Of a DNA stretch of 59,335 bases, positions 1-59,335 are shown in pieces. The position numbers and the translations under genes are program-made. The stretch is taken from positions 1 through 59,335 of the IMG/VR virus record IMGVR_UViG_3300029268_000019; one strand, written 5' to 3'. The notes beneath the pieces are model-generated. The model was not told the origin of the DNA. It saw nothing but the letters and a program-made list of their open reading frames with translations, and ran no database searches. Each line of letters opens with the position of its first letter. Within the stretch, counting starts at the first letter, position 1. The stretch is from a virus (Duplodnaviria > Caudoviricetes).

Positions 1-32
1 GAACTCGGTTTTTTCTGTTAAATCGTAAATGA

Positions 33-278
33 TTAAGCGATGGTCCTCCTAACTTCATTTCTCCAACGAATAGCAGCCGTCTTTGATGTGAAATTCCTAG
101 AATTACAAACACCACCTACGGTGATACGGGTACGATAACTACGGCCATCGAAATAAACATTCTTTGCAACCGGACTATAAGTAGTCTTTGTTGTCTTTGT
201 TACAACGTTTGAAGTTTTTACAGCCTTTGTTGCCTTAACAGCCTTAACAGCCTTCTGATTTTTTGTGTTTTTTCTCAT
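33..278 (-). CDS. Small basic protein with AP2-like DNA-binding C-terminus
   Basis: Lys/Ala/Val/Thr-rich N-terminus, then YRTRITVGG...NFTSKTAAIRWR resembling AP2 domains. Confidence 0.5.
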   Translation of the reverse strand: MRKNTKNQKAVKAVKATKAVKTSNVVTKTTKTTYSPVAKNVYFDGRSYRTRITVGGVCNSRNFTSKTAAIRWRNEVRRTIA

Positions 279-314
279 ATTAAAATTTGTTTTTATTTTT
301 TAATTACTAATATT

Positions 315-341
315 TATAGTTACCAAAAAACAAAAAGTTTT
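315..341 (-). promoter_or_regulatory. Putative promoter, class AAAAC-N15-AACTATA
   Basis: Same spacing as 17349-17375 (+) and 58143-58169 (-); upstream of a gene start. Confidence 0.5.
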
Positions 342-366
342 AAAATTGTCATGTTATTGTCGAAAA

Positions 367-1422
367 TTATATACCAATACCTTCACCTATTACTTTAACA
401 CTCAATATACTGTCACCGAATTTTTCATAAATCTTTGCCGGATTATCAGTTGTGATGATTAATGGTTCTATAACATGAAATTTCACTTTGTATACCTTTT
501 TAATAATAGAAAAACTTTCCATTTTTTGAATATTATCAATTTCTTTCTTAATATCTTTCTTTACTTCTTTCTTCACTTCTTCTTTGATAACATCATCCTT
601 TATTGTTTCAGTTTTATCATCCTTTTTCTTCTTTTCTATAATTTCAACAATTAAATCATCAAATTTTATTTGTCTTTCGGTTGAAAGGGTATATCTGGTG
701 TGTCCACCAAAGGAACATTTATTTTCTTTAATATATTCTTTTAATTTAACGACATCATTATTAAAGAAAAACATAAAACTTTTTCTATTGAAACTGAAAA
801 TAGGATTGTGATCAGAGTCAAAATATTCAAAAAAGAAATCATAATCACCTATATCAATGTATATTGGTCTTCTTCTTTCACTTGTTGATAATAACATTTC
901 TTTGAATAATATTCTATCTCTTTCACCAAATGGTATCAATTTAATAAATATTGTCGGTGAATCTTCATCATCTTCCCATTCTTCTGCTTTTTTAGTTGCT
1001 TCTAAAAAATCTTTAGCTTCTTCATTTATCATAGAATTAAATTTTGACATAACATCATTTACAAATCCCCAATTTAATAATGTTTCTCTCAATTCTTCTT
1101 CACTAAAAGTTTTTGGACTTTCTTTTTTCTTTTTCAAATCATTTAATATTGATTCTTCTTTCGTTAAATCTCTGACTGTTGTTTTTGTATCTTCATCATT
1201 ATTCAAAAAATCCGAAAGTGGTTGACTTTCATATTTTTTCCCTTCCCTATGTACTGGTTCTGGTTCAGGTTGATTTTCCGAATTGTTTTTCATCTCATTA
1301 ACTTTTTCATAAGCTTTTTCAAATTCTTCTGTTGTGGGTGTTTGAGCATCGGGTCCGATGGTGGTTGTTTCAAAACCATTGGTTAATTGTTTGTCGAATA
1401 CATTTTCATTTTCATTTTCCAT
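367..1422 (-). CDS. Hypothetical acidic protein
   Basis: 351 aa ORF, no recognisable motif. Confidence 0.6.
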   Translation of the reverse strand: MENENENVFDKQLTNGFETTTIGPDAQTPTTEEFEKAYEKVNEMKNNSENQPEPEPVHREGKKYESQPLSDFLNNDEDTKTTVRDLTKEESILNDLKKKKESPKTFSEEELRETLLNWGFVNDVMSKFNSMINEEAKDFLEATKKAEEWEDDEDSPTIFIKLIPFGERDRILFKEMLLSTSERRRPIYIDIGDYDFFFEYFDSDHNPIFSFNRKSFMFFFNNDVVKLKEYIKENKCSFGGHTRYTLSTERQIKFDDLIVEIIEKKKKDDKTETIKDDVIKEEVKKEVKKDIKKEIDNIQKMESFSIIKKVYKVKFHVIEPLIITTDNPAKIYEKFGDSILSVKVIGEGIGI

Positions 1423-1529
1423 AAAATATATAATTATTTTTTAAGTTCCACTATTGATGTGGATTATTATATATTTGGAAGTAATGGGTCAATTAATTAT
1501 ATATTATGGAAAAAATTGATTAAAAAATA

Positions 1530-1539
1530 TTAATATATA
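1530..1539 (+). promoter_or_regulatory. Putative late promoter TTAATATATA
   Basis: Decamer recurring just upstream of many structural and endonuclease genes. Confidence 0.6.
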
Positions 1540-1558
1540 ACAATAAATAACAATACAC

Positions 1559-1723
1559 ATGAAAAAAACGAGAACATTCACCATCGAAAAGGAAATTCTA
1601 ATTGAATTTGATAAAATATCCAAAAAAATGTCATTAAATAAATCTCTTTTTGTTGAAAATTGTATCAAAGATTTAATTAATAAAAATAAAAATAAAATAA
1701 ATGATATTAACGAAAGAAGTTGA
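1559..1723 (+). CDS. Ribbon-helix-helix (CopG-like) protein, 54 aa, not in the ORF track
   Basis: MKKTRTFTIEKEILIEFDKISKKMSLNKSLFVENCIKDLI fits RHH pattern; overlaps start of HNH gene. Confidence 0.65.
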   Translation: MKKTRTFTIEKEILIEFDKISKKMSLNKSLFVENCIKDLINKNKNKINDINERS

Positions 1724-2603
1724 AATAATTATAACAAAAAAGAATTTAGATTTTTATAAAAATCTTGGTTATAATATAAAATTAAAAGATATTATTAAAG
1801 TTCCTCCTGAACATTTATCAAAAAGTAGTCACAAAAAAATTAAAGTGAAATGTGATATTTGTGAATATGAAAAAGAAATGGATTATAGAGAATATATGGA
1901 ATCTTATAAAAATTATAATATCTATACTTGTAGCACAACTTGTTCTAGATTTAAAAACAAATTAACCAGTAAAGAAAAATACGGTGATGAAAATTATAAT
2001 AATAGAGAATTATTTAAAAAAACATATATTGATAATAACAGTTGTATAAAATCTAAAGAAAATTACATAAAAACGTGTTTAGAAAAATATAATGTTGATA
2101 ATGTTTCTAAATTAAATTGGGTTAAAAATAAAAGAGAAAACACAATGTTAAAAAAACATGAAGTAAAATATTATGTTTTGTCAAAAGATTTTTATAATAA
2201 GAGTCAAATAACAAGTATGTTAAATTATGGAACACCACATCCAATGATGTCAGATGAAATGAAAAAAATTAAAATTGAATATTATTTAAAAATGGGATTC
2301 AATGTATTAACAAAAGATTATGATATTTATAAAAGAAAGGTATATAGATTAACAAGAAAAATAAAAAATAAACTTATTGATTTATGGGATGGTAATGATT
2401 ATTATGATAATGAATATATTAAAAATAATTTTGATCTTCCTTATCATCATAAAAATTATCCAACCATAGATCATAAAATATCTATATTCGAGGGTTTTAA
2501 AAATAATATTCCGGCTGAAAAAATATCTGATATATCCAATTTATGTTTTACTAAAAGATATATAAATTCACAAAAATATATAAAATTATATTTTACTATT
2601 TAA
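1701..2603 (+). CDS. HNH-family homing endonuclease with Zn-ribbon N-terminus
   Basis: KCDIC...CSTTC, KTCLEKYNVDN-type repeats, C-terminal TIDHKISI...ISNL...IN. Confidence 0.65.
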   Translation: MILTKEVEIIITKKNLDFYKNLGYNIKLKDIIKVPPEHLSKSSHKKIKVKCDICEYEKEMDYREYMESYKNYNIYTCSTTCSRFKNKLTSKEKYGDENYNNRELFKKTYIDNNSCIKSKENYIKTCLEKYNVDNVSKLNWVKNKRENTMLKKHEVKYYVLSKDFYNKSQITSMLNYGTPHPMMSDEMKKIKIEYYLKMGFNVLTKDYDIYKRKVYRLTRKIKNKLIDLWDGNDYYDNEYIKNNFDLPYHHKNYPTIDHKISIFEGFKNNIPAEKISDISNLCFTKRYINSQKYIKLYFTI

Positions 2604-3232
2604 ATATTTTGTTTATCGGTTGCTACCATATCATCATTCATTGATGCATTATAAATATAATTGTGATTGTATACTGGAATAACACCAAAGGATTTCATCG
2701 AAACATATACATCACTTAAACATTCTGTGTCAGCGCCGCCGATAACAATAACTTTCTTACCCTTTAATTTTTGGTATAAATTATATAAATCTTCATTTAC
2801 ATAAAACCATTTATGATTGTTATTCACTTTTACAATATATTTATTTACATTTTTGAATTTGAATAATTTACCTTCTTTAGCATCTTGTGGTAATTTATCC
2901 GTTATCTGTTTAAGATTTGGATTGAATTTTGTACCATAATTCTTTTTAACATCTAAAACTTGGTTTGGAAATGTATATGTAAACCCGGTAGCTTTATTAG
3001 CATCCCAAATCTGATAAACACCCTTGATATCATCTTTTGGAAATTCTTCACAATATTTCATTATATTTTGTTCAAAACCTTTTGGTGTGTATTCATCGAA
3101 TTCACCTTGAACATCAACAATAACTAAAATACCTTCGTTCTCAAGATCTTGTGTTTTTTGAGTAGATTGATTTTCTTCATTCAACTTTTTCTTCTTTACA
3201 TATTCATAAAACTTGAGTATACCGAATTCCAT
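2600..3232 (-). CDS. Isochorismatase/nicotinamidase-like cysteine hydrolase
   Basis: ILVIVDVQ, KKNYG, VIVIGGADTEC give a D-K-C triad layout; late promoter at 3257-3266. Confidence 0.55.
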   Translation of the reverse strand: MEFGILKFYEYVKKKKLNEENQSTQKTQDLENEGILVIVDVQGEFDEYTPKGFEQNIMKYCEEFPKDDIKGVYQIWDANKATGFTYTFPNQVLDVKKNYGTKFNPNLKQITDKLPQDAKEGKLFKFKNVNKYIVKVNNNHKWFYVNEDLYNLYQKLKGKKVIVIGGADTECLSDVYVSMKSFGVIPVYNHNYIYNASMNDDMVATDKQNI

Positions 3233-3313
3233 AAGATAGGTGTTTTTTATTTCTTTTATATATTAAATTGGTAATCCAAAAATTAATATATAAACAAAAA
3301 CAATCATAAGTTT

Positions 3314-4081
3314 ATGTCAATCACATTAGAACAATTAATAGATATAATTCAAGCGGATTTAACATTTTCTGGTGCTTTACCTAAAGTATTAAATGACAAA
3401 GAAGTAAAACGTGTTGTCAAAGAATTAGCATTGGAATATTTTTATAAAAATTATCAATTTTCTATTCAGAAGTTTTATTATTTTATGAAAAAAGATATGT
3501 TATTGTTCGAAACCTATTCGAGATTCAAATATCTTATAATGCCAGAAGAAGTTGAATCTATTTCTAGAATTATGAAAATCAACGACTTGTCTTTATTTAG
3601 AATTGGTATTCAAGCTCCAAACCTTTCCATAAACTTGGGTGTTACGAATCAACCATTCCTTACATCATTTGTAACAACCGCTGGTGAATTAGCTCTTTAT
3701 CGTTCTGTAATCAGTTATTTTTCTGATGAAATAAACAAATTAACAAAGGATACTGTAAAATTCAATTTTAACCCTATCAATAAACAACTTAATTTTTTGG
3801 GTAGTTTAAATTCTTATCCCGGTGAATCAAATCACATTTTAGAATGTGGTGTTAGGATTCAAGAAGAAGAATTGTTTGATTTTGAAATGTTTAAAAGATA
3901 TTGTATCGGAATGTGTAGAGTTAGAATGGGTGAACAAATTGGTCGTTTTAATTTCAATATGCCGGGTAACTTCAATTATAACGCACAAGACATAATTAGT
4001 GGTGGTCAAGCTATGATTGATAAAGTTGTCGAAGAAATAAAGGGTCAAACTACTGTTTCTTGGTTTAGAATGGCGAGATAA
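3314..4081 (+). CDS. Neck protein, T4 gp13-like
   Basis: C-terminal KRYCIGMCRVRMGEQIGRFNFNMPGNFNYNAQDIISGG matches gp13 pattern; late promoter 3283-3292. Confidence 0.65.
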   Translation: MSITLEQLIDIIQADLTFSGALPKVLNDKEVKRVVKELALEYFYKNYQFSIQKFYYFMKKDMLLFETYSRFKYLIMPEEVESISRIMKINDLSLFRIGIQAPNLSINLGVTNQPFLTSFVTTAGELALYRSVISYFSDEINKLTKDTVKFNFNPINKQLNFLGSLNSYPGESNHILECGVRIQEEELFDFEMFKRYCIGMCRVRMGEQIGRFNFNMPGNFNYNAQDIISGGQAMIDKVVEEIKGQTTVSWFRMAR

Positions 4082-4108
4082 ATATTTTTTTATTGTATTA
4101 AACATTCG

Positions 4109-4116
4109 TATCTTTG
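4109..4116 (+). promoter_or_regulatory. Bacteroidota-type -7 element TAnnTTTG (early promoter); also 5155, 6730, 11249, 13468, 15152, 19997 (+) and 56626, 57382 (-)
   Basis: Nine intergenic copies 6-45 nt upstream of starts, usually preceded by a TTTTTTTATT-like tract. Confidence 0.75.
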
Positions 4117-4134
4117 TAATCTAATTCGAAAGAT

Positions 4135-4275
4135 ATGAAACCAAATAGAAAAGAGAAAATTGATTCAACTGAATTTTCTAGATTGTGTGAAATCGGTCAC
4201 AATTATCATAAATTTCTTTGGACCAAATTCAAAAGAAGAATTAGAACTAAAAGGCTTAATAAAAATGTTCATTGA
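4135..4275 (+). CDS. Small basic hypothetical protein (46 aa)
   Basis: ORF directly after TAtcTTTG promoter. Confidence 0.45.
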   Translation: MKPNRKEKIDSTEFSRLCEIGHNYHKFLWTKFKRRIRTKRLNKNVH

Positions 4276-4276
4276 C

Positions 4277-5092
4277 TTATGATTCTAAAATTTGATTGAA
4301 TTTTTTATATTTTCTATCAAATCCTATTTTATCATCATTGAAATTATTATAGATATAATTTCCAATCTTTACTATATCTCTTTTATTAGTTATTCTAAAT
4401 TGAGATGATTTACTTTTCTTTTTTTCGTTAATTGTGGTTTTTATTCCGTATTTACTTATCTGTAAAAATTTACATAAATTTATTAAATAAGACCAATCTT
4501 GTTCATATGTTGAAGAAATAGAAAATTGATAATTTCCATTTTTTTTATTTATATAAAAACAACCATCACCATCAGATATACCTCTAAAAAAATAAAATTT
4601 TAAATTTTCCGGTATAATATTTAAAATTTTAAATGGTGATGAATTTGATTTGTAATGAAAATCATAACTTTTGAAAATATCATGTAATTTTTTAAAACCA
4701 ATATGATATATAACAGATTTTTTACATTTTTTCCCTTTTCGTGTTCTTTGTCTGATATATTTTTTCCAATTACCCGTTTCGTAAATAATTTTTTCTATTG
4801 AAATCATATCATCCATATTACCTTCTAATCTTATATAATAACTTGTTTCTGAATCTTTCGACATACAACCATCTGCCCATAATAATCCCATAATATATGA
4901 CATTTTGTTTGTATCGATATTTTTAAAAAGTTCAATATTTACTTTATCGTTCAAATTTAATTTCAAAATTCTTACTTTATTTTGAATTTGTATTCTATTT
5001 AAATTCAGTTTATCCATACAATATATCATACCCATTGTTGGATAACTTTCTTTTAAAAATTTTTCTTCATCATCATTCCAAATATGTTTCAT
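4277..5092 (-). CDS. LAGLIDADG homing endonuclease, free-standing
   Basis: Two motifs YIMGLLWADG and FFRGISDGDG; late promoter 5108-5117. Confidence 0.85.
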   Translation of the reverse strand: MKHIWNDDEEKFLKESYPTMGMIYCMDKLNLNRIQIQNKVRILKLNLNDKVNIELFKNIDTNKMSYIMGLLWADGCMSKDSETSYYIRLEGNMDDMISIEKIIYETGNWKKYIRQRTRKGKKCKKSVIYHIGFKKLHDIFKSYDFHYKSNSSPFKILNIIPENLKFYFFRGISDGDGCFYINKKNGNYQFSISSTYEQDWSYLINLCKFLQISKYGIKTTINEKKKSKSSQFRITNKRDIVKIGNYIYNNFNDDKIGFDRKYKKFNQILES

Positions 5093-5176
5093 ATTGATTT
5101 TTATTTTTATATATTAAAAATTGAAAGTGGTTTTTTTATTCACGGAAATTGTTTTACCTTTGTCAAAATTTAAATT

Positions 5177-5956
5177 ATGAAAAAATTTGTTTCGGTTGGT
5201 GATATTCACGGTTCAGACCGTTGGAAACTTCTTTTATTTGGTACAGTAACACCAACAAAAGATTATATCCAAAAGATTATGGATTTAATTGATAAAGTTG
5301 TTTTTGTTGGTGATTATACTGATTCATTTGATAAACATGCTCCGATTGTTGAAAATCTGAAAGAAATTATTGATTTCAAGAAAGAATACGGAGATAAGGT
5401 TGTTTTGTTGTGGGGTAATCATGACGTTTACTATTATACAATGAATTATGGTAGGGATAATGTCACTGGTTCAAGGGATGAAATGTTACATGATTTAAAT
5501 CAGATTTTCAGAAGTAATTACAGATATTTCCAATTTTCCTATCAGTATGAAAATTATATTTGGACACACGCTGGAATTCATCGTGGGTGGTGGGAACACT
5601 ATGTAATGCCCAAAATTAAAGGAAACAAAGAAAGTAGATTTCGTGAATACCTTAATGGTAGTGAAAGTATTTCCGATATCCTAAATATCATGTGGGAATT
5701 ACAAGATGATTCAGTTTTCATGTGTTCCGCAAACAGAACAAAGGGTGGTTGGGGTAAGAAAGTTGGTGGACCTCTTTGGGCTGGTAAAGAAGAAATATCC
5801 AAGAAACCAATTTTCGGATTTCACCAAATTGTTGGTCACACAGGAATTCCTGAAATAAGAACCTTTAAAACATTTGGTTACAAAGAAGATGATACTAGTG
5901 TAACATTTATTGATACATTACCCGTTGATGATGAATTATATACAATAGATATATGA
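5177..5956 (+). CDS. Calcineurin-like metallophosphoesterase
   Basis: GDIHG, GDYTD, GNHD, THAG, GHT motifs. Confidence 0.9.
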   Translation: MKKFVSVGDIHGSDRWKLLLFGTVTPTKDYIQKIMDLIDKVVFVGDYTDSFDKHAPIVENLKEIIDFKKEYGDKVVLLWGNHDVYYYTMNYGRDNVTGSRDEMLHDLNQIFRSNYRYFQFSYQYENYIWTHAGIHRGWWEHYVMPKIKGNKESRFREYLNGSESISDILNIMWELQDDSVFMCSANRTKGGWGKKVGGPLWAGKEEISKKPIFGFHQIVGHTGIPEIRTFKTFGYKEDDTSVTFIDTLPVDDELYTIDI

Positions 5957-6204
5957 AAAAATGTGTAAGGTGTGGTCTCTGTTGTTTTCAAGGTCCGTGT
6001 AATCATGGTGATGAAAAAGGTGAATTTGGTTGTAGTAAACTTATTATCAATGAAGATAAAACAACATCTTGTGAACTCCTTATTAAAGGTAAAGTAAAAC
6101 CAGAAGATATAGGAATTAAAAGGGGATGTATTTTGCAAACTGTTGTAGTAGAATATTATCAAGAAAATTTACAATACTTAAATCAATTGAAAAATGTCAA
6201 TTGA
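5953..6204 (+). CDS. Small Cys-cluster protein (YkgJ-like)
   Basis: CVRCGLCC...C...C...C. Confidence 0.5.
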   Translation: MKKCVRCGLCCFQGPCNHGDEKGEFGCSKLIINEDKTTSCELLIKGKVKPEDIGIKRGCILQTVVVEYYQENLQYLNQLKNVN

Positions 6205-6412
6205 ATTATACGATTATAGGGAACAGACAATGCCTTATGAATGTCCTTATTGTTACAAAGAATTAGAAGATAATGATATAATAGGTGAAACCGTTTATGA
6301 TGTTGTTAGAATTGGTCATAATATTGGTGGAACTGCATCTGTTTTTGAATGTCCGAAATGTTTCGAAAAGTCATTTATTCATAAAGAAAGTTTAAAATGG
6401 AAAATAAAATAA
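6194..6412 (+). CDS. Small Zn-ribbon protein
   Basis: CPYC...CPKC. Confidence 0.55.
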   Translation: MSIELYDYREQTMPYECPYCYKELEDNDIIGETVYDVVRIGHNIGGTASVFECPKCFEKSFIHKESLKWKIK

Positions 6413-6705
6413 AACAGAACAAAATAACTTTCGAAGGTAAAGAAATAATTTGGGATTATGAAATTGCACCCTGTCTCAAATGTCCAATTTATCCATTAAA
6501 AAAGGAATCTAAAGAAGATTCAGATAAAAGAAAAGATAAATGTTGGACCAGTGGTTGTCTTTACGATAAGGAAAACGCAAGAATGGTGGCAAATGGTATT
6601 TATGTTATGATGCATTATCATTATTGTGAGGAATGTGATGAATATTTCAGTAAAGAAGAAATAATAGAATATAAAACCTGTCCTAATTGTCATTCTTCTT
6701 TTTAA
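6397..6705 (+). CDS. Cys-rich hypothetical protein
   Basis: CxxC pairs; operon overlap. Confidence 0.5.
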   Translation: MENKIKQNKITFEGKEIIWDYEIAPCLKCPIYPLKKESKEDSDKRKDKCWTSGCLYDKENARMVANGIYVMMHYHYCEECDEYFSKEEIIEYKTCPNCHSSF

Positions 6706-6762
6706 TTTTTTTAATTCATATAGCTTTCGTATCTTTGTATTATCAAATTAAAACAATATTTT

Positions 6763-7194
6763 ATGTCACTTGAAGAAATCGAAAAAAGAATTGAAGAACT
6801 CGATGTAATCCTTGAAAAAAAGGAAAATGAATGGTGGGATAAGAAGAAAAAAGAAATGTCGGATAGTGTTTTCGGTATTTTTGGTGGTGATTGGGATGAA
6901 TATTGTGAATTTCGTAAACCAGAAATTGATGAAGTTCGTAAATTAAACAGGAAAAGAAGGATGTTGATGATTCCAGAATTTTCAGAACCATTGGAATTTG
7001 GTGATTTATTTACAATCGAAAATTTCATTGGAAATTGTAAATGTGGTGGATTTATTGATTATGATGGATCTGGAAATTACGCTAAAGAAATTGATGGTAA
7101 ATTAATGGAAAGTAATATTGACATTTATCCATCTGATATTAAACATAAAAGTGTACGTAAAGATTTCACTCACGTTATTTGGTATAACAAGTAA
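6763..7194 (+). CDS. Hypothetical phage protein
   Basis: Downstream of early promoter 6730; GGFIDYDGSG motif. Confidence 0.6.
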   Translation: MSLEEIEKRIEELDVILEKKENEWWDKKKKEMSDSVFGIFGGDWDEYCEFRKPEIDEVRKLNRKRRMLMIPEFSEPLEFGDLFTIENFIGNCKCGGFIDYDGSGNYAKEIDGKLMESNIDIYPSDIKHKSVRKDFTHVIWYNK

Positions 7195-7198
7195 GACA

Positions 7199-7471
7199 AT
7201 GGAAACTACCTTATCAGTTGAACAACAGATGGAATTGAATGTCAATAGGTATGATGTTGATACCGTTGCCAAAATGTTCACAAGAAAGGAATTGGCACAA
7301 ACTATTGTAACCACAACATGTTGGGATGAAACAATTAGTAAACAGTACAAAGAATTCAAAACAAAGGAAAATATGATTGATTATATCATATACTGGTTGG
7401 ATGATTGTTTTGAAGATATGGGATATGTAGAAGATTTAATCAAATTTATCAATAATAATAAAAATAAATAA
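7199..7471 (+). CDS. Hypothetical protein (start moved to METTL)
   Basis: Fits operon spacing after 7194. Confidence 0.5.
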   Translation: METTLSVEQQMELNVNRYDVDTVAKMFTRKELAQTIVTTTCWDETISKQYKEFKTKENMIDYIIYWLDDCFEDMGYVEDLIKFINNNKNK

Positions 7472-8401
7472 ATGAAACCACAAAGTCTTTCAATTTTAGT
7501 TCCCGGTGGATGTCCTAATGATTGTTCGTGTTGTGTATCGAAACTTCATGATAGTCCATACGAAAATCAGTTAGAAAAGAATTTCCAATTTGAAGATTTA
7601 TATCGTGACGATTATCGTGACGCTATGAGATACGCAAGGGATAATGATTGTAATGACCTTATTTTCACTGGTGAAAATGGTGAATGTTTGGTCAATAAAC
7701 ATTTTATGAGAACTGTGGTTGAAGTGAATAAATCATTACCCAGTCCTTTTGTCAAATGTGAATTGCAAACAAGTGGTTGTTTCTTAACCGAAAGGGCTGA
7801 AAATGGTGGTGAATCAAATCTTCGTTGGTTGAGGGATTTTGTTAGAATTAAAATCATTTCCCTAAGTCTTTTTGATCTTTTCGATTCGGAAAATAATGCT
7901 CTTTATTCGAAACCTAAAAGTCAGAAAGCTTTTGTGGATATTGAAGAAACTTGTAAAGCTATCAAGAAATACAATTTCACTTTAAGGTTGTCTATTAATA
8001 TGACAAACCTTTATGAGAAGAATGGTATTACACCAGAACAGATTTTCAAAGAAGCTAAAGAATTGGGTGCAAATCAAATAACTTTCAGGGTTCTTTATTT
8101 TGTCAACAATCCAAAAACCGAAAAGGAAAAAGAGATAAACAACTGGATTCTTGAAAACAGGTGTTCCGATGAATATATGAACAAAATCAAAGAGTATATT
8201 AAAGAAAACGGAAATCCTCTTGAAAAACTTTCGTTTGGTGCTATTCGTTATTCTGTAAATGGAACTTCTGTTGTTATCGATGATAATTGTATGGGAGAAA
8301 CAAATGTTTCTGATGTAAAAGAGGATATTAAATATTTAATACTTAGACCAGATTGTAAATTGTATACAAGATGGAATGATGAAGCCAGTTTATTGTTTTA
8401 A
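7472..8401 (+). CDS. Radical SAM protein
   Basis: CPNDCSCC, FTGENGE, LQTSG. Confidence 0.8.
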   Translation: MKPQSLSILVPGGCPNDCSCCVSKLHDSPYENQLEKNFQFEDLYRDDYRDAMRYARDNDCNDLIFTGENGECLVNKHFMRTVVEVNKSLPSPFVKCELQTSGCFLTERAENGGESNLRWLRDFVRIKIISLSLFDLFDSENNALYSKPKSQKAFVDIEETCKAIKKYNFTLRLSINMTNLYEKNGITPEQIFKEAKELGANQITFRVLYFVNNPKTEKEKEINNWILENRCSDEYMNKIKEYIKENGNPLEKLSFGAIRYSVNGTSVVIDDNCMGETNVSDVKEDIKYLILRPDCKLYTRWNDEASLLF

Positions 8402-9301
8402 CCATTCTGAAATTATTTCATCTATATTTTTCCTTTTTGTATAAGGTATTCTTAATAATTTAATATTGTTATCTTCACAATATTTATTTTTAATATTATC
8501 CTTTTTCTTTGTTTCTAATAATTTATCATCACCACCAAAGTATTTAACTGATTTAAAATGTTGAAAACCATCATATTCTATCAATCCAAATAATTCATTA
8601 TCCTTAAAAACAGCAAAATCAAAATGTAAAATATATTTATCTTTACAATCATTTTTATACTGATAAATATATTTTATTTTATTTTCATCTAAATATTTTT
8701 TAACTTTTTCTTCTCCTTTTGATTGTTTACAAAAAGGACATCCATTCCCATTTAATAACGAATTTGGAATTGATTTCCATGTAAGATCACATTTATTACA
8801 TTTTATTTCTATTGGTGTTTTTACATTAATATATGTTCCAATTATACTATATTGTGTATGTACCTTATTAAAATCTAATAAAAATTGATCATTCGATTTT
8901 CTTTGTCTTAAAGAACTTTCTTTATTATTGCATTTTGGGCATCCGGATTTTGAACTTATTAAATGTGTGGGTTTAACATCCCATTCATTTTCACAAATTT
9001 TACATTTTATTTTTGTTTTTGTTTTTGCATTAATATAATCACCTATTAATTCATATTTATTATCGTTAATATTCATTAATTCGTTTTTAAATTCTTCTTT
9101 TGTTTTTGTTCTTTTTATTATTCCACATTTAGGACACCCTCTTCCATATAATAAATGTTTACAACTAATTTTCCATATATTATTACAAACATTACATTTT
9201 ATTTTAATTTTTTGATTGTAATTTATATATTTTTCTAAAGTTGTATATTTATTACCGTGAACATTTTTTAATTTTAATTGAAATGTTTCATCTGTTAACA
9301 T
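8390..9301 (-). CDS. Zn-finger-repeat homing-type endonuclease with C-terminal Vsr/PD-(D/E)xK-like domain
   Basis: Three KCxxC...W...GCPxC repeats; SKGE...FDF...IEYDGFQHF...LLRIPY; start moved to MLTD after late promoter 9307-9316. Confidence 0.75.
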   Translation of the reverse strand: MLTDETFQLKLKNVHGNKYTTLEKYINYNQKIKIKCNVCNNIWKISCKHLLYGRGCPKCGIIKRTKTKEEFKNELMNINDNKYELIGDYINAKTKTKIKCKICENEWDVKPTHLISSKSGCPKCNNKESSLRQRKSNDQFLLDFNKVHTQYSIIGTYINVKTPIEIKCNKCDLTWKSIPNSLLNGNGCPFCKQSKGEEKVKKYLDENKIKYIYQYKNDCKDKYILHFDFAVFKDNELFGLIEYDGFQHFKSVKYFGGDDKLLETKKKDNIKNKYCEDNNIKLLRIPYTKRKNIDEIISEWLKQ

Positions 9302-9363
9302 AATTCTATATATTAAATAAAATAACTCATTTTTTCCCAAATGGTATATTTAAACCAAAGATA

Positions 9364-11175
9364 TTAAGAAACTATTAAAGGTGGATCCGCGGATACCGTT
9401 ATTTGACTTCCCCTAACAAAGATATAAGGATAAGCATTACTCAAAGTTATCTTACCACTAGTTTGTTGTGATTGGAATGCATTTGATAAGTATTGATATA
9501 AAATATCAAGTGTCCACGAACTAGCTGTTAAAATTTGGGTTTCTGAATTTATTGTAACTTTCAAATTACCACTATAACCTTGTTGTTGAAGTGAAATTTT
9601 GAATTCATTAGACGGACCAGTATTTCCACCTTGAGTTCCTGATGTACCATTCGTTCCACCCCCACCATTATTTCCACCCTGTGTCCCGGATGTTCCGTTT
9701 GTTCCAGATGTTCCTGAAGTACCAGCGGCGGCAGCTGCAGCTTGTTCAGCAACGGCTTGGGTTGCTTGTCCTATCAATCCTGTTATTATTTGTTGAAAAG
9801 TTAAAATTTGTTTAAATCCACCCAAAGTTGCATTAAGAGCTTTTATGGGTGTTAAAATTAGACCAAATATTGTTGTTACCATCCCTAAAGATGGTAATAC
9901 AAATGCAAAATTTTGTAATGGTGCTAAAAATGGTGTTATTTGAGATATTATCGAAACTAATTTACTTATATCTGACATCATACTCTGAAGAATTGCCAAA
10001 GCAGTAGTTGGTGTTGGTTTTGGTGGTAAAAGAGCTTCTACCATAGCTGGTGCAGCTAAAGCTAACTTTACAATTAAATCTTTCATTTCTTTTGTTATTT
10101 CAGCAGCTCTATAACAAACCTGCATAAAAGCATCTTTTAGTTCTTTTTTCATCTCTTTTATTTTATCTTTCATTGGATGAGTGTCCGGAATTCCTCTTTC
10201 TTTGTTTACACATTCTGGATTTGTAACTTCATTATCAATAATTTTTCCATTTGCATCGTACATTGGTTCCTTACCATAAATTATTAAATGTGCTGTTTTT
10301 TCATCAACTTTGGATACAGATCCAAGTGGACCGGGCATCATCCCAGATCCCATCACCATCATTTTCTTCATTATTTGATTTTCGGTCATAAAAGCATATA
10401 ATCCACCCGGTTCGAAATCTTCCAATTTTACAGGTGGTGGTGGCATAACAACCCCATTTTTAATTTCCACAATAGTTTTTGTTAATGTTACTGTTTCCGC
10501 ATTTAAACTTTCCATGTGTTTTATTAATTCTTCATTCTCCTTTTGTTTATCTTGATCTTTCTGTATAGATAATGGTTCTATCTTTACATCAGCCATTAGA
10601 ACACCAGTATCAACAGCATCAATATATCTTACATTCATTTTTGCTATTTCTTCTTTAGTTGGTTCATCGTCAGCTGGATCAATCCATTGATATGTTTTTA
10701 TGTCATAATACACCGATAATGCTTTATCAACATTATCATAAGATGATGCATCAAAAGGATTATCTGGTTCAAAACCACTCTGAATTTTCAATGTGCCATC
10801 TGGATTTCTTGGAGATTCAAATGTTTCTTTATATGTTATATTTCTTGTTGTAATTTTAGGTAATTTATTACCCTTTAAATCTATTCTATCTTCGGGATAA
10901 TCATATTCATAATATTCTTTAATTGAAGCTTTTAACATTTTTTCATCGGAAAGAAACATTCTATCAGGATCCAATGATGTCATATCTGCGTTTTCGAAAA
11001 AATGATACCAACTACCAATATATATCACGACAGTTGGTGCATCTTCTGGATAAGTATAGAAAAATATTAATCTTTTTTGTAATCCATCTTTTCTCCACCC
11101 ATTATCTACACTTTTATCTTTTGACCAATAACCTGCTTTTTTGTCTATTTCTATTGAATAACTATATGTTGTCAT
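9364..11175 (-). CDS. Probable virion protein with hydrophobic helical region and GTSG repeats
   Basis: 603 aa; late promoter 11197-11206; GTSGTSGTNGTSGTQGG repeats. Confidence 0.55.
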   Translation of the reverse strand: MTTYSYSIEIDKKAGYWSKDKSVDNGWRKDGLQKRLIFFYTYPEDAPTVVIYIGSWYHFFENADMTSLDPDRMFLSDEKMLKASIKEYYEYDYPEDRIDLKGNKLPKITTRNITYKETFESPRNPDGTLKIQSGFEPDNPFDASSYDNVDKALSVYYDIKTYQWIDPADDEPTKEEIAKMNVRYIDAVDTGVLMADVKIEPLSIQKDQDKQKENEELIKHMESLNAETVTLTKTIVEIKNGVVMPPPPVKLEDFEPGGLYAFMTENQIMKKMMVMGSGMMPGPLGSVSKVDEKTAHLIIYGKEPMYDANGKIIDNEVTNPECVNKERGIPDTHPMKDKIKEMKKELKDAFMQVCYRAAEITKEMKDLIVKLALAAPAMVEALLPPKPTPTTALAILQSMMSDISKLVSIISQITPFLAPLQNFAFVLPSLGMVTTIFGLILTPIKALNATLGGFKQILTFQQIITGLIGQATQAVAEQAAAAAAGTSGTSGTNGTSGTQGGNNGGGGTNGTSGTQGGNTGPSNEFKISLQQQGYSGNLKVTINSETQILTASSWTLDILYQYLSNAFQSQQTSGKITLSNAYPYIFVRGSQITVSADPPLIVS

Positions 11176-11262
11176 TACCTAAAATACTTTTTATTTTATA
11201 TATTAAAGGAACGTCGGTATATAAATTTTTTTATTCCACAATTTTGATTAATTTTGTAATAT

Positions 11263-11865
11263 ATGAAAAAAGTGGGCATAACAGGTGGAATAGGATCGGG
11301 TAAAAGTTACATTTGCCGTCAATTTGGATTAAATTTTGGTATTATCACCTATTATAGTGATGTAAGAGGTAAAATCTTGATGGAAACGAATTCTGAATTA
11401 AGAAATTTAATTACTAATGAATTCGGTCAAGATTCTTATATTTTTGAAAATAAACATTTTAATCTTAATCGAGATAAATTTATAAAATTACTTTTTGATA
11501 ATGAATCTGCTAGAAAGAAGATGAATTTTTTTGTACACCCATTTGTTAGAAAAGAATTTTTTGAATGGTGTGATTTTTTAATAGATGATTATTATACCTT
11601 ATTTGAATCAGCTATTTTATTTGATAGTGAAGATAAACTGAAAACCGATTTAAATATTTTAGTAATATCTGATATGGATATTCGTATTCAAAGGATAAAA
11701 GAAAGAAACTCGATTTCAGAAGAAGAAATAATGAAACGAATATCAGCACAAACAAGTGATGAATATAAAAAACAATTTGCTGATTTCATTATAGAAAACA
11801 ATGGTGACAACAACCAATTGGAAAAAGATTTGAATACCATCCACAATAAAATAATATCATTATGA
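11263..11865 (+). CDS. coaE: Dephospho-CoA kinase
   Basis: VGITGGIGSGKS, VHPFVR, ESAILF, ADFIIENNG. Confidence 0.9.
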   Translation: MKKVGITGGIGSGKSYICRQFGLNFGIITYYSDVRGKILMETNSELRNLITNEFGQDSYIFENKHFNLNRDKFIKLLFDNESARKKMNFFVHPFVRKEFFEWCDFLIDDYYTLFESAILFDSEDKLKTDLNILVISDMDIRIQRIKERNSISEEEIMKRISAQTSDEYKKQFADFIIENNGDNNQLEKDLNTIHNKIISL

Positions 11866-12059
11866 AAAAATTCAAAAAATGGTGGTTTAATTTAACACAT
11901 GTTAAATGTAATTACTGTAATGAACATATTGAACAATATTATGACGCTTGTCTTTTCCCAATAGAGAATTGGAAAGGAAATATAATTTGTAAAGATTGTA
12001 TAAAGAAAGAATCCAAATTGTCAAAAAACGAAACCATCATTATATATGAGAAAAATTAA
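11862..12059 (+). CDS. Small Zn-binding hypothetical protein
   Basis: CNYC...CKDC; fills gap between coaE and prs. Confidence 0.5.
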   Translation: MKKFKKWWFNLTHVKCNYCNEHIEQYYDACLFPIENWKGNIICKDCIKKESKLSKNETIIIYEKN

Positions 12060-12987
12060 AGTATTTTCCGGATCAGCTTCAAAAGATCTCACAGAAAAAG
12101 TTTGTTTCAATTTAGGAACAACTATGGGAAAAGTTAAATTAGAAAAATTTTCAGATGGTGAATTTCAACCAGTTTTTGAAGAAAATTTAAGAGGTAGAGA
12201 TGTTTATATTATTCAATCTTGTTATCCTCCATTTGATAACTATTGGGAACTCTTTCAGATGATACAGGCGGCAAAATTAGCTTCCGCCAGTAAAATTATT
12301 GTAATCCTACCCTATTATGGTTACGCTAGACAAGACAGAAAGGATAGACCTAGGGTTGGTATAGCTTCAAAACTTATTGCCAAATTTTTAGAATCAGCGG
12401 GTGCAACAAGAGTTGTTACTATTGATTTACACGCAGACCAAATACAGGGATTCTTTGATATTCCTTTTGATCAACTTTTCGGTACTTATGTTTTTTGGCC
12501 ACACATTGAAAAAATGGTGAAAAGTGGTGAAATTGAAAATCTTCAATTCGCATCACCCGATAATGGTGGTGTGAAAAGAATGTCAAGATACGCTGAAAAG
12601 TTTGATGTTGATTATGTTATTTGTTCAAAAACTCGTAAGAAGAAAAATGAAGTAGCTAAAATGATTCTTATCGGTGATGTAACAGGTAAAGATGTTATCA
12701 TTATTGATGATATGGCAGATACCGCTGGAACAATGTGTAAAGCCGCTGATTTAATGATTGATAAAGGGGCTAAAACGGTTCGTGGTTTAGTTACTCATCC
12801 AATTTTATCAGGAAAAGCTTTCGAAAACCTTGAAAATTCAAAAATAACCGAAATTTTTGTTCTTGATACTATTCCATTAAATAACGAACATCCCAAAGTT
12901 AAGGTTTTATCTTGTTCAGATATGTTAGCAAAAGCTATCAAGAAGATAGACACGAATAAATCTTTAAGTCAATTATTCCTAAAATAA
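12046..12987 (+). CDS. prs: Ribose-phosphate pyrophosphokinase
   Basis: FSDGE, PYYGYARQDR, DLHA, SPDNGG, IIDDMADTAGT. Confidence 0.95.
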   Translation: MRKIKVFSGSASKDLTEKVCFNLGTTMGKVKLEKFSDGEFQPVFEENLRGRDVYIIQSCYPPFDNYWELFQMIQAAKLASASKIIVILPYYGYARQDRKDRPRVGIASKLIAKFLESAGATRVVTIDLHADQIQGFFDIPFDQLFGTYVFWPHIEKMVKSGEIENLQFASPDNGGVKRMSRYAEKFDVDYVICSKTRKKKNEVAKMILIGDVTGKDVIIIDDMADTAGTMCKAADLMIDKGAKTVRGLVTHPILSGKAFENLENSKITEIFVLDTIPLNNEHPKVKVLSCSDMLAKAIKKIDTNKSLSQLFLK

Positions 12988-12992
12988 GATAT

Positions 12993-13436
12993 ATGAATAT
13001 AAAACAATTGGAAATTATTCAAAGACAACCAAAGTTAAAAGTATCTGATTTACAAGACGTTACAGATAGAACTCTACTTTACGGTTCTCACGCTGATATT
13101 TGTATTGGTGGTTGTACCTTTATATATCATCTTTATATTCAAGGTGAAATGTTTCATTTCACTCAATATCAATACAAAACAAAGATGGGTCATAAAAAGG
13201 GTGATATTAAATCATTCAAATTTAGAGAAGAAATAACACCAAATATGTTTCTTCATACAAATTTAGTCACCACACAGAAGTTTGATTCGGAGTGTTGTGA
13301 TTATGAATTCTGTAACTACTTGAAATCTAAAGGTATTGTATTAAATTTCACTTCATTTGATGATGAAAGACCAAATAAGGTATATTATGGTATGATGTAT
13401 GAAGATTTAAAATTCGAAAAAATTGTAACAATATAG
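12993..13436 (+). CDS. Hypothetical protein
   Basis: 147 aa ORF in operon. Confidence 0.55.
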   Translation: MNIKQLEIIQRQPKLKVSDLQDVTDRTLLYGSHADICIGGCTFIYHLYIQGEMFHFTQYQYKTKMGHKKGDIKSFKFREEITPNMFLHTNLVTTQKFDSECCDYEFCNYLKSKGIVLNFTSFDDERPNKVYYGMMYEDLKFEKIVTI

Positions 13437-13519
13437 CATATAATTTTTTTTATTCGGCTAAACGCCGTATCTTTGTATCATCAAATTCAAACAACGTTAA
13501 ACCCTAAAAACCCAAAATT

Positions 13520-14128
13520 ATGAATCTCTTCGAAAAAGCCAAAGCAAACGCAACCACAGGTTCAAAGAAAAAGACTGAAAAAGTAATCGTAAAGGTAGAA
13601 GATACCCAGTTTGATAAGGATCTCAAAAGATACGCCGAACTGAAAGCCGAACTCGACGCCATTCAGGCAAAACTTGATATGGTTGAAGCAGACTTCAAAC
13701 CCGCCTGTATCGGTGTATTCAACGAACAGTATAAGAAAAACGGAGCATATCCCGAATCTTTCATCGCCACATCAGTTTCCGGTCATCAGGTAATGGTGGT
13801 TCCCACCGACAGGTATATCAAACCGACCGATGAATCTTTCGCCGAACTCAATGAAAAATACAATGGTGAAATCACCGAAACCGTTGACGAATACACACTC
13901 GACAAGGATCTGGTAAACGAATACGGAAACAAAATCGCCGCCGCTATCGAAAAGGCAAAGGATATCCCACAGGAAGTAAAGGATAATCTTATCAAGGTAA
14001 AGAGTACCATCACCGTTAAGAAAGGTAGTATCACAAAGGCCTTCACCGTTGGTAAGGGAAACATTGCCGAATACATCACCGATATTCGTCCGGTATTTCA
14101 GTTGAAGAATCCGAAAGTTTCTGAATAA
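13520..14128 (+). CDS. Hypothetical coiled-coil protein, probably highly expressed early
   Basis: C-ending codon bias; own early promoter (13468) and terminator. Confidence 0.7.
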   Translation: MNLFEKAKANATTGSKKKTEKVIVKVEDTQFDKDLKRYAELKAELDAIQAKLDMVEADFKPACIGVFNEQYKKNGAYPESFIATSVSGHQVMVVPTDRYIKPTDESFAELNEKYNGEITETVDEYTLDKDLVNEYGNKIAAAIEKAKDIPQEVKDNLIKVKSTITVKKGSITKAFTVGKGNIAEYITDIRPVFQLKNPKVSE

Positions 14129-14145
14129 TCAATCGAAACAAAAAG

Positions 14146-14171
14146 AAAAGGTGGTATTCCCACCTTTTTTT
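14146..14171. terminator. Bidirectional intrinsic terminator
   Basis: AAAAGGTGG-tattc-CCACCTTTT stem-loop region between convergent genes. Confidence 0.8.
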
Positions 14172-15111
14172 ATGCCTTTACCCAAAAAGGTTCATCGAAA
14201 GTTAATTTTGTCATGTTTCTGTGTTTTCCATTCAAATGTTGCATAACCTTATCCAAGGGTAAATTGAATAATTTGGATATTCTTTGTCTTTCTTCAACAT
14301 CATCATTTAAATCATCGTAGGAACTTTCCATATAAACATTGGTTAATTGAATTGGGGTTTCTGAATATAATCTAATTTCTCTTTCTTCTTTCAATCCATA
14401 TAATGAAGCGTAAACCGTTTGTCTCCAATCTATTCCTTCAGTATATACCCATCCTTCCAATATGAAATCTCTATGATATCTCGACCAATAAGCTTCTGAT
14501 TTATCCATATCATAAGTCCAATATATCCCTATTCCATCATAATTATCCAATTCTTCTATATTTGATGGTAATGTAATTGCTCTAAAAATTTGTAATCTTT
14601 TGGGATCTTCTGAATTATAAATTGCATTTTCCAATTCATAGAAGTATTGGGAATCACATTTTTCAAATAAATTATTTAAAGATTTGACAAAAGGTGTTTT
14701 AAATTCGTCTAAATCTTCTATGTATTTATCTATATTCAAATACCAATCATCATCATCTTCAATATCTTGTAGTAATTTCGTAATTCCTTTCCTTTTATTT
14801 TCTTCCTTCCATTGTTTTGAAATATTTTTTGGATACTTTTTGATATAATCAAAGACTTCATCTTTACTATTATATAATAAATCGGAAAAATCTGGTGAAT
14901 CTAAATCAATATCGTTTATATAAAAATCATATAAAAGTTCATGTGTTTTATCAGACCATACATTAAACTCATCTTTTAAATTCTTATGACTAATATTGTT
15001 TTTTGGTGATGTTATGTGTTTTGTAATAACATGTTTAACAATATCGGTATCTGTTGATGGTAAATCAAATAACTGAAGTTGTTTTTCAAAAAGATTGAAT
15101 TTTGTTATCAT
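14170..15111 (-). CDS. ADP-ribosyltransferase-like protein with capsid-targeting-like N-terminus
   Basis: MITKFNLFE start; IFRAI...GIYWTYD...EEREIRL; late promoter 15117-15126. Confidence 0.55.
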   Translation of the reverse strand: MITKFNLFEKQLQLFDLPSTDTDIVKHVITKHITSPKNNISHKNLKDEFNVWSDKTHELLYDFYINDIDLDSPDFSDLLYNSKDEVFDYIKKYPKNISKQWKEENKRKGITKLLQDIEDDDDWYLNIDKYIEDLDEFKTPFVKSLNNLFEKCDSQYFYELENAIYNSEDPKRLQIFRAITLPSNIEELDNYDGIGIYWTYDMDKSEAYWSRYHRDFILEGWVYTEGIDWRQTVYASLYGLKEEREIRLYSETPIQLTNVYMESSYDDLNDDVEERQRISKLFNLPLDKVMQHLNGKHRNMTKLTFDEPFWVKA

Positions 15112-15176
15112 ATTTGTATATATTAAAATTTTTTTCTATCTAAAAATGTTGTAAATTTGTATTAAATATATCTATT

Positions 15177-15824
15177 ATGATTTACTCAAATTATCGTTAC
15201 ATTTATCCACCAAGACCGGAAAGAAAAATCCCAAAATCCGAATTAAAGGAATATGATAAGGGTGGATTCTTTGATGGTGAATTTCTTGCCGAACCAAAAT
15301 TCAATGGTAGTTGTGGACCTTTATTTTTTAGTAAAGATGAATTTATTCCAATGAATAGACATAAAGATAAACTCACCACATTTAAATTACAACCATCAGA
15401 ATTTCGTAACTTATTCCCAAACGAAAAATGGAACGTAATTGTCGGTGAATATATGAATAAGTCAAAGAAAGATGATTCTAATAAGGTATTCAATCATAAA
15501 TTTGTAATATTTGATATTCTCGTCATTAATGGTGATTATATGTTAGGAAAAACATTCGAACAACGTTGGAATATGTTGTACGATATGTTTAAGGATCAAA
15601 TCATTGGTGAGAATGAATATAGTTATCAAATAACTGAAAACATTTGGTTAGTTAAAGTTTTCTATACTGATTTTGAATCTATTTGGGAAAAACTCACAAA
15701 AATTGATATGATTGAGGGGTTAGTTCTGAAAAAAAGAAACTTTGGTCTTGAACCGGGAATTTCCGAAAAGAATAATACCGCACAAGTTAAAATAAGAAAG
15801 CCGACCCTTAATTACCAATACTGA
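15177..15824 (+). CDS. ATP-dependent ligase-like nucleotidyltransferase, adenylation domain only
   Basis: EPKFNG, NRH, IVGEY, FVIFDIL, IEGLVLK, QVKIR; no OB domain. Confidence 0.8.
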   Translation: MIYSNYRYIYPPRPERKIPKSELKEYDKGGFFDGEFLAEPKFNGSCGPLFFSKDEFIPMNRHKDKLTTFKLQPSEFRNLFPNEKWNVIVGEYMNKSKKDDSNKVFNHKFVIFDILVINGDYMLGKTFEQRWNMLYDMFKDQIIGENEYSYQITENIWLVKVFYTDFESIWEKLTKIDMIEGLVLKKRNFGLEPGISEKNNTAQVKIRKPTLNYQY

Positions 15825-15899
15825 TGTTTTTTGACTTTAATAAATGTTGTAAAAATAAATGGATTAATGAATTCTTTCCAAAAAATTAATTTATATATA

Positions 15900-16130
15900 C
15901 TATTGTACTAATAAACTGATTTTATATCAGTAACTCAATAGTGTGTAATTGAACATTTCCAAAATGTGTCAAGAAACTAACCCTAACAAGGGATTCAATT
16001 AAAGTAGAATCGATACTCACCCGTCCGAAATAGGACACTTAACGGATGATAAAAATACCTGTTAAGAGATAAACTAACAAATCACTTCTTTAATAATTTT
16101 TTATGCCTATCCATGTATAAAAAATTTAAA
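15900..16130 (+). ncRNA. Candidate structured leader or ncRNA
   Basis: About seven consecutive stem-loops after a TTTATATATA late-like promoter. Confidence 0.4.
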
Positions 16131-16146
16131 AAACAATCCCTTTAAA

Positions 16147-16797
16147 ATGGAAAATTTAAATTTAAAATGTTGGGGGCAAGTTTTCCCCGTATCCGCGTAT
16201 GGAAAAGCTGATGGTGTGATAAAAATACATATTCAAGATGGTATAGCACCTTTCAGACTTGATCTGAAAATAAATGGTAATTTTTATCGTTCTGTTGAAA
16301 ATATTCCTTATGCCGAATTTAATTATGCTACTTATGAACCACCAGACAACATTAATGATTGTAATTGTATAATTGAAGATTTACCACCGGGTAACTATAC
16401 AGCTCGAATATATGATAGTACCCCACCACCGGAAGGTCCACAGGAAGTTAGAGTAATTGCTGACTGGAATTCTGTGTCACCACCATTTGCAACTCTTAAT
16501 GGTAGTGTTAATCCATTGGGAACACCAACAACAGTTTCATTTGAATATGGAACCGGAACCACATATGACTATTCTGCAGCTTTTGGAATAGTAAATGGAA
16601 ATGATACTGTTTTTTGTTCACTACAATTAAGTTCTGGTCAGTATAATAATACATCAGTTCTTGTTCCGGGTACTCTTTATCATTTCAGAATCAAAGCGTT
16701 AAATACCGTTGGAACTTCTTATGGTGATGATTTAACTTTTGAAACACCATCCGCTTTACCTATTGCTATAACATTACCAGCAACAAATATTGGATGA
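16147..16797 (+). CDS. Ig/Fn3-like virion surface protein
   Basis: SprB-like DLPPGNYTARIYD; Fn3-like ATLNGSVNP...FEYG...LVPGTLYHFRIKALN..GTSYG..LTFET. Confidence 0.7.
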   Translation: MENLNLKCWGQVFPVSAYGKADGVIKIHIQDGIAPFRLDLKINGNFYRSVENIPYAEFNYATYEPPDNINDCNCIIEDLPPGNYTARIYDSTPPPEGPQEVRVIADWNSVSPPFATLNGSVNPLGTPTTVSFEYGTGTTYDYSAAFGIVNGNDTVFCSLQLSSGQYNNTSVLVPGTLYHFRIKALNTVGTSYGDDLTFETPSALPIAITLPATNIG

Positions 16798-16836
16798 ATG
16801 CCTATTGTGAAAACGTTACCAGCAACAAATATAAAG
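16759..16836 (+). repeat. Imperfect 36-nt direct repeat; second copy lies in an in-frame 15-aa mini-ORF (16798-16845)
   Basis: PIAITLPATNIG-stop-MPIVKTLPATNIKGI. Confidence 0.75.
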
Positions 16837-16856
16837 GGGATTTAATTCCCCTTTAT
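16831..16856. terminator. Bidirectional terminator
   Basis: ATAAAGGGGA / TCCCCTTTAT inverted repeat. Confidence 0.75.
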
Positions 16857-17300
16857 TGTTTCAAAAAATTCCATAGAAAATACAAGTTTAAACGATTCTT
16901 CTGTATCTTCAAAATCTATTGGTTGTGAATTATGACAAATATATTTTTCACAAATATAACCTTCCTTTGTAAAAAAGTTAATTATTATTTCACCAAACAA
17001 ACTCCTCACATAATTTAATTGTCCAGTTTCATTATTCCAATTCAAATCATACCAATCTTTTAAACATCTAAAAACAAATTTATTGTTATCATCATATTCA
17101 TTTTTTAGAATTGTAAATATTAGATCTGTTATTTTGGGTTGTGGTGGAATTGAACCCCTAACCGTAAACTTATATCTAGGTTTTGGTTGGACATAAGTTG
17201 GTTTTTCTATTTGAAAAACATTTTCAATTAATAAATTTTCAACATTATTTAAGGATTTAAAAACGACAGGTAATTTGATTTCAATTTCACAATTTTCCAT
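16842..17300 (-). CDS. Hypothetical protein
   Basis: 152 aa ORF. Confidence 0.55.
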   Translation of the reverse strand: MENCEIEIKLPVVFKSLNNVENLLIENVFQIEKPTYVQPKPRYKFTVRGSIPPQPKITDLIFTILKNEYDDNNKFVFRCLKDWYDLNWNNETGQLNYVRSLFGEIIINFFTKEGYICEKYICHNSQPIDFEDTEESFKLVFSMEFFETIKGN

Positions 17301-17348
17301 AGGTTTTTATTTTTATATATTTGAGTAGGCTAGTTTCCACATTTTATA

Positions 17349-17375
17349 AAAACATTCAATGTTATTTCAACTATA
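17349..17375 (+). promoter_or_regulatory. Putative promoter AAAAC-N15-AACTATA
   Basis: 20 nt upstream of AAA ATPase start. Confidence 0.5.
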
Positions 17376-17395
17376 ACTGAAAACTAATATAAAAT

Positions 17396-18529
17396 ATGAA
17401 AACACTAAGTTCAGTATTTCTAGATGAGAATTTCAAGGCAGAACAATTATATCAACAAAACAGAACAAATTATCCGGATGGTATATTCTTTTTTGTAGAA
17501 ATGAATAAAGTATTTCCTTCTAACAGTTATCTGGGATCTATCAAGATGCCTAATATTGTTAATGTTTTTACGGAAAAATATAAATTAATTCCTGAAAATA
17601 TTATAGTAGCTGATTATCACGATAAAAAAGATGAAAAATCTTTAATGATTCTAAACTCTTTTACTTTTGTAATTGATAAGGATTTATTAGTTACCAGTCT
17701 TAGTGATGGTAATGAAGATATGTATAGTTTTAGATTATATTACTGTCATACAACAAATAAAGAAAGACTTAATGAAGTTACTAGTTTCATTCAGAATCAT
17801 TATGAACAAACTAAAAATTCTGAAATTGGAATAATTGGTGAAGGTCAGAATGGACTTTTTATTAGATTTTTTAAGGTTAATGTTCCAGATATAAATATCA
17901 ATGGTTATTACAATGATGATTTCTCTGATATTCATCAGAAAATAATGAGTAAATTAAACGGGAATTCCCATAGTAAAGGTGTTGTTTTATTTCATGGAAA
18001 ACCCGGAACAGGAAAAACAACATATATTAGATATATTTCATCTTTATTAAATAAAAGAATGATTTTTATTCCACAGGAATTAGCTTATCAAATAGCTAGT
18101 CCAAGTTTCTTATCACTTTTAATGGATTTTCCAAATTCAATTCTTATAATGGAAGATGCAGAAAACGTTATAAAGGATAGGTTGGGTGATCAAAACTCAC
18201 CAGTAGCAAATATATTGAATATTTCGGATGGTTTATTATCAGATTGTTTGAATCTTCAATTAATATGTACATTCAATACTGATATTGGAAAAATCGATAA
18301 AGCTTTATTAAGAAAAGGTAGAATTATCACCAAATACGAATTTAAAGAATTAAGACTCGATAAGGCTAACAAACTAGCTAAAGACAAGGGTTTGAAAACT
18401 ATATTTAAAAAAAGTGTAACACTTGCAGAAATATTCAATTCAGATGAAGATGATTATTTGAACCAATCATCCCCAATAGGATTTAAAATAAAAGACGAAA
18501 GATTGGATTCAATGCCTGCCAGTAATTAA
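17396..18529 (+). CDS. AAA+ ATPase (BCS1-like)
   Basis: GKPGTGKT, LIMEDAE, LNISDGL, CTFN, DKALLRKGR. Confidence 0.85.
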   Translation: MKTLSSVFLDENFKAEQLYQQNRTNYPDGIFFFVEMNKVFPSNSYLGSIKMPNIVNVFTEKYKLIPENIIVADYHDKKDEKSLMILNSFTFVIDKDLLVTSLSDGNEDMYSFRLYYCHTTNKERLNEVTSFIQNHYEQTKNSEIGIIGEGQNGLFIRFFKVNVPDININGYYNDDFSDIHQKIMSKLNGNSHSKGVVLFHGKPGTGKTTYIRYISSLLNKRMIFIPQELAYQIASPSFLSLLMDFPNSILIMEDAENVIKDRLGDQNSPVANILNISDGLLSDCLNLQLICTFNTDIGKIDKALLRKGRIITKYEFKELRLDKANKLAKDKGLKTIFKKSVTLAEIFNSDEDDYLNQSSPIGFKIKDERLDSMPASN

Positions 18530-18574
18530 ATACAACCCGACATTGATAATATATAAAAAATAAAAACAAATACG

Positions 18575-19036
18575 ATGAAAAAATTTGAATTATTAAGAAT
18601 TAACGATGTTTTGATGAAATCAGTCAATTATAAAAGTCACGAATTTGCTTACGCAATCTATAAGAATAAACAAAAAGTAGATGAAATTTTAATAGAAGTT
18701 GATTTTATGAATGATATTGATCCTGAATATGTTGAATATGAAAATAAAAGAATAGAATTGTGTAAAACCACATCTAAAAAGGATCCAACTGGTAGAGAAA
18801 TTGTTAAAGATGGTCGTTTTGAAATTGGTGATGTAGAAATATTCAAGAATGGAATGGATGAGTTGAGAAAACAATACGAACCATTTATTCAAAAAAGGGA
18901 TGAACAAATAAATCGTTTCAATATTATTATGCAACAAGAAGTTGAGATGGATTTCGTGAAAGTAGATAAGAAGGATTTACCTGTTGAAATAACAACAGCT
19001 ACTGAAATGTTTGAATACGGATTTATGATTTCCTAA
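18575..19036 (+). CDS. Hypothetical protein
   Basis: Late-like promoter 18546-18555. Confidence 0.6.
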   Translation: MKKFELLRINDVLMKSVNYKSHEFAYAIYKNKQKVDEILIEVDFMNDIDPEYVEYENKRIELCKTTSKKDPTGREIVKDGRFEIGDVEIFKNGMDELRKQYEPFIQKRDEQINRFNIIMQQEVEMDFVKVDKKDLPVEITTATEMFEYGFMIS

Positions 19037-19599
19037 TCAATTTCTTCAATTGATGGATTTAAATCTTTAAGAACTTTATTTATTTCTTCACTTCTCATTA
19101 TTTTCTTAAATGAGTTGTCTTGATTTTGTAGATTTTGTAGAGTCCAGTCGTTTCCACCGTTAGTTGTATTATAAATATAATTCTTATTTTTATATTTTAT
19201 TTCTATTTTTTTATTGGTTAATAAATCATAAAAATTTTTCATATCAGAATTAACACTATATAATTCAATTGGTTTCCATTTATCGTTTTCTCTTAATTGA
19301 ATGAAAACATATTTGGGTTTTTCCAATTCACTTTGTTTATCTTTAAATATAAGGAAATACCTGACATTTAATGAATTCTTCAAAAATGTTTCATATTCTT
19401 TTGTACTTTCCAATTCTCCTTTTTTGAATTCTTTTAATTTGTCATTAAAAGTCTTATCATCATATAAATCTTCAATATATTTGAAATCATCGGTATTTAC
19501 ACCAAAGATATTAGATTCCTTCTTTTTTGCACCGATACTGTCCAATAATGTTTTATCGTTGATAATTTTTTCAAATAAGAATTGGCTGTAATTATTCAT
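19033..19599 (-). CDS. Hypothetical protein with capsid-targeting-like N-terminus
   Basis: Starts MNNYSQFLFE. Confidence 0.55.
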   Translation of the reverse strand: MNNYSQFLFEKIINDKTLLDSIGAKKKESNIFGVNTDDFKYIEDLYDDKTFNDKLKEFKKGELESTKEYETFLKNSLNVRYFLIFKDKQSELEKPKYVFIQLRENDKWKPIELYSVNSDMKNFYDLLTNKKIEIKYKNKNYIYNTTNGGNDWTLQNLQNQDNSFKKIMRSEEINKVLKDLNPSIEEID

Positions 19600-19942
19600 T
19601 ATTTAAATTCAATATTTTTTCAACTTCTTCTAATGCCTCTATTAGACCTGCAACACTCCAATTTTGTCCAAAATCAATAGAAATCTCATCAGACATTCTA
19701 CCATTGCCACCAAAACCTTCTTTACCTAAAAGAGTACCAACATACCATTGTCCCGGTGTTCCACGCCATTCAGAAAGTAATTGTTCTACTTTCAATACAG
19801 ATTTTAATGGATTTTCAGTATTAACTTTTAAAACCCATCTGTAATCGTATTTTGAATTTTCCGCATAACAAATTGAATCTAAAACAATTTTTTGAGTTTC
19901 ATTTTCATTTAAGAAATCGTTATAATTTGATATATGTTTCAT
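19592..19942 (-). CDS. Hypothetical protein with capsid-targeting-like N-terminus
   Basis: Starts MKHISNYNDFLNE. Confidence 0.55.
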   Translation of the reverse strand: MKHISNYNDFLNENETQKIVLDSICYAENSKYDYRWVLKVNTENPLKSVLKVEQLLSEWRGTPGQWYVGTLLGKEGFGGNGRMSDEISIDFGQNWSVAGLIEALEEVEKILNLNNE

Positions 19943-20028
19943 TTTAGTAACTTTATTTTATCCTATATATAATTTTTTTGTTTTAAGAAATATTCATACC
20001 TTTGTATTGTCAAACTAAAAAAACCAAA

Positions 20029-20448
20029 ATGGAAAAATTAACATTGAATTGTCAGCACGATTACATCACCCTTAAAACCCCGAATGGTAACTATACAACA
20101 AGTTGGAATGGTGCCAAAGCAAGTGGTAAAATGGGTTATCATCCTACAGCTTTCCGTAATATTGACAGGTATGTAGAAACGGAAAGGAAAACAAGGAAAC
20201 TTATTGATGTAATGACATCGTTAACAGATCCCAAAATTCTTTCAACCCTTTGGGCTGAATGGGATGAAAAAGTTGAACAGAATATGTTTCTTCCGACTGA
20301 TAAGGTTGTTTTCACTCAACCTTTCTTTATCAAAAGATACCCCAAAGGTGGTGTTGTAACAAAAGTTGCAAGGAAAAACGTTTACATTCGTCTTTCTGAT
20401 ACGAATGAAGTAATTGGTTTTGATTTTCAGGTTTTAAAAAAGATTTAA
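20029..20448 (+). CDS. Hypothetical early protein with SH3/KOW-like C-terminus
   Basis: ATG after promoter 19997; DKVVF...GVVTKVARKNVYIR. Confidence 0.5.
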   Translation: MEKLTLNCQHDYITLKTPNGNYTTSWNGAKASGKMGYHPTAFRNIDRYVETERKTRKLIDVMTSLTDPKILSTLWAEWDEKVEQNMFLPTDKVVFTQPFFIKRYPKGGVVTKVARKNVYIRLSDTNEVIGFDFQVLKKI

Positions 20449-20615
20449 TGGAAGATGTAAGAGAATTAATCGAAATAAGAAATAGATTGGAAAACAAAAT
20501 TAACAACTATTTCAAAGGTGGACAAGTGTATACTGGTGATGAAGGATATCAGGATTTACTTGTTAGAGTTGAAGAATTGAATGAAGAAATTGAAGAATTA
20601 GCCAATAAGAAGTAA
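20448..20615 (+). CDS. Small coiled-coil protein (55 aa)
   Basis: TAATG overlap with upstream gene. Confidence 0.45.
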   Translation: MEDVRELIEIRNRLENKINNYFKGGQVYTGDEGYQDLLVRVEELNEEIEELANKK

Positions 20616-21392
20616 TTCTATTTCTTGGTGACAACTGTGGTTGTCTATTCCCCTAATGTTATCCATTGATATTAATTTCCCAGCTAAGAATTGTTCATTC
20701 AAATAATTAGCTGGGATATTTCCATGAACATTATTATTGTAATTCTGAACCTTGTTCACCGGAATATTAATTATTCGTGACTTTTCATAACAAATCATAT
20801 TTGGAATCGGGATGGGTTGCATCGCCATCTGACTTTCCAAATCATTTGGTCCGTTATATCTATGGTTTAAAAAATAGTATTGGATGTTTCTGGTTTCAAA
20901 TATGTGACCATCTAATGACATTGGGTAGCCAAAGTCACCGGGTTTGCCAAACCAATTAAAAACAACATCCTTATCCATTGGTGGTGATACTTGTTTTAAT
21001 CTCGCAGGATAACAATAATTCAATCTTGGATGTAATCTCAAAGATAAAGCTAAAATATCTTTTCTTTCGGTAAATATTTTGAATTGTTTATCTTCCAATG
21101 AAAAAGGTTCTTTAAAAACATTATCATCAACAAAGAAAACGCTATATTTATCTTTAAAATCAATTATACTAATCAATGATTTTTGGAAATTTTGAACTTC
21201 CTGTATCCATTGAATATTTGAATCATTATGAATTGAAATTACTTTTCTGTATCCTTTTTCAAATTCATAATTGGAACTTTTGTATAATATTTTAATTTGA
21301 TGATCATTAAATTCCTTGAAAAATTCTTTCATTGAACGAATGAATAATTCCAACTGACAAGCTCTATCTTTACTAAAAACAATTATATTCAT
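20598..21392 (-). CDS. GT-A fold glycosyltransferase
   Basis: IIVFSKDRACQL, VFFVDDNVF, YPMSLDGHIF. Confidence 0.65.
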   Translation of the reverse strand: MNIIVFSKDRACQLELFIRSMKEFFKEFNDHQIKILYKSSNYEFEKGYRKVISIHNDSNIQWIQEVQNFQKSLISIIDFKDKYSVFFVDDNVFKEPFSLEDKQFKIFTERKDILALSLRLHPRLNYCYPARLKQVSPPMDKDVVFNWFGKPGDFGYPMSLDGHIFETRNIQYYFLNHRYNGPNDLESQMAMQPIPIPNMICYEKSRIINIPVNKVQNYNNNVHGNIPANYLNEQFLAGKLISMDNIRGIDNHSCHQEIELLLIG

Positions 21393-21395
21393 AAC

Positions 21396-21821
21396 TTATG
21401 GGGTTCCGTCTAAAATTCCAGTAAAACAATTTTTTCCTGATGTTCCAGAAGTAACCAGAACATTCCAATCTTCAGTTATTTTACGATTATAGAAATCGTG
21501 AATCCAAAATTCAAAATCTGATTTTTCATCAGTTAAAAATCTGATTTTCTTACCTTTTGAATCTGCGTATTCGATTTCACTTCTGGTGGAACTACCTATA
21601 TATCCACCCACATTAATAACAAATATTTCATCAGCTAAATCAATTTTAGCTTTATGAATTTCATCTAATAAAATCTTATCTTCTGGTAAAATAGGTTCAT
21701 TATCAACTTGACCAAACAAACCAACTGATATTACAACATTTCCTTGAAGTGTCAACCATTTATTAACATTCAAAAAAAATTCTTTAAACTTTGTGCTTCC
21801 ACATAATGTAATTACTTTCAA
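21396..21821 (-). CDS. Nucleoside 2-deoxyribosyltransferase-like protein
   Basis: ITLCGS...KIDLADEIFVINVGGYIGSSTRSEIEYA. Confidence 0.6.
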   Translation of the reverse strand: MKVITLCGSTKFKEFFLNVNKWLTLQGNVVISVGLFGQVDNEPILPEDKILLDEIHKAKIDLADEIFVINVGGYIGSSTRSEIEYADSKGKKIRFLTDEKSDFEFWIHDFYNRKITEDWNVLVTSGTSGKNCFTGILDGTP

Positions 21822-24800
21822 TCATTCCGGATTATTTTTTAATAATTCATAAGGTGTATTAAAATCGGAATTCATCAATTTATCGGTTATGTAAAATTCT
21901 ATTGTATTAATCATCATACCAACACAAAAAGGACCATCAACAAATTCAGAATAAAAAGTACCCTTAATTTCACTTTTTTCATTTACATCATGAAATTTTT
22001 TATACGATTCTCCAGATTCTTCTTTATCACAAATAAATGTTCTGATTAAAATTAAAGGATATCCTGTTTTAATAATACTTTCTTTATTCTTTTTATTAAA
22101 ACCAATCCAAAACCAATGTCCCAGTTCTTTGAAATTATCTCTTTCGTATATTTTCATTTCCATAACACTTTTATATTAAAAATCGAGTAAAGTTTTATAT
22201 TCTTCTTCTGTTAAAAACCCATCATTAAACCCATCTTTTAATGTCTTTTCGTATTCCACCAAAATTTCATCTGTATTCATTTCTTTTAAAATTTTACCAC
22301 AATTTTTTGATAAAAATATTCTCTTATCCCAATATATTGATGGTTTTATTTTATTAATACCCAAAGATAATAAGATTCTTGAACGTAATGTAACATTATA
22401 AACTGTCAATTCTTTTCCGAATTCTATTTTATCCTTACTTCTTATTACAATTTGAAATGTTACACTTTTAATTTTTCCATTATTGTCATGGGTATTTAAA
22501 ATCCAGTATTCATTTAGTTCCCTATCATAGAAAACATCATCCATATAAGATGAATCATAAATATCTTTATATGATATGAAATTATTTTTCATATACATCA
22601 ATATTACCACAAACAGGACGTTTCCAATTGTGTTTTTTACAAATTTCATTTTTCATTCTACCATTAATTTATATTCATCGAACCAATATTTCAAAAATTT
22701 AACATCTAATTCTCTATATCCCTTAAAACCATCCACACTGGTTTTCACTTTACCTCTTTTAACTTTAACGATTTTATATTTGTTACCCATCGTATTTATG
22801 AACATTTTTACATCATCGAATTCAGCTCTAAATATTATGTATTTAGATTTTTTCAATGTATCCGTAAATTCTTCAAATGTCACTCTTTCTTTACTTATCA
22901 TTAAAATCAAACTCCAATAATCCCATTATTTTTTCCAGATCCTCGTTATTTTTCAAAATACCTCTAAATATACATTGTCTGTCTTGATTATCTTCCTCAA
23001 ATATTTCAACATCTTCACCACGAACACTCATTTCGATATAAAAACTATCATCTGTCAAATTAAATTTTTTGTGAATATAATTTATATTGTGTTCACCATA
23101 CCAAGTAGATTTGACCCAACCTTTCGATGTGATAAATTTTTCACTCAAAGGCATATATTTTTCATAATTTATTTCGTTCATATCAATCTGTATAAGCTTC
23201 TGTTACATCATATTCCCAAGTCCTGTCTGCAATTTTTTTAAATGTTTTACATATCGGACTAGCCCAATTCGGTGGATCTTTTCTATAAGATTTGTGTAAA
23301 AATTGACAAAAATCCCATATAACATTTTCCGCCCAATCGTTTTCACAATTGTTTTTAATTATATAGTGATATCTGGAATCACCATATCTACCTTGTTGTC
23401 CCACATGAAGTGTTTCCACTTCAAAGTTATATATTTTCTTATTTTCCATAATTTAATCCCACCATATTCTTAAAAGGTTTCTATCGACTTCTGTAAATTC
23501 ATCTGGTTTAGATTGTGCAATAAACAAGAATATTTCTATCAAATTTCTTTTGTTTACCCCATTTATATCTATCCAAACTTCACATCTATCATCAGTATCT
23601 TCTTCAACAAATACCTTTGCACCCATATCGATTAATTTGTGTAACCATTCCAATGCATCTATGTTAGATAAATAATTACTACGAAATTCAACACCGTAAC
23701 CGTATTCATCTTCTATTTTTTCTAATTCTTCAATTAGAATCAAGTTACTTCTATCAAATTTTTTCATATATTATGCATATTATCAAAATCGGAAAATATA
23801 TAACTTTTTGGAATATCCGGCGTTATTAGGAAAATTTCATCAGCTAACCAAACATTATACGGACTATGTTCCTTTTTTCTCAAACCACGAACATAACAAG
23901 GTAGAATGTGTTTATTTTTCACATTTTTGAATTTCTTCAAATATTCCACACTTTCTTTATGACTTGGGATAACATGAAATCCAGAAAGGTATTTTGTACT
24001 TCTTTCTGTTGTCCCATCAGTAACCATTTTCTTTTCAGCGACATACCAATTACCAAAATGTAATTCACGAGATCCATTCAACCCATGAAAAAGGGTTTTT
24101 ATTTTGTATTTCTCTATGTCAACTATTTTAAACCAAACTACTTCTTTCATTGTGAAATAACATTATATGTATTAATAAAAATTTTCCTTTTTACGATCCA
24201 AACATCAGACTTATCATCTCTATTTTGACAAATAAAATCACCAATATCAGCTCTTTGAATCTGTCCTTCGGATGTTTGTTCACCCCACTGTCCAATGATA
24301 TAAAATTCATTATCGGATTCTACAAATGTATGAACATCATTCATTTCAATCAGTCTGGTTATTTCAATACAATTTACAGAATTATCTGGTCTTGGTTCAA
24401 ACACCATCCAACCATCTTTATCGATTTCGATCAACTGATATTTAGCTAAAAGTTTCTTTGGCATTTGTTGCCAAACATCATTACTTTCCCCGATACAGAG
24501 GACAGCACCATCACCCAATGGTTCTTTACCCTCTAATGTATCAATAAGGAATTTACTGGTTACAGATCTATCAACCATTACAGAAAACAATGGTTTTGCT
24601 TTAATATTTTTTGTTTTCTTTGCAACTTTCCAGTTGGTAATTTCTTCTACCTTTATTCTTTTCATAATATTGTTAAATTATTTTGTTTAATTACTCTTTT
24701 AATTTCTTCATTATTAAGAAGTTCCCACCTGTCAATAACAACAGGTAAATCTTTAAGGGTTTCTAAAATGGTTAACATTTTTTCTTGATCTTTAGCTCTG

Positions 24801-25438
24801 AACAAAGTAACTTTAGATTTGTCAAATTTATATTCAACAAACATTGAATCAATGACAACTATCATCGGGACTTTTAAATGTTCGATTAAAAATTGAACTT
24901 TTTCACTTTTCATAATATGTTTATTTGGTTGTTTCAATTCTATTGTTACATCCTTTTTTCATATCCTTTGGTAAATCTTTCATTTGCCATTCATCCAACC
25001 ATAAAACTTTACCACATTTTTTACACACCCAACCAGTTAAGTGTTGTTTCTTAATAATTGTTTCGTTATTTAACGAATGTTTTTCTGTAATTTCAACATC
25101 ATCGATTACTGGTTTTTCCATATCGAAATCGTGATTGTTACTTCCGAATAAATTCATAATATTAATTTTTAAATTGTGTAATTCTTACGTGTTTCTTTTA
25201 TTTGTTTTTTAGTTAGATCAGAAACTATTTCAAAATAATTTGAAAATTCATTAAAATTCATAAAAGTTTTATAACTATAATTCCTTTCATCCATAACAAA
25301 TATCCAAGAATGATATTCATCCGGTTTTACAAAATATTCAACTCTATAAAAATTATTTAATTTCCAATCTCTATTGTTTGAACTAAATTTATCATCAATA
25401 CATTTACAATAAAATTCTTTTTTCTTTCCTGTTATCAT
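21822..25438 (-). other. Cluster of about 11 small co-oriented hypothetical genes
   Basis: Abutting minus-strand ORFs of 78-172 aa, typical phage accessory region. Confidence 0.6.
24147..24665 (-). CDS. PGDYG-like protein
   Basis: IDTLEG...GDGAVL and ADIGDFIC...DVWIVKRKIFINTY duplicated module. Confidence 0.45.
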   Translation of the reverse strand: MKRIKVEEITNWKVAKKTKNIKAKPLFSVMVDRSVTSKFLIDTLEGKEPLGDGAVLCIGESNDVWQQMPKKLLAKYQLIEIDKDGWMVFEPRPDNSVNCIEITRLIEMNDVHTFVESDNEFYIIGQWGEQTSEGQIQRADIGDFICQNRDDKSDVWIVKRKIFINTYNVISQ

Positions 25439-26433
25439 AATAAATATTTTTTAACTGTATCTGGATCTAATTTCATTAAATTTCTAATAGCTGAACTACT
25501 GATGTGCTCATATTGTTTATCACAAAATATGTTTATTATTTTAATATCTGGTTTCATATCCTGTAAATATTGAAATTGTGTCATTTCATATTGTAAATCT
25601 GTTGAATTACGGAGTCCTCTAATAAGAGTGGTGTCGTAACCCAATTTTTCCATGAACGTTGTAAGGAACCCATCAAAATGTTCAATTTGATGATATTTTA
25701 ATATTCTTGGTAATTCGTATTCGTTTTTGGATTTTTCGGGATTTGTTCCTCTAGCAATAATAACTTTGTCGAATATTTTTTCGGCTTTTTCAAGAATATT
25801 ATAGTGACCTTTGTGAAAAGGTCCAAAAGTTCCGGCATAAACACCGATATTTGGTGTCCAATTCAAAATGTATTCAATAACATATTTTACATTTTTATTT
25901 ATATCAATGTATTGATTAAGAAATTCTATTATCTTAACTTTCCATTTTAAAACATCTGTGAATTGTTGTTCTTTAAATAACAATTTTGTATTTCTTAATA
26001 TTTCGGTAAAACTACCATAATACAAATTATATCTGTCATATTCCTTAATAAATTTTCCAGAAAGGGGTGATTGTGGTCCATTTTGGGTATCCATAATACA
26101 ACAACAAACATCTTCAAAACAATTTCTAACCATTTTATTCATGTAATAACCAACGGAATTACTTTCATTGGTGTTAAAATATGGTCTTTCTGGATTATAA
26201 ATTAAATTAGGTTCGTAAATTATATCATGGAATATAATAGTAAGAAATAATTTATCATCATCCCATTCATCATTTTGTATTAATCTTTCGATAAGTTCGT
26301 TTAAATGATTCATTCCATGATAAAAACGATGGGGTTCACTCCATCTTTTGAAAATATCATCAACATCATCATTCGAATTAATTCCTAAACTTATAAGTCT
26401 ATTTCTGATTTTATTCTTTACTTCGTCTGTCAT
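25435..26433 (-). CDS. coaD: HD-domain / phosphopantetheine adenylyltransferase fusion
   Basis: EPHRFYH...FHDIIY; then YAGTFGPFHKGH, LIRGLRNSTDLQYE, HISSSAIR. Confidence 0.8.
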   Translation of the reverse strand: MTDEVKNKIRNRLISLGINSNDDVDDIFKRWSEPHRFYHGMNHLNELIERLIQNDEWDDDKLFLTIIFHDIIYEPNLIYNPERPYFNTNESNSVGYYMNKMVRNCFEDVCCCIMDTQNGPQSPLSGKFIKEYDRYNLYYGSFTEILRNTKLLFKEQQFTDVLKWKVKIIEFLNQYIDINKNVKYVIEYILNWTPNIGVYAGTFGPFHKGHYNILEKAEKIFDKVIIARGTNPEKSKNEYELPRILKYHQIEHFDGFLTTFMEKLGYDTTLIRGLRNSTDLQYEMTQFQYLQDMKPDIKIINIFCDKQYEHISSSAIRNLMKLDPDTVKKYLL

Positions 26434-27363
26434 AAATTAACGAGTTTATCATCAACAACATCATTTTGTTCACTATCTCTTAATTCTTCAACCAATATAA
26501 CTTTTCTACTTGGGCAATCTGCTGAATGGTGTCTTTCTTGTACTATGTAAGATATTCCTTCGTTGTGAATTACATCACCAACAAATGGAACTGTAAAATC
26601 ATGATACCTAGCTACTTCTTCACCATCATAAATTTCATTTCTGACATCATTTCCATCCTTATCCTTATGTGTCATTTGTTTGATATCAATCAAAATTATT
26701 TCATAATTCCTATTAAACATATTTACTTTTCATTTTTTTCAAAATCGAATGTTTCAATTCCGTTTTCAATGGATGATTGTTTTATTGACAATAAAAGATT
26801 ATCACCAAAATCATTTGATGAACCAAAAAATCTGGAGATTATTTCTGATTCTTTTTCTGTAATTCTTTCAAAGGATATTTCTTGAAGTAAGTCTTTTCCA
26901 TTTTCGTAATCAACAGTTTCATTAAACCCAATATCAACCGATATAGTATAATTGAATTTTCTCAAAAAACATTTCATATATGTTACAAAATTCTGTTCCA
27001 TTATAACAAAACCATCAACATCTATTTCGTCGTTCCAGTTTCCAGAATATAACATTAATACTTTCATAACGAACTATTAATTTGAGGAAAGTAAAGTTGG
27101 AAAGTGATTGTTTCTCTATCAACAATTTTGTAAAAAACATTTCCCCACCCTTCTTCCAAATATCTACGTTTAACTTCATTCAAAACCACTGGGTTATAAT
27201 CATAATTTCTTATAGATATAATAATAAAGGTAGAACCAGATGTGTGATCGTATTCTTTCAATGAAATTTTTTTCATTAAATCATCTAACAACGTGTTTAA
27301 TTGATTACTATAAAGATCTTCAATCACACTAACTGGTCCTATCGGTTTTCTAACATCATCCAT
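26430..27363 (-). other. Three small hypothetical genes (26430-26720, 26723-27067, 27064-27363)
   Basis: Abutting ORFs. Confidence 0.55.
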
Positions 27364-27429
27364 ATATCTATATAGTTTTTTCTAAAAGGTATAAAACTTA
27401 ATATAGTAAATGTTTATTAAATAAAAAAA

Positions 27430-28287
27430 TTAATCATTCATCAATTCAAATGGTCTTTTAACTTTTTTCTTTACCAAAGACCTACCTTTTTTGATTTGTG
27501 ACTTGATAGTTGATAGATTTGTGGTTGTTACATAGACAATGTGACAAGAACTACTTGAAATTACATCAAATTCATCCTGTGGCAAACGTTCCCACTTTAT
27601 ATCTTGTCTGACTATGGTTAATTCACAACCCGGTTCCACAACTCTTATAAACTCATCTTTCTTATTTGAAGATACAAATTTAACTTCAACGTTTCCAGAA
27701 CCAATATTTTCAATATACAAAGAGAAAAAGTCTTCGGGTGTTGTCAATTTGGTTTTATCTCCATTCATAAGAGATGATTTCGTAGTTTTACGAATAGAAT
27801 CAGCTATATCCTTGTAATGCATTTTTTCAACTTCCCTCATTAACATTACAGTTCTATATTTGGAAGGTAGAGTATGTATTGTATTTTTAATGATTTCACA
27901 TTTCCTTACATTTTCATCGTGAATCTCATTTTCTTTATCACCAGTATCATATTCAATAATATTTATAATACCCGGTGTGTCATCAATTTCTGCATCAATT
28001 GATACAGAATCAATTCTCATTGAATCCTTATAATCTTTGATTACCAAATTTTTTGCTATTTGTGTTAACCATGTAATTAATTGTGATTTTTCAGAATCGT
28101 ACGTGTCAATTTTTTCTAAACCCTGTATAAAAGCTCTATGTGAATATTCTTCCGCTTTTTCTACATTCTTAGTCATCCTACTAGCTAAATACCAAGTTAA
28201 TTTTGGCATGAATTCTTTATAACATCTGTTAAAATCCATGCCTGTTCTTTCCTTAAATTTAATTTCTAATAGATTTTCGTTCCTCAT
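27430..28287 (-). CDS. ECF-type sigma70 factor with insertion in region 4
   Basis: Region 2 AEE...AFIQGLEKIDTYD...ITWLTQIAKN; region 4 LPSKYRTVMLMREVEKMHYKDIA...STIKSQIKKGR. Confidence 0.85.
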   Translation of the reverse strand: MRNENLLEIKFKERTGMDFNRCYKEFMPKLTWYLASRMTKNVEKAEEYSHRAFIQGLEKIDTYDSEKSQLITWLTQIAKNLVIKDYKDSMRIDSVSIDAEIDDTPGIINIIEYDTGDKENEIHDENVRKCEIIKNTIHTLPSKYRTVMLMREVEKMHYKDIADSIRKTTKSSLMNGDKTKLTTPEDFFSLYIENIGSGNVEVKFVSSNKKDEFIRVVEPGCELTIVRQDIKWERLPQDEFDVISSSSCHIVYVTTTNLSTIKSQIKKGRSLVKKKVKRPFELMND

Positions 28288-28305
28288 AAATTTCCCTTTC
28301 TTTTG

Positions 28306-28488
28306 TTATTTTTTATTTTTCTTCACTTCATCTTTATAAGATTCGTAAAGTTCAATTGTATCATTAGCCACCGTTTTATAATCACCCTTTCCCAATTGTA
28401 TCCATTCACCATTTATACATTTCTTATATGAATTATCTGAAACCCAATCAACAAATTTTATCATATTCGGTAATGATATATTTTCCAT
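28306..28488 (-). CDS. Small hypothetical protein
   Basis: 60 aa ORF upstream of sigma gene. Confidence 0.45.
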   Translation of the reverse strand: MENISLPNMIKFVDWVSDNSYKKCINGEWIQLGKGDYKTVANDTIELYESYKDEVKKNKK

Positions 28489-28599
28489 ATTAATTTATTT
28501 TTTCAATCATTTAATTATAATATAATAAAAATTTTTGACATAACAAAATTTATCTGTAAAGATTTTTAATATATATCATCAAATATCATCAATCTATAC

Positions 28600-29151
28600 A
28601 TGAATAAAATTGACAAATTCAAAGAATTTAAAAAGAAGTATCAATATATTTCCAAACATAATAAATTTGTAAAAAAATGTGGATTTGATTCAACCATTTT
28701 AGATATTAAAGTGATACCGATTGTAACGATATATAAGTTTTTTAAAAATCTCATCGTTAGAGATAATACACAATTAAGTGATGATAACCTTATTTTATTA
28801 ATCATTTATATTTTAGCTGACAAGTTTAAATTAGACTTTAAAAAGACAAATTTGTTACATGACAATCTGGAACACGAAATTCCAAACTTTAAAATTCTCA
28901 AAAAGAGATTTTCTCTGTCACTTGACAATTTGTTGATTATAAGTAATATAGTATATAAGGATATTGATGTTATTAATAATTTCGATAAATTTTTGAATTT
29001 AGTTGATATATATAAAATCATAGACGGTGTAAATTTATTCTCAACAGAGCACAATATTGGTCTTAAAGAGTTTTCATTTATTATATACAATAAAAAAGAA
29101 AATGTTTTAAAAAATATTATTAAATATTTAAAAATAAATAATTATCAATGA
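28600..29151 (+). CDS. Hypothetical late protein
   Basis: Late promoter 28566-28575. Confidence 0.55.
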   Translation: MNKIDKFKEFKKKYQYISKHNKFVKKCGFDSTILDIKVIPIVTIYKFFKNLIVRDNTQLSDDNLILLIIYILADKFKLDFKKTNLLHDNLEHEIPNFKILKKRFSLSLDNLLIISNIVYKDIDVINNFDKFLNLVDIYKIIDGVNLFSTEHNIGLKEFSFIIYNKKENVLKNIIKYLKINNYQ

Positions 29152-30392
29152 AATATTTAATGACATTTGAAGCATTAATTGGTAATAAATATTTTCTTAA
29201 TTCCAGAAATAATTTAATTGGATTAGATTTCAATGAAATGAGAAAAAATGTTTCTAATAGACATATAATATATGGTGGAGATTGGAATTATGAAAACGGC
29301 TATTTATTTAGAATCTATAATAAATTATCAAGTAGAAAAAGTGGAAAATTAGATATAATTTCCCCTGATACTAATTATATTTATCAAATAACAAAACCTT
29401 TAAATATTTTTAAATTCGATAAATACCATTTTAAAAAGCTATCAGAAAAATGTCCAGATTGGATACAAAAAGTTAAAAAATATTTTGATTTAAAAGATGA
29501 AAATATTGATGATTTAATTGATAATTTGATAAACTATATTTATAAATTAGATAATTATGGTAGTGTGAATCAAAATTCATTTTTTGAATCATTGGTTATG
29601 GATGAAAACGATATGGATATTTTTGCAAAAACATACGATGGAATAGAAATACCTAAATATTATAAAAAAGAAAAATATGATTCGGAAGTTTATGTTTTCT
29701 ATCACGTTTTAAAAGATTTGAAAATAATAGGTGGAACAGAAAAATTATTAGCTAGAAAATCCGATGTTGATATCGAAATACCAAATTATGTTATAGAAGA
29801 ATTGATTAGATATACAAATGATGCTGGTAAGAAAATAAACCCATATGTTAAAAAATGGTTGAAAGAAAATGCACCAAAACCACCAATCGGAACAAGATTA
29901 TATAGATCTTTCAAATTAGATTTAAGTGATTGGGGATCATATGATAAAGATAAAACTTGGGGAAAAGATAAAAAACCAACTGACGCTTTGGTTCATTATC
30001 CTGAAAAATTGAAAAAATATCTATTCCGTTTAACCGGTTTAAAAGAATTAACTGACTTTAAAAGATTCGGTGAAATTATTGTCAAAAGAGGAAAAGAAAG
30101 TAGTTGGACTTACAACGCACAAGTTTCTAAACCTTTCGCAGAATATATGGCATCATCATCAATTAATGTTTTAGTAAAATACGACACGAAACAAGATGAT
30201 GTTGTGATTGATTTTACTCTGATACCGGAAAAATATAAAAAGGATTTTAAATATAAAAATCAAAATGAAGTAATTCTGGAAACTAGTTCATACAAGGGAA
30301 CTATCCAAGAAATATGGTTGGATGATAAATTTATAGAATGGTTAAAAGAAAATGGATATAAATTTAATAATAGAATAGGGATATACAAATGA
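29148..30392 (+). CDS. ADP-ribosyltransferase-like protein (R-S-QxE) with capsid-targeting-like N-terminus
   Basis: MKYLMTFE; RLYRS...ESSWTYNAQVSKPFA...NQNEVIL. Confidence 0.65.
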   Translation: MKYLMTFEALIGNKYFLNSRNNLIGLDFNEMRKNVSNRHIIYGGDWNYENGYLFRIYNKLSSRKSGKLDIISPDTNYIYQITKPLNIFKFDKYHFKKLSEKCPDWIQKVKKYFDLKDENIDDLIDNLINYIYKLDNYGSVNQNSFFESLVMDENDMDIFAKTYDGIEIPKYYKKEKYDSEVYVFYHVLKDLKIIGGTEKLLARKSDVDIEIPNYVIEELIRYTNDAGKKINPYVKKWLKENAPKPPIGTRLYRSFKLDLSDWGSYDKDKTWGKDKKPTDALVHYPEKLKKYLFRLTGLKELTDFKRFGEIIVKRGKESSWTYNAQVSKPFAEYMASSSINVLVKYDTKQDDVVIDFTLIPEKYKKDFKYKNQNEVILETSSYKGTIQEIWLDDKFIEWLKENGYKFNNRIGIYK

Positions 30393-30487
30393 TAACAAAT
30401 TTCAAAATATTTGAGAATAATAATCAACTTATTCTATTTAGAGGAGTTGGTAATAATATAAATCAAATAGATAAAGAAAAGGGGTGA
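30389..30487 (+). pseudogene. Truncated ART-like gene (32 aa)
   Basis: MITNFKIFENNNQLILFRGVG then runs into a terminator. Confidence 0.5.
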
Positions 30488-30506
30488 CAAGTTGTCACCT
30501 TTTTTT
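30477..30506. terminator. Bidirectional terminator
   Basis: GGTGACAA-g-TTGTCACC flanked by A and T runs. Confidence 0.8.
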
Positions 30507-30687
30507 ATGCTTCTTTTTTCCCTTCTTTCAATAATGACTTTTGTATTTCTTGTTGGGTCATCCAAGTATCTTCTTTCCAATATTCACAAGTATTTTCGTG
30601 AACATTTTCTATGATTAGTCTAGTTACTGAACATCTGCTGTTTACTAGTCTCAATCTAATGCAGTGGTAACAATCTTTTTTCATCAT
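30505..30687 (-). CDS. Small Cys-containing hypothetical protein
   Basis: CYHC...C...CEYW. Confidence 0.45.
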   Translation of the reverse strand: MMKKDCYHCIRLRLVNSRCSVTRLIIENVHENTCEYWKEDTWMTQQEIQKSLLKEGKKEA

Positions 30688-30826
30688 GACAAAAGTTATT
30701 ATTTTTTGAATATCTACATAGATAGTATTAATTTATTTTTATTTTACGATGTTATATATTTAGGAAACCAACCCGTTTTTTTCATTTGTAGAAATTAATA
30801 TATAATGAAAAATAACAATAGTTTCT

Positions 30827-31099
30827 ATGTATTTGATAACGGATTTTAAACTATTTGAGAATAAGATGTTTGGTGTTAATGATTTAGATTACATTGATAG
30901 TTTTACCGAAATTTTTAATGTGTTTTCACAAATGAAAGATTTCAAACTCATAGATGAAAATGGTAAATTAATAGTTGACATTGATTCCATAGGTACAAAA
31001 GTACCAGAATTTGATGATATGTTTGATACTGAAGATGAATACTATGAAATGTTATTTATTGTCAAAGACATAATAGATAAATATTACAAAAAAATATAA
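30827..31099 (+). CDS. Small acidic protein with capsid-targeting-like N-terminus
   Basis: MYLITDFKLFE; late promoter 30795-30804. Confidence 0.55.
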   Translation: MYLITDFKLFENKMFGVNDLDYIDSFTEIFNVFSQMKDFKLIDENGKLIVDIDSIGTKVPEFDDMFDTEDEYYEMLFIVKDIIDKYYKKI

Positions 31100-31105
31100 A
31101 GTCTG

Positions 31106-31345
31106 ATGAAGTATTTAAAAAATATTGATCAATTTCTGATGGATGAAAATTTTGTAGGAAGAACAATAATAGATATTTTTGAACATGCAGCTGAGATTTT
31201 AAATTATTTCAGGACAAATCAATATCACAAAACGAAAGATGGATTGAAAAACGCTTTATCAGATTGGATGGATAATGAATTCTATACGATGGATGATAGA
31301 TCAAAAATAGAACCTTTTTTAGATAAGTATTTAAAAGTCATTTAA
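31106..31345 (+). CDS. Small protein with capsid-targeting-like N-terminus
   Basis: MKYLKNIDQFLMDE. Confidence 0.55.
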   Translation: MKYLKNIDQFLMDENFVGRTIIDIFEHAAEILNYFRTNQYHKTKDGLKNALSDWMDNEFYTMDDRSKIEPFLDKYLKVI

Positions 31346-31380
31346 AAATTAATATATACTTAAAAAATAATAAATTAAAT

Positions 31381-31662
31381 ATGCCAGTAATAGATAACCC
31401 AACAGTAAGAGCTTATGATGATCCTCGTCACATTAATTCTGTATATTTTTCCGATTTGCCACTTAGAGCTGATGACGCATCAATTGCACAATATTGTACT
31501 CAAAATAGTATAACATTAGTCAGTTATTTAAGGGATCCGGCGGAAGGTTCAAGATTTTCAAATGATGGTGGTAGATTGTATAACTATTGGGACACCGTAA
31601 CAAGTTTATGGATGAATAAATTTGGTTATGAGCCAGTTGTTGTGGAATTAACATACTCGTAA
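31381..31662 (+). CDS. Small late (probably structural) protein
   Basis: Late promoter 31349-31358. Confidence 0.55.
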   Translation: MPVIDNPTVRAYDDPRHINSVYFSDLPLRADDASIAQYCTQNSITLVSYLRDPAEGSRFSNDGGRLYNYWDTVTSLWMNKFGYEPVVVELTYS

Positions 31663-31663
31663 T

Positions 31664-32005
31664 ATGATACTTAATTATAACGATTTTCTTAAAGAAGATA
31701 GAAACTTTAATGATCTTCGATATAGTAACATGGAACAAGAATTTGAACCATCTGTTACTGTATTACAAAAATCGTATTATGAAGAATTGGATAAATTATA
31801 TCATTCTAATATTCAAAAATATAGATTGATATTGGATATATTAAAATCAAATAAGGAAGTGAATGATAGAATTGGTAAAAAAACACCTTTTTCTTTTTTC
31901 AAAAGTCTAATAAATCTACCAGAAAATAGATTAAGATTGATTTTAAAGACATGGAAAGAATTGAAAGAAGATGATTGGTATTTACCAGAAGTTAAAAAGA
32001 AATAA
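31664..32005 (+). CDS. Protein with capsid-targeting-like N-terminus
   Basis: MILNYNDFLKE. Confidence 0.55.
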   Translation: MILNYNDFLKEDRNFNDLRYSNMEQEFEPSVTVLQKSYYEELDKLYHSNIQKYRLILDILKSNKEVNDRIGKKTPFSFFKSLINLPENRLRLILKTWKELKEDDWYLPEVKKK

Positions 32006-32012
32006 ATTAATT

Positions 32013-32390
32013 ATGAAAAAATTTAAAGATTTTATTTTGGAATCAACCGATACTGATGATAGAGGAGAAATGACAAGTGATCGTTATCTAAAAGTAAGAC
32101 GATTTGAATTTAAATTTAATGGTGTCATTGATAAAAATGGTTTCGTAAAAAATTTATCCGATGATTTATTGAAAATTAAAGAGAAATTAGGAATAGAAAT
32201 AAATTTTAATCCAAATGATGTAGTATATAATTATTTTGATCATCAATATAATACATCACATGGAAAAATAATGAAAGGTTCTAGTGCTGAAGTTAAATTA
32301 GATACAAGAGATCTTAAATTGAAAGATTTATGGGCTGTACAAGAAATACTTGAAAGAGTTCGTTATTTTTCGGTTTCATTTGAAAAATAA
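32013..32390 (+). CDS. Protein with capsid-targeting-like N-terminus (start moved)
   Basis: MKKFKDFILE. Confidence 0.55.
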   Translation: MKKFKDFILESTDTDDRGEMTSDRYLKVRRFEFKFNGVIDKNGFVKNLSDDLLKIKEKLGIEINFNPNDVVYNYFDHQYNTSHGKIMKGSSAEVKLDTRDLKLKDLWAVQEILERVRYFSVSFEK

Positions 32391-32938
32391 ATAGATCCAT
32401 CAACTTCATTTCCAAATACATCCCAATTATCTCTTTTATTTCTAGCAAACAATTCAAGTTTGTCACCGTTTGTAACCTTTTCTATAAGATTATAAGTTTC
32501 AATAGGTTTTTTAGAATGTGAATCTCTTCTAGACATTATAATATTTGGGGATCTCAAGTTCGGTGGAATTTTAAATTTTCCTTTTGTTGCAAATAGAATA
32601 TGTTCGGTTGAACCACGAAAATAAAATCCCATTCCATTGTTTATTGGTTTACCAGAATTATCAATTTTAACCCAAGTTATCATTGTTTGGTATTTGAAAC
32701 CCCAAGATTTGACAACTTCAAAACCCAATTGTATTTTTGGATTTGTAACCCATAAAAATAAACATGAATCATCTTTGGATATTTCATTTATAGGTAATGA
32801 ACAAATATCTTCGATACTCATTGTTTGGTAATGACTTTGTGGATTTCCACCACGATGTTCCTTTTTCCTTTCTTTCATTTTGCCATAATCCCAAGGTGGG
32901 TCGGCATAAATAACATCATATTTTTTATTTTGAATCAT
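32363..32938 (-). CDS. MT-A70 family adenine methyltransferase
   Basis: YDVIYADPPW, LFLWVTN, HSKKP, KLELFAR, WDVFGNE. Confidence 0.9.
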   Translation of the reverse strand: MIQNKKYDVIYADPPWDYGKMKERKKEHRGGNPQSHYQTMSIEDICSLPINEISKDDSCLFLWVTNPKIQLGFEVVKSWGFKYQTMITWVKIDNSGKPINNGMGFYFRGSTEHILFATKGKFKIPPNLRSPNIIMSRRDSHSKKPIETYNLIEKVTNGDKLELFARNKRDNWDVFGNEVDGSIYFSNETEK

Positions 32939-33748
32939 TATCCTTTTTCATTTTATTCAAAAAATCACCTAATTGTCCTAATACATTAGTCAGATTTTCA
33001 TGAACACTATCACCAATTTTTCCCCCAGCTGACAACCCATTCTTCTGCATTATTTTCATAAACAAATCAATCTTTTCTTGTGCTGAAGCTTTTTCAAAAT
33101 CGAAATCTGCATATTCTGGGTTTGATTCTTTGAATTTATTATAAAGACAATTATCTTCACAATCCATTCCGAATGAAGAAGTTTTTTTAAGTGGTTTGCC
33201 ACAAATGGGGCATTTTAACCCCAATCCTTTAAAAAGTAAATTATCGAACATATTTTTTTGTTTTTTTAATGTAATTTATTATCAATGGTACGACATATGT
33301 ATAAAACATATACAACCACACAAGGCTGGTTGATATTAAAATAAATATCAATAAAATTACCATCATACCAAATCAACAGAATTTAATGGTAATTCAAAAA
33401 AAGGAGAACCTGTTTCATCACAAAAAGCTTTTCCATTTGGTGAAATACAACCATATGTATAATTAGTATATTCGTATACCATATCACCTTTTTTTAAATC
33501 ATTATCTAACCAATGACATTCTTTGGTTGTTACATCTCTTGTTAATACAAATTTTTTCATAATTTTATTTATTTTTTAGCCCAATCTTCATGTAATTTTA
33601 CAGCATTATTACAAATGCAAAATCTTCCTATACATAAAATCCAATAGTCGGGAAACTTTTGATAATCGAAAAATAACCATTTCCCATCCATAAACTTTAC
33701 AATAACAAAATTGGTTCTACCAATTAACCAATATTTTTTTCTTTTCAT
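32925..33748 (-). other. Small hypothetical genes (32925-33251, 33363-33560, 33569-33748)
   Basis: Co-oriented small ORFs. Confidence 0.5.
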
Positions 33749-33784
33749 TCTGATAATATAAAGTTACACTTTAAATTTACATGT

Positions 33785-34570
33785 TTATTTAAAGTATATT
33801 ATATCCCATTTTCCATCATGTGTTTCAGATAATGCTGAAAAATTCTCAACAAAATCACCACTATTCATATAAGACTTACCTTTAATTGTTTTAATTTCAG
33901 GTAAATGTATATGACCACAAATAACACCATCAACAGTTAAACGTTTACACAATGTTTTAATTTTATTCTTATAACTACTTACTATCTTCAATAAACTTTT
34001 AACGATGGAACGACTAGAATCTGTCAAAGCATAATATTCCAACTCTTTTTTAAGTGGTTTATTTTTCTTAAAAACGTGACCAGTGTGTACCTTTTGTAAG
34101 TGATTACAAAAAGTTATTACTTGTTTAATGAATCTTTCTATAATAGGTGTATCTGAAACAAAATTATTGAAAATAAGTTTATGTCCATGTGATATAAAAT
34201 GTAATTTTTTATTGAAATCAACATAATCATAATTATTTCGTATAATCAAATTATGATTAGTAGGTAAATACTTTTTTAAATCGAAATCGTGATTACCAGT
34301 TATAAATATGACTTTTCCTTTTACTATTTCCAAAATATCAAAAAGACAATCCACATTTATTTCAGAACCAATGGTTTTAAGGTATTTAATATCAATTATA
34401 TCACCATTCAAAATTAAAATATCTGCACTATTCTGTTTAAGAAAGTCGTACAATTTTTCAACATTGGATTCTTCACTACCAATGTGAGTATCTGATACTA
34501 TTAAAGTCCTATATTTATTCATTTCAATTAAGATAATAAATATTTTCAGAATAAAAAAACTTTCCCTCAA
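33785..34570 (-). CDS. LpxH-like metallophosphoesterase (UDP-2,3-diacylglucosamine hydrolase family)
   Basis: SDTHIG, LNGDIID, GNHD, SHGH, CGHIH, YMNSGDFVE. Confidence 0.8.
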   Translation of the reverse strand: MRESFFILKIFIILIEMNKYRTLIVSDTHIGSEESNVEKLYDFLKQNSADILILNGDIIDIKYLKTIGSEINVDCLFDILEIVKGKVIFITGNHDFDLKKYLPTNHNLIIRNNYDYVDFNKKLHFISHGHKLIFNNFVSDTPIIERFIKQVITFCNHLQKVHTGHVFKKNKPLKKELEYYALTDSSRSIVKSLLKIVSSYKNKIKTLCKRLTVDGVICGHIHLPEIKTIKGKSYMNSGDFVENFSALSETHDGKWDIIYFK

Positions 34571-34606
34571 TTTTTCTTTAAAAAGGGAAAATTAATCTTA
34601 CTGAAT

Positions 34607-35440
34607 ATGATATGGAATTTTTCAAAAGAAGTTGAGCCAAATTTTTGTGAAAGACAATATTTTAAAAGGGTGGCAGAAAAATTATCACCACATTTTGATG
34701 ATAGTTACAATTTAATTATATCTTGTTGTTACGATGAAACATTAGAACTATACAATAAAGATAAAAAAAATATCGTCATATATTTAAGTGATGAATATGG
34801 TATTTTCAAAAGTTGGTTTAATAAAGTTGATTTGGTATTCAGAACATATCCCAGAAAAGGATTTTTTGATAATCTGAAAATATTCCCTATTCCACTTGGT
34901 TTAGTAATGCCTGATTTTGTAACTTATGAATTGGAAAAACCAAAAAAGAAATTGAGTGAAAGAAAATACGATTACTTTTATAGTGGACAACCATCACCCA
35001 ATAGAACACAATTTGTCAATCAAATAAAAAATGTTGTTAAACAATTACCAGAATTAAATGGTATAATAAGAGAAACAACTAGTTTTAGAACTGGTTATCC
35101 CATAGACGAATATTTTCAAATATTAAATGATACAAAAATATCATTTGTCCCTTTGGGTAAAGTTATACCAGAAAGTTTTCGTTTTATGGAATCGTTTGAA
35201 TCTGAATGTGTTGTAGTAACAGATTTTCCATTAAATATGAATAAAGATATTTGGTATTATAGAGAATGTCCCGCTTATGTAATTAATTTTTATTCACAAA
35301 TCACACCGGATTTAATTAAAAACATATTACAAAATATAGATTCCAATCAAGAAAAAAGTATAAAATATTACAATGATAAATTATCAACAGATGCTACATG
35401 TAAATTCATCATTGATACAATAAATAAGAAATTTGCATGA
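34607..35440 (+). CDS. Exostosin (GT47)-like glycosyltransferase
   Basis: RKYDYFYSGQ, EYFQILNDTKISFVPLG, SFRFMES. Confidence 0.6.
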   Translation: MIWNFSKEVEPNFCERQYFKRVAEKLSPHFDDSYNLIISCCYDETLELYNKDKKNIVIYLSDEYGIFKSWFNKVDLVFRTYPRKGFFDNLKIFPIPLGLVMPDFVTYELEKPKKKLSERKYDYFYSGQPSPNRTQFVNQIKNVVKQLPELNGIIRETTSFRTGYPIDEYFQILNDTKISFVPLGKVIPESFRFMESFESECVVVTDFPLNMNKDIWYYRECPAYVINFYSQITPDLIKNILQNIDSNQEKSIKYYNDKLSTDATCKFIIDTINKKFA

Positions 35441-36618
35441 TGAAAAGGGGTGTAGGATTTTTCTGTCCTGAGAATTATCTTTATTTGAGTAATGTTCCTT
35501 TCGTAGAATATAATGGTAAACAATTAAAAGCTTCAAATTTATTAAATATTATAAATGATATTATAATAAAATTTCAGTTAAACACCGATGATGACTACGA
35601 TGTAGATGATTATAAATTTAATTTATACAGTAGAATATTAAGAAGTAGATATGGTAAATTCTATAAATATTACATAGATTATTTGGTTGAAACAAATTTT
35701 ATGAAAATGACATCCAACTATTATGTTGGTAAAAAATCCAAAACTTATGTTTTGAATTGGTTTGATTTGGAGAAGATTAAAAGGGTAAAAGTTTATGATA
35801 ACATAATAAATAAAAGGATAAACAAAGATTATTTAAGAAATATTCTTTATAATGATAGTCCTATTAATATTGATTTAAGAAAAAGATTAGTTGAAGATTT
35901 ATATAGTGTTACTATAAATAGTGAAAAGTCATTAGAACTCATAAAGACATTAAAAGATGATAATCAACTTACAAAAGAGAAATATTTTAAAAATTATTAC
36001 TCTATAAATAATGTTAAAGATTGTCATTTATATTTCATTTTTGATGATTATGGTAGATTTCATACGAATTTTACAGTTTTGAAAAAAGAGATAAGAAAAA
36101 ACTATCTTAAAATAAACGGTGAAAATGTAGAAGAGATAGATTTACCCAATTCACAACCATTCTTCTTATCAAGAATATTAAGAGATGTAATGGATATTTC
36201 GGATCCGGAATTAAAATTATTTACAGAATTAGTAGAGGGTGGAATGTTTTATGACTATATAATATATCACAATCCTGAATATTTTGATGGTAAAAATGAT
36301 AGAGTTAATGCTAAAAAATTAACATATAAAGTTCTTTTTGGTCATAATGGTGTGAAATCGATTCAAAGTTTAATATTTAAAAAATTATTTCCTAAAATAT
36401 TTGACCATATCTTACTTTTTAAGAAAGATAATTATAAGAATTTGTGTTATAAATTAATGAGAATGGAAAGTGATTTTGTTTTTGGAAAAGTTGTTCCGGA
36501 TATTTACAAACAAATAAAAGGTATTAGAATTTTTACAGTTCACGACTCAATATCTTTTCAAGCTAGATATAAAGATAAGATAAAACAAATATTCGATTAT
36601 CATTTTAAAAATAGTTAA
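35437..36618 (+). CDS. Compact family A polymerase-like protein
   Basis: GRFHT, motif A EIDLPNSQ, motif B RVNAKKLTYKVLFG, motif C TVHDS; no exonuclease domain. Confidence 0.7.
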   Translation: MMKRGVGFFCPENYLYLSNVPFVEYNGKQLKASNLLNIINDIIIKFQLNTDDDYDVDDYKFNLYSRILRSRYGKFYKYYIDYLVETNFMKMTSNYYVGKKSKTYVLNWFDLEKIKRVKVYDNIINKRINKDYLRNILYNDSPINIDLRKRLVEDLYSVTINSEKSLELIKTLKDDNQLTKEKYFKNYYSINNVKDCHLYFIFDDYGRFHTNFTVLKKEIRKNYLKINGENVEEIDLPNSQPFFLSRILRDVMDISDPELKLFTELVEGGMFYDYIIYHNPEYFDGKNDRVNAKKLTYKVLFGHNGVKSIQSLIFKKLFPKIFDHILLFKKDNYKNLCYKLMRMESDFVFGKVVPDIYKQIKGIRIFTVHDSISFQARYKDKIKQIFDYHFKNS

Positions 36619-36621
36619 AAT

Positions 36622-36650
36622 AAAAAACCCCAGATTACTGGGGTTTTCTT
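36622..36650. terminator. Bidirectional terminator
   Basis: AAAACCCCAG-atta-CTGGGGTTTT. Confidence 0.8.
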
Positions 36651-36652
36651 TT

Positions 36653-37141
36653 TTATTCTTCAGCATCTTCATCATCCGGAAATGTAATTGGTATAAAGTA
36701 ATCACCACCACCTATATTTTCAGCAATATAATCACTATAATTAATCCCTGTTCCAGAAGTTCCAGAAGTTCCAGATATACCCGAAGAACCACTATAACTA
36801 TAATTACTATAAACTGACATTTTGAATGATGATTTCCAATTCCATTCATCATTGACAAGTTGATTGAATTCGTGTTGTTCTAATTCTAAAATTTCATCAA
36901 CTGACATTTCAACCATTTTAATTACCAAATCATAATCCTTTTCGTGACATTGTGGTTTGGATAAATCAAAATCCAGATTGAATTTTTTACCACCGACTAT
37001 TTTCTGTAATTCCTTGTTAAGTAAATCGGCCGCTTTAACCCTGTAAGCTTTAATTGATTCTTTGTACTCGTCTTTGTGCTTCTTCCTGTTTTCGACAAGA
37101 ATTCTCAAAAGTTCATCTTTGTTCACTCTTACTGTTTTCAT
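36653..37141 (-). CDS. Hypothetical protein with SGTSG repeat tail
   Basis: SGSSGISGTSGTSGTG. Confidence 0.6.
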   Translation of the reverse strand: MKTVRVNKDELLRILVENRKKHKDEYKESIKAYRVKAADLLNKELQKIVGGKKFNLDFDLSKPQCHEKDYDLVIKMVEMSVDEILELEQHEFNQLVNDEWNWKSSFKMSVYSNYSYSGSSGISGTSGTSGTGINYSDYIAENIGGGDYFIPITFPDDEDAEE

Positions 37142-37257
37142 AATAAATTGTTATTTTTTTTGTAAAAATGAGCATTTTAAATTCTTTATTAGAGCAATTC
37201 TAATATTATTTTTAACGATGTTCAGAAATTATATATTATAACAATTCGGGTCAAAAC

Positions 37258-37935
37258 TTAATTACACCAATCAAATCTTAATTCACCATTTGGGAATAAA
37301 GTTTGTTTAGTTTCATCATATATTGGTTCTGGTAAATTAAATAGTGGAGATAAGTCTGTATCCCTTTTATCATTATTATCCCTAATTACCCAATAGGATA
37401 CGTTATTTAATCCAATCTCGTCAAGATGACATATCATATCTTTTAATTGATCTGGGGTGTTTATACCATCTTTAAACAAGGGAATATTTATTCTGATGAT
37501 TAGATTAGTAATCTTTTCGATTTCTTTAATTTCTTCCATTGTTGGTGGAAGTTCTTTTGAATGTAAAGTTGATTGAGATATTTTTGGATTTATATTATGA
37601 ACAGTTACATATAAGTGTGTAAGTCCCATATTTTTCCAATCTTTCAATAATTCGATAGAATCTTTTAATAAAATCCCATTCGTATATAATTTTATTTTTC
37701 TTATTTTAAATTCTCTTATTGTATGTAAAGTTCTATATATATTACTTGGTTGTAACAATGGTTCACCCCCACCGGAAATAGATAATTCTTCAATGGTATC
37801 TTTATTATCTTTTACAATTGATTTAAACAAATCAAATTTGAAAGAATTTTGTGTTCTGTGTTGTTTTCCCGCACAGAATGAACAACTGGCATTACAACCT
37901 TTATTACATACCAGTACACCTAACTTTTTTATCAT
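37258..37935 (-). CDS. Radical SAM protein
   Basis: CNASCSFC, ISGGGEP, YTNG. Confidence 0.85.
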   Translation of the reverse strand: MIKKLGVLVCNKGCNASCSFCAGKQHRTQNSFKFDLFKSIVKDNKDTIEELSISGGGEPLLQPSNIYRTLHTIREFKIRKIKLYTNGILLKDSIELLKDWKNMGLTHLYVTVHNINPKISQSTLHSKELPPTMEEIKEIEKITNLIIRINIPLFKDGINTPDQLKDMICHLDEIGLNNVSYWVIRDNNDKRDTDLSPLFNLPEPIYDETKQTLFPNGELRFDWCN

Positions 37936-37941
37936 TTTTAT

Positions 37942-38107
37942 AAATTAGAAAAATATGACTTTTTTACTTTAATACGAAACATGATCGTGATGAAAACGCT
38001 GCCAAAAATATAAAAAATTTTGGGTTGAGTAACCAACCCAGCATCACTCAAAGTGAATGGTTACATTGTGCTTGTGATGTAGAAACTACTAATTAGTAAT
38101 GGTTCAC
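37942..38107 (+). mobile_element. Internally deleted IS200/IS605 (TnpB) remnant
   Basis: Encodes KHDRDENAAKNIK (TnpB C-terminus); follows TTTAT and ends GTTCAC. Confidence 0.75.
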
Positions 38108-38982
38108 CCCAGTTGACATATAGCACCTTCTTTAATCCATGAATAATAAACTCCACCATCTTGTAAAACAACTAATTGCCTTACGAAATCTTTTTTTGGA
38201 TCGTGTTTTGTTACATAATCAGTAAGACGAACAATCTTTCCATTCAAATCATATACACCACCACCCCATTCATGTGAATGACATAATTTTCCATTTTTGT
38301 GTAACCATCTCCATATTTTATATTGATTCAATTTTGATGGTGTAAATTCATTTCTTGTACCATCTGGATTTCCAACTGTCCAAGCTGTAATATTATTATA
38401 TCCATAATCAAATAAAGTATTTAGTGTATGTTGAAATAGAAAAGGGGTATCAATTCCACCTTTTCTCAATAATATAGTAGCCCTTACACCTAGTCCATGT
38501 TTTTTTATATTATTACGAATTGTTTTGAATGATGGGTATTCTCTAATACCATAAATTTTAGCTTGTTCCCATTCAAAATAATGGTGAATAGAAATCACAA
38601 TGTTTGTTAATCCTAATTCTTTCCATATTGGTATCCATTTATCACAAAATGTTTCATCAGCAAAAAGAATACCATTGGTGAACATATTTACGTTAGGAAA
38701 ATATGCACCATCCTTAACACATTTTTGATATACTTTTAGAGCTTCTGTTACAGATTCCGGGTCACAAGTTGGTTCACCAGCGGATGTTAAAGATAAACTC
38801 CAACCACCATATTTTGATGATAATTTGATAGCGAATTCAAGATTTTTTATGTTTGTTTGATGAAGAATATCATCTCTTTTACCTCTTCCGAGGGTTTTTC
38901 CTGAACAGAATGGACAATTACCATTACATGAACCATTACCAATTACTGCGGATACGCTATAGATTTTTTCTATACATGCCAT
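38104..38982 (-). CDS. Radical SAM protein
   Basis: CNGNCPFC, TSAGEP, FTNG. Confidence 0.85.
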   Translation of the reverse strand: MACIEKIYSVSAVIGNGSCNGNCPFCSGKTLGRGKRDDILHQTNIKNLEFAIKLSSKYGGWSLSLTSAGEPTCDPESVTEALKVYQKCVKDGAYFPNVNMFTNGILFADETFCDKWIPIWKELGLTNIVISIHHYFEWEQAKIYGIREYPSFKTIRNNIKKHGLGVRATILLRKGGIDTPFLFQHTLNTLFDYGYNNITAWTVGNPDGTRNEFTPSKLNQYKIWRWLHKNGKLCHSHEWGGGVYDLNGKIVRLTDYVTKHDPKKDFVRQLVVLQDGGVYYSWIKEGAICQLG

Positions 38983-39027
38983 AAATCAATTATTTCTTCT
39001 ATTGTATAAGAAATTAATCAACTTGTT

Positions 39028-39990
39028 TTAGGACTTTGAATAAACTTTTTTATAATATTCATCGGAATTGAATATATCTACTATTTCAACGGTTCTATTT
39101 TTTGGTTGTACTATCACTTCCAATTCCCCCGGAAAAACCAATTCACTATTTAAGAATTTATGATTTTCTACCCAATTTGTATCTAATAATATTTCTGATG
39201 AATCGAACTTGTGTTTTAGAACAATACCTATTTCATTTTCTTTCATTGTTCTCATATCATCCAAACCTTTTTTACCACTAGCAAAAGATCTAGCTACACT
39301 TGGGTCTAAAGACCAACTTGGTTTATTACATTTAATAGTATCACCTATTTTAATTTCACCATTTTTAATTTTAACACAAATATCTTTGTTGAAATAATCT
39401 TCATAATCTGGAGCATAACATTTCAAATTTAAACCTCTATATAAAATTAAAGAATCAACAACGGGCATTAAATCACCCTTTAATCCTAGAAATTTATTCA
39501 TTTTAACCCACCATCCTACAGTTCCTCTTTGATATTTAGACCACCAATTTCTTATATCATAATAATCTGTATTTTGTAATGTATAATGAATATCCTTTTT
39601 TGTTTCTCTTTCAAATCTTCTAGAAAATAATTCTTCTGGTATTCTAGAAATAGGATAATTTTTGGTATCATATTTTTTTAAAGGTTGATTATCATAATTT
39701 AACCATTCATCTCTTGTCTTTGGAACTTTAAAAAAAGAAAATAATTCATTGTAACCATTTTTTGTCATTTTCCATTTTCCATTAACGAATTCAGCGTAAC
39801 CATTTTCATTTAAATATTTAACAGCTTCACCGAAAGTGACACCCATTCGATTATCTTTTATCCAATTTTTTTCATCCATTCCATCATTATCTTCATAAAT
39901 ATATAACATTTCCAACCAAGCCATTATTCTGACAAGTTTTTCATCGTAATCATTATTTTCTTTTATGTATTGAATAAATTTTGTTATCAT
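39028..39990 (-). CDS. ADP-ribosyltransferase-like protein (R-S-ExE) with capsid-targeting-like N-terminus
   Basis: MITKFIQYIKE; LILYRGL...PSWSLDPSVARSFA...GELEVIV. Confidence 0.7.
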   Translation of the reverse strand: MITKFIQYIKENNDYDEKLVRIMAWLEMLYIYEDNDGMDEKNWIKDNRMGVTFGEAVKYLNENGYAEFVNGKWKMTKNGYNELFSFFKVPKTRDEWLNYDNQPLKKYDTKNYPISRIPEELFSRRFERETKKDIHYTLQNTDYYDIRNWWSKYQRGTVGWWVKMNKFLGLKGDLMPVVDSLILYRGLNLKCYAPDYEDYFNKDICVKIKNGEIKIGDTIKCNKPSWSLDPSVARSFASGKKGLDDMRTMKENEIGIVLKHKFDSSEILLDTNWVENHKFLNSELVFPGELEVIVQPKNRTVEIVDIFNSDEYYKKVYSKS

Positions 39991-40436
39991 TCGGTTGTTA
40001 TTCCATCAAATTTTTCTTTACTTTTGGAAGCTTCAGATTTTGTTCCGAATGTTATTCCGTCTTTATGATTGGGTGGTGTATATATTGTATATATCTTTAA
40101 ATCTGATTTTCCTGTATTTATTATATTATGTGTACTACCACATGGGATTATTAAAACATCACCATTACCTACTATGTATTCATTTTCATTAATAATACAT
40201 TTACCTTCTCCAGCTTCAAATCTAAAAAATTGATCAACATTTGCATGTGTTTCTTTACCGATATCTTCACCGGGTTTTAGACTCATCAAAACAAGTTGCA
40301 TATGTTTACTTGTATATAATACTTTTCTAAAGTTATCATTTTTCAAAGTATCATTTTCTATGTTACTTGTGAAACCTTTTTGTTCCTGTTTCTTTACATT
40401 AAAATTTTCAAATGTTTTTAGATTTTTCATTTTCAT
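39987..40436 (-). CDS. Cupin domain protein with capsid-targeting-like N-terminus
   Basis: MKNLKTFENF; FRKVLYT..QLVLMSLKPGEDIGKETH..DQFF...HNIINTG. Confidence 0.85.
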   Translation of the reverse strand: MKMKNLKTFENFNVKKQEQKGFTSNIENDTLKNDNFRKVLYTSKHMQLVLMSLKPGEDIGKETHANVDQFFRFEAGEGKCIINENEYIVGNGDVLIIPCGSTHNIINTGKSDLKIYTIYTPPNHKDGITFGTKSEASKSKEKFDGITTE

Positions 40437-40455
40437 TATTTGTTTTTTAATTTTT

Positions 40456-41682
40456 TTACTCTGAAATTTTTAGTTTACCATTTCTGATTACATAATCCAA
40501 ATGTATGTGTGCACTATTAGACTGTGTTCCATTATAGAATTGAATTTCATCTGGAAATAAAATATCAGCCTTTTTATGAATCCCCTCACCTTCAGTTTTA
40601 ACCACTTTCCCTTTACCGAATCTGGTATGTGTGACATTAGTATCCGGAATAATCTGATTAATGATATCGAGAATTTCAGAATCGGTATATTCTTTCTGTT
40701 TCTGTTGTGTGTCGTTATTTTTTAATTCATTATCTTTTTTTAATTTTTGTTGTACTTTTTTTCCACTAAAAACATTTGCTACATTTTTTACTCTTTCAAA
40801 ATCATCAAATTTACTGAAAACATTTGTCACAATATCACCCCACAAACTACGAACATAAGATACATCGACATCAGATATATAAGACACCATTTCTGGTGTC
40901 ACTCTTCCACCATTGTATTCTTTTTTCAATTCAAGATATATATCTTTCAAAGAATTTAATAATTCACCGGATTTTTCCGCTTTCTTAATATGATGAGTAG
41001 TTTCATCATTGGTTACATCCAATTTTTGTTTTTTTAAACCTTTTTTTCTTATATTACCATACATATCATAATGAACATTAAGAGTTTCTATCTCACTTAT
41101 AGACTCTTTTGAAATAGTCCCCCTTGGAATTCCAAATATTGTTATTGATACATAATAAGATGGTGATGTTTTAGATTGGGGATAATTTAATCTTCCTTCT
41201 AATTGTATAGTTTCACAATTATTATTTCTCCAAACAAAATTTTTGTACCATTTAGATCCACTACTACATTGAAATAAAGCGATAATTATCATTCCTTTAT
41301 TACCCTCAATTGATGCTTTCTCTATGAATTTTCTTTGTGACCTATCATATGGTGATGCTAACCATCCAAATTTACCATATTTATGCCATTCTTGTTTCAA
41401 ACTATTTTCTCTTAAAGGAGGATCTATCCCAATAGATCCATTTAAAGTGAACCCTTTTGGGAATTTTATATTATTTTCATTACAACACAAGTCTACAGTT
41501 TGACTATCTTCCCATCCTATTTCAGGTCTTAATATATCTTTCAATTTATTTATAAACCATAATGGAGTAGGATAATCGTTAACATCCGATGTTTCTCTTT
41601 TAACTATATTACTTTTTGTTAAAATTTTCCCTTTAGTATATAAACTAGAATCAAAATCTTCAAATAAAATTAAATTATTCAT
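40456..41682 (-). CDS. Phage Dam-like N6-adenine methyltransferase fold fused to UvrD/PcrA-type Tudor domain
   Basis: DYPTPLWF, VDLCC, SLKQEW, WLASPY, FIEKA, GRLNY; C-terminal VTHTRFGKGKVVKTEGEG..KKADILF. Confidence 0.65.
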   Translation of the reverse strand: MNNLILFEDFDSSLYTKGKILTKSNIVKRETSDVNDYPTPLWFINKLKDILRPEIGWEDSQTVDLCCNENNIKFPKGFTLNGSIGIDPPLRENSLKQEWHKYGKFGWLASPYDRSQRKFIEKASIEGNKGMIIIALFQCSSGSKWYKNFVWRNNNCETIQLEGRLNYPQSKTSPSYYVSITIFGIPRGTISKESISEIETLNVHYDMYGNIRKKGLKKQKLDVTNDETTHHIKKAEKSGELLNSLKDIYLELKKEYNGGRVTPEMVSYISDVDVSYVRSLWGDIVTNVFSKFDDFERVKNVANVFSGKKVQQKLKKDNELKNNDTQQKQKEYTDSEILDIINQIIPDTNVTHTRFGKGKVVKTEGEGIHKKADILFPDEIQFYNGTQSNSAHIHLDYVIRNGKLKISE

Positions 41683-41767
41683 GAATTACTTTCTTGTTTT
41701 TTATTATATATTATTTTTTAAAATAGAGAACAACGTTTTTAATATATAAAAATAAAAACCAAGAATA

Positions 41768-43513
41768 ATGGATCAAGTAAATTCATTCGTATCATTAGCC
41801 GAAAAAGTAACCGTTTTGAATAAGAATTATGTGGAAGTTCTTACAAAGATTAACGATTTGGTTGCTTCAGAACAATCAACAGTTAAAATAAATTATGATA
41901 ATAACGGTGTAACCAATTCATATTCACTACCAACCGTAGGAAGTTTAAAAACACAAATTGATGTTTTAAATCAAAATATTAAACGTTTATCATCAATAGA
42001 TGGTTTCACTTTTATAAAGGAAGGTCAGAGTATTAAAAAAATTATGACAAGTGATTTGAATAGAGAACCAGTCCCTATTCAAAATGTAAATAGTGTTTCA
42101 ACTTTTTCACCGATAAATAATAGTTTTTTTGAATCACTAATGAATCCTATGCTTGCTGTTACATTGGATTTAACAAATAAAATAACTCATAATGTTGACA
42201 AAATTTTATCTCGTAGATATATTATTGAATTTGAAAAAAATAATGATGGATCACTAACAGCGAATGGTACTTTATCATACAATGATTTTGTTTCAAATTG
42301 GTTAAATAGAAATGATATTAATATCAATGATTTTGAAGCTTGGTTATATAATCCATCAAATATTGGTATTATGGTAGATGTTGTATCACCATATGATGAA
42401 CAAATATTTGATTTAAAAGTAAAAGAATTAAAATATTATGGAACTTTTACTGTTATAAAAACAGAAATTGATGATATAAATAATAAAATTTGGTATCATC
42501 TTACAGATTTAAAATATTATGGAAAAGATGGAACAATTAACACCTTAACGACTGGTGACGAATTAATTATAAACGCTTTAAATAGTTCAACCAGATACAA
42601 AGTTGTTGAAGTAAATACCGATTATTCCAATAACAAAGTAAGATTGGAATTGATTGAAGGGTATGATCCTATTACTGTTGGTACTAATGTTTTGAAATAT
42701 TACAGTAGTATCGCTGATGATAAAAAAGTTCAGATTACAGTAGGTTTTGATGAATTCAATATAGTATTTGTAAAACCGATAAATACTGATAATAATGTTA
42801 TTGGTTCTTTATGGTCAAAGGGAATGTCTTATTTCACAAATGATTTAGTTTTAGATACGGATAGTAATATAAATCTAGCAAATTATTATATTGAAACTGT
42901 TTATGATTATGGTGAAGTTTTGAAAGATATGGTTTTAAAGAAGATACCAACAAGATACGGTTCAAAACCAAACATACCTTATCTACAAACTGATAATTTT
43001 AAGGTGGTTCAAATAAATAAACATTTAACTGATGGTGTAGATCAAGATTTGGTAAGAAAATTACATGCTGAAAAAACAACCATAAAAACTAAAATTTCTC
43101 AAATACAAAATGCTATACAAGACAGATTGAAAAATCTAAATTCAAGTAATTTATCACAATCGGAAAAGATTTCTATTAACAATGAATTAAACAAATTAAA
43201 ATTGGATTTAGATTTACAAACAAAAAATCTATCTACCGTCATTTCTCAATTAACGACAATAAATAAAACGACAAATGCGGTTGAACCAAAATATCGTGTT
43301 AGAGGTTTTTGGAACATACCAGATCCAATTATATCAAATAAAACAGAACCACAACATGTTGTTCAATTCAGACTTCAATATCGTTACGCTACAAAGGGTG
43401 GTAATTCAAATCCAACAGAGGGATACAAATTTTCACCAACAAAAGCACCAACTGTTAATGTAACAGCATCAAATGCAACAAATACAGCAACAAACACAGC
43501 TAGTCAAGCTTAA
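41768..43513 (+). CDS. Large structural (baseplate-like) protein, N-terminal part
   Basis: Late promoter 41739-41748; Asn/Thr-rich beta protein with coiled coil; ends in half an Fn3-like domain. Confidence 0.6.
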   Translation: MDQVNSFVSLAEKVTVLNKNYVEVLTKINDLVASEQSTVKINYDNNGVTNSYSLPTVGSLKTQIDVLNQNIKRLSSIDGFTFIKEGQSIKKIMTSDLNREPVPIQNVNSVSTFSPINNSFFESLMNPMLAVTLDLTNKITHNVDKILSRRYIIEFEKNNDGSLTANGTLSYNDFVSNWLNRNDININDFEAWLYNPSNIGIMVDVVSPYDEQIFDLKVKELKYYGTFTVIKTEIDDINNKIWYHLTDLKYYGKDGTINTLTTGDELIINALNSSTRYKVVEVNTDYSNNKVRLELIEGYDPITVGTNVLKYYSSIADDKKVQITVGFDEFNIVFVKPINTDNNVIGSLWSKGMSYFTNDLVLDTDSNINLANYYIETVYDYGEVLKDMVLKKIPTRYGSKPNIPYLQTDNFKVVQINKHLTDGVDQDLVRKLHAEKTTIKTKISQIQNAIQDRLKNLNSSNLSQSEKISINNELNKLKLDLDLQTKNLSTVISQLTTINKTTNAVEPKYRVRGFWNIPDPIISNKTEPQHVVQFRLQYRYATKGGNSNPTEGYKFSPTKAPTVNVTASNATNTATNTASQA

Positions 43514-43531
43514 AAAATATAAAATTAAAAA

Positions 43532-44983
43532 ATGGCACAACAACAAAATAGTCAAGTCATTCAAAGTACTCAAGTTTCAACAGTAAGTGAAAGTCCAAGT
43601 AACCAAACAATTACTGCTCAATTTTCAAATTGGGTAAGTGTATTAAGTGATGTTCGTAAACGTTACTGGGATGAAAAAGCTGGTGTTTGGTACTGGAAAA
43701 TAGAAGATGTTCAGGATGCTGATACACCAAATATAAATCAACTTGATATTCCTATTCAACCAAATGAAAGAGTTGAAATAAGAGTATCCGCAATATCAGA
43801 AGTTGGTTGGCCTGATTCTATTTTAGAATCAGAATGGAGTAATGTATTAACTGTTGATTTTCCAGATGATATAAACGATGTTTTAAATGAAAATGGATTT
43901 ATTCTTCAGGAAGCATCACAAGATCAAAGTGTTGTTCAAATGGATTCGACATTAAATACAAGGGGTGTTTATAAACATATTGAAGATTCTTTCTATATCA
44001 ACAACACATACTATGGTCATACTGATAAGGACATAGCTGTTAGTTTTAAAGGTGATATGAGTAATACTTTAAATTTATTTGAATATTTAAGTAGTTTAAC
44101 GGATAGAATTAAATCATTGGAAGAAATCATTAATAAGGTTAAAGGTGAACTTCATATTTATTTATATAATAATGAAACTTTGGTTAAGGAAATCTTAAAC
44201 AATACAACAACACAATTAAAAATAGAATGTGAGGATTTTGTAGTCCCAATTACTGGAAAAACAAGAACTTATGTAAATAGTTTATATGTTATAGATGATT
44301 ACACTATATCATTATCAAACGTTGCACAACAAGGTGATTTGGGTTTATTATCAAATAGGAATTTCACTTCTGGTGGAACAAATATTTTTTATACTGATAA
44401 CTTAAATCAAGCATTATTAATAGATTACAATGATGATTTATATACTCAACAAAACAACCAATTTATTTGGTTCATGGATACCGATCAACAAACAAATATA
44501 TATACCGGTATTACTTATGCACCACATCTCGTATTTGGACTGAATACACCAAATTATAATTTAGGAGCTACTGGAAATACAATTGGAATTTACAATTCTT
44601 GGTCAAATATAAATTCTGTTTTTCCAATAACAGCTGTAGCAAATACAAATTTGTTAGCTACAGTTCACCCCTATTTTTCCGATACAACAAATGTTATAGA
44701 AACCGGTCAAGAAAAAGTAAAAAAAGTAGCAGCCAAAAGTAATTTCGTTATTGGAATAAAAATATTTTTCAAATTAAGTGGAAATATTAGTAATGGTGGA
44801 CAATTTTCTGTTGCTGGAAATGGACATGTTAATAAAACAAGAAAAGTTAAAGTATATTTTGAAACTGATGGTGGTCAAACATATCAATTTGCATTGGTAT
44901 TTAATCTATCAAATTTCAGATTATATTTCAAAGGTGGTACATCAACACAATCACAAGTTGTTAATAATACCCCAGCTCTTTAA
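43532..44983 (+). CDS. Structural protein, apparent continuation of the upstream ORF
   Basis: N-terminal region contains second half of an Fn3-like domain. Confidence 0.6.
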   Translation: MAQQQNSQVIQSTQVSTVSESPSNQTITAQFSNWVSVLSDVRKRYWDEKAGVWYWKIEDVQDADTPNINQLDIPIQPNERVEIRVSAISEVGWPDSILESEWSNVLTVDFPDDINDVLNENGFILQEASQDQSVVQMDSTLNTRGVYKHIEDSFYINNTYYGHTDKDIAVSFKGDMSNTLNLFEYLSSLTDRIKSLEEIINKVKGELHIYLYNNETLVKEILNNTTTQLKIECEDFVVPITGKTRTYVNSLYVIDDYTISLSNVAQQGDLGLLSNRNFTSGGTNIFYTDNLNQALLIDYNDDLYTQQNNQFIWFMDTDQQTNIYTGITYAPHLVFGLNTPNYNLGATGNTIGIYNSWSNINSVFPITAVANTNLLATVHPYFSDTTNVIETGQEKVKKVAAKSNFVIGIKIFFKLSGNISNGGQFSVAGNGHVNKTRKVKVYFETDGGQTYQFALVFNLSNFRLYFKGGTSTQSQVVNNTPAL

Positions 44984-45001
44984 CTAAAAAAATTTTAAGA
45001 A

Positions 45002-48000
45002 ATGATAAGAAAAAGCTTTCAACTAATAAGAACAAATCCATTACTTACCACTAATATGAAATTAGTTGTAACTAGTACTGATTCATTATATCTAGAAAGT
45101 TTCAACAGTTCAAATGAATTGATTAATACTAAATATAAACATTTTCGTTTAAATAAAAATGATTATTTAGAAGATAAAGTTCCAGAATTTTATGATAAAC
45201 TTCCATCCGATCTTGCTTTTTATGTGAGATATGATAATGATGCAAGTTCAACATATAGTGATTATTCATATCAATTTGATACTACATATTTTTCCGGGGC
45301 AGATAAAATAGAAGATACTTGGTATAATGAAGAGTTTGAATATTTAGCTCCATTATACATAAGAAACACTTCAATTCCTTCAAATTTTGTAATTTTAAGA
45401 TGTGACGATCCATCAAATTATAATTTGGATGAATCAAATAATTTTCAATTGTCTGGTTTGAATAAAAATAATTTTTATAGTGAAATTGTTGATAAATGGA
45501 AATGTGTTGAAGTTTTTGATTTGACAACAAAATCAAATATTGGAAAATTTTTGGATAAAAATTATGTAAAAAATTCAAGATTTCCTTCTGAACCTTTTTA
45601 TTTTGATGTCAGAAGAACAGAATTCTCTAAATGGTTCGGTATGGATTATACGAGTGGTATTTATACGGAAAAAGATTTTTATTTGGAAGATACATTAGCA
45701 ACAGAACAATTACATTTTAAAATGGAAAAACTTATAACAGAAGGTTATAAGAATAACAAATTAATATTTCCAAATATTTTAAATTTGAAATTTTTATTTG
45801 ATGATACACCAGCTACACCAGATGGTTTAAAAAAATATTCAATGAATAGATATTATGGTTTTTATACTGAATCAATGGATTTTGTTGGTAGTATAACATC
45901 ATATGTTACACCAGAATTGAAACCCGGTTTTTGGTTAATAAATAATATTATTGTATCTGGAAATACGGGTGTTACTTGGGACAAATGTGATTTAAATTAT
46001 CACTGGTTATATCCATCTGACAATCCGTTTACAGAAGAATGGGATAATACAAAAGATTATTATATCTTTTTAGATAATACAGATGATTATTATCGAGATA
46101 TAACAATATCCGGCCTATATCCAGTTAAAAAAGTTATTCAAAACGGTGTTACGGTTTGGAAAGTGATATCTGATGTGATAATGGACCAAATTTGGGATCC
46201 ATCTGGCAGAACATCAAATAGTCTGAAATATCACCCGGAAAGAGCAAATATGAAAACCTGTAATATTGAATATGATAAATTCAATATTTTAACAGGATAT
46301 ACAAATGATTTTTTCATAGATAAATATTTAGATATTAGTGGTGGAACCCATTTTATGTATGGTGATTTATATCTAATAGATATAGATGGTGTTTTTCATA
46401 TTTTAAAAAATGGTTCAGGGATAACTTATTCGGATTTTGATTTAAATAATAAAAACGATCTAATTGAAAAATATTATATTCAAACGGATTGGGCGATAAA
46501 TAGTAATTCTGATAAATTAGAATACTGGATAAATGGTAAAAATTCAAATTTTTACAGAACAAAAAAGACAGAAGATTTATATAGAAACCCATTACAATTT
46601 AATATTTATAGAGTTAAGTTTTCTGATATCAAAGACTTTGATTTTGATAGAGTTTATAGTGATTATGCTAATTTCGATTATGAACAAACACATTATGTTG
46701 ATACCCCAGAAGAAAAATTATATACTATTGATTACACAGATACCAGTATTCCAAGAGATTACAAATTAGAAAGATACGGTTCTGGATCTCAATATAAAAT
46801 AAGTAATGTTTCATCTGAATATATTTCTGATGATGAATTATTTGAATTGAAACAAATAATAACACCAACAACGACAGTATTATTTCAAGATAATATGCAA
46901 CAAAACGCTGCAAGAATAGGTATTAGAGTACAAAGAGAATTAACTGATTTGTGGAGAAAAAACCAAACTATATGTAAATGGAGTTTTATGGGTTCCAATA
47001 GTCATTCAGATTATGATTATAAGTTAAATAATAGTTTATCTGTAGGTGGAAGATTAAATAGGACAACAGATCCATTTGGATTCTATCCAGATGTTGTGTC
47101 AAAAAACATGGACTATTTTTATAGAATTGGAAATTTTTATAATACACATACCGGAAATACAGCATATTATAAATTTCAATCAACGAATATACAAGGTGAA
47201 TATATTTTTAGTCAATTTGGAAACGGTTTTGATATTGGTACTTATTTTAATACCGATTTCGATTATTTTACATTCTTCTTTAAAAATAAAATGAATTTTT
47301 TGGATAATGGAATATTATACCAAAGAAATTATGATAAATATTCCGTATTTAATGCTGGTAATGATATGAATTCATCTGTTACCTTATTCAAAGGTATAAA
47401 GGTAGATATTAAATCCATATACAATATAGATGTTACAGATTTGGGAAATAATAATGGTTATAAAATTAATAAAATACTTTATGATTTATCTAAAAATTAT
47501 AATGGATATAAATTTAGTATAATATTAAATGATGTTTATGGTTCCAAATCTAACGGAATTGTAAACAATAAAGCTGATATTGTTACATCAACAAATGGAA
47601 TAAATATTATAATGAATGATAAATGGAAAAACATTCTTATTATTATTAATTTTGTTGTTGGTGATTTAACCACAGACAGATTAAACAATCTAAATAAATT
47701 TAAAGAAAAAGATGGTTTATATTACGGATTAAAAAAGGATGGTACTCACCTACCTAATTATCAATCAAATATATTAACAGCTTATAATTTTATCAATTCG
47801 ATAAATACTCCGGAACACGCATTAACAAATTCTTTTGATTCACCTTTTTCATATATAACTTATTGGTATATAACGGAAATAAACGGAAAAACATTTGTTG
47901 GTTCCACCAATAATACAAATACATCAAATATGAATCAAATACCAACTTGGGGAAAAACATTTTCACCATTTCTTATTCATATAGATTATCCGGATTCTAT

Positions 48001-48484
48001 ATTATTAAATCCAAAAAAAGATTATAAAATAGATCCTTATAAGGGTCCAGAAACAAAACCAATTATGGGATTTTCGACAGATGAACCTTTGGCAAGAGTT
48101 GTTATCCCGTTACAAGATGATAGACCACAAATGAGTGGAATTCAAGCAACCCCACCAACCAAAAAACAAATATTTAGATTTTCTGGTCCATATGAACCAG
48201 TATTCAAGGATATAAATGTTTTTAGGGGTGGTTTCTATTATTATACAGATTTATCCGGATCTACAGTTTTTTTAAGTGCTACAACAACAAAAGATGCAAA
48301 TCCTTCATATACATTTAATTATATAGATCCAAATATTGATAACAATACAGATATATCAACACCCCCACCACCAACACCACAACCAACAATATATGAATGG
48401 GAAAATACTAATGCAATGTGTAGAGTTGTTAGTATAGGAATAGAAATACAAGAAGGTGGTGGTGGACCAGCTGCAGAAGAATAA
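45002..48484 (+). CDS. Large structural (baseplate-like) protein
   Basis: 1160 aa, Asn/Tyr/Phe-rich, in late operon. Confidence 0.6.
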   Translation: MIRKSFQLIRTNPLLTTNMKLVVTSTDSLYLESFNSSNELINTKYKHFRLNKNDYLEDKVPEFYDKLPSDLAFYVRYDNDASSTYSDYSYQFDTTYFSGADKIEDTWYNEEFEYLAPLYIRNTSIPSNFVILRCDDPSNYNLDESNNFQLSGLNKNNFYSEIVDKWKCVEVFDLTTKSNIGKFLDKNYVKNSRFPSEPFYFDVRRTEFSKWFGMDYTSGIYTEKDFYLEDTLATEQLHFKMEKLITEGYKNNKLIFPNILNLKFLFDDTPATPDGLKKYSMNRYYGFYTESMDFVGSITSYVTPELKPGFWLINNIIVSGNTGVTWDKCDLNYHWLYPSDNPFTEEWDNTKDYYIFLDNTDDYYRDITISGLYPVKKVIQNGVTVWKVISDVIMDQIWDPSGRTSNSLKYHPERANMKTCNIEYDKFNILTGYTNDFFIDKYLDISGGTHFMYGDLYLIDIDGVFHILKNGSGITYSDFDLNNKNDLIEKYYIQTDWAINSNSDKLEYWINGKNSNFYRTKKTEDLYRNPLQFNIYRVKFSDIKDFDFDRVYSDYANFDYEQTHYVDTPEEKLYTIDYTDTSIPRDYKLERYGSGSQYKISNVSSEYISDDELFELKQIITPTTTVLFQDNMQQNAARIGIRVQRELTDLWRKNQTICKWSFMGSNSHSDYDYKLNNSLSVGGRLNRTTDPFGFYPDVVSKNMDYFYRIGNFYNTHTGNTAYYKFQSTNIQGEYIFSQFGNGFDIGTYFNTDFDYFTFFFKNKMNFLDNGILYQRNYDKYSVFNAGNDMNSSVTLFKGIKVDIKSIYNIDVTDLGNNNGYKINKILYDLSKNYNGYKFSIILNDVYGSKSNGIVNNKADIVTSTNGINIIMNDKWKNILIIINFVVGDLTTDRLNNLNKFKEKDGLYYGLKKDGTHLPNYQSNILTAYNFINSINTPEHALTNSFDSPFSYITYWYITEINGKTFVGSTNNTNTSNMNQIPTWGKTFSPFLIHIDYPDSILLNPKKDYKIDPYKGPETKPIMGFSTDEPLARVVIPLQDDRPQMSGIQATPPTKKQIFRFSGPYEPVFKDINVFRGGFYYYTDLSGSTVFLSATTTKDANPSYTFNYIDPNIDNNTDISTPPPPTPQPTIYEWENTNAMCRVVSIGIEIQEGGGGPAAEE

Positions 48485-48498
48485 AAAAAATAAATAAA

Positions 48499-49362
48499 AT
48501 GGCACAAACACAAAACCAAAATACAATAAATATCATACAACCACCAACATTACAGAGGTCTTATACCCAAATTAATGTTCATCCAACCGGATTAAACGAT
48601 GTAGTAACAAATACATTGTTTGTTGGTGGATTTGATTTTGGCATGATACCATCAAATGCAATAATAACAGGTATAACTGTAACTGTAAGAAGAAGATATA
48701 AAGGGACAAACACACAGGCAGATGATAATCGTTGGGTATATGATAATTCAATTCAATTAACAAAAGATGTTTCGAGTGGTGATCCCAGTGTAATTTCTCC
48801 AAATTTTTCAATTCCAGATAGATGGGATATGTATCCATTAATGAGTAATTCATTTCAAAATGTTACATACCCATCATATAATTCATCACCCAGTCCGTTG
48901 TGGGGATTTTCATCCATTTTAGTGAGTGAATTGGTACCAAATTTCGGAATTTTATATAGTGTAAAAGTTAGAAATAATTCCCCAATATCTGTTGTAATAC
49001 CTCAAATAGAATGTGTAACTATTACATTATCTTATTATTACGAAGATACTCTTTATACATATTTAAGAGCTATGTTTATGGATGGAAATGTTAAATTCGA
49101 TACATCATTATATGATTTTGGACAAATTCGTGAATTCATTTTTTCCAAAGTAAATGAAAATAAAAACATATTGAAAATAAATCAAGAAAGAGATACATCA
49201 ATGTATCCAATTATTGATGAATATGGTTATACATATTCTTCCAGATTTATTTTTAAATCACCTTGGGACAGAGAATATTTTATTAGGACAAATAGTTCTT
49301 TAAGTGCGATGTTGAATTTAAACAACACAACCGCAACAACGACTCAAATGTCTTTAGATTAA
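48499..49362 (+). CDS. Structural protein with beta-sandwich domain
   Basis: FDFGMIPSNAIITGITVTVRR...LWG...FGI pattern. Confidence 0.55.
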   Translation: MAQTQNQNTINIIQPPTLQRSYTQINVHPTGLNDVVTNTLFVGGFDFGMIPSNAIITGITVTVRRRYKGTNTQADDNRWVYDNSIQLTKDVSSGDPSVISPNFSIPDRWDMYPLMSNSFQNVTYPSYNSSPSPLWGFSSILVSELVPNFGILYSVKVRNNSPISVVIPQIECVTITLSYYYEDTLYTYLRAMFMDGNVKFDTSLYDFGQIREFIFSKVNENKNILKINQERDTSMYPIIDEYGYTYSSRFIFKSPWDREYFIRTNSSLSAMLNLNNTTATTTQMSLD

Positions 49363-49830
49363 TTATTCCATTTCGGTTAATTCTAAAAGAGTAATCTTAT
49401 TTTTGATACCATAATTCATGTAATCAATATTTTTTTGAGTTTCTCTTAAAAAATTAACATGAACATCAAAAATATCAACTCTATATTGATACAAAGATAA
49501 ATCAGCTTCTATCATTTTTGTTTTTTCACCACCACTCGTTTTAACCTGATAACCAGTCAAATAGAATTCTAATCTTTCTTTTTCATATTCTTTCATCATT
49601 TGTCTGGATTTATAAATCTGATAAGATATACTTTTTATTTCTTCGGATAAAATTTGTCTTAAACTTATTACTTCAGCTTGTAATTGAATAACTTCTTGAA
49701 CAGGTCTTAATAGTTTCTTACTAGTTTCTTCTATTGTTTGATTCCAATAATTTTCAGTTTCTATTAATTGCTTTTTTATTTCCTCATTTTGTTTCTTTAA
49801 ATTTTCCTTCTTATCTTCCTTTTGTTCCAT
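49363..49830 (-). CDS. uvsY: UvsY-like recombination mediator
   Basis: Helical; EKTKMIEAD...FLRETQKNIDYMNYGIKN; near uvsW. Confidence 0.6.
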   Translation of the reverse strand: MEQKEDKKENLKKQNEEIKKQLIETENYWNQTIEETSKKLLRPVQEVIQLQAEVISLRQILSEEIKSISYQIYKSRQMMKEYEKERLEFYLTGYQVKTSGGEKTKMIEADLSLYQYRVDIFDVHVNFLRETQKNIDYMNYGIKNKITLLELTEME

Positions 49831-49876
49831 TGTATATTGAATATTTTTTATATATATTTCTTATTTACGATTAGGT

Positions 49877-50614
49877 TTATATTTTCTTATAATCTATAAC
49901 GAAATAATAATCAAATGTATATTGAATTGCATTTTTAATCTGATTATAACTCATGTTTACATCACCCAAATTATTTAAATAATCGGTAGTTATAATTCTA
50001 ACATCTTTTACAATATAAGAATCAGAAAAAGCTAACTTTGAAAATGTCGGATTCTTTATTGTATAATTATTATTAAAAACATTACCATCATCAACCACAT
50101 TTTTATACATAACATAAAAACTTATATTTTGAATATTATATCTATCCAATAAATTAAATTCAATATAATCATAAATAAGAGAATTGATGTCGTTTTTTGG
50201 TGTTTCTGTTTTTCTAATAGATTTAAATGTTCTGGATTCTTTAAGTCTTAAAAATAAATATTCCTTTAAAATATTTCTTGCTTTCAAAACAAAATCCCAT
50301 TGTAAATTATCGTGGGTTGTGTAATTTAACTTATATAAGTCGATTGTATGGTTTTCGTATTTAACATCGTCCAGACTCTTTAAAACACCAAATTCCTGAT
50401 AACTAACTAGTGTTGTTGTATCATAATATTGATAATGTAATCCCAAATCATTTTCAACCGGAACATCTGAATATTGAATTGATATATCACCAATTGATAT
50501 TGTATCTTCTATGTCTATTAAATTTGTTCCAAAAAAAGATTTAATTTCTTTTGAAGTTTTAGTACCTATAACGGTTTCTTTTTTATACTGTTGAATTATT
50601 GTTGTGGTTTTCAA
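49877..50614 (-). CDS. Hypothetical late protein (probable TTG start)
   Basis: Late promoter 50635-50644 lies inside the track ORF, implying a later start. Confidence 0.5.
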   Translation of the reverse strand: MKTTTIIQQYKKETVIGTKTSKEIKSFFGTNLIDIEDTISIGDISIQYSDVPVENDLGLHYQYYDTTTLVSYQEFGVLKSLDDVKYENHTIDLYKLNYTTHDNLQWDFVLKARNILKEYLFLRLKESRTFKSIRKTETPKNDINSLIYDYIEFNLLDRYNIQNISFYVMYKNVVDDGNVFNNNYTIKNPTFSKLAFSDSYIVKDVRIITTDYLNNLGDVNMSYNQIKNAIQYTFDYYFVIDYKKI

Positions 50615-50701
50615 TTTGAACGTATATTTTTTATTATATATTAAAATTAGATGGTATGGAAAATAAAAAACAAATAACATTTCGTTTAATATATACTAAA
50701 T

Positions 50702-51757
50702 ATGAAATTCGTTATAGATGATACTGTTACAAAGATAATACTAAAAGAGTCAACAAGAGAAGAATTCAATCAATTGAAATTATATTTAAACAGACACTTA
50801 AAAAATTATGTGTTTATGGCTAAATATAAATTGACTAAATTCTCAGCTAATCCTTGGGACGGTAAGTATGAACAATTTCATGGTGGTTATATAGATTTCG
50901 GTTTATTACATGAATGTTACAAATGTTGTAAAGAATATGGTTATCCATTCGAAGTTTTAAATAAAGAAAAAATTCCTATTAATAGAGATATTAAAAAGGA
51001 AGATATTGAAAATTTCTGTAAAGAATTTTACAAAGATCACAAAGATGAACATGATATAACCAAATCATTTGTCCCATATGAACATCAAGAAGAATCCATT
51101 TTCAGAATATTGAAACATCAGTACGGTAGAATTGAAGTCGCTACCGCTGGTGGAAAATCTTTAATATTTGGATCCCTAATATTTTATTATTTAACTCATA
51201 TCAATCCTGATGCAAAATTCTTATTGATTGTACCAACTATGGATTTAGTTACACAATTCTATAATGATATCAATAATTATAATTATGGTTATCATAATGA
51301 AAATAAAAATGTTATAAATATCAGAATGGATGAAATTATGAGTGATAAACCAAGAAAATATCATGGTGACGAACCAAATATTTATATTGGAACATATCAG
51401 AGTTTAGTTAAATGGCCAGTTGAATGGTTTCATCAATTTGATGTCGTTTGTTGTGACGAATGTTTACATCCTGATACATTAATAACAATGTCAGATGGTA
51501 AGAAAAAAAAGATTAAAGATATTAAAATTGGTGATAAAATTTTCACTATTAATGAAAAAACATTAAAAAAAGAAATTAGAGAAGTTGATTATGTATATAA
51601 AAATTTAAGCAAAAATCAACAAATGTTTGAACTAGAAATGGAAGATGGAAAAAAATTAAAAATAACAGGAAACCATGAAGTAATTTTATCAAATGGAAAA
51701 AGAAAAAGAATTGATAAATTATCAACAAATGATGAAATTTTCGATTTTAATATTTAA
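50702..51757 (+). CDS. uvsW: UvsW-like SF2 helicase N-extein fused to split intein N-fragment
   Basis: ATAGGKS, LLIVPT, IGTYQSL, VVCCDE then CLHPDTLI...ITGNH intein blocks. Confidence 0.9.
   Translation: MKFVIDDTVTKIILKESTREEFNQLKLYLNRHLKNYVFMAKYKLTKFSANPWDGKYEQFHGGYIDFGLLHECYKCCKEYGYPFEVLNKEKIPINRDIKKEDIENFCKEFYKDHKDEHDITKSFVPYEHQEESIFRILKHQYGRIEVATAGGKSLIFGSLIFYYLTHINPDAKFLLIVPTMDLVTQFYNDINNYNYGYHNENKNVINIRMDEIMSDKPRKYHGDEPNIYIGTYQSLVKWPVEWFHQFDVVCCDECLHPDTLITMSDGKKKKIKDIKIGDKIFTINEKTLKKEIREVDYVYKNLSKNQQMFELEMEDGKKLKITGNHEVILSNGKRKRIDKLSTNDEIFDFNI
51461..51754 (+). mobile_element. Split intein N-fragment (98 aa)
   Basis: Block A CLHPDTLITM, block B KITGNHEV. Confidence 0.9.
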
Positions 51758-51801
51758 TATATAAGGACAGAATGTCATAAAGTAAAAAGAAATTATAATG
51801 A

Positions 51802-52827
51802 ATGTTAACCAAATCTTGTCCTTATTGTAAAAGTATATATTTGAGATATAAATATAAAAATTCTAAAAATAGTTTCGTTTGTTTAAATTGTTTAAAATCA
51901 TTCAAAAACAAAGAAATAATATATTTAGATATTAAAGAAAATGAATTGTTTACTATTTTAAATGAATCATCAAAAGAAGTAGATAAAAAAAGAATTTTCG
52001 ATTTTCTTAAAGCAAATAATTCAAAATTTTTATGTCAAAAAAATTTAGATAAAAGTATTACTGATTTTCTTAATAATTGTTATATCAAAATTGAAATTAA
52101 AAAATCTTTAACATATAAAAATATTTTTGATTTTTTAAATAATACTAAATATAATGATTGTCATTGTCATAATCTTGAATGTAATAGAGATACAAAATTT
52201 TATGGATTTTCAAAAAGACATCCAAGAGGATATTCAATTTGTTGTGATGATAAAAAATGTTTATATCTTTTAAGATCCACAAAACAAAAAGGTGAAAATA
52301 ATACTTGTCACAAAATGACAAAAGAATCTTTAGAATCAATGAAAATAAAGAATTCTATTATAATGAAAGAAAAAATAAAAAATAAAGAATTTATACCAAA
52401 TGCAATTAATTCTTGGAGAAATGAAAAATATAGTTTAATTTTAAATGGTAAAAAAATAAATTTTAGATCATCTTGGGAGGCTTTTTATAATTTAGTTAAT
52501 AAAGATTTAATTTATGAAAATACTGTCATACCTTATGAATATAAAAAAGTCAAACACAATTATATTGTTGACTTTTCAGATCATATTAATAAAATTTTAT
52601 ATGAAATAAAACCAAAATCGGATATAAATAGGCAAAGAACAAAAAATAAAACAAAATCAGCTAAAAAATGGTGTAAAGAAAATAATTACAAATTTATAAT
52701 CATAAACGAAGATTGGTTTTATGAAAATTATAAAAAACATAAACATTTATTAGAAAATATTGATATGATAAATAAAGAAAGATTACAAAAAAATTTAAGA
52801 AGATTCGATGAAAATAAAATCTATTAA
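51802..52827 (+). CDS. Free-standing TnsA-like PD-(D/E)xK endonuclease between intein halves
   Basis: FRSSWE...YE..IPY...NYIVDF...LYEIKP; Cys-rich N-terminus; own late promoter 51754-51763. Confidence 0.75.
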   Translation: MLTKSCPYCKSIYLRYKYKNSKNSFVCLNCLKSFKNKEIIYLDIKENELFTILNESSKEVDKKRIFDFLKANNSKFLCQKNLDKSITDFLNNCYIKIEIKKSLTYKNIFDFLNNTKYNDCHCHNLECNRDTKFYGFSKRHPRGYSICCDDKKCLYLLRSTKQKGENNTCHKMTKESLESMKIKNSIIMKEKIKNKEFIPNAINSWRNEKYSLILNGKKINFRSSWEAFYNLVNKDLIYENTVIPYEYKKVKHNYIVDFSDHINKILYEIKPKSDINRQRTKNKTKSAKKWCKENNYKFIIINEDWFYENYKKHKHLLENIDMINKERLQKNLRRFDENKIY

Positions 52828-53752
52828 TAAAATTGAATATAATGGTGATGTTTACAATTTAAGAATTAAAGAAATAAATTCTGATGATATAAATAACCAT
52901 AATTATTTTGCAAATGATTTTTCTGTGTCTAATTGTCATAAAGCGAAAGGAAACTCACTAAGAACTATATTGAAAAATACGTTTGGTCATGCCAAAATTC
53001 GTTTTGGTATGAGTGGTACATATCCAAATGATGATACCGCTGAATTACTAATGATAGAAGCTGTTACAGGTCCATTATTATTAAACATCAGAGCTAAAAA
53101 ATTAATGGAATTAGGTATCATCACACCTTGTAAAATTAAGGGAATTATACTAAATCATGGTGATTATAACTTCGCATCGAATATATTTTCAATAAAGAGA
53201 AGTGGTAATGGGAGAAAAGCTTGGGAATTAGAAAAGAAATTCGCACAGAATTCATTACCCAGAAAAATATTTATTGGAAAATTGGTGAATAAATTTAAAA
53301 ACAATTCATTAGTATTATTCCAAAATATTGATTACGGAAAGGATTTATATAATTACATCAGAGATAATATACCAAATAAAGATGTTTATTACATTGATGG
53401 AAATACACCGAAAGAAAAAAGAGGAATTATTAAAAAACAAATGGAAGATACATCTGGAAATGTGAAAATATTAGTTGCTTCCTTCGGAACATCAGCGACT
53501 GGTATAAATATTAAAGCTGTTGTTAATTTAGTTTTTGCTGATTCATTTAAATCAGATTCATTGGTAACACAAGCAATTGGTAGAATATTAAGATTACATA
53601 GTGAAAAAGAATTATCTATTATTTTCGATTTGGTTGATCAATTCCATCAAGATTTTAAGGGAACACTGTATAATCACTTCCAAATTAGGAAAAAAGAAAT
53701 TTATACCAAAAGGGAATATCCTTATGAAGAATTGAAATTTAGTTTAGTATAA
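52808..53752 (+). CDS. uvsW: Split intein C-fragment (42 aa) fused to UvsW helicase C-extein
   Basis: MKIKSI...VYNL...HNYFANDFSVSN/C then HKAKG, GMSGT, SATGINI, QAIGRILR. Confidence 0.9.
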   Translation: MKIKSINKIEYNGDVYNLRIKEINSDDINNHNYFANDFSVSNCHKAKGNSLRTILKNTFGHAKIRFGMSGTYPNDDTAELLMIEAVTGPLLLNIRAKKLMELGIITPCKIKGIILNHGDYNFASNIFSIKRSGNGRKAWELEKKFAQNSLPRKIFIGKLVNKFKNNSLVLFQNIDYGKDLYNYIRDNIPNKDVYYIDGNTPKEKRGIIKKQMEDTSGNVKILVASFGTSATGINIKAVVNLVFADSFKSDSLVTQAIGRILRLHSEKELSIIFDLVDQFHQDFKGTLYNHFQIRKKEIYTKREYPYEELKFSLV

Positions 53753-53815
53753 TCCACTCCCAAAAGATTAACTATTTTCGACTTTTAAATATTTATATAT
53801 AAAAATAAAAACATT

Positions 53816-55090
53816 ATGATTATAGATGAATTTGTAAATGTTAAAATCGGAACTAAAAATATCAATCATTTTAAAAAATTAAATTATATTTGTAAAGTTG
53901 GCGAAATTATATTAGTCAAACCAATAGATTTAATGAATTGTAGTAAAAATCCAGTTCATGTTAAATGTGATATTTGTGGTAAAGAAAAAATTATACCATA
54001 TCGTTCATATTTTAAAAATATTAGTAAATTTCCAATATATTGTTGTGGAACTTTATGTTCAAAAATAAAAGAGAACCAAACCAAAAAAGAAAAATATGGT
54101 GATAATTATGAAAAACACAGAGTTAATAAAATGAAAAAAACCAATAAAAAAAGATATGGTAATGAAAACACATCACAAATATTTAGAAATGAAAAAAATA
54201 TAAATGATTTTTTACTTGAATTGAAAAATATTTATACAGATGATAATTTGGATTTTTCAAAAATTAATTACATTAATAATTACACAAAAATTGAAATTAT
54301 TTGTAAAAAACATGGTTTGTTTAAAATTAGACCAAATGAATTATTAAATGGTCAGGGGTGTAAAAAATGTAACAAAGAAATAAGAAAAAATAATAATTTA
54401 GAAAAATATAAAGATAAGGCTAATCAAATTCACAATAATAAATATGATTATTCCAAAGTTATTTTTAATAAAATTCTAAATAATGTAGTTATTGTTTGTC
54501 CAGAACACGGTGATTTCATTCAATCTTTACATAATCATATAAATTCTAAACAAGGTTGTCCAAAATGTTCTCACAATTACAATAAAAAGGATTGGATAAA
54601 ATTATATTCTGATAAACACAATAATAAATATGATTATTCATTAATGGAATATATTAATAGTAATACAAAAATAAAAATAATTTGTCCTGAACACGGTATT
54701 TTTAAACAACTACCATCCACACATCTTAGTGGAATTGGATGTCCTTATTGTGCTAATAAAAAAAGAAGATTATTTAGAATTGAAAAAATCAGTAAGAATA
54801 AATTTAATGGTGAACAAATAATGCCATCTTTTAATGAAAAAGCTTGTAATTTATTTGATGAAATATCCAAAAATAAAAATATTCATATTCAACATGCTAA
54901 AAACGGTGGTGAATTTTATATTAAAGAATTAGGATATTGGGTTGATGGATATGACAAAGAAAACAATGTTGTTTACGAATATGATGAAAAACATCATTTT
55001 AGAAATGGAAAATTAAACAAAAAAGATCAGATACGTCAAAAAGAAATATCCAATCTTCTAAAGTGTAATTTCATAAGAATTAAAATTTAG
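53816..55090 (+). CDS. Zn-finger-repeat homing-type endonuclease
   Basis: YDYS...ICPEHG...GCPxC repeats; C-terminal YWVDGYD...VYEYDEKHH. Confidence 0.75.
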   Translation: MIIDEFVNVKIGTKNINHFKKLNYICKVGEIILVKPIDLMNCSKNPVHVKCDICGKEKIIPYRSYFKNISKFPIYCCGTLCSKIKENQTKKEKYGDNYEKHRVNKMKKTNKKRYGNENTSQIFRNEKNINDFLLELKNIYTDDNLDFSKINYINNYTKIEIICKKHGLFKIRPNELLNGQGCKKCNKEIRKNNNLEKYKDKANQIHNNKYDYSKVIFNKILNNVVIVCPEHGDFIQSLHNHINSKQGCPKCSHNYNKKDWIKLYSDKHNNKYDYSLMEYINSNTKIKIICPEHGIFKQLPSTHLSGIGCPYCANKKRRLFRIEKISKNKFNGEQIMPSFNEKACNLFDEISKNKNIHIQHAKNGGEFYIKELGYWVDGYDKENNVVYEYDEKHHFRNGKLNKKDQIRQKEISNLLKCNFIRIKI

Positions 55091-55101
55091 TTTAGTTGCA
55101 T

Positions 55102-55121
55102 AAAAAACCGGCTTTCGCCGG
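55102..55121 (-). terminator. Intrinsic terminator
   Basis: CCGGC-GAAA-GCCGG-TTTTTT on minus strand. Confidence 0.85.
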
Positions 55122-55123
55122 CC

Positions 55124-55210
55124 GGCTATTTTCATATTTAACTAAAACCCGAAGTCTCAGATAAATATCATCCCAACACACTAAGTACTGGTATGATATG
55201 AAATATAACC
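55124..55210 (-). ncRNA. Candidate three-way-junction RNA
   Basis: Outer stem enclosing two hairpins with G-U pairs on the minus strand. Confidence 0.45.
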
Positions 55211-55217
55211 AAAAAAT

Positions 55218-56013
55218 CTACATGTCGAACCTTTTTCTTGAAAGGTCACTACTATTTCTCATAAATACAAAATTATTATTTTTTATTCTCAAAAACATTA
55301 TATCACTTAAAGGTCCAACAATCTTTTGTTCAAAACCCCTTGGATCATCTATACATACACACAAACGAAATGGAAAACTTAAATTATCTCTACCCATAAC
55401 TTTTAAATAATATCCAGATGGTGGTGTTAATGATTGATCATCACTTAATTTATAAGCTGAAACTTTATTCTTCATATAAAACCAATCATATGGATCTATC
55501 TATATCTATTTGAAATGGTGTATTGTTATTGACATTTATATTGAATTCTGTGTGTACACCCAATGATGTGATTCCTGTCGCTGGACATATTATGGAACCG
55601 TTATAATATTTTTTACCTTCATATCCAACACCATTTAAGTGTGGTGCGTGTGTGTATTTTTTATGAGCAACAAATATTTGATTATCAGTATCTATCTCTT
55701 TTTTATAATTTTTATATCTAAACAACCATATTTTAGGATTATAATCTAGGAATGATAAATTATCATTTGACCAATAACCAAATAATTTTTGACTTTGCCT
55801 TGTCGTTGAACCGGTATAATATGATTTTGTAAACAAAATCAATTCCGGTATTATTACTAAATTATTATTGGTTGACATCTTTTTATTTCCTCCTATATTT
55901 CCTATAATTTTTTCTCTTTGACTTCTAATATATTCTTCATAAATTTGTTCATCCATTTCTCTCAAATAATCTTCATATGTTTTGTAGAGATAAGTGCCAT
56001 TTCTATATATCAT
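55218..56013 (-). other. Two hypothetical genes (55218-55475, 55486-56013)
   Basis: Co-oriented ORFs. Confidence 0.5.
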
Positions 56014-56056
56014 TTTTTATCTATCTTCAATAAATTTATAGTATATATAAAAATAA

Positions 56057-56082
56057 AAAAACCCATCGATGTGATGGGTTTT
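56057..56082 (-). terminator. Intrinsic terminator
   Basis: AAAACCCATC / GATGGGTTTT inverted repeat. Confidence 0.7.
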
Positions 56083-56104
56083 ATATATTTTTTCTTGTTG
56101 TTTG

Positions 56105-56593
56105 TTAAACTTCATCCACAACTTCTTCCTCCACATCATCAACAACTGGAATTGGTCTTACACCAATGGATCTCATTTTGGATGGATCTTTTCCCATTTT
56201 GCGAAATATAGCATCCAGTTTCTTCTTTTCTTCTTTATCCTTTTCTTCTTTCTTAATTTCTTCTCGAATTTTAATTCGTTCATTTACGACCACTTTACGA
56301 TCCGTATCAGCGATAATGTCAAGAACGATATTACGAAGTTCTGTTTCGGGTACCGTTTTGAATTCTTCAACAACATCTTTTTGAAGTTTTGAAAAACAAT
56401 TCAAATTACCGTGTGTTTTTCCGAGAACGAAGTTTACGTTGGAAGATTGCATTTTAAGTGAATCGATTGAAGATCCGATAATTGTTTCGGCCAGTTCCTT
56501 TTCATCTTTTACCGGAAGATGTTTGATTCCATGTTTTGTAAAATATAAGGTGATTACAGTATCATCCCTATCCCATTTGTGTTCTCTTTTCAT
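56105..56593 (-). CDS. Hypothetical early protein
   Basis: Promoter 56626-56633 and downstream terminator. Confidence 0.65.
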   Translation of the reverse strand: MKREHKWDRDDTVITLYFTKHGIKHLPVKDEKELAETIIGSSIDSLKMQSSNVNFVLGKTHGNLNCFSKLQKDVVEEFKTVPETELRNIVLDIIADTDRKVVVNERIKIREEIKKEEKDKEEKKKLDAIFRKMGKDPSKMRSIGVRPIPVVDDVEEEVVDEV

Positions 56594-56661
56594 ATTAACT
56601 GTTTTTAAGGTTTATTTAATTCTTACAAAGATAAGATAATTTAATTAAAAATAAAAATTAA

Positions 56662-57355
56662 TTAGGAAATTTCCATTTTTTGAATTTCTTCCCAATTATC
56701 AATAATATAAGGTCTTAGTACAGGATGTAAAAATCTTAAATATTTAATATCAGGAGTTGTAAATAATTCTTTACTTGTTGGTATTGTTTCCCATCTTTTA
56801 ATTTCATCCAAAGAAGCTGGTGTAATTTTTTCTACAACCATTTTCTTTAGTTCTTTATATCCAGTACATTGTGCATCTTCTGGTAATCTGGGTTCATACA
56901 AACCATCACAACATTTGTGACAAAATTCTTTAAACGTTAACTTTTTCATTTTCATCAAAGTGTTTAGATATTTTTATAATATTTATTCTAGCTTCCATTT
57001 GATCATATCCACCTACTGTATATGGATATCCGGCAATAACATTTATATTTTTGCATCTTCAACACTTTCTATCGTTTTTGATGTAAATTGGTTTGTATCC
57101 AACTTAAATCCTATTAGTTTTTTAAATTCCATAATTAAATATCTAATTTATTATAAATGTATAACCAAAAATTCCAACCATAATCAATTTATCCATATCT
57201 TCCTTTTCCGAATGTGGATTATCCATTTTCCTGACAACAATTATCGGAAAATTATTTATCATCAGAGAAAAATAATCATGAAACCTATGATGGCCTTCAT
57301 ATTCACAATACCAAGCCTTTGGTGTATTTGTGAAGGAATTATACTTTATCTTCAT
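56662..57355 (-). other. Small early genes (56662-56958, 57143-57355, plus a possibly frameshifted ORF 56930-57132)
   Basis: Downstream of TAatTTTG at 57382-57389. Confidence 0.45.
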
Positions 57356-57428
57356 AATCTTGGTTTTTTAACTTGACAATACAAAATTACGATAATATTT
57401 TGGTATAAAAAAATAAATATATAGTATC

Positions 57429-57818
57429 ATGAAGAAATTTAACGAATTTGTAAACGAAAATTATAAAGAAACCAAAAACAATATTGATGATGTCTTTAAT
57501 GTTCAATCAACATTTATTGATGAAGTCTTTGATCAATTGGTTCAAATAGTGTGTGATGTAAATCATATAAGTGAAAAAGATTTCAAAAATTGGGATCAAA
57601 CCAAAGGTTATGTTGAAAAATATTTTGACAATAATCCAGAAATATTACAAATAATTGATGATTTCAAAGGTAAAAGATATCAATTATGTGCGGAATTTTT
57701 ATATGAAAAATTATTTGGAAAGGATCAAGAATTAAATATTTCATTTAGTAAAGACACCAATAAAATTGATACACGATTACCTGAACCAGAAGATAATGTT
57801 GATTTGATTGTTCAATAA
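57429..57818 (+). CDS. Protein with capsid-targeting-like N-terminus
   Basis: MKKFNEFVNE; AAATATATA upstream. Confidence 0.6.
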   Translation: MKKFNEFVNENYKETKNNIDDVFNVQSTFIDEVFDQLVQIVCDVNHISEKDFKNWDQTKGYVEKYFDNNPEILQIIDDFKGKRYQLCAEFLYEKLFGKDQELNISFSKDTNKIDTRLPEPEDNVDLIVQ

Positions 57819-57822
57819 AACA

Positions 57823-57851
57823 AAAAAGGTTGTCAAATTGACAACCTTTTT
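57823..57851. terminator. Bidirectional terminator
   Basis: AAAAAGGTTGTCAA / TTGACAACCTTTTT. Confidence 0.8.
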
Positions 57852-57861
57852 CTTTTGTGAG

Positions 57862-58077
57862 TTACATCCATTTACCACGTTTCACATTAAATGTCTTGTG
57901 TAAATCAATTAACCTATAACTCCACATGTCCGGAAAATCTAAAAGTCTGAGATTTAATTTTCCCACAACTTGATGAACTTCCTTCTTTTTAGCTTCTACC
58001 ATTTGGTAGGGAGCATTGTAGCCGTAACGGCAACAAATTTCGACTCTCCAAAGTCGAATAGGATCGTGTGTATCCAT
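57862..58077 (-). CDS. Hypothetical protein
   Basis: 71 aa; promoter 58143-58169. Confidence 0.5.
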   Translation of the reverse strand: MDTHDPIRLWRVEICCRYGYNAPYQMVEAKKKEVHQVVGKLNLRLLDFPDMWSYRLIDLHKTFNVKRGKWM

Positions 58078-58238
58078 AATCTTCGTATCTAAGATCGAAG
58101 AATTATGAAGTGTTTATGTTAATTGATTTCATCATAATAGTATATAGTTATATTTTTTATTAAAGTTTTTCCAAAATTAAATTAATGGTTTTTTTTAACC
58201 ATCACTTATAAATATATAAAGAAAATAAATGTTAAAAC

Positions 58239-58550
58239 ATGCAAGGAATCGTTTATTTAATAGAATCAGTAAGAGATTATGATGTTGTTTATAAAATAGG
58301 ATATACCCGTATATCGTCTAAAAAGAGGTCTAAACAACTTCAAACTGGAAACGATGGTGAATTAAAAGTTATTTATCAACATATAACATATCATGGACAA
58401 ATGTGTGAAAGAGCTATACAAAATTTTTATTCACATCTTAGGATAAAGAACGAATGGTTTAAATTAGATTTAGAAGATATTGTCAAATTTCCAGAAATTT
58501 GTAATAAAATTGAAAATAATCTAAATATAATAAAGAAAGAAATTATTTAA
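58239..58550 (+). CDS. GIY-YIG (T5orf172/MUG113-like) protein
   Basis: GIVYLI...YKIGYT...KRSKQLQTGN...NEWF. Confidence 0.85.
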   Translation: MQGIVYLIESVRDYDVVYKIGYTRISSKKRSKQLQTGNDGELKVIYQHITYHGQMCERAIQNFYSHLRIKNEWFKLDLEDIVKFPEICNKIENNLNIIKKEII

Positions 58551-58559
58551 AAATTCTTT

Positions 58560-59066
58560 TCATAATTCTATCTTTTTATATTTAGTTAAATCAATCTTTG
58601 ACTTTTTTGGTCTAGCTTTAAAATAATTTCCATAATTCTGATCAGAAATCCACATTTTCGGTGAAAATTTATTTGAATCACCATAAACTTCGAAAACTAA
58701 TCCACCCTTACAAACACCGATCACATCATTCCAGTAATCATCTTCATACCATTCTATCTTACTGAATTTCACTCTATTACTCCCAATATGGAAATATGAT
58801 TCTGGATCTCTTGGCACTGGTTTATAAACAGGTTTTTCTTTTTTTTCAGATTCATTCTTTGGTAAAACACCCAAATCTTCAGCTCTCGCGTAAATATCAC
58901 AAGTTGTTATAATTTCACAACTTATTCCTCTCTTTATCAAATCCCTTTTCAAGTCTCTGATAGTCCCCTTTATATCACTACGAACAACTTTTCCATCAGC
59001 AACATACAAATAATCCCAATTAACGGGGTGATCATCTTCCAATGGAGTTTCCTTATATTTAGACAT
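58560..59066 (-). CDS. Hypothetical protein
   Basis: 168 aa ORF. Confidence 0.55.
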   Translation of the reverse strand: MSKYKETPLEDDHPVNWDYLYVADGKVVRSDIKGTIRDLKRDLIKRGISCEIITTCDIYARAEDLGVLPKNESEKKEKPVYKPVPRDPESYFHIGSNRVKFSKIEWYEDDYWNDVIGVCKGGLVFEVYGDSNKFSPKMWISDQNYGNYFKARPKKSKIDLTKYKKIEL

Positions 59067-59114
59067 ATTTTTTAATTTTTAAATTCTGAAACCAATTTAT
59101 CAACCAATTCTTTA

Positions 59115-59335
59115 ATGAACTACCACTACACTAAAGATGTAGTGGTTTCTAGGTCTTTCAACCTGTCTTTTTTAACGTTTCACAGACAAGATGCTTCTTA
59201 GGTTTCACCGAAATGAAACGGTCGTCCACAGAGCCGGCCTCCACGTTCAATAACCGATGTTCCATCGGCCAATTTTTTATATTTTTTGCTGCATTTACAT
59301 CACGATCATGTTTCATTCCACAAACCGGACAAATC
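59115..59335 (-). mobile_element. tnpB: IS200/IS605 element: tnpB 3' end, omega-RNA region and right end (runs off the window)
   Basis: ICPVCGMKHDRDVNAAKNIK, stop at 59158; hairpin ACCACTACA...TGTAGTGGT then AGTTCAT. Confidence 0.85.

Follow-up and report, generated by a model that had tools for sequence, protein, structure and literature searches.

The window analysed here is the whole 59,335-nucleotide stretch of the viral record IMGVR_UViG_3300029268_000019. It carries an ORF, P0001, whose product is built from four parts: a disordered leader, a Dam-like fold, a helical HTH-like module and a Tudor domain (Table 1). The original prediction for this ORF named a Dam fold, an altered motif IV and a UvrD/PcrA Tudor domain, and all three proved to be real. 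The three folded parts were each modelled with confidence.

Table 1. Position of the ORF and of its parts in the window.
Feature	Residues	Window positions	Strand	Remarks
Whole ORF P0001		40456..41682	(-)	408 aa + stop
Leader MNNLILFE (ends L-F-E) and basic disordered stretch	1-33	41584..41682	(-)	
Dam-family (PF05869-like) class-I amino-methyltransferase fold, Asn-less clade	34-205	41068..41583	(-)	Model and profiles
Motif IV, W-L-A-S-P-Y	107-112	41347..41364	(-)	Ala109 for Asn/Asp; Pro111 and Tyr112 kept
Gln138, end of strand beta5	138	41269..41271	(-)	DSSP strand 132-138; replaces family Pro
Conserved helical HTH-like module (ELKKEYNG..VTPE..SYISDVD)	234-287	40822..40983	(-)	pLDDT ~80
K/N/Q-rich, mostly disordered linker	288-340	40663..40821	(-)	pLDDT <50 for 289-329
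PcrA/UvrD-type Tudor domain	341-408	40459..40662	(-)	Insertion of 16-19 residues before fourth strand

The domain layout is not an artefact, and it is rare. The original prediction had not recognised the architecture, and a length-free search of 1.84 billion representatives bears this out: both halves of the protein were found only in the query's own cluster. Clustering at 90% adds one full-length relative (P0002, 86% identity to P0001). The architecture recurs on independent contigs, in proteins of 408–416 aa. A tblastn search of GenBank phages gave 15 records. Each has less than 30% identity and matches the Dam part only, and none covers at least 80% of the query. Scans of IMG/VR retrieved no relative with the single P0001 protein or with the C-terminal alignment A2, and one locus with the clade alignment A4 (10 sequences). 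Patterns drawn from A4 gave no relatives in the genome contigs of 185,579 species, and no prophage copy with those patterns. All that is left of the gene on the related contig L011 is an N-terminal remnant of 92 aa, which indicates that the gene is dispensable.

The host is probably a member of the Bacteroidota. A related locus, L002, carries a Por_Secre_tail ORF (E 4.5e-12), and of the 80 top-ranking bacterial relatives of the PRPP synthetase encoded in the window, 79 have titles that name Bacteroidota taxa. The idea of a giant eukaryotic virus was dropped, since the mimivirus early-promoter octamer has 26 matches against 28.9 expected. The neighbouring ORF at 39028–39990 was considered as an ADP-ribosyltransferase, which was not established: there was no match in Pfam, PHROG or PDB sequences, and the DRAT match in the ESM Atlas reached only 0.81. 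The window also encodes a canonical MT-A70 methyltransferase with a DPPW motif (positions 32363–32938). In two related loci, N-terminal motifs read by eye, rather than a domain search, pick out a canonical-looking methyltransferase ORF adjoining the clade gene (L008) and an EcoDam-like ORF (L005).

By sequence, the similarity of P0001 to the Dam family is real but weak. The protein matches PF05869 with E 9.4e-6 and 25.8 bits, below the 28.1-bit cut-off of Pfam, and PHROG_111 ('DNA methyltransferase') with E 8.9e-14; it does not match TIGR01712. Four relatives in its clade do exceed the PF05869 cut-off (P0016, 38.0 bits; P0018, 30.2; P0035, 29.6; P0039, 41.8). No PF05869 member was found by sequence search among solved structures. 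The model of the Dam-like part (pLDDT 92–98 over residues 41–210, pTM 0.83) has a predicted class-I amino-methyltransferase fold. Its VIA neighbours are PCIF1 (Z 11.2), METTL5 (9.8), M.TaqI (8.9), EcoDam (8.6) and T4 Dam (8.2), a search of BFVD returned phage 'DNA N-6-adenine-methyltransferase' matches (E 8e-11), and PF05869 clusters were found at 0.94 in the ESM Atlas.

Motif IV sets P0001 apart from this family. It reads A109-S-P-Y in place of (D/N/S)-P-P-(Y/F/W), a form whose first residue can make hydrogen bonds. Among the 76 aligned matches, 74 have a residue at query position 109: Asn in 49, Ala in 20, Met in 2, and Gly, Cys and Ser in one each. In a quick IQ-TREE search on 72 rows (4 short rows were dropped), a split with an SH-aLRT of 100 separates 22 Asn-less sequences (Ala 18, Met 2, Ser 1, Gly 1) from 50 others (Asn 48, Cys 1, Ala 1). 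All 22 clade rows lack Asn, Asp and the SPPY form at motif IV. Three other changes co-vary with the loss of Asn: a family Pro becomes Gln138, the Arg of 'PAR' disappears and 'FPS' is lost. Gln138 is invariant in A4, and the class-I strand order would put it near Ala109 and the motif IV loop. The branches of the Asn-less clade span 0.15–1.35 changes per site, and the clade is old and confined to phages. D64, N71, L95, W99, P111, K122 and G130 are each retained in no fewer than 90% of the 76 rows, and P0001 has both the stacking aromatic Tyr112 and the acidic Asp64 of motif I, as well as Trp145. The claim that all flanking motifs of the phage Dam family are kept was overstated: 'LLPARTDTkWF' has become 'ALFQcSsgsKWY' and 'FPS' has become 'YYV'. 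Some clade members carry additional parts. Read from their sequences, P0004 and L002 have a winged-helix-like helical extension at the N-terminus, and P0011 has a ParB-like motif in its C-terminal region.

A decaying gene, or an assembly or sequencing error, could in principle produce such a motif if a Dam gene had lost NPPY by chance and been fused by a frameshift to downstream sequence. The truncated copy in L011 would fit this, as would the overall dN/dS of 0.63 relative to the 92%-identical copy L003. Had all homologs kept NPPY, simple decay or error would have been implied, but every near relative lacks the Asn, and WLASPY is identical in P0002, P0003, P0004 and P0008. The clade-wide loss of Asn, with its maximal branch support and co-varying motifs, shows that ASPY is neither decay nor sequencing error. 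The recurrence of the full-length architecture, the confident models of the three folded parts and the dN/dS of 0.10 in the helical module also speak against this explanation, which we hold to be highly improbable.

An ordinary orphan DNA adenine methyltransferase is another candidate. Gln138 would then replace the Asn in its role, the enzyme would methylate phage or host DNA as an anti-restriction measure, and the HTH and Tudor parts would aid association with DNA or the replisome. The nearest folds are all amino-methyltransferases, its PHROG_111 and BFVD neighbours bear DNA methyltransferase annotations, Gln138 ends a strand that should run next to the motif IV loop, and the additional parts of clade members look, on reading, like DNA-binding modules. 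Against this, a passage of PMC10050889 describes the motif IV Asn/Asp as crucial for catalysis and the M.PtoI double mutant N360A-W363A as severely compromised, and none of the 22 clade rows has an accepted form of the motif. Canonical methyltransferases also coexist with the P0001-type gene in the same genomes, so that P0001 is not simply the Dam of the phage. We consider an orphan enzyme of this kind unlikely.

P0001 could instead be a pseudoenzyme or decoy, in which a dead Dam-like fold binds DNA, a base or SAM. In that case the active principle would be the host-derived Tudor cassette, which would vie for the docking site of host UvrD/PcrA-type helicases or of defence proteins that bear a Tudor domain. 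The joint loss of the motif IV Asn, the 'PAR' Arg and 'FPS' would be in line with a dead fold. There is also a precedent, given in part of PMC5023411: METTL14, a scaffolding methyltransferase paralogue and partner of METTL3, has the degenerate motif IV EPPL. Yet P0001 keeps Tyr112, which METTL14 does not, together with Pro111 and Asp64, and the invariant Gln138, which probably lies beside the pocket, is a new acquisition. These features, and a fold conserved across a deep clade, suggest that the pocket is being maintained and is no relic. We consider a pure decoy rather unlikely, and return below to two further observations that would agree with it.

The C-terminal half of the protein behaves as a unit of its own. 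The helical module holds most of the invariant columns of A2. Its model resembles the N-terminal HTH domains of the TetR type (VIA Z 6–6.9), values below the noise bar for helical models, so the module is best described as putatively HTH-like, and its likeness to TetR is not decisive. The linker that follows varies in length among relatives, and the helix preceding the Tudor strands starts at about residue 334. Searching the PDB with the A2 profile gave a match to complement C5 only, which is spurious because A2 also holds other N-terminal domains. As a portable element, the HTH–Tudor cassette is attached to a different N-terminal domain in P0005 and P0006 and occurs on its own in P0010 (186 aa), and the helical module by itself is present in P0007. 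A free-standing cassette such as P0010 would also suit the decoy explanation. The N-terminal domain of P0005 and P0006 matched no Pfam or PHROG family. We considered whether this domain is phosphoribosyltransferase-like, and BLASTP against the window's PRPP synthetase was not significant (E 0.25–1.7). One piece of that comparison aligns an 'IVDD' loop, which makes the idea a lead only.

The assignment of the last domain to the PcrA/UvrD-type Tudor fold draws on both profiles and structure. PF21196 matches residues 349–378 over profile positions 4–33 of 48 (E 5e-4, 20.3 bits, below the cut-off of 23.9), and the C-terminus of the TIGR01073 pcrA profile matches with E 2e-5. A phmmer comparison with the UvrD C-terminal chains 7egs_B and 6yi2_A gave E ~0.3. 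In Foldseek, the top 7 PDB matches to this part are all UvrD/PcrA Tudor domains. Likewise, the VIA list (48,161 chains) is headed by 5dma_A (Z 8.7, rmsd 1.1 Å over 53 of 53 residues), 9dqs_A (Z 8.4) and 7egs_B (Z 8.0), and after UvrD the fold lists continue with CdnL, CarD and Mfd RID. Compared with the Tudor domains of five Bacteroidota UvrD/PcrA proteins, 12–21 of 51–54 aligned residues are identical, and the C-terminal K-L-K-I-x-E is shared; the best case, a Bacteroidales UvrD Tudor, has 21 of 51 identical (41%).

The binding face of this domain is only partly that of the helicases. In PcrA/UvrD, the Tudor domain binds the beta lobe/SI1 of RNA polymerase or the 'TGE' hairpin of UvrB. A passage of PMC5397179 names H681, W684, K712 and L714 as the PcrA residues needed for RNAP binding and reports that K712 and L714 are each needed for RNAP pull-down. 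The conserved Lys of this face is K708 in UvrD. In P0001 the His and the aromatic residue are kept as H351 and F354 (V-T-H-T-R-F-G, against V-R-H-A-K-F-G in UvrD) and also align with the five Bacteroidota helicase Tudors. The K712 and L714 positions correspond to His/Asp394 and Asp396 in a MAFFT alignment with host Tudors that is uncertain after the 16–19 residue insertion, and that strand has no Lys in any of the five phage copies in the same alignment. The replacement of Lys and Leu implies that the binding surface has changed, perhaps with reversed charge. The partner of the Tudor domain may be neither RNAP nor UvrB. A complex prediction of the Tudor part (A2, fragment residues 118–193) with residues 1–600 of Swiss-Prot RPOB_FLAJ1, a stand-in host protein, run without controls, scored 0.01 and 0.00, values that weigh neither in favour of binding nor against it.

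Relative to L003, the Tudor part has a dN/dS of 1.16 and the Dam-like part one of 0.83. Both values are noisy because they come from only 28 and 20 substitutions with dS of 0.05–0.14. Neither part shows a sign of strong recent constraint. Fast change of the Tudor domain, although measured on few sites, would be expected at an interface with the host, and this is the second observation that would agree with a decoy.

The leader is predicted to be disordered (pLDDT <50 at residues 1–9 and 14–33). It reads M-x-x-L-I-L-F-E (MKTFKEF... in relatives) and resembles the T4 capsid-targeting signal (CTS), whose sequence is given in PMC8442874. It ends with a hydrophobic-x-Glu triplet. Leaders of this type are found on many proteins of the phage. 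The pattern F-x-[EDN]-[FY] occurs within the first 16 aa of 7 of 71 ORFs, against 17 of 957 internal windows (P 2.7e-4). The ORFs scanned in this 59-kb fragment, which is ~8% of the genome according to CheckV, included no recognisable prohead protease or head gene. Injection of P0001 is plausible only by analogy with the capsid-targeting leader of T4.

We favour the explanation that P0001 serves a huge Bacteroidota phage as an accessory effector of modular build. The cassette would stem from a UvrD/PcrA helicase of the Bacteroidota and serve for docking: it would place the attached enzyme-like domain on a host partner that binds UvrD/PcrA (the RNAP beta lobe or UvrB) or on an altered form of that binding surface, with the HTH possibly adding a contact to DNA. 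The Dam-like domain would still clamp a flipped base and probably still bind SAM. Lacking the Asn, it could not methylate adenine N6 in the textbook manner: the missing amide would come from Gln138, or else a different atom or base would be the acceptor. Should the leader function as the T4 CTS does, the protein would be packed into the head and enter the cell with the DNA. Taken as a whole (effector, docking cassette, rebuilt pocket and conditional packaging), this explanation is tentative, and we put it somewhat short of an even chance. A bolder version seems improbable to us. In it, the rebuilt pocket (Asn out, Gln138 in) would make a modification other than N6-methyladenine, and the protein would be loaded into the head through its T4-like leader. 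A Tudor domain stolen from host UvrD/PcrA would then park the enzyme on the transcription or excision-repair machinery, where it would modify nucleic acid or the machinery itself and displace the host helicase. If that version were true, the HTH–Tudor cassette would be a general 'address label' with which phages deliver different enzymes to that site.

These patterns matter in two respects. The Dam family has a deep branch, confined to phages, that does without a residue considered indispensable for amino-methyl transfer and seems to keep the base-clamping pocket. This branch represents either a natural relocation of the active site or a methyltransferase-type fold that has acquired new chemistry or serves as a reader. 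In addition, phages seem to have captured the UvrD/PcrA docking domain and to carry it, as a portable cassette, on enzyme-like domains of unrelated kinds. Should RNA polymerase or UvrB prove to be the partner, phages would have a new route for addressing effectors to the transcription and repair machinery of the host, and the changed Lys/Leu face would show the retargeting of a docking surface.

Several known systems resemble parts of P0001. The closest to the proposed delivery are IPI–III and Alt of T4 and DarB of P1, effectors that are packaged in the head and injected by means of N-terminal capsid-targeting signals. DarB carries a methyltransferase domain, and the T4 protease cleaves after L/I-x-E. 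According to a passage of PMC9024508, the first 30 residues of DarB direct its packaging, and the protein acts against restriction. METTL14 shares with the Dam-like domain an amino-methyltransferase fold with a motif IV of non-catalytic type, which part of PMC5023411 presents as retained under selection for a function other than catalysis, or in support of it. METTL14, however, lacks the stacking aromatic, its pocket is occluded, and it has METTL3 as a partner, whereas no partner methyltransferase is evident for P0001.

For the Tudor domain, the solved PcrA/UvrD structures (5dma, 6yi2, 7egs, 7egt, 9dqs) share with P0001 a five-strand fold over the whole domain (Z 8.0–8.7, rmsd 1.1–2.0 Å), the motif V-x-H-x-x-F-G-x-G-K-V, the C-terminal K-L-K-I and a C-terminal site behind a disordered linker. 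In P0001, by contrast, no helicase is attached, the insertion is present, Lys is replaced by His/Asp and Leu by Asp. CarD and CdnL combine a Tudor-like RNAP-interaction domain with a helical DNA-binding domain, and P0001 similarly joins a Tudor-type domain to a small helical module that possibly binds DNA. It differs from them in having the reversed domain order, a Tudor of the UvrD rather than the CarD type and no sequence similarity to CarD. P0001 and the phage Dam family (PF05869, TIGR01712) are both phage-borne, with a small class-I fold detectable by sequence and fold. Both have the same order of motifs: a TP helix, D-x-C-A, N-x-K, L..W, W-x-x-x-P-Y, a KA helix and GR-x-F. On the P0001 side, the Asn of NPPY has become Ala, 'FPS' has gone, 'LLPARTDT' has become 'ALFQ(S/T)N', and His100 and Cys156 have been gained. 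P0001 also lies below the Pfam cut-off and has the HTH–Tudor cassette fused to its C-terminus.

The ORF at 40456..41682 on the minus strand starts with ATG and encodes a protein of 408 aa (P0001), in exact agreement with the original prediction. The two similarities named there, to Dam and to the UvrD/PcrA Tudor domain, were both recovered by Pfam profile search, each below the curated threshold: PF05869 (Dam) matched residues 91-167 with 25.8 bits (E = 9.4e-6; threshold 28.1 bits) and PF21196 (PcrA_UvrD_tudor) residues 349-378 with 20.3 bits (E = 5e-4; threshold 23.9 bits). P0001 was also matched by PHROG_111 'DNA methyltransferase' (E = 8.9e-14) and by the pcrA C-terminus of TIGR01073 (E = 2e-5), and the ESM Atlas gave PF05869 clusters at 0.94; phmmer reached 7egs_B and 6yi2_A, both isolated C-terminal domains of UvrD, at an E of about 0.3. 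P0001 belongs to PF05869 and PF21196 on the grounds of homology and fold. For each family it lacks a defining functional residue, so we file it as a variant and not as a member with the family function. Its anatomy is settled: a leader, an Asn-less Dam fold, an HTH-like module and a UvrD-type Tudor domain.

The N-terminal domain (residues 1-215) was modelled on a 76-row alignment with a mean pLDDT of 86.9 and a pTM of 0.83 (pLDDT 92-98 over residues 41-210, dropping under 50 at residues 1-9 and 14-33). Its closest solved folds were PCIF1 (Z 11.2), METTL5 (9.8), M.TaqI (8.9), EcoDam (8.6) and T4 Dam (8.2), all amino-methyltransferases with a (D/N)PP(F/Y/W) motif, with Foldseek weakly concordant. 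Among predicted viral structures the top matches were phage 'DNA N-6-adenine-methyltransferases' (E = 8e-11); a sequence search with P0001 found no PF05869 member among solved structures.

We then asked how the motif W-L-A-S-P-Y (residues 107-112) is distributed. HMMER, run exhaustively over 1.84 billion representatives, found 77 proteins with E ≤ 1e-3. The alignment of 76 sequences holds the window's N-terminal fragment and 75 hits, and excludes P0005, P0006, P0007 and P0010, which match in the C-terminal part only. Position 109 is N in 49 of the 74 rows with a residue there, A in 20, M in 2, and G, C and S in one each. A maximum-likelihood tree (quick search; 72 rows, after dropping 4 shorter than 110 residues) separates 22 Asn-less rows (18 A, 2 M, 1 S, 1 G) from 50 others (48 N, 1 C and one A, the long-branch P0039) with an SH-aLRT of 100. 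Branches within the Asn-less group are long (0.15-1.35 changes/site), so the Asn was lost long ago and the lineage has retained the fold since. Conservation of ASPY in homologs had been proposed as a check, and this tree shows ASPY to be a character of the clade and not a product of decay. We regard decay or artefact as a highly improbable explanation of P0001.

Other changes travel with the loss of Asn. The family motif 'LLPARTDTkWF' becomes 'ALFQ(S/T)N.D..W(Y/F)', in which the Arg is missing and all 10 closest members of the clade have Gln138; the 'FPS' motif is absent, and His100 and Cys156 are gained. At least 90% of all rows retain D64, N71, L95, W99, P111, K122 and G130, and the Asn-less clade also keeps Tyr112 and Trp145. 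The second position of motif IV can be S, A, P, V, L or C, so Ser is not the key feature; ASPY is not the cytosine-N4 'SPPY' motif. By DSSP of the model, Gln138 ends strand beta5 (132-138) and Ala109 directly follows strand beta4 (105-108). In the established class-I methyltransferase topology these strands are adjacent, with the acceptor pocket lined by their C-terminal ends. On that topology the two residues would lie at the ends of neighbouring strands, and a relocation of the amide from position 109 to Gln138 is therefore a reasonable hypothesis. A plain methylase with such a relocated amide strikes us as quite unlikely. The first residue of motif IV is described as the hydrogen-bond partner of the N6 amino group and as crucial for catalysis (PMC10050889; PMC5023411). 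Its loss fits a decoy or pseudoenzyme, and the retained residues and Gln138 fit this less well; we consider that reading fairly unlikely.

The C-terminal cassette (residues 216-408; 6-row alignment, mean pLDDT 62) was modelled as two folded parts joined by a disordered K/N/Q-rich linker. The first seven Foldseek matches in the PDB were UvrD/PcrA Tudor domains (7egs_B, three chains of 9dqs, 6yi2, 5dma and 7egt_B; target-normalised TM 0.55-0.88, E 1e-3 to 4e-2), followed by CdnL, CarD and Mfd. A Foldseek-independent search of 48,161 chains was led by 5dma_A (Z 8.7, rmsd 1.1 Å over 53/53 residues, 23% identity), with only 9dqs_A (Z 8.4) and 7egs_B (Z 8.0) also at Z ≥ 8. With two independent searches led by the same domain the Tudor assignment is sound, and the predicted C-terminus is borne out. 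The helical module matched the N-terminal HTH domains of TetR-type proteins with Z scores of 6-6.9, which is under the noise bar for helical models; 'HTH-like' is therefore no more than a lead. No other part of P0001 is as conserved as this module, which holds most invariant columns of the cassette alignment.

The cassette is portable, with four arrangements seen. It lies behind the Dam-like domain in P0001 and its relative P0002, behind an unrelated N-terminal domain without family assignment in P0005 and P0006, and alone in P0010 (186 aa); P0007 has the helical module without the Tudor domain. In the metagenomic P0005 (445 aa) and P0006 (454 aa) the first domain spans about 300 aa, comes with a CTS-like leader of its own and contains an 'IVDD' loop, whose similarity to phosphoribosyltransferases is non-significant. 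Elsewhere in the Asn-less clade, P0004 and a member in related locus L002 have an N-terminal helical extension, which looks winged-helix-like by eye, and no C-terminal cassette; the C-terminal region of P0011 (574 aa) contains a D-G-Q-G-R motif reminiscent of ParB-type domains.

We compared the Tudor domain with its counterparts at the ends of UvrD/PcrA-type helicases in five genomes of Bacteroidota (PF21196 hits, 4/5 above cut-off). They share 12-21 identities over 51-54 aligned residues, including V-x-H-x-x-F-G-x-G-K-V (V-T-H-T-R-F-G-K-G-K-V at residues 350-360 of P0001), E-G-E-G-x-x-K-K-A and a terminal K-L-K-I-x-E; the phage domain has a 16-19 residue insertion ahead of the fourth strand. 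The simplest reading is capture from a host-lineage helicase. A Bacteroidota host is indicated by a Por_Secre_tail (T9SS) ORF in L002 (E = 4.5e-12) and by the window's PRPP synthetase, whose best 80 bacterial relatives are 47-55% identical, with 79/80 titles, read by eye, from Bacteroidota.

In PcrA, any one of H681A, W684A, K712A and L714A is enough to all but eliminate RNAP pull-down (Sanders et al. 2017, PMC5397179). The domain binds RpoB at a 'TGE' beta-hairpin of the SI1 insert; the motif is also in UvrB and its Glu is essential (Urrutia-Irazabal et al. 2021, PMC8318588). P0001 keeps the His and aromatic determinants (H351, F354). Where PcrA has its Lys and Leu, the phage domain aligns His/Asp394 and Asp396, and Lys is absent from that strand in 5/5 phage copies, in an alignment that is insecure behind the insertion; two of the four determinants are thus changed, plausibly with a reversal of charge. 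With two of four changed, docking on RNAP or UvrB is possible but doubtful; docking on some host or phage partner is clearly more probable.

Selection was estimated by Nei-Gojobori against the 92%-identical copy in L003. The whole gene (403 codons, dS 0.087) has a dN/dS of 0.63 (71 substitutions), the helical module 0.10 (7), the Dam-like part 0.83 (20) and the Tudor part 1.16 (28). These small numbers are consistent with constraint on the helical module and rapid change at the Tudor surface. They do not show strong recent constraint on the Dam-like domain, where the case for constraint rests on the deep clade. The mechanism that we find best supported, and favour tentatively, is that a portable, host-derived docking cassette would carry a rebuilt base-clamping domain.

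The gene opens a minus-strand run (table).

Features of the window, of P0001 and of related loci
Feature	Position	Strand	Remark
Dam-like/Tudor gene, first of run	40456-41682	-	leader
Cupin, second	39987-40436	-	leader
320-aa ORF, third	39028-39990	-	leader
Radical-SAM ORFs, fourth and fifth	38104-38982; 37258-37935	-	
Radical-SAM ORF outside run	7472-8401	+	
MT-A70 methyltransferase	32363-32938		canonical, DPPW
PRPP synthetase and cytidylyltransferase-like (NMN adenylyltransferase-type) ORF	12046-12987; 25435-26433	+; -	nucleotide/NAD auxiliary
Helicase N-terminal half (PHROG_16259) and Helicase_C half, TnsA-like endonuclease ORF between	50702-51757; 51802-52827; 52808-53752	+	
PHROG 29329 ORF	41768-43513	+	matches positions 9-536 of 1092
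PHROG 29329 ORF	43532-44983	+	matches positions 543-745
Further ORFs, examples	2600-3232; 14170-15111; 19033-19599; 19592-19942	-	leader
Further ORFs, examples	28600-29151; 30827-31099; 31664-32005; 57429-57818	+	leader
P0001 helical module	residues 234-287		pLDDT about 80
P0001 Tudor part	residues 334-406		helix and five strands, pLDDT 80-87
L002 Asn-less clade member	7515-8666		
L011 Dam-like remnant	866-1144		92 aa, N-terminal
L011 homologue of 320-aa ORF	1171-2103		

The radical-SAM genes and the cupin could form a modification pathway. The 320-aa ORF carries Y-R-G ... S-W-S ... E-L-V-F-P-G-E-L-E, reminiscent of the R-S-E motif found in ADP-ribosyltransferases, T4 Alt among them; it has no Pfam, PHROG or PDB sequence match, and Atlas DRAT reaches only 0.81. 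In L011, where the cupin is missing, the remnant directly precedes the homologue of this ORF. Reduced there to a remnant, the Dam-like gene is thus accessory and dispensable. By N-terminal motifs read by eye, the clade gene in L008 adjoins a canonical-looking methyltransferase ORF, and L005 has an EcoDam-like one. With the patterns used, no member of the Asn-less clade turned up in 185,579 genomes of bacteria and archaea. The window's helicase looks as if split by a mobile endonuclease insertion, and the adjacent matches to consecutive parts of PHROG 29329 (unknown function) indicate a gene split relative to other phages. The record is a linear IMG/VR contig of about 27% GC without tRNA genes in the window; its CheckV completeness of 8% implies a very large phage genome.

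Residues 1-33 of P0001 are disordered in the model and begin with M-N-N-L-I-L-F-E, a leader type recurring across the window. Many unrelated ORFs there start with M..(K)..F.(E/D/N)(F/Y) or ...(L/I/F)-x-E, which are T4 capsid-targeting-like, and the same leaders occur in L002, L005, L009 and L011. From the 87 ORFs of at least 90 aa we took out, by eye, 16 overlapping or shadow ones, which left 71. Of these, 7 have F-x-[EDN]-[FY] within the first 16 residues, against 17/957 windows of 16 residues placed internally (P = 2.7e-4); with a looser pattern the counts were 10/71 against 64/957 (P = 0.019). No head or protease genes were recognised in the 59-kb window, about 8% of the genome by CheckV. 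The predicted injection would, by analogy only, involve capsid packaging of P0001 via this leader.

Several known systems offer comparisons. The T4 capsid-targeting sequence quoted in PMC8442874 resembles the leaders of relatives, e.g. the start of P0005, and DarB of P1 is likewise packaged via its N-terminal 30 residues (PMC9024508). METTL14 (EPPL; PMC5023411) is similar in having a degenerate yet retained site, but it also lacks the aromatic residue, whereas P0001 keeps Tyr112.
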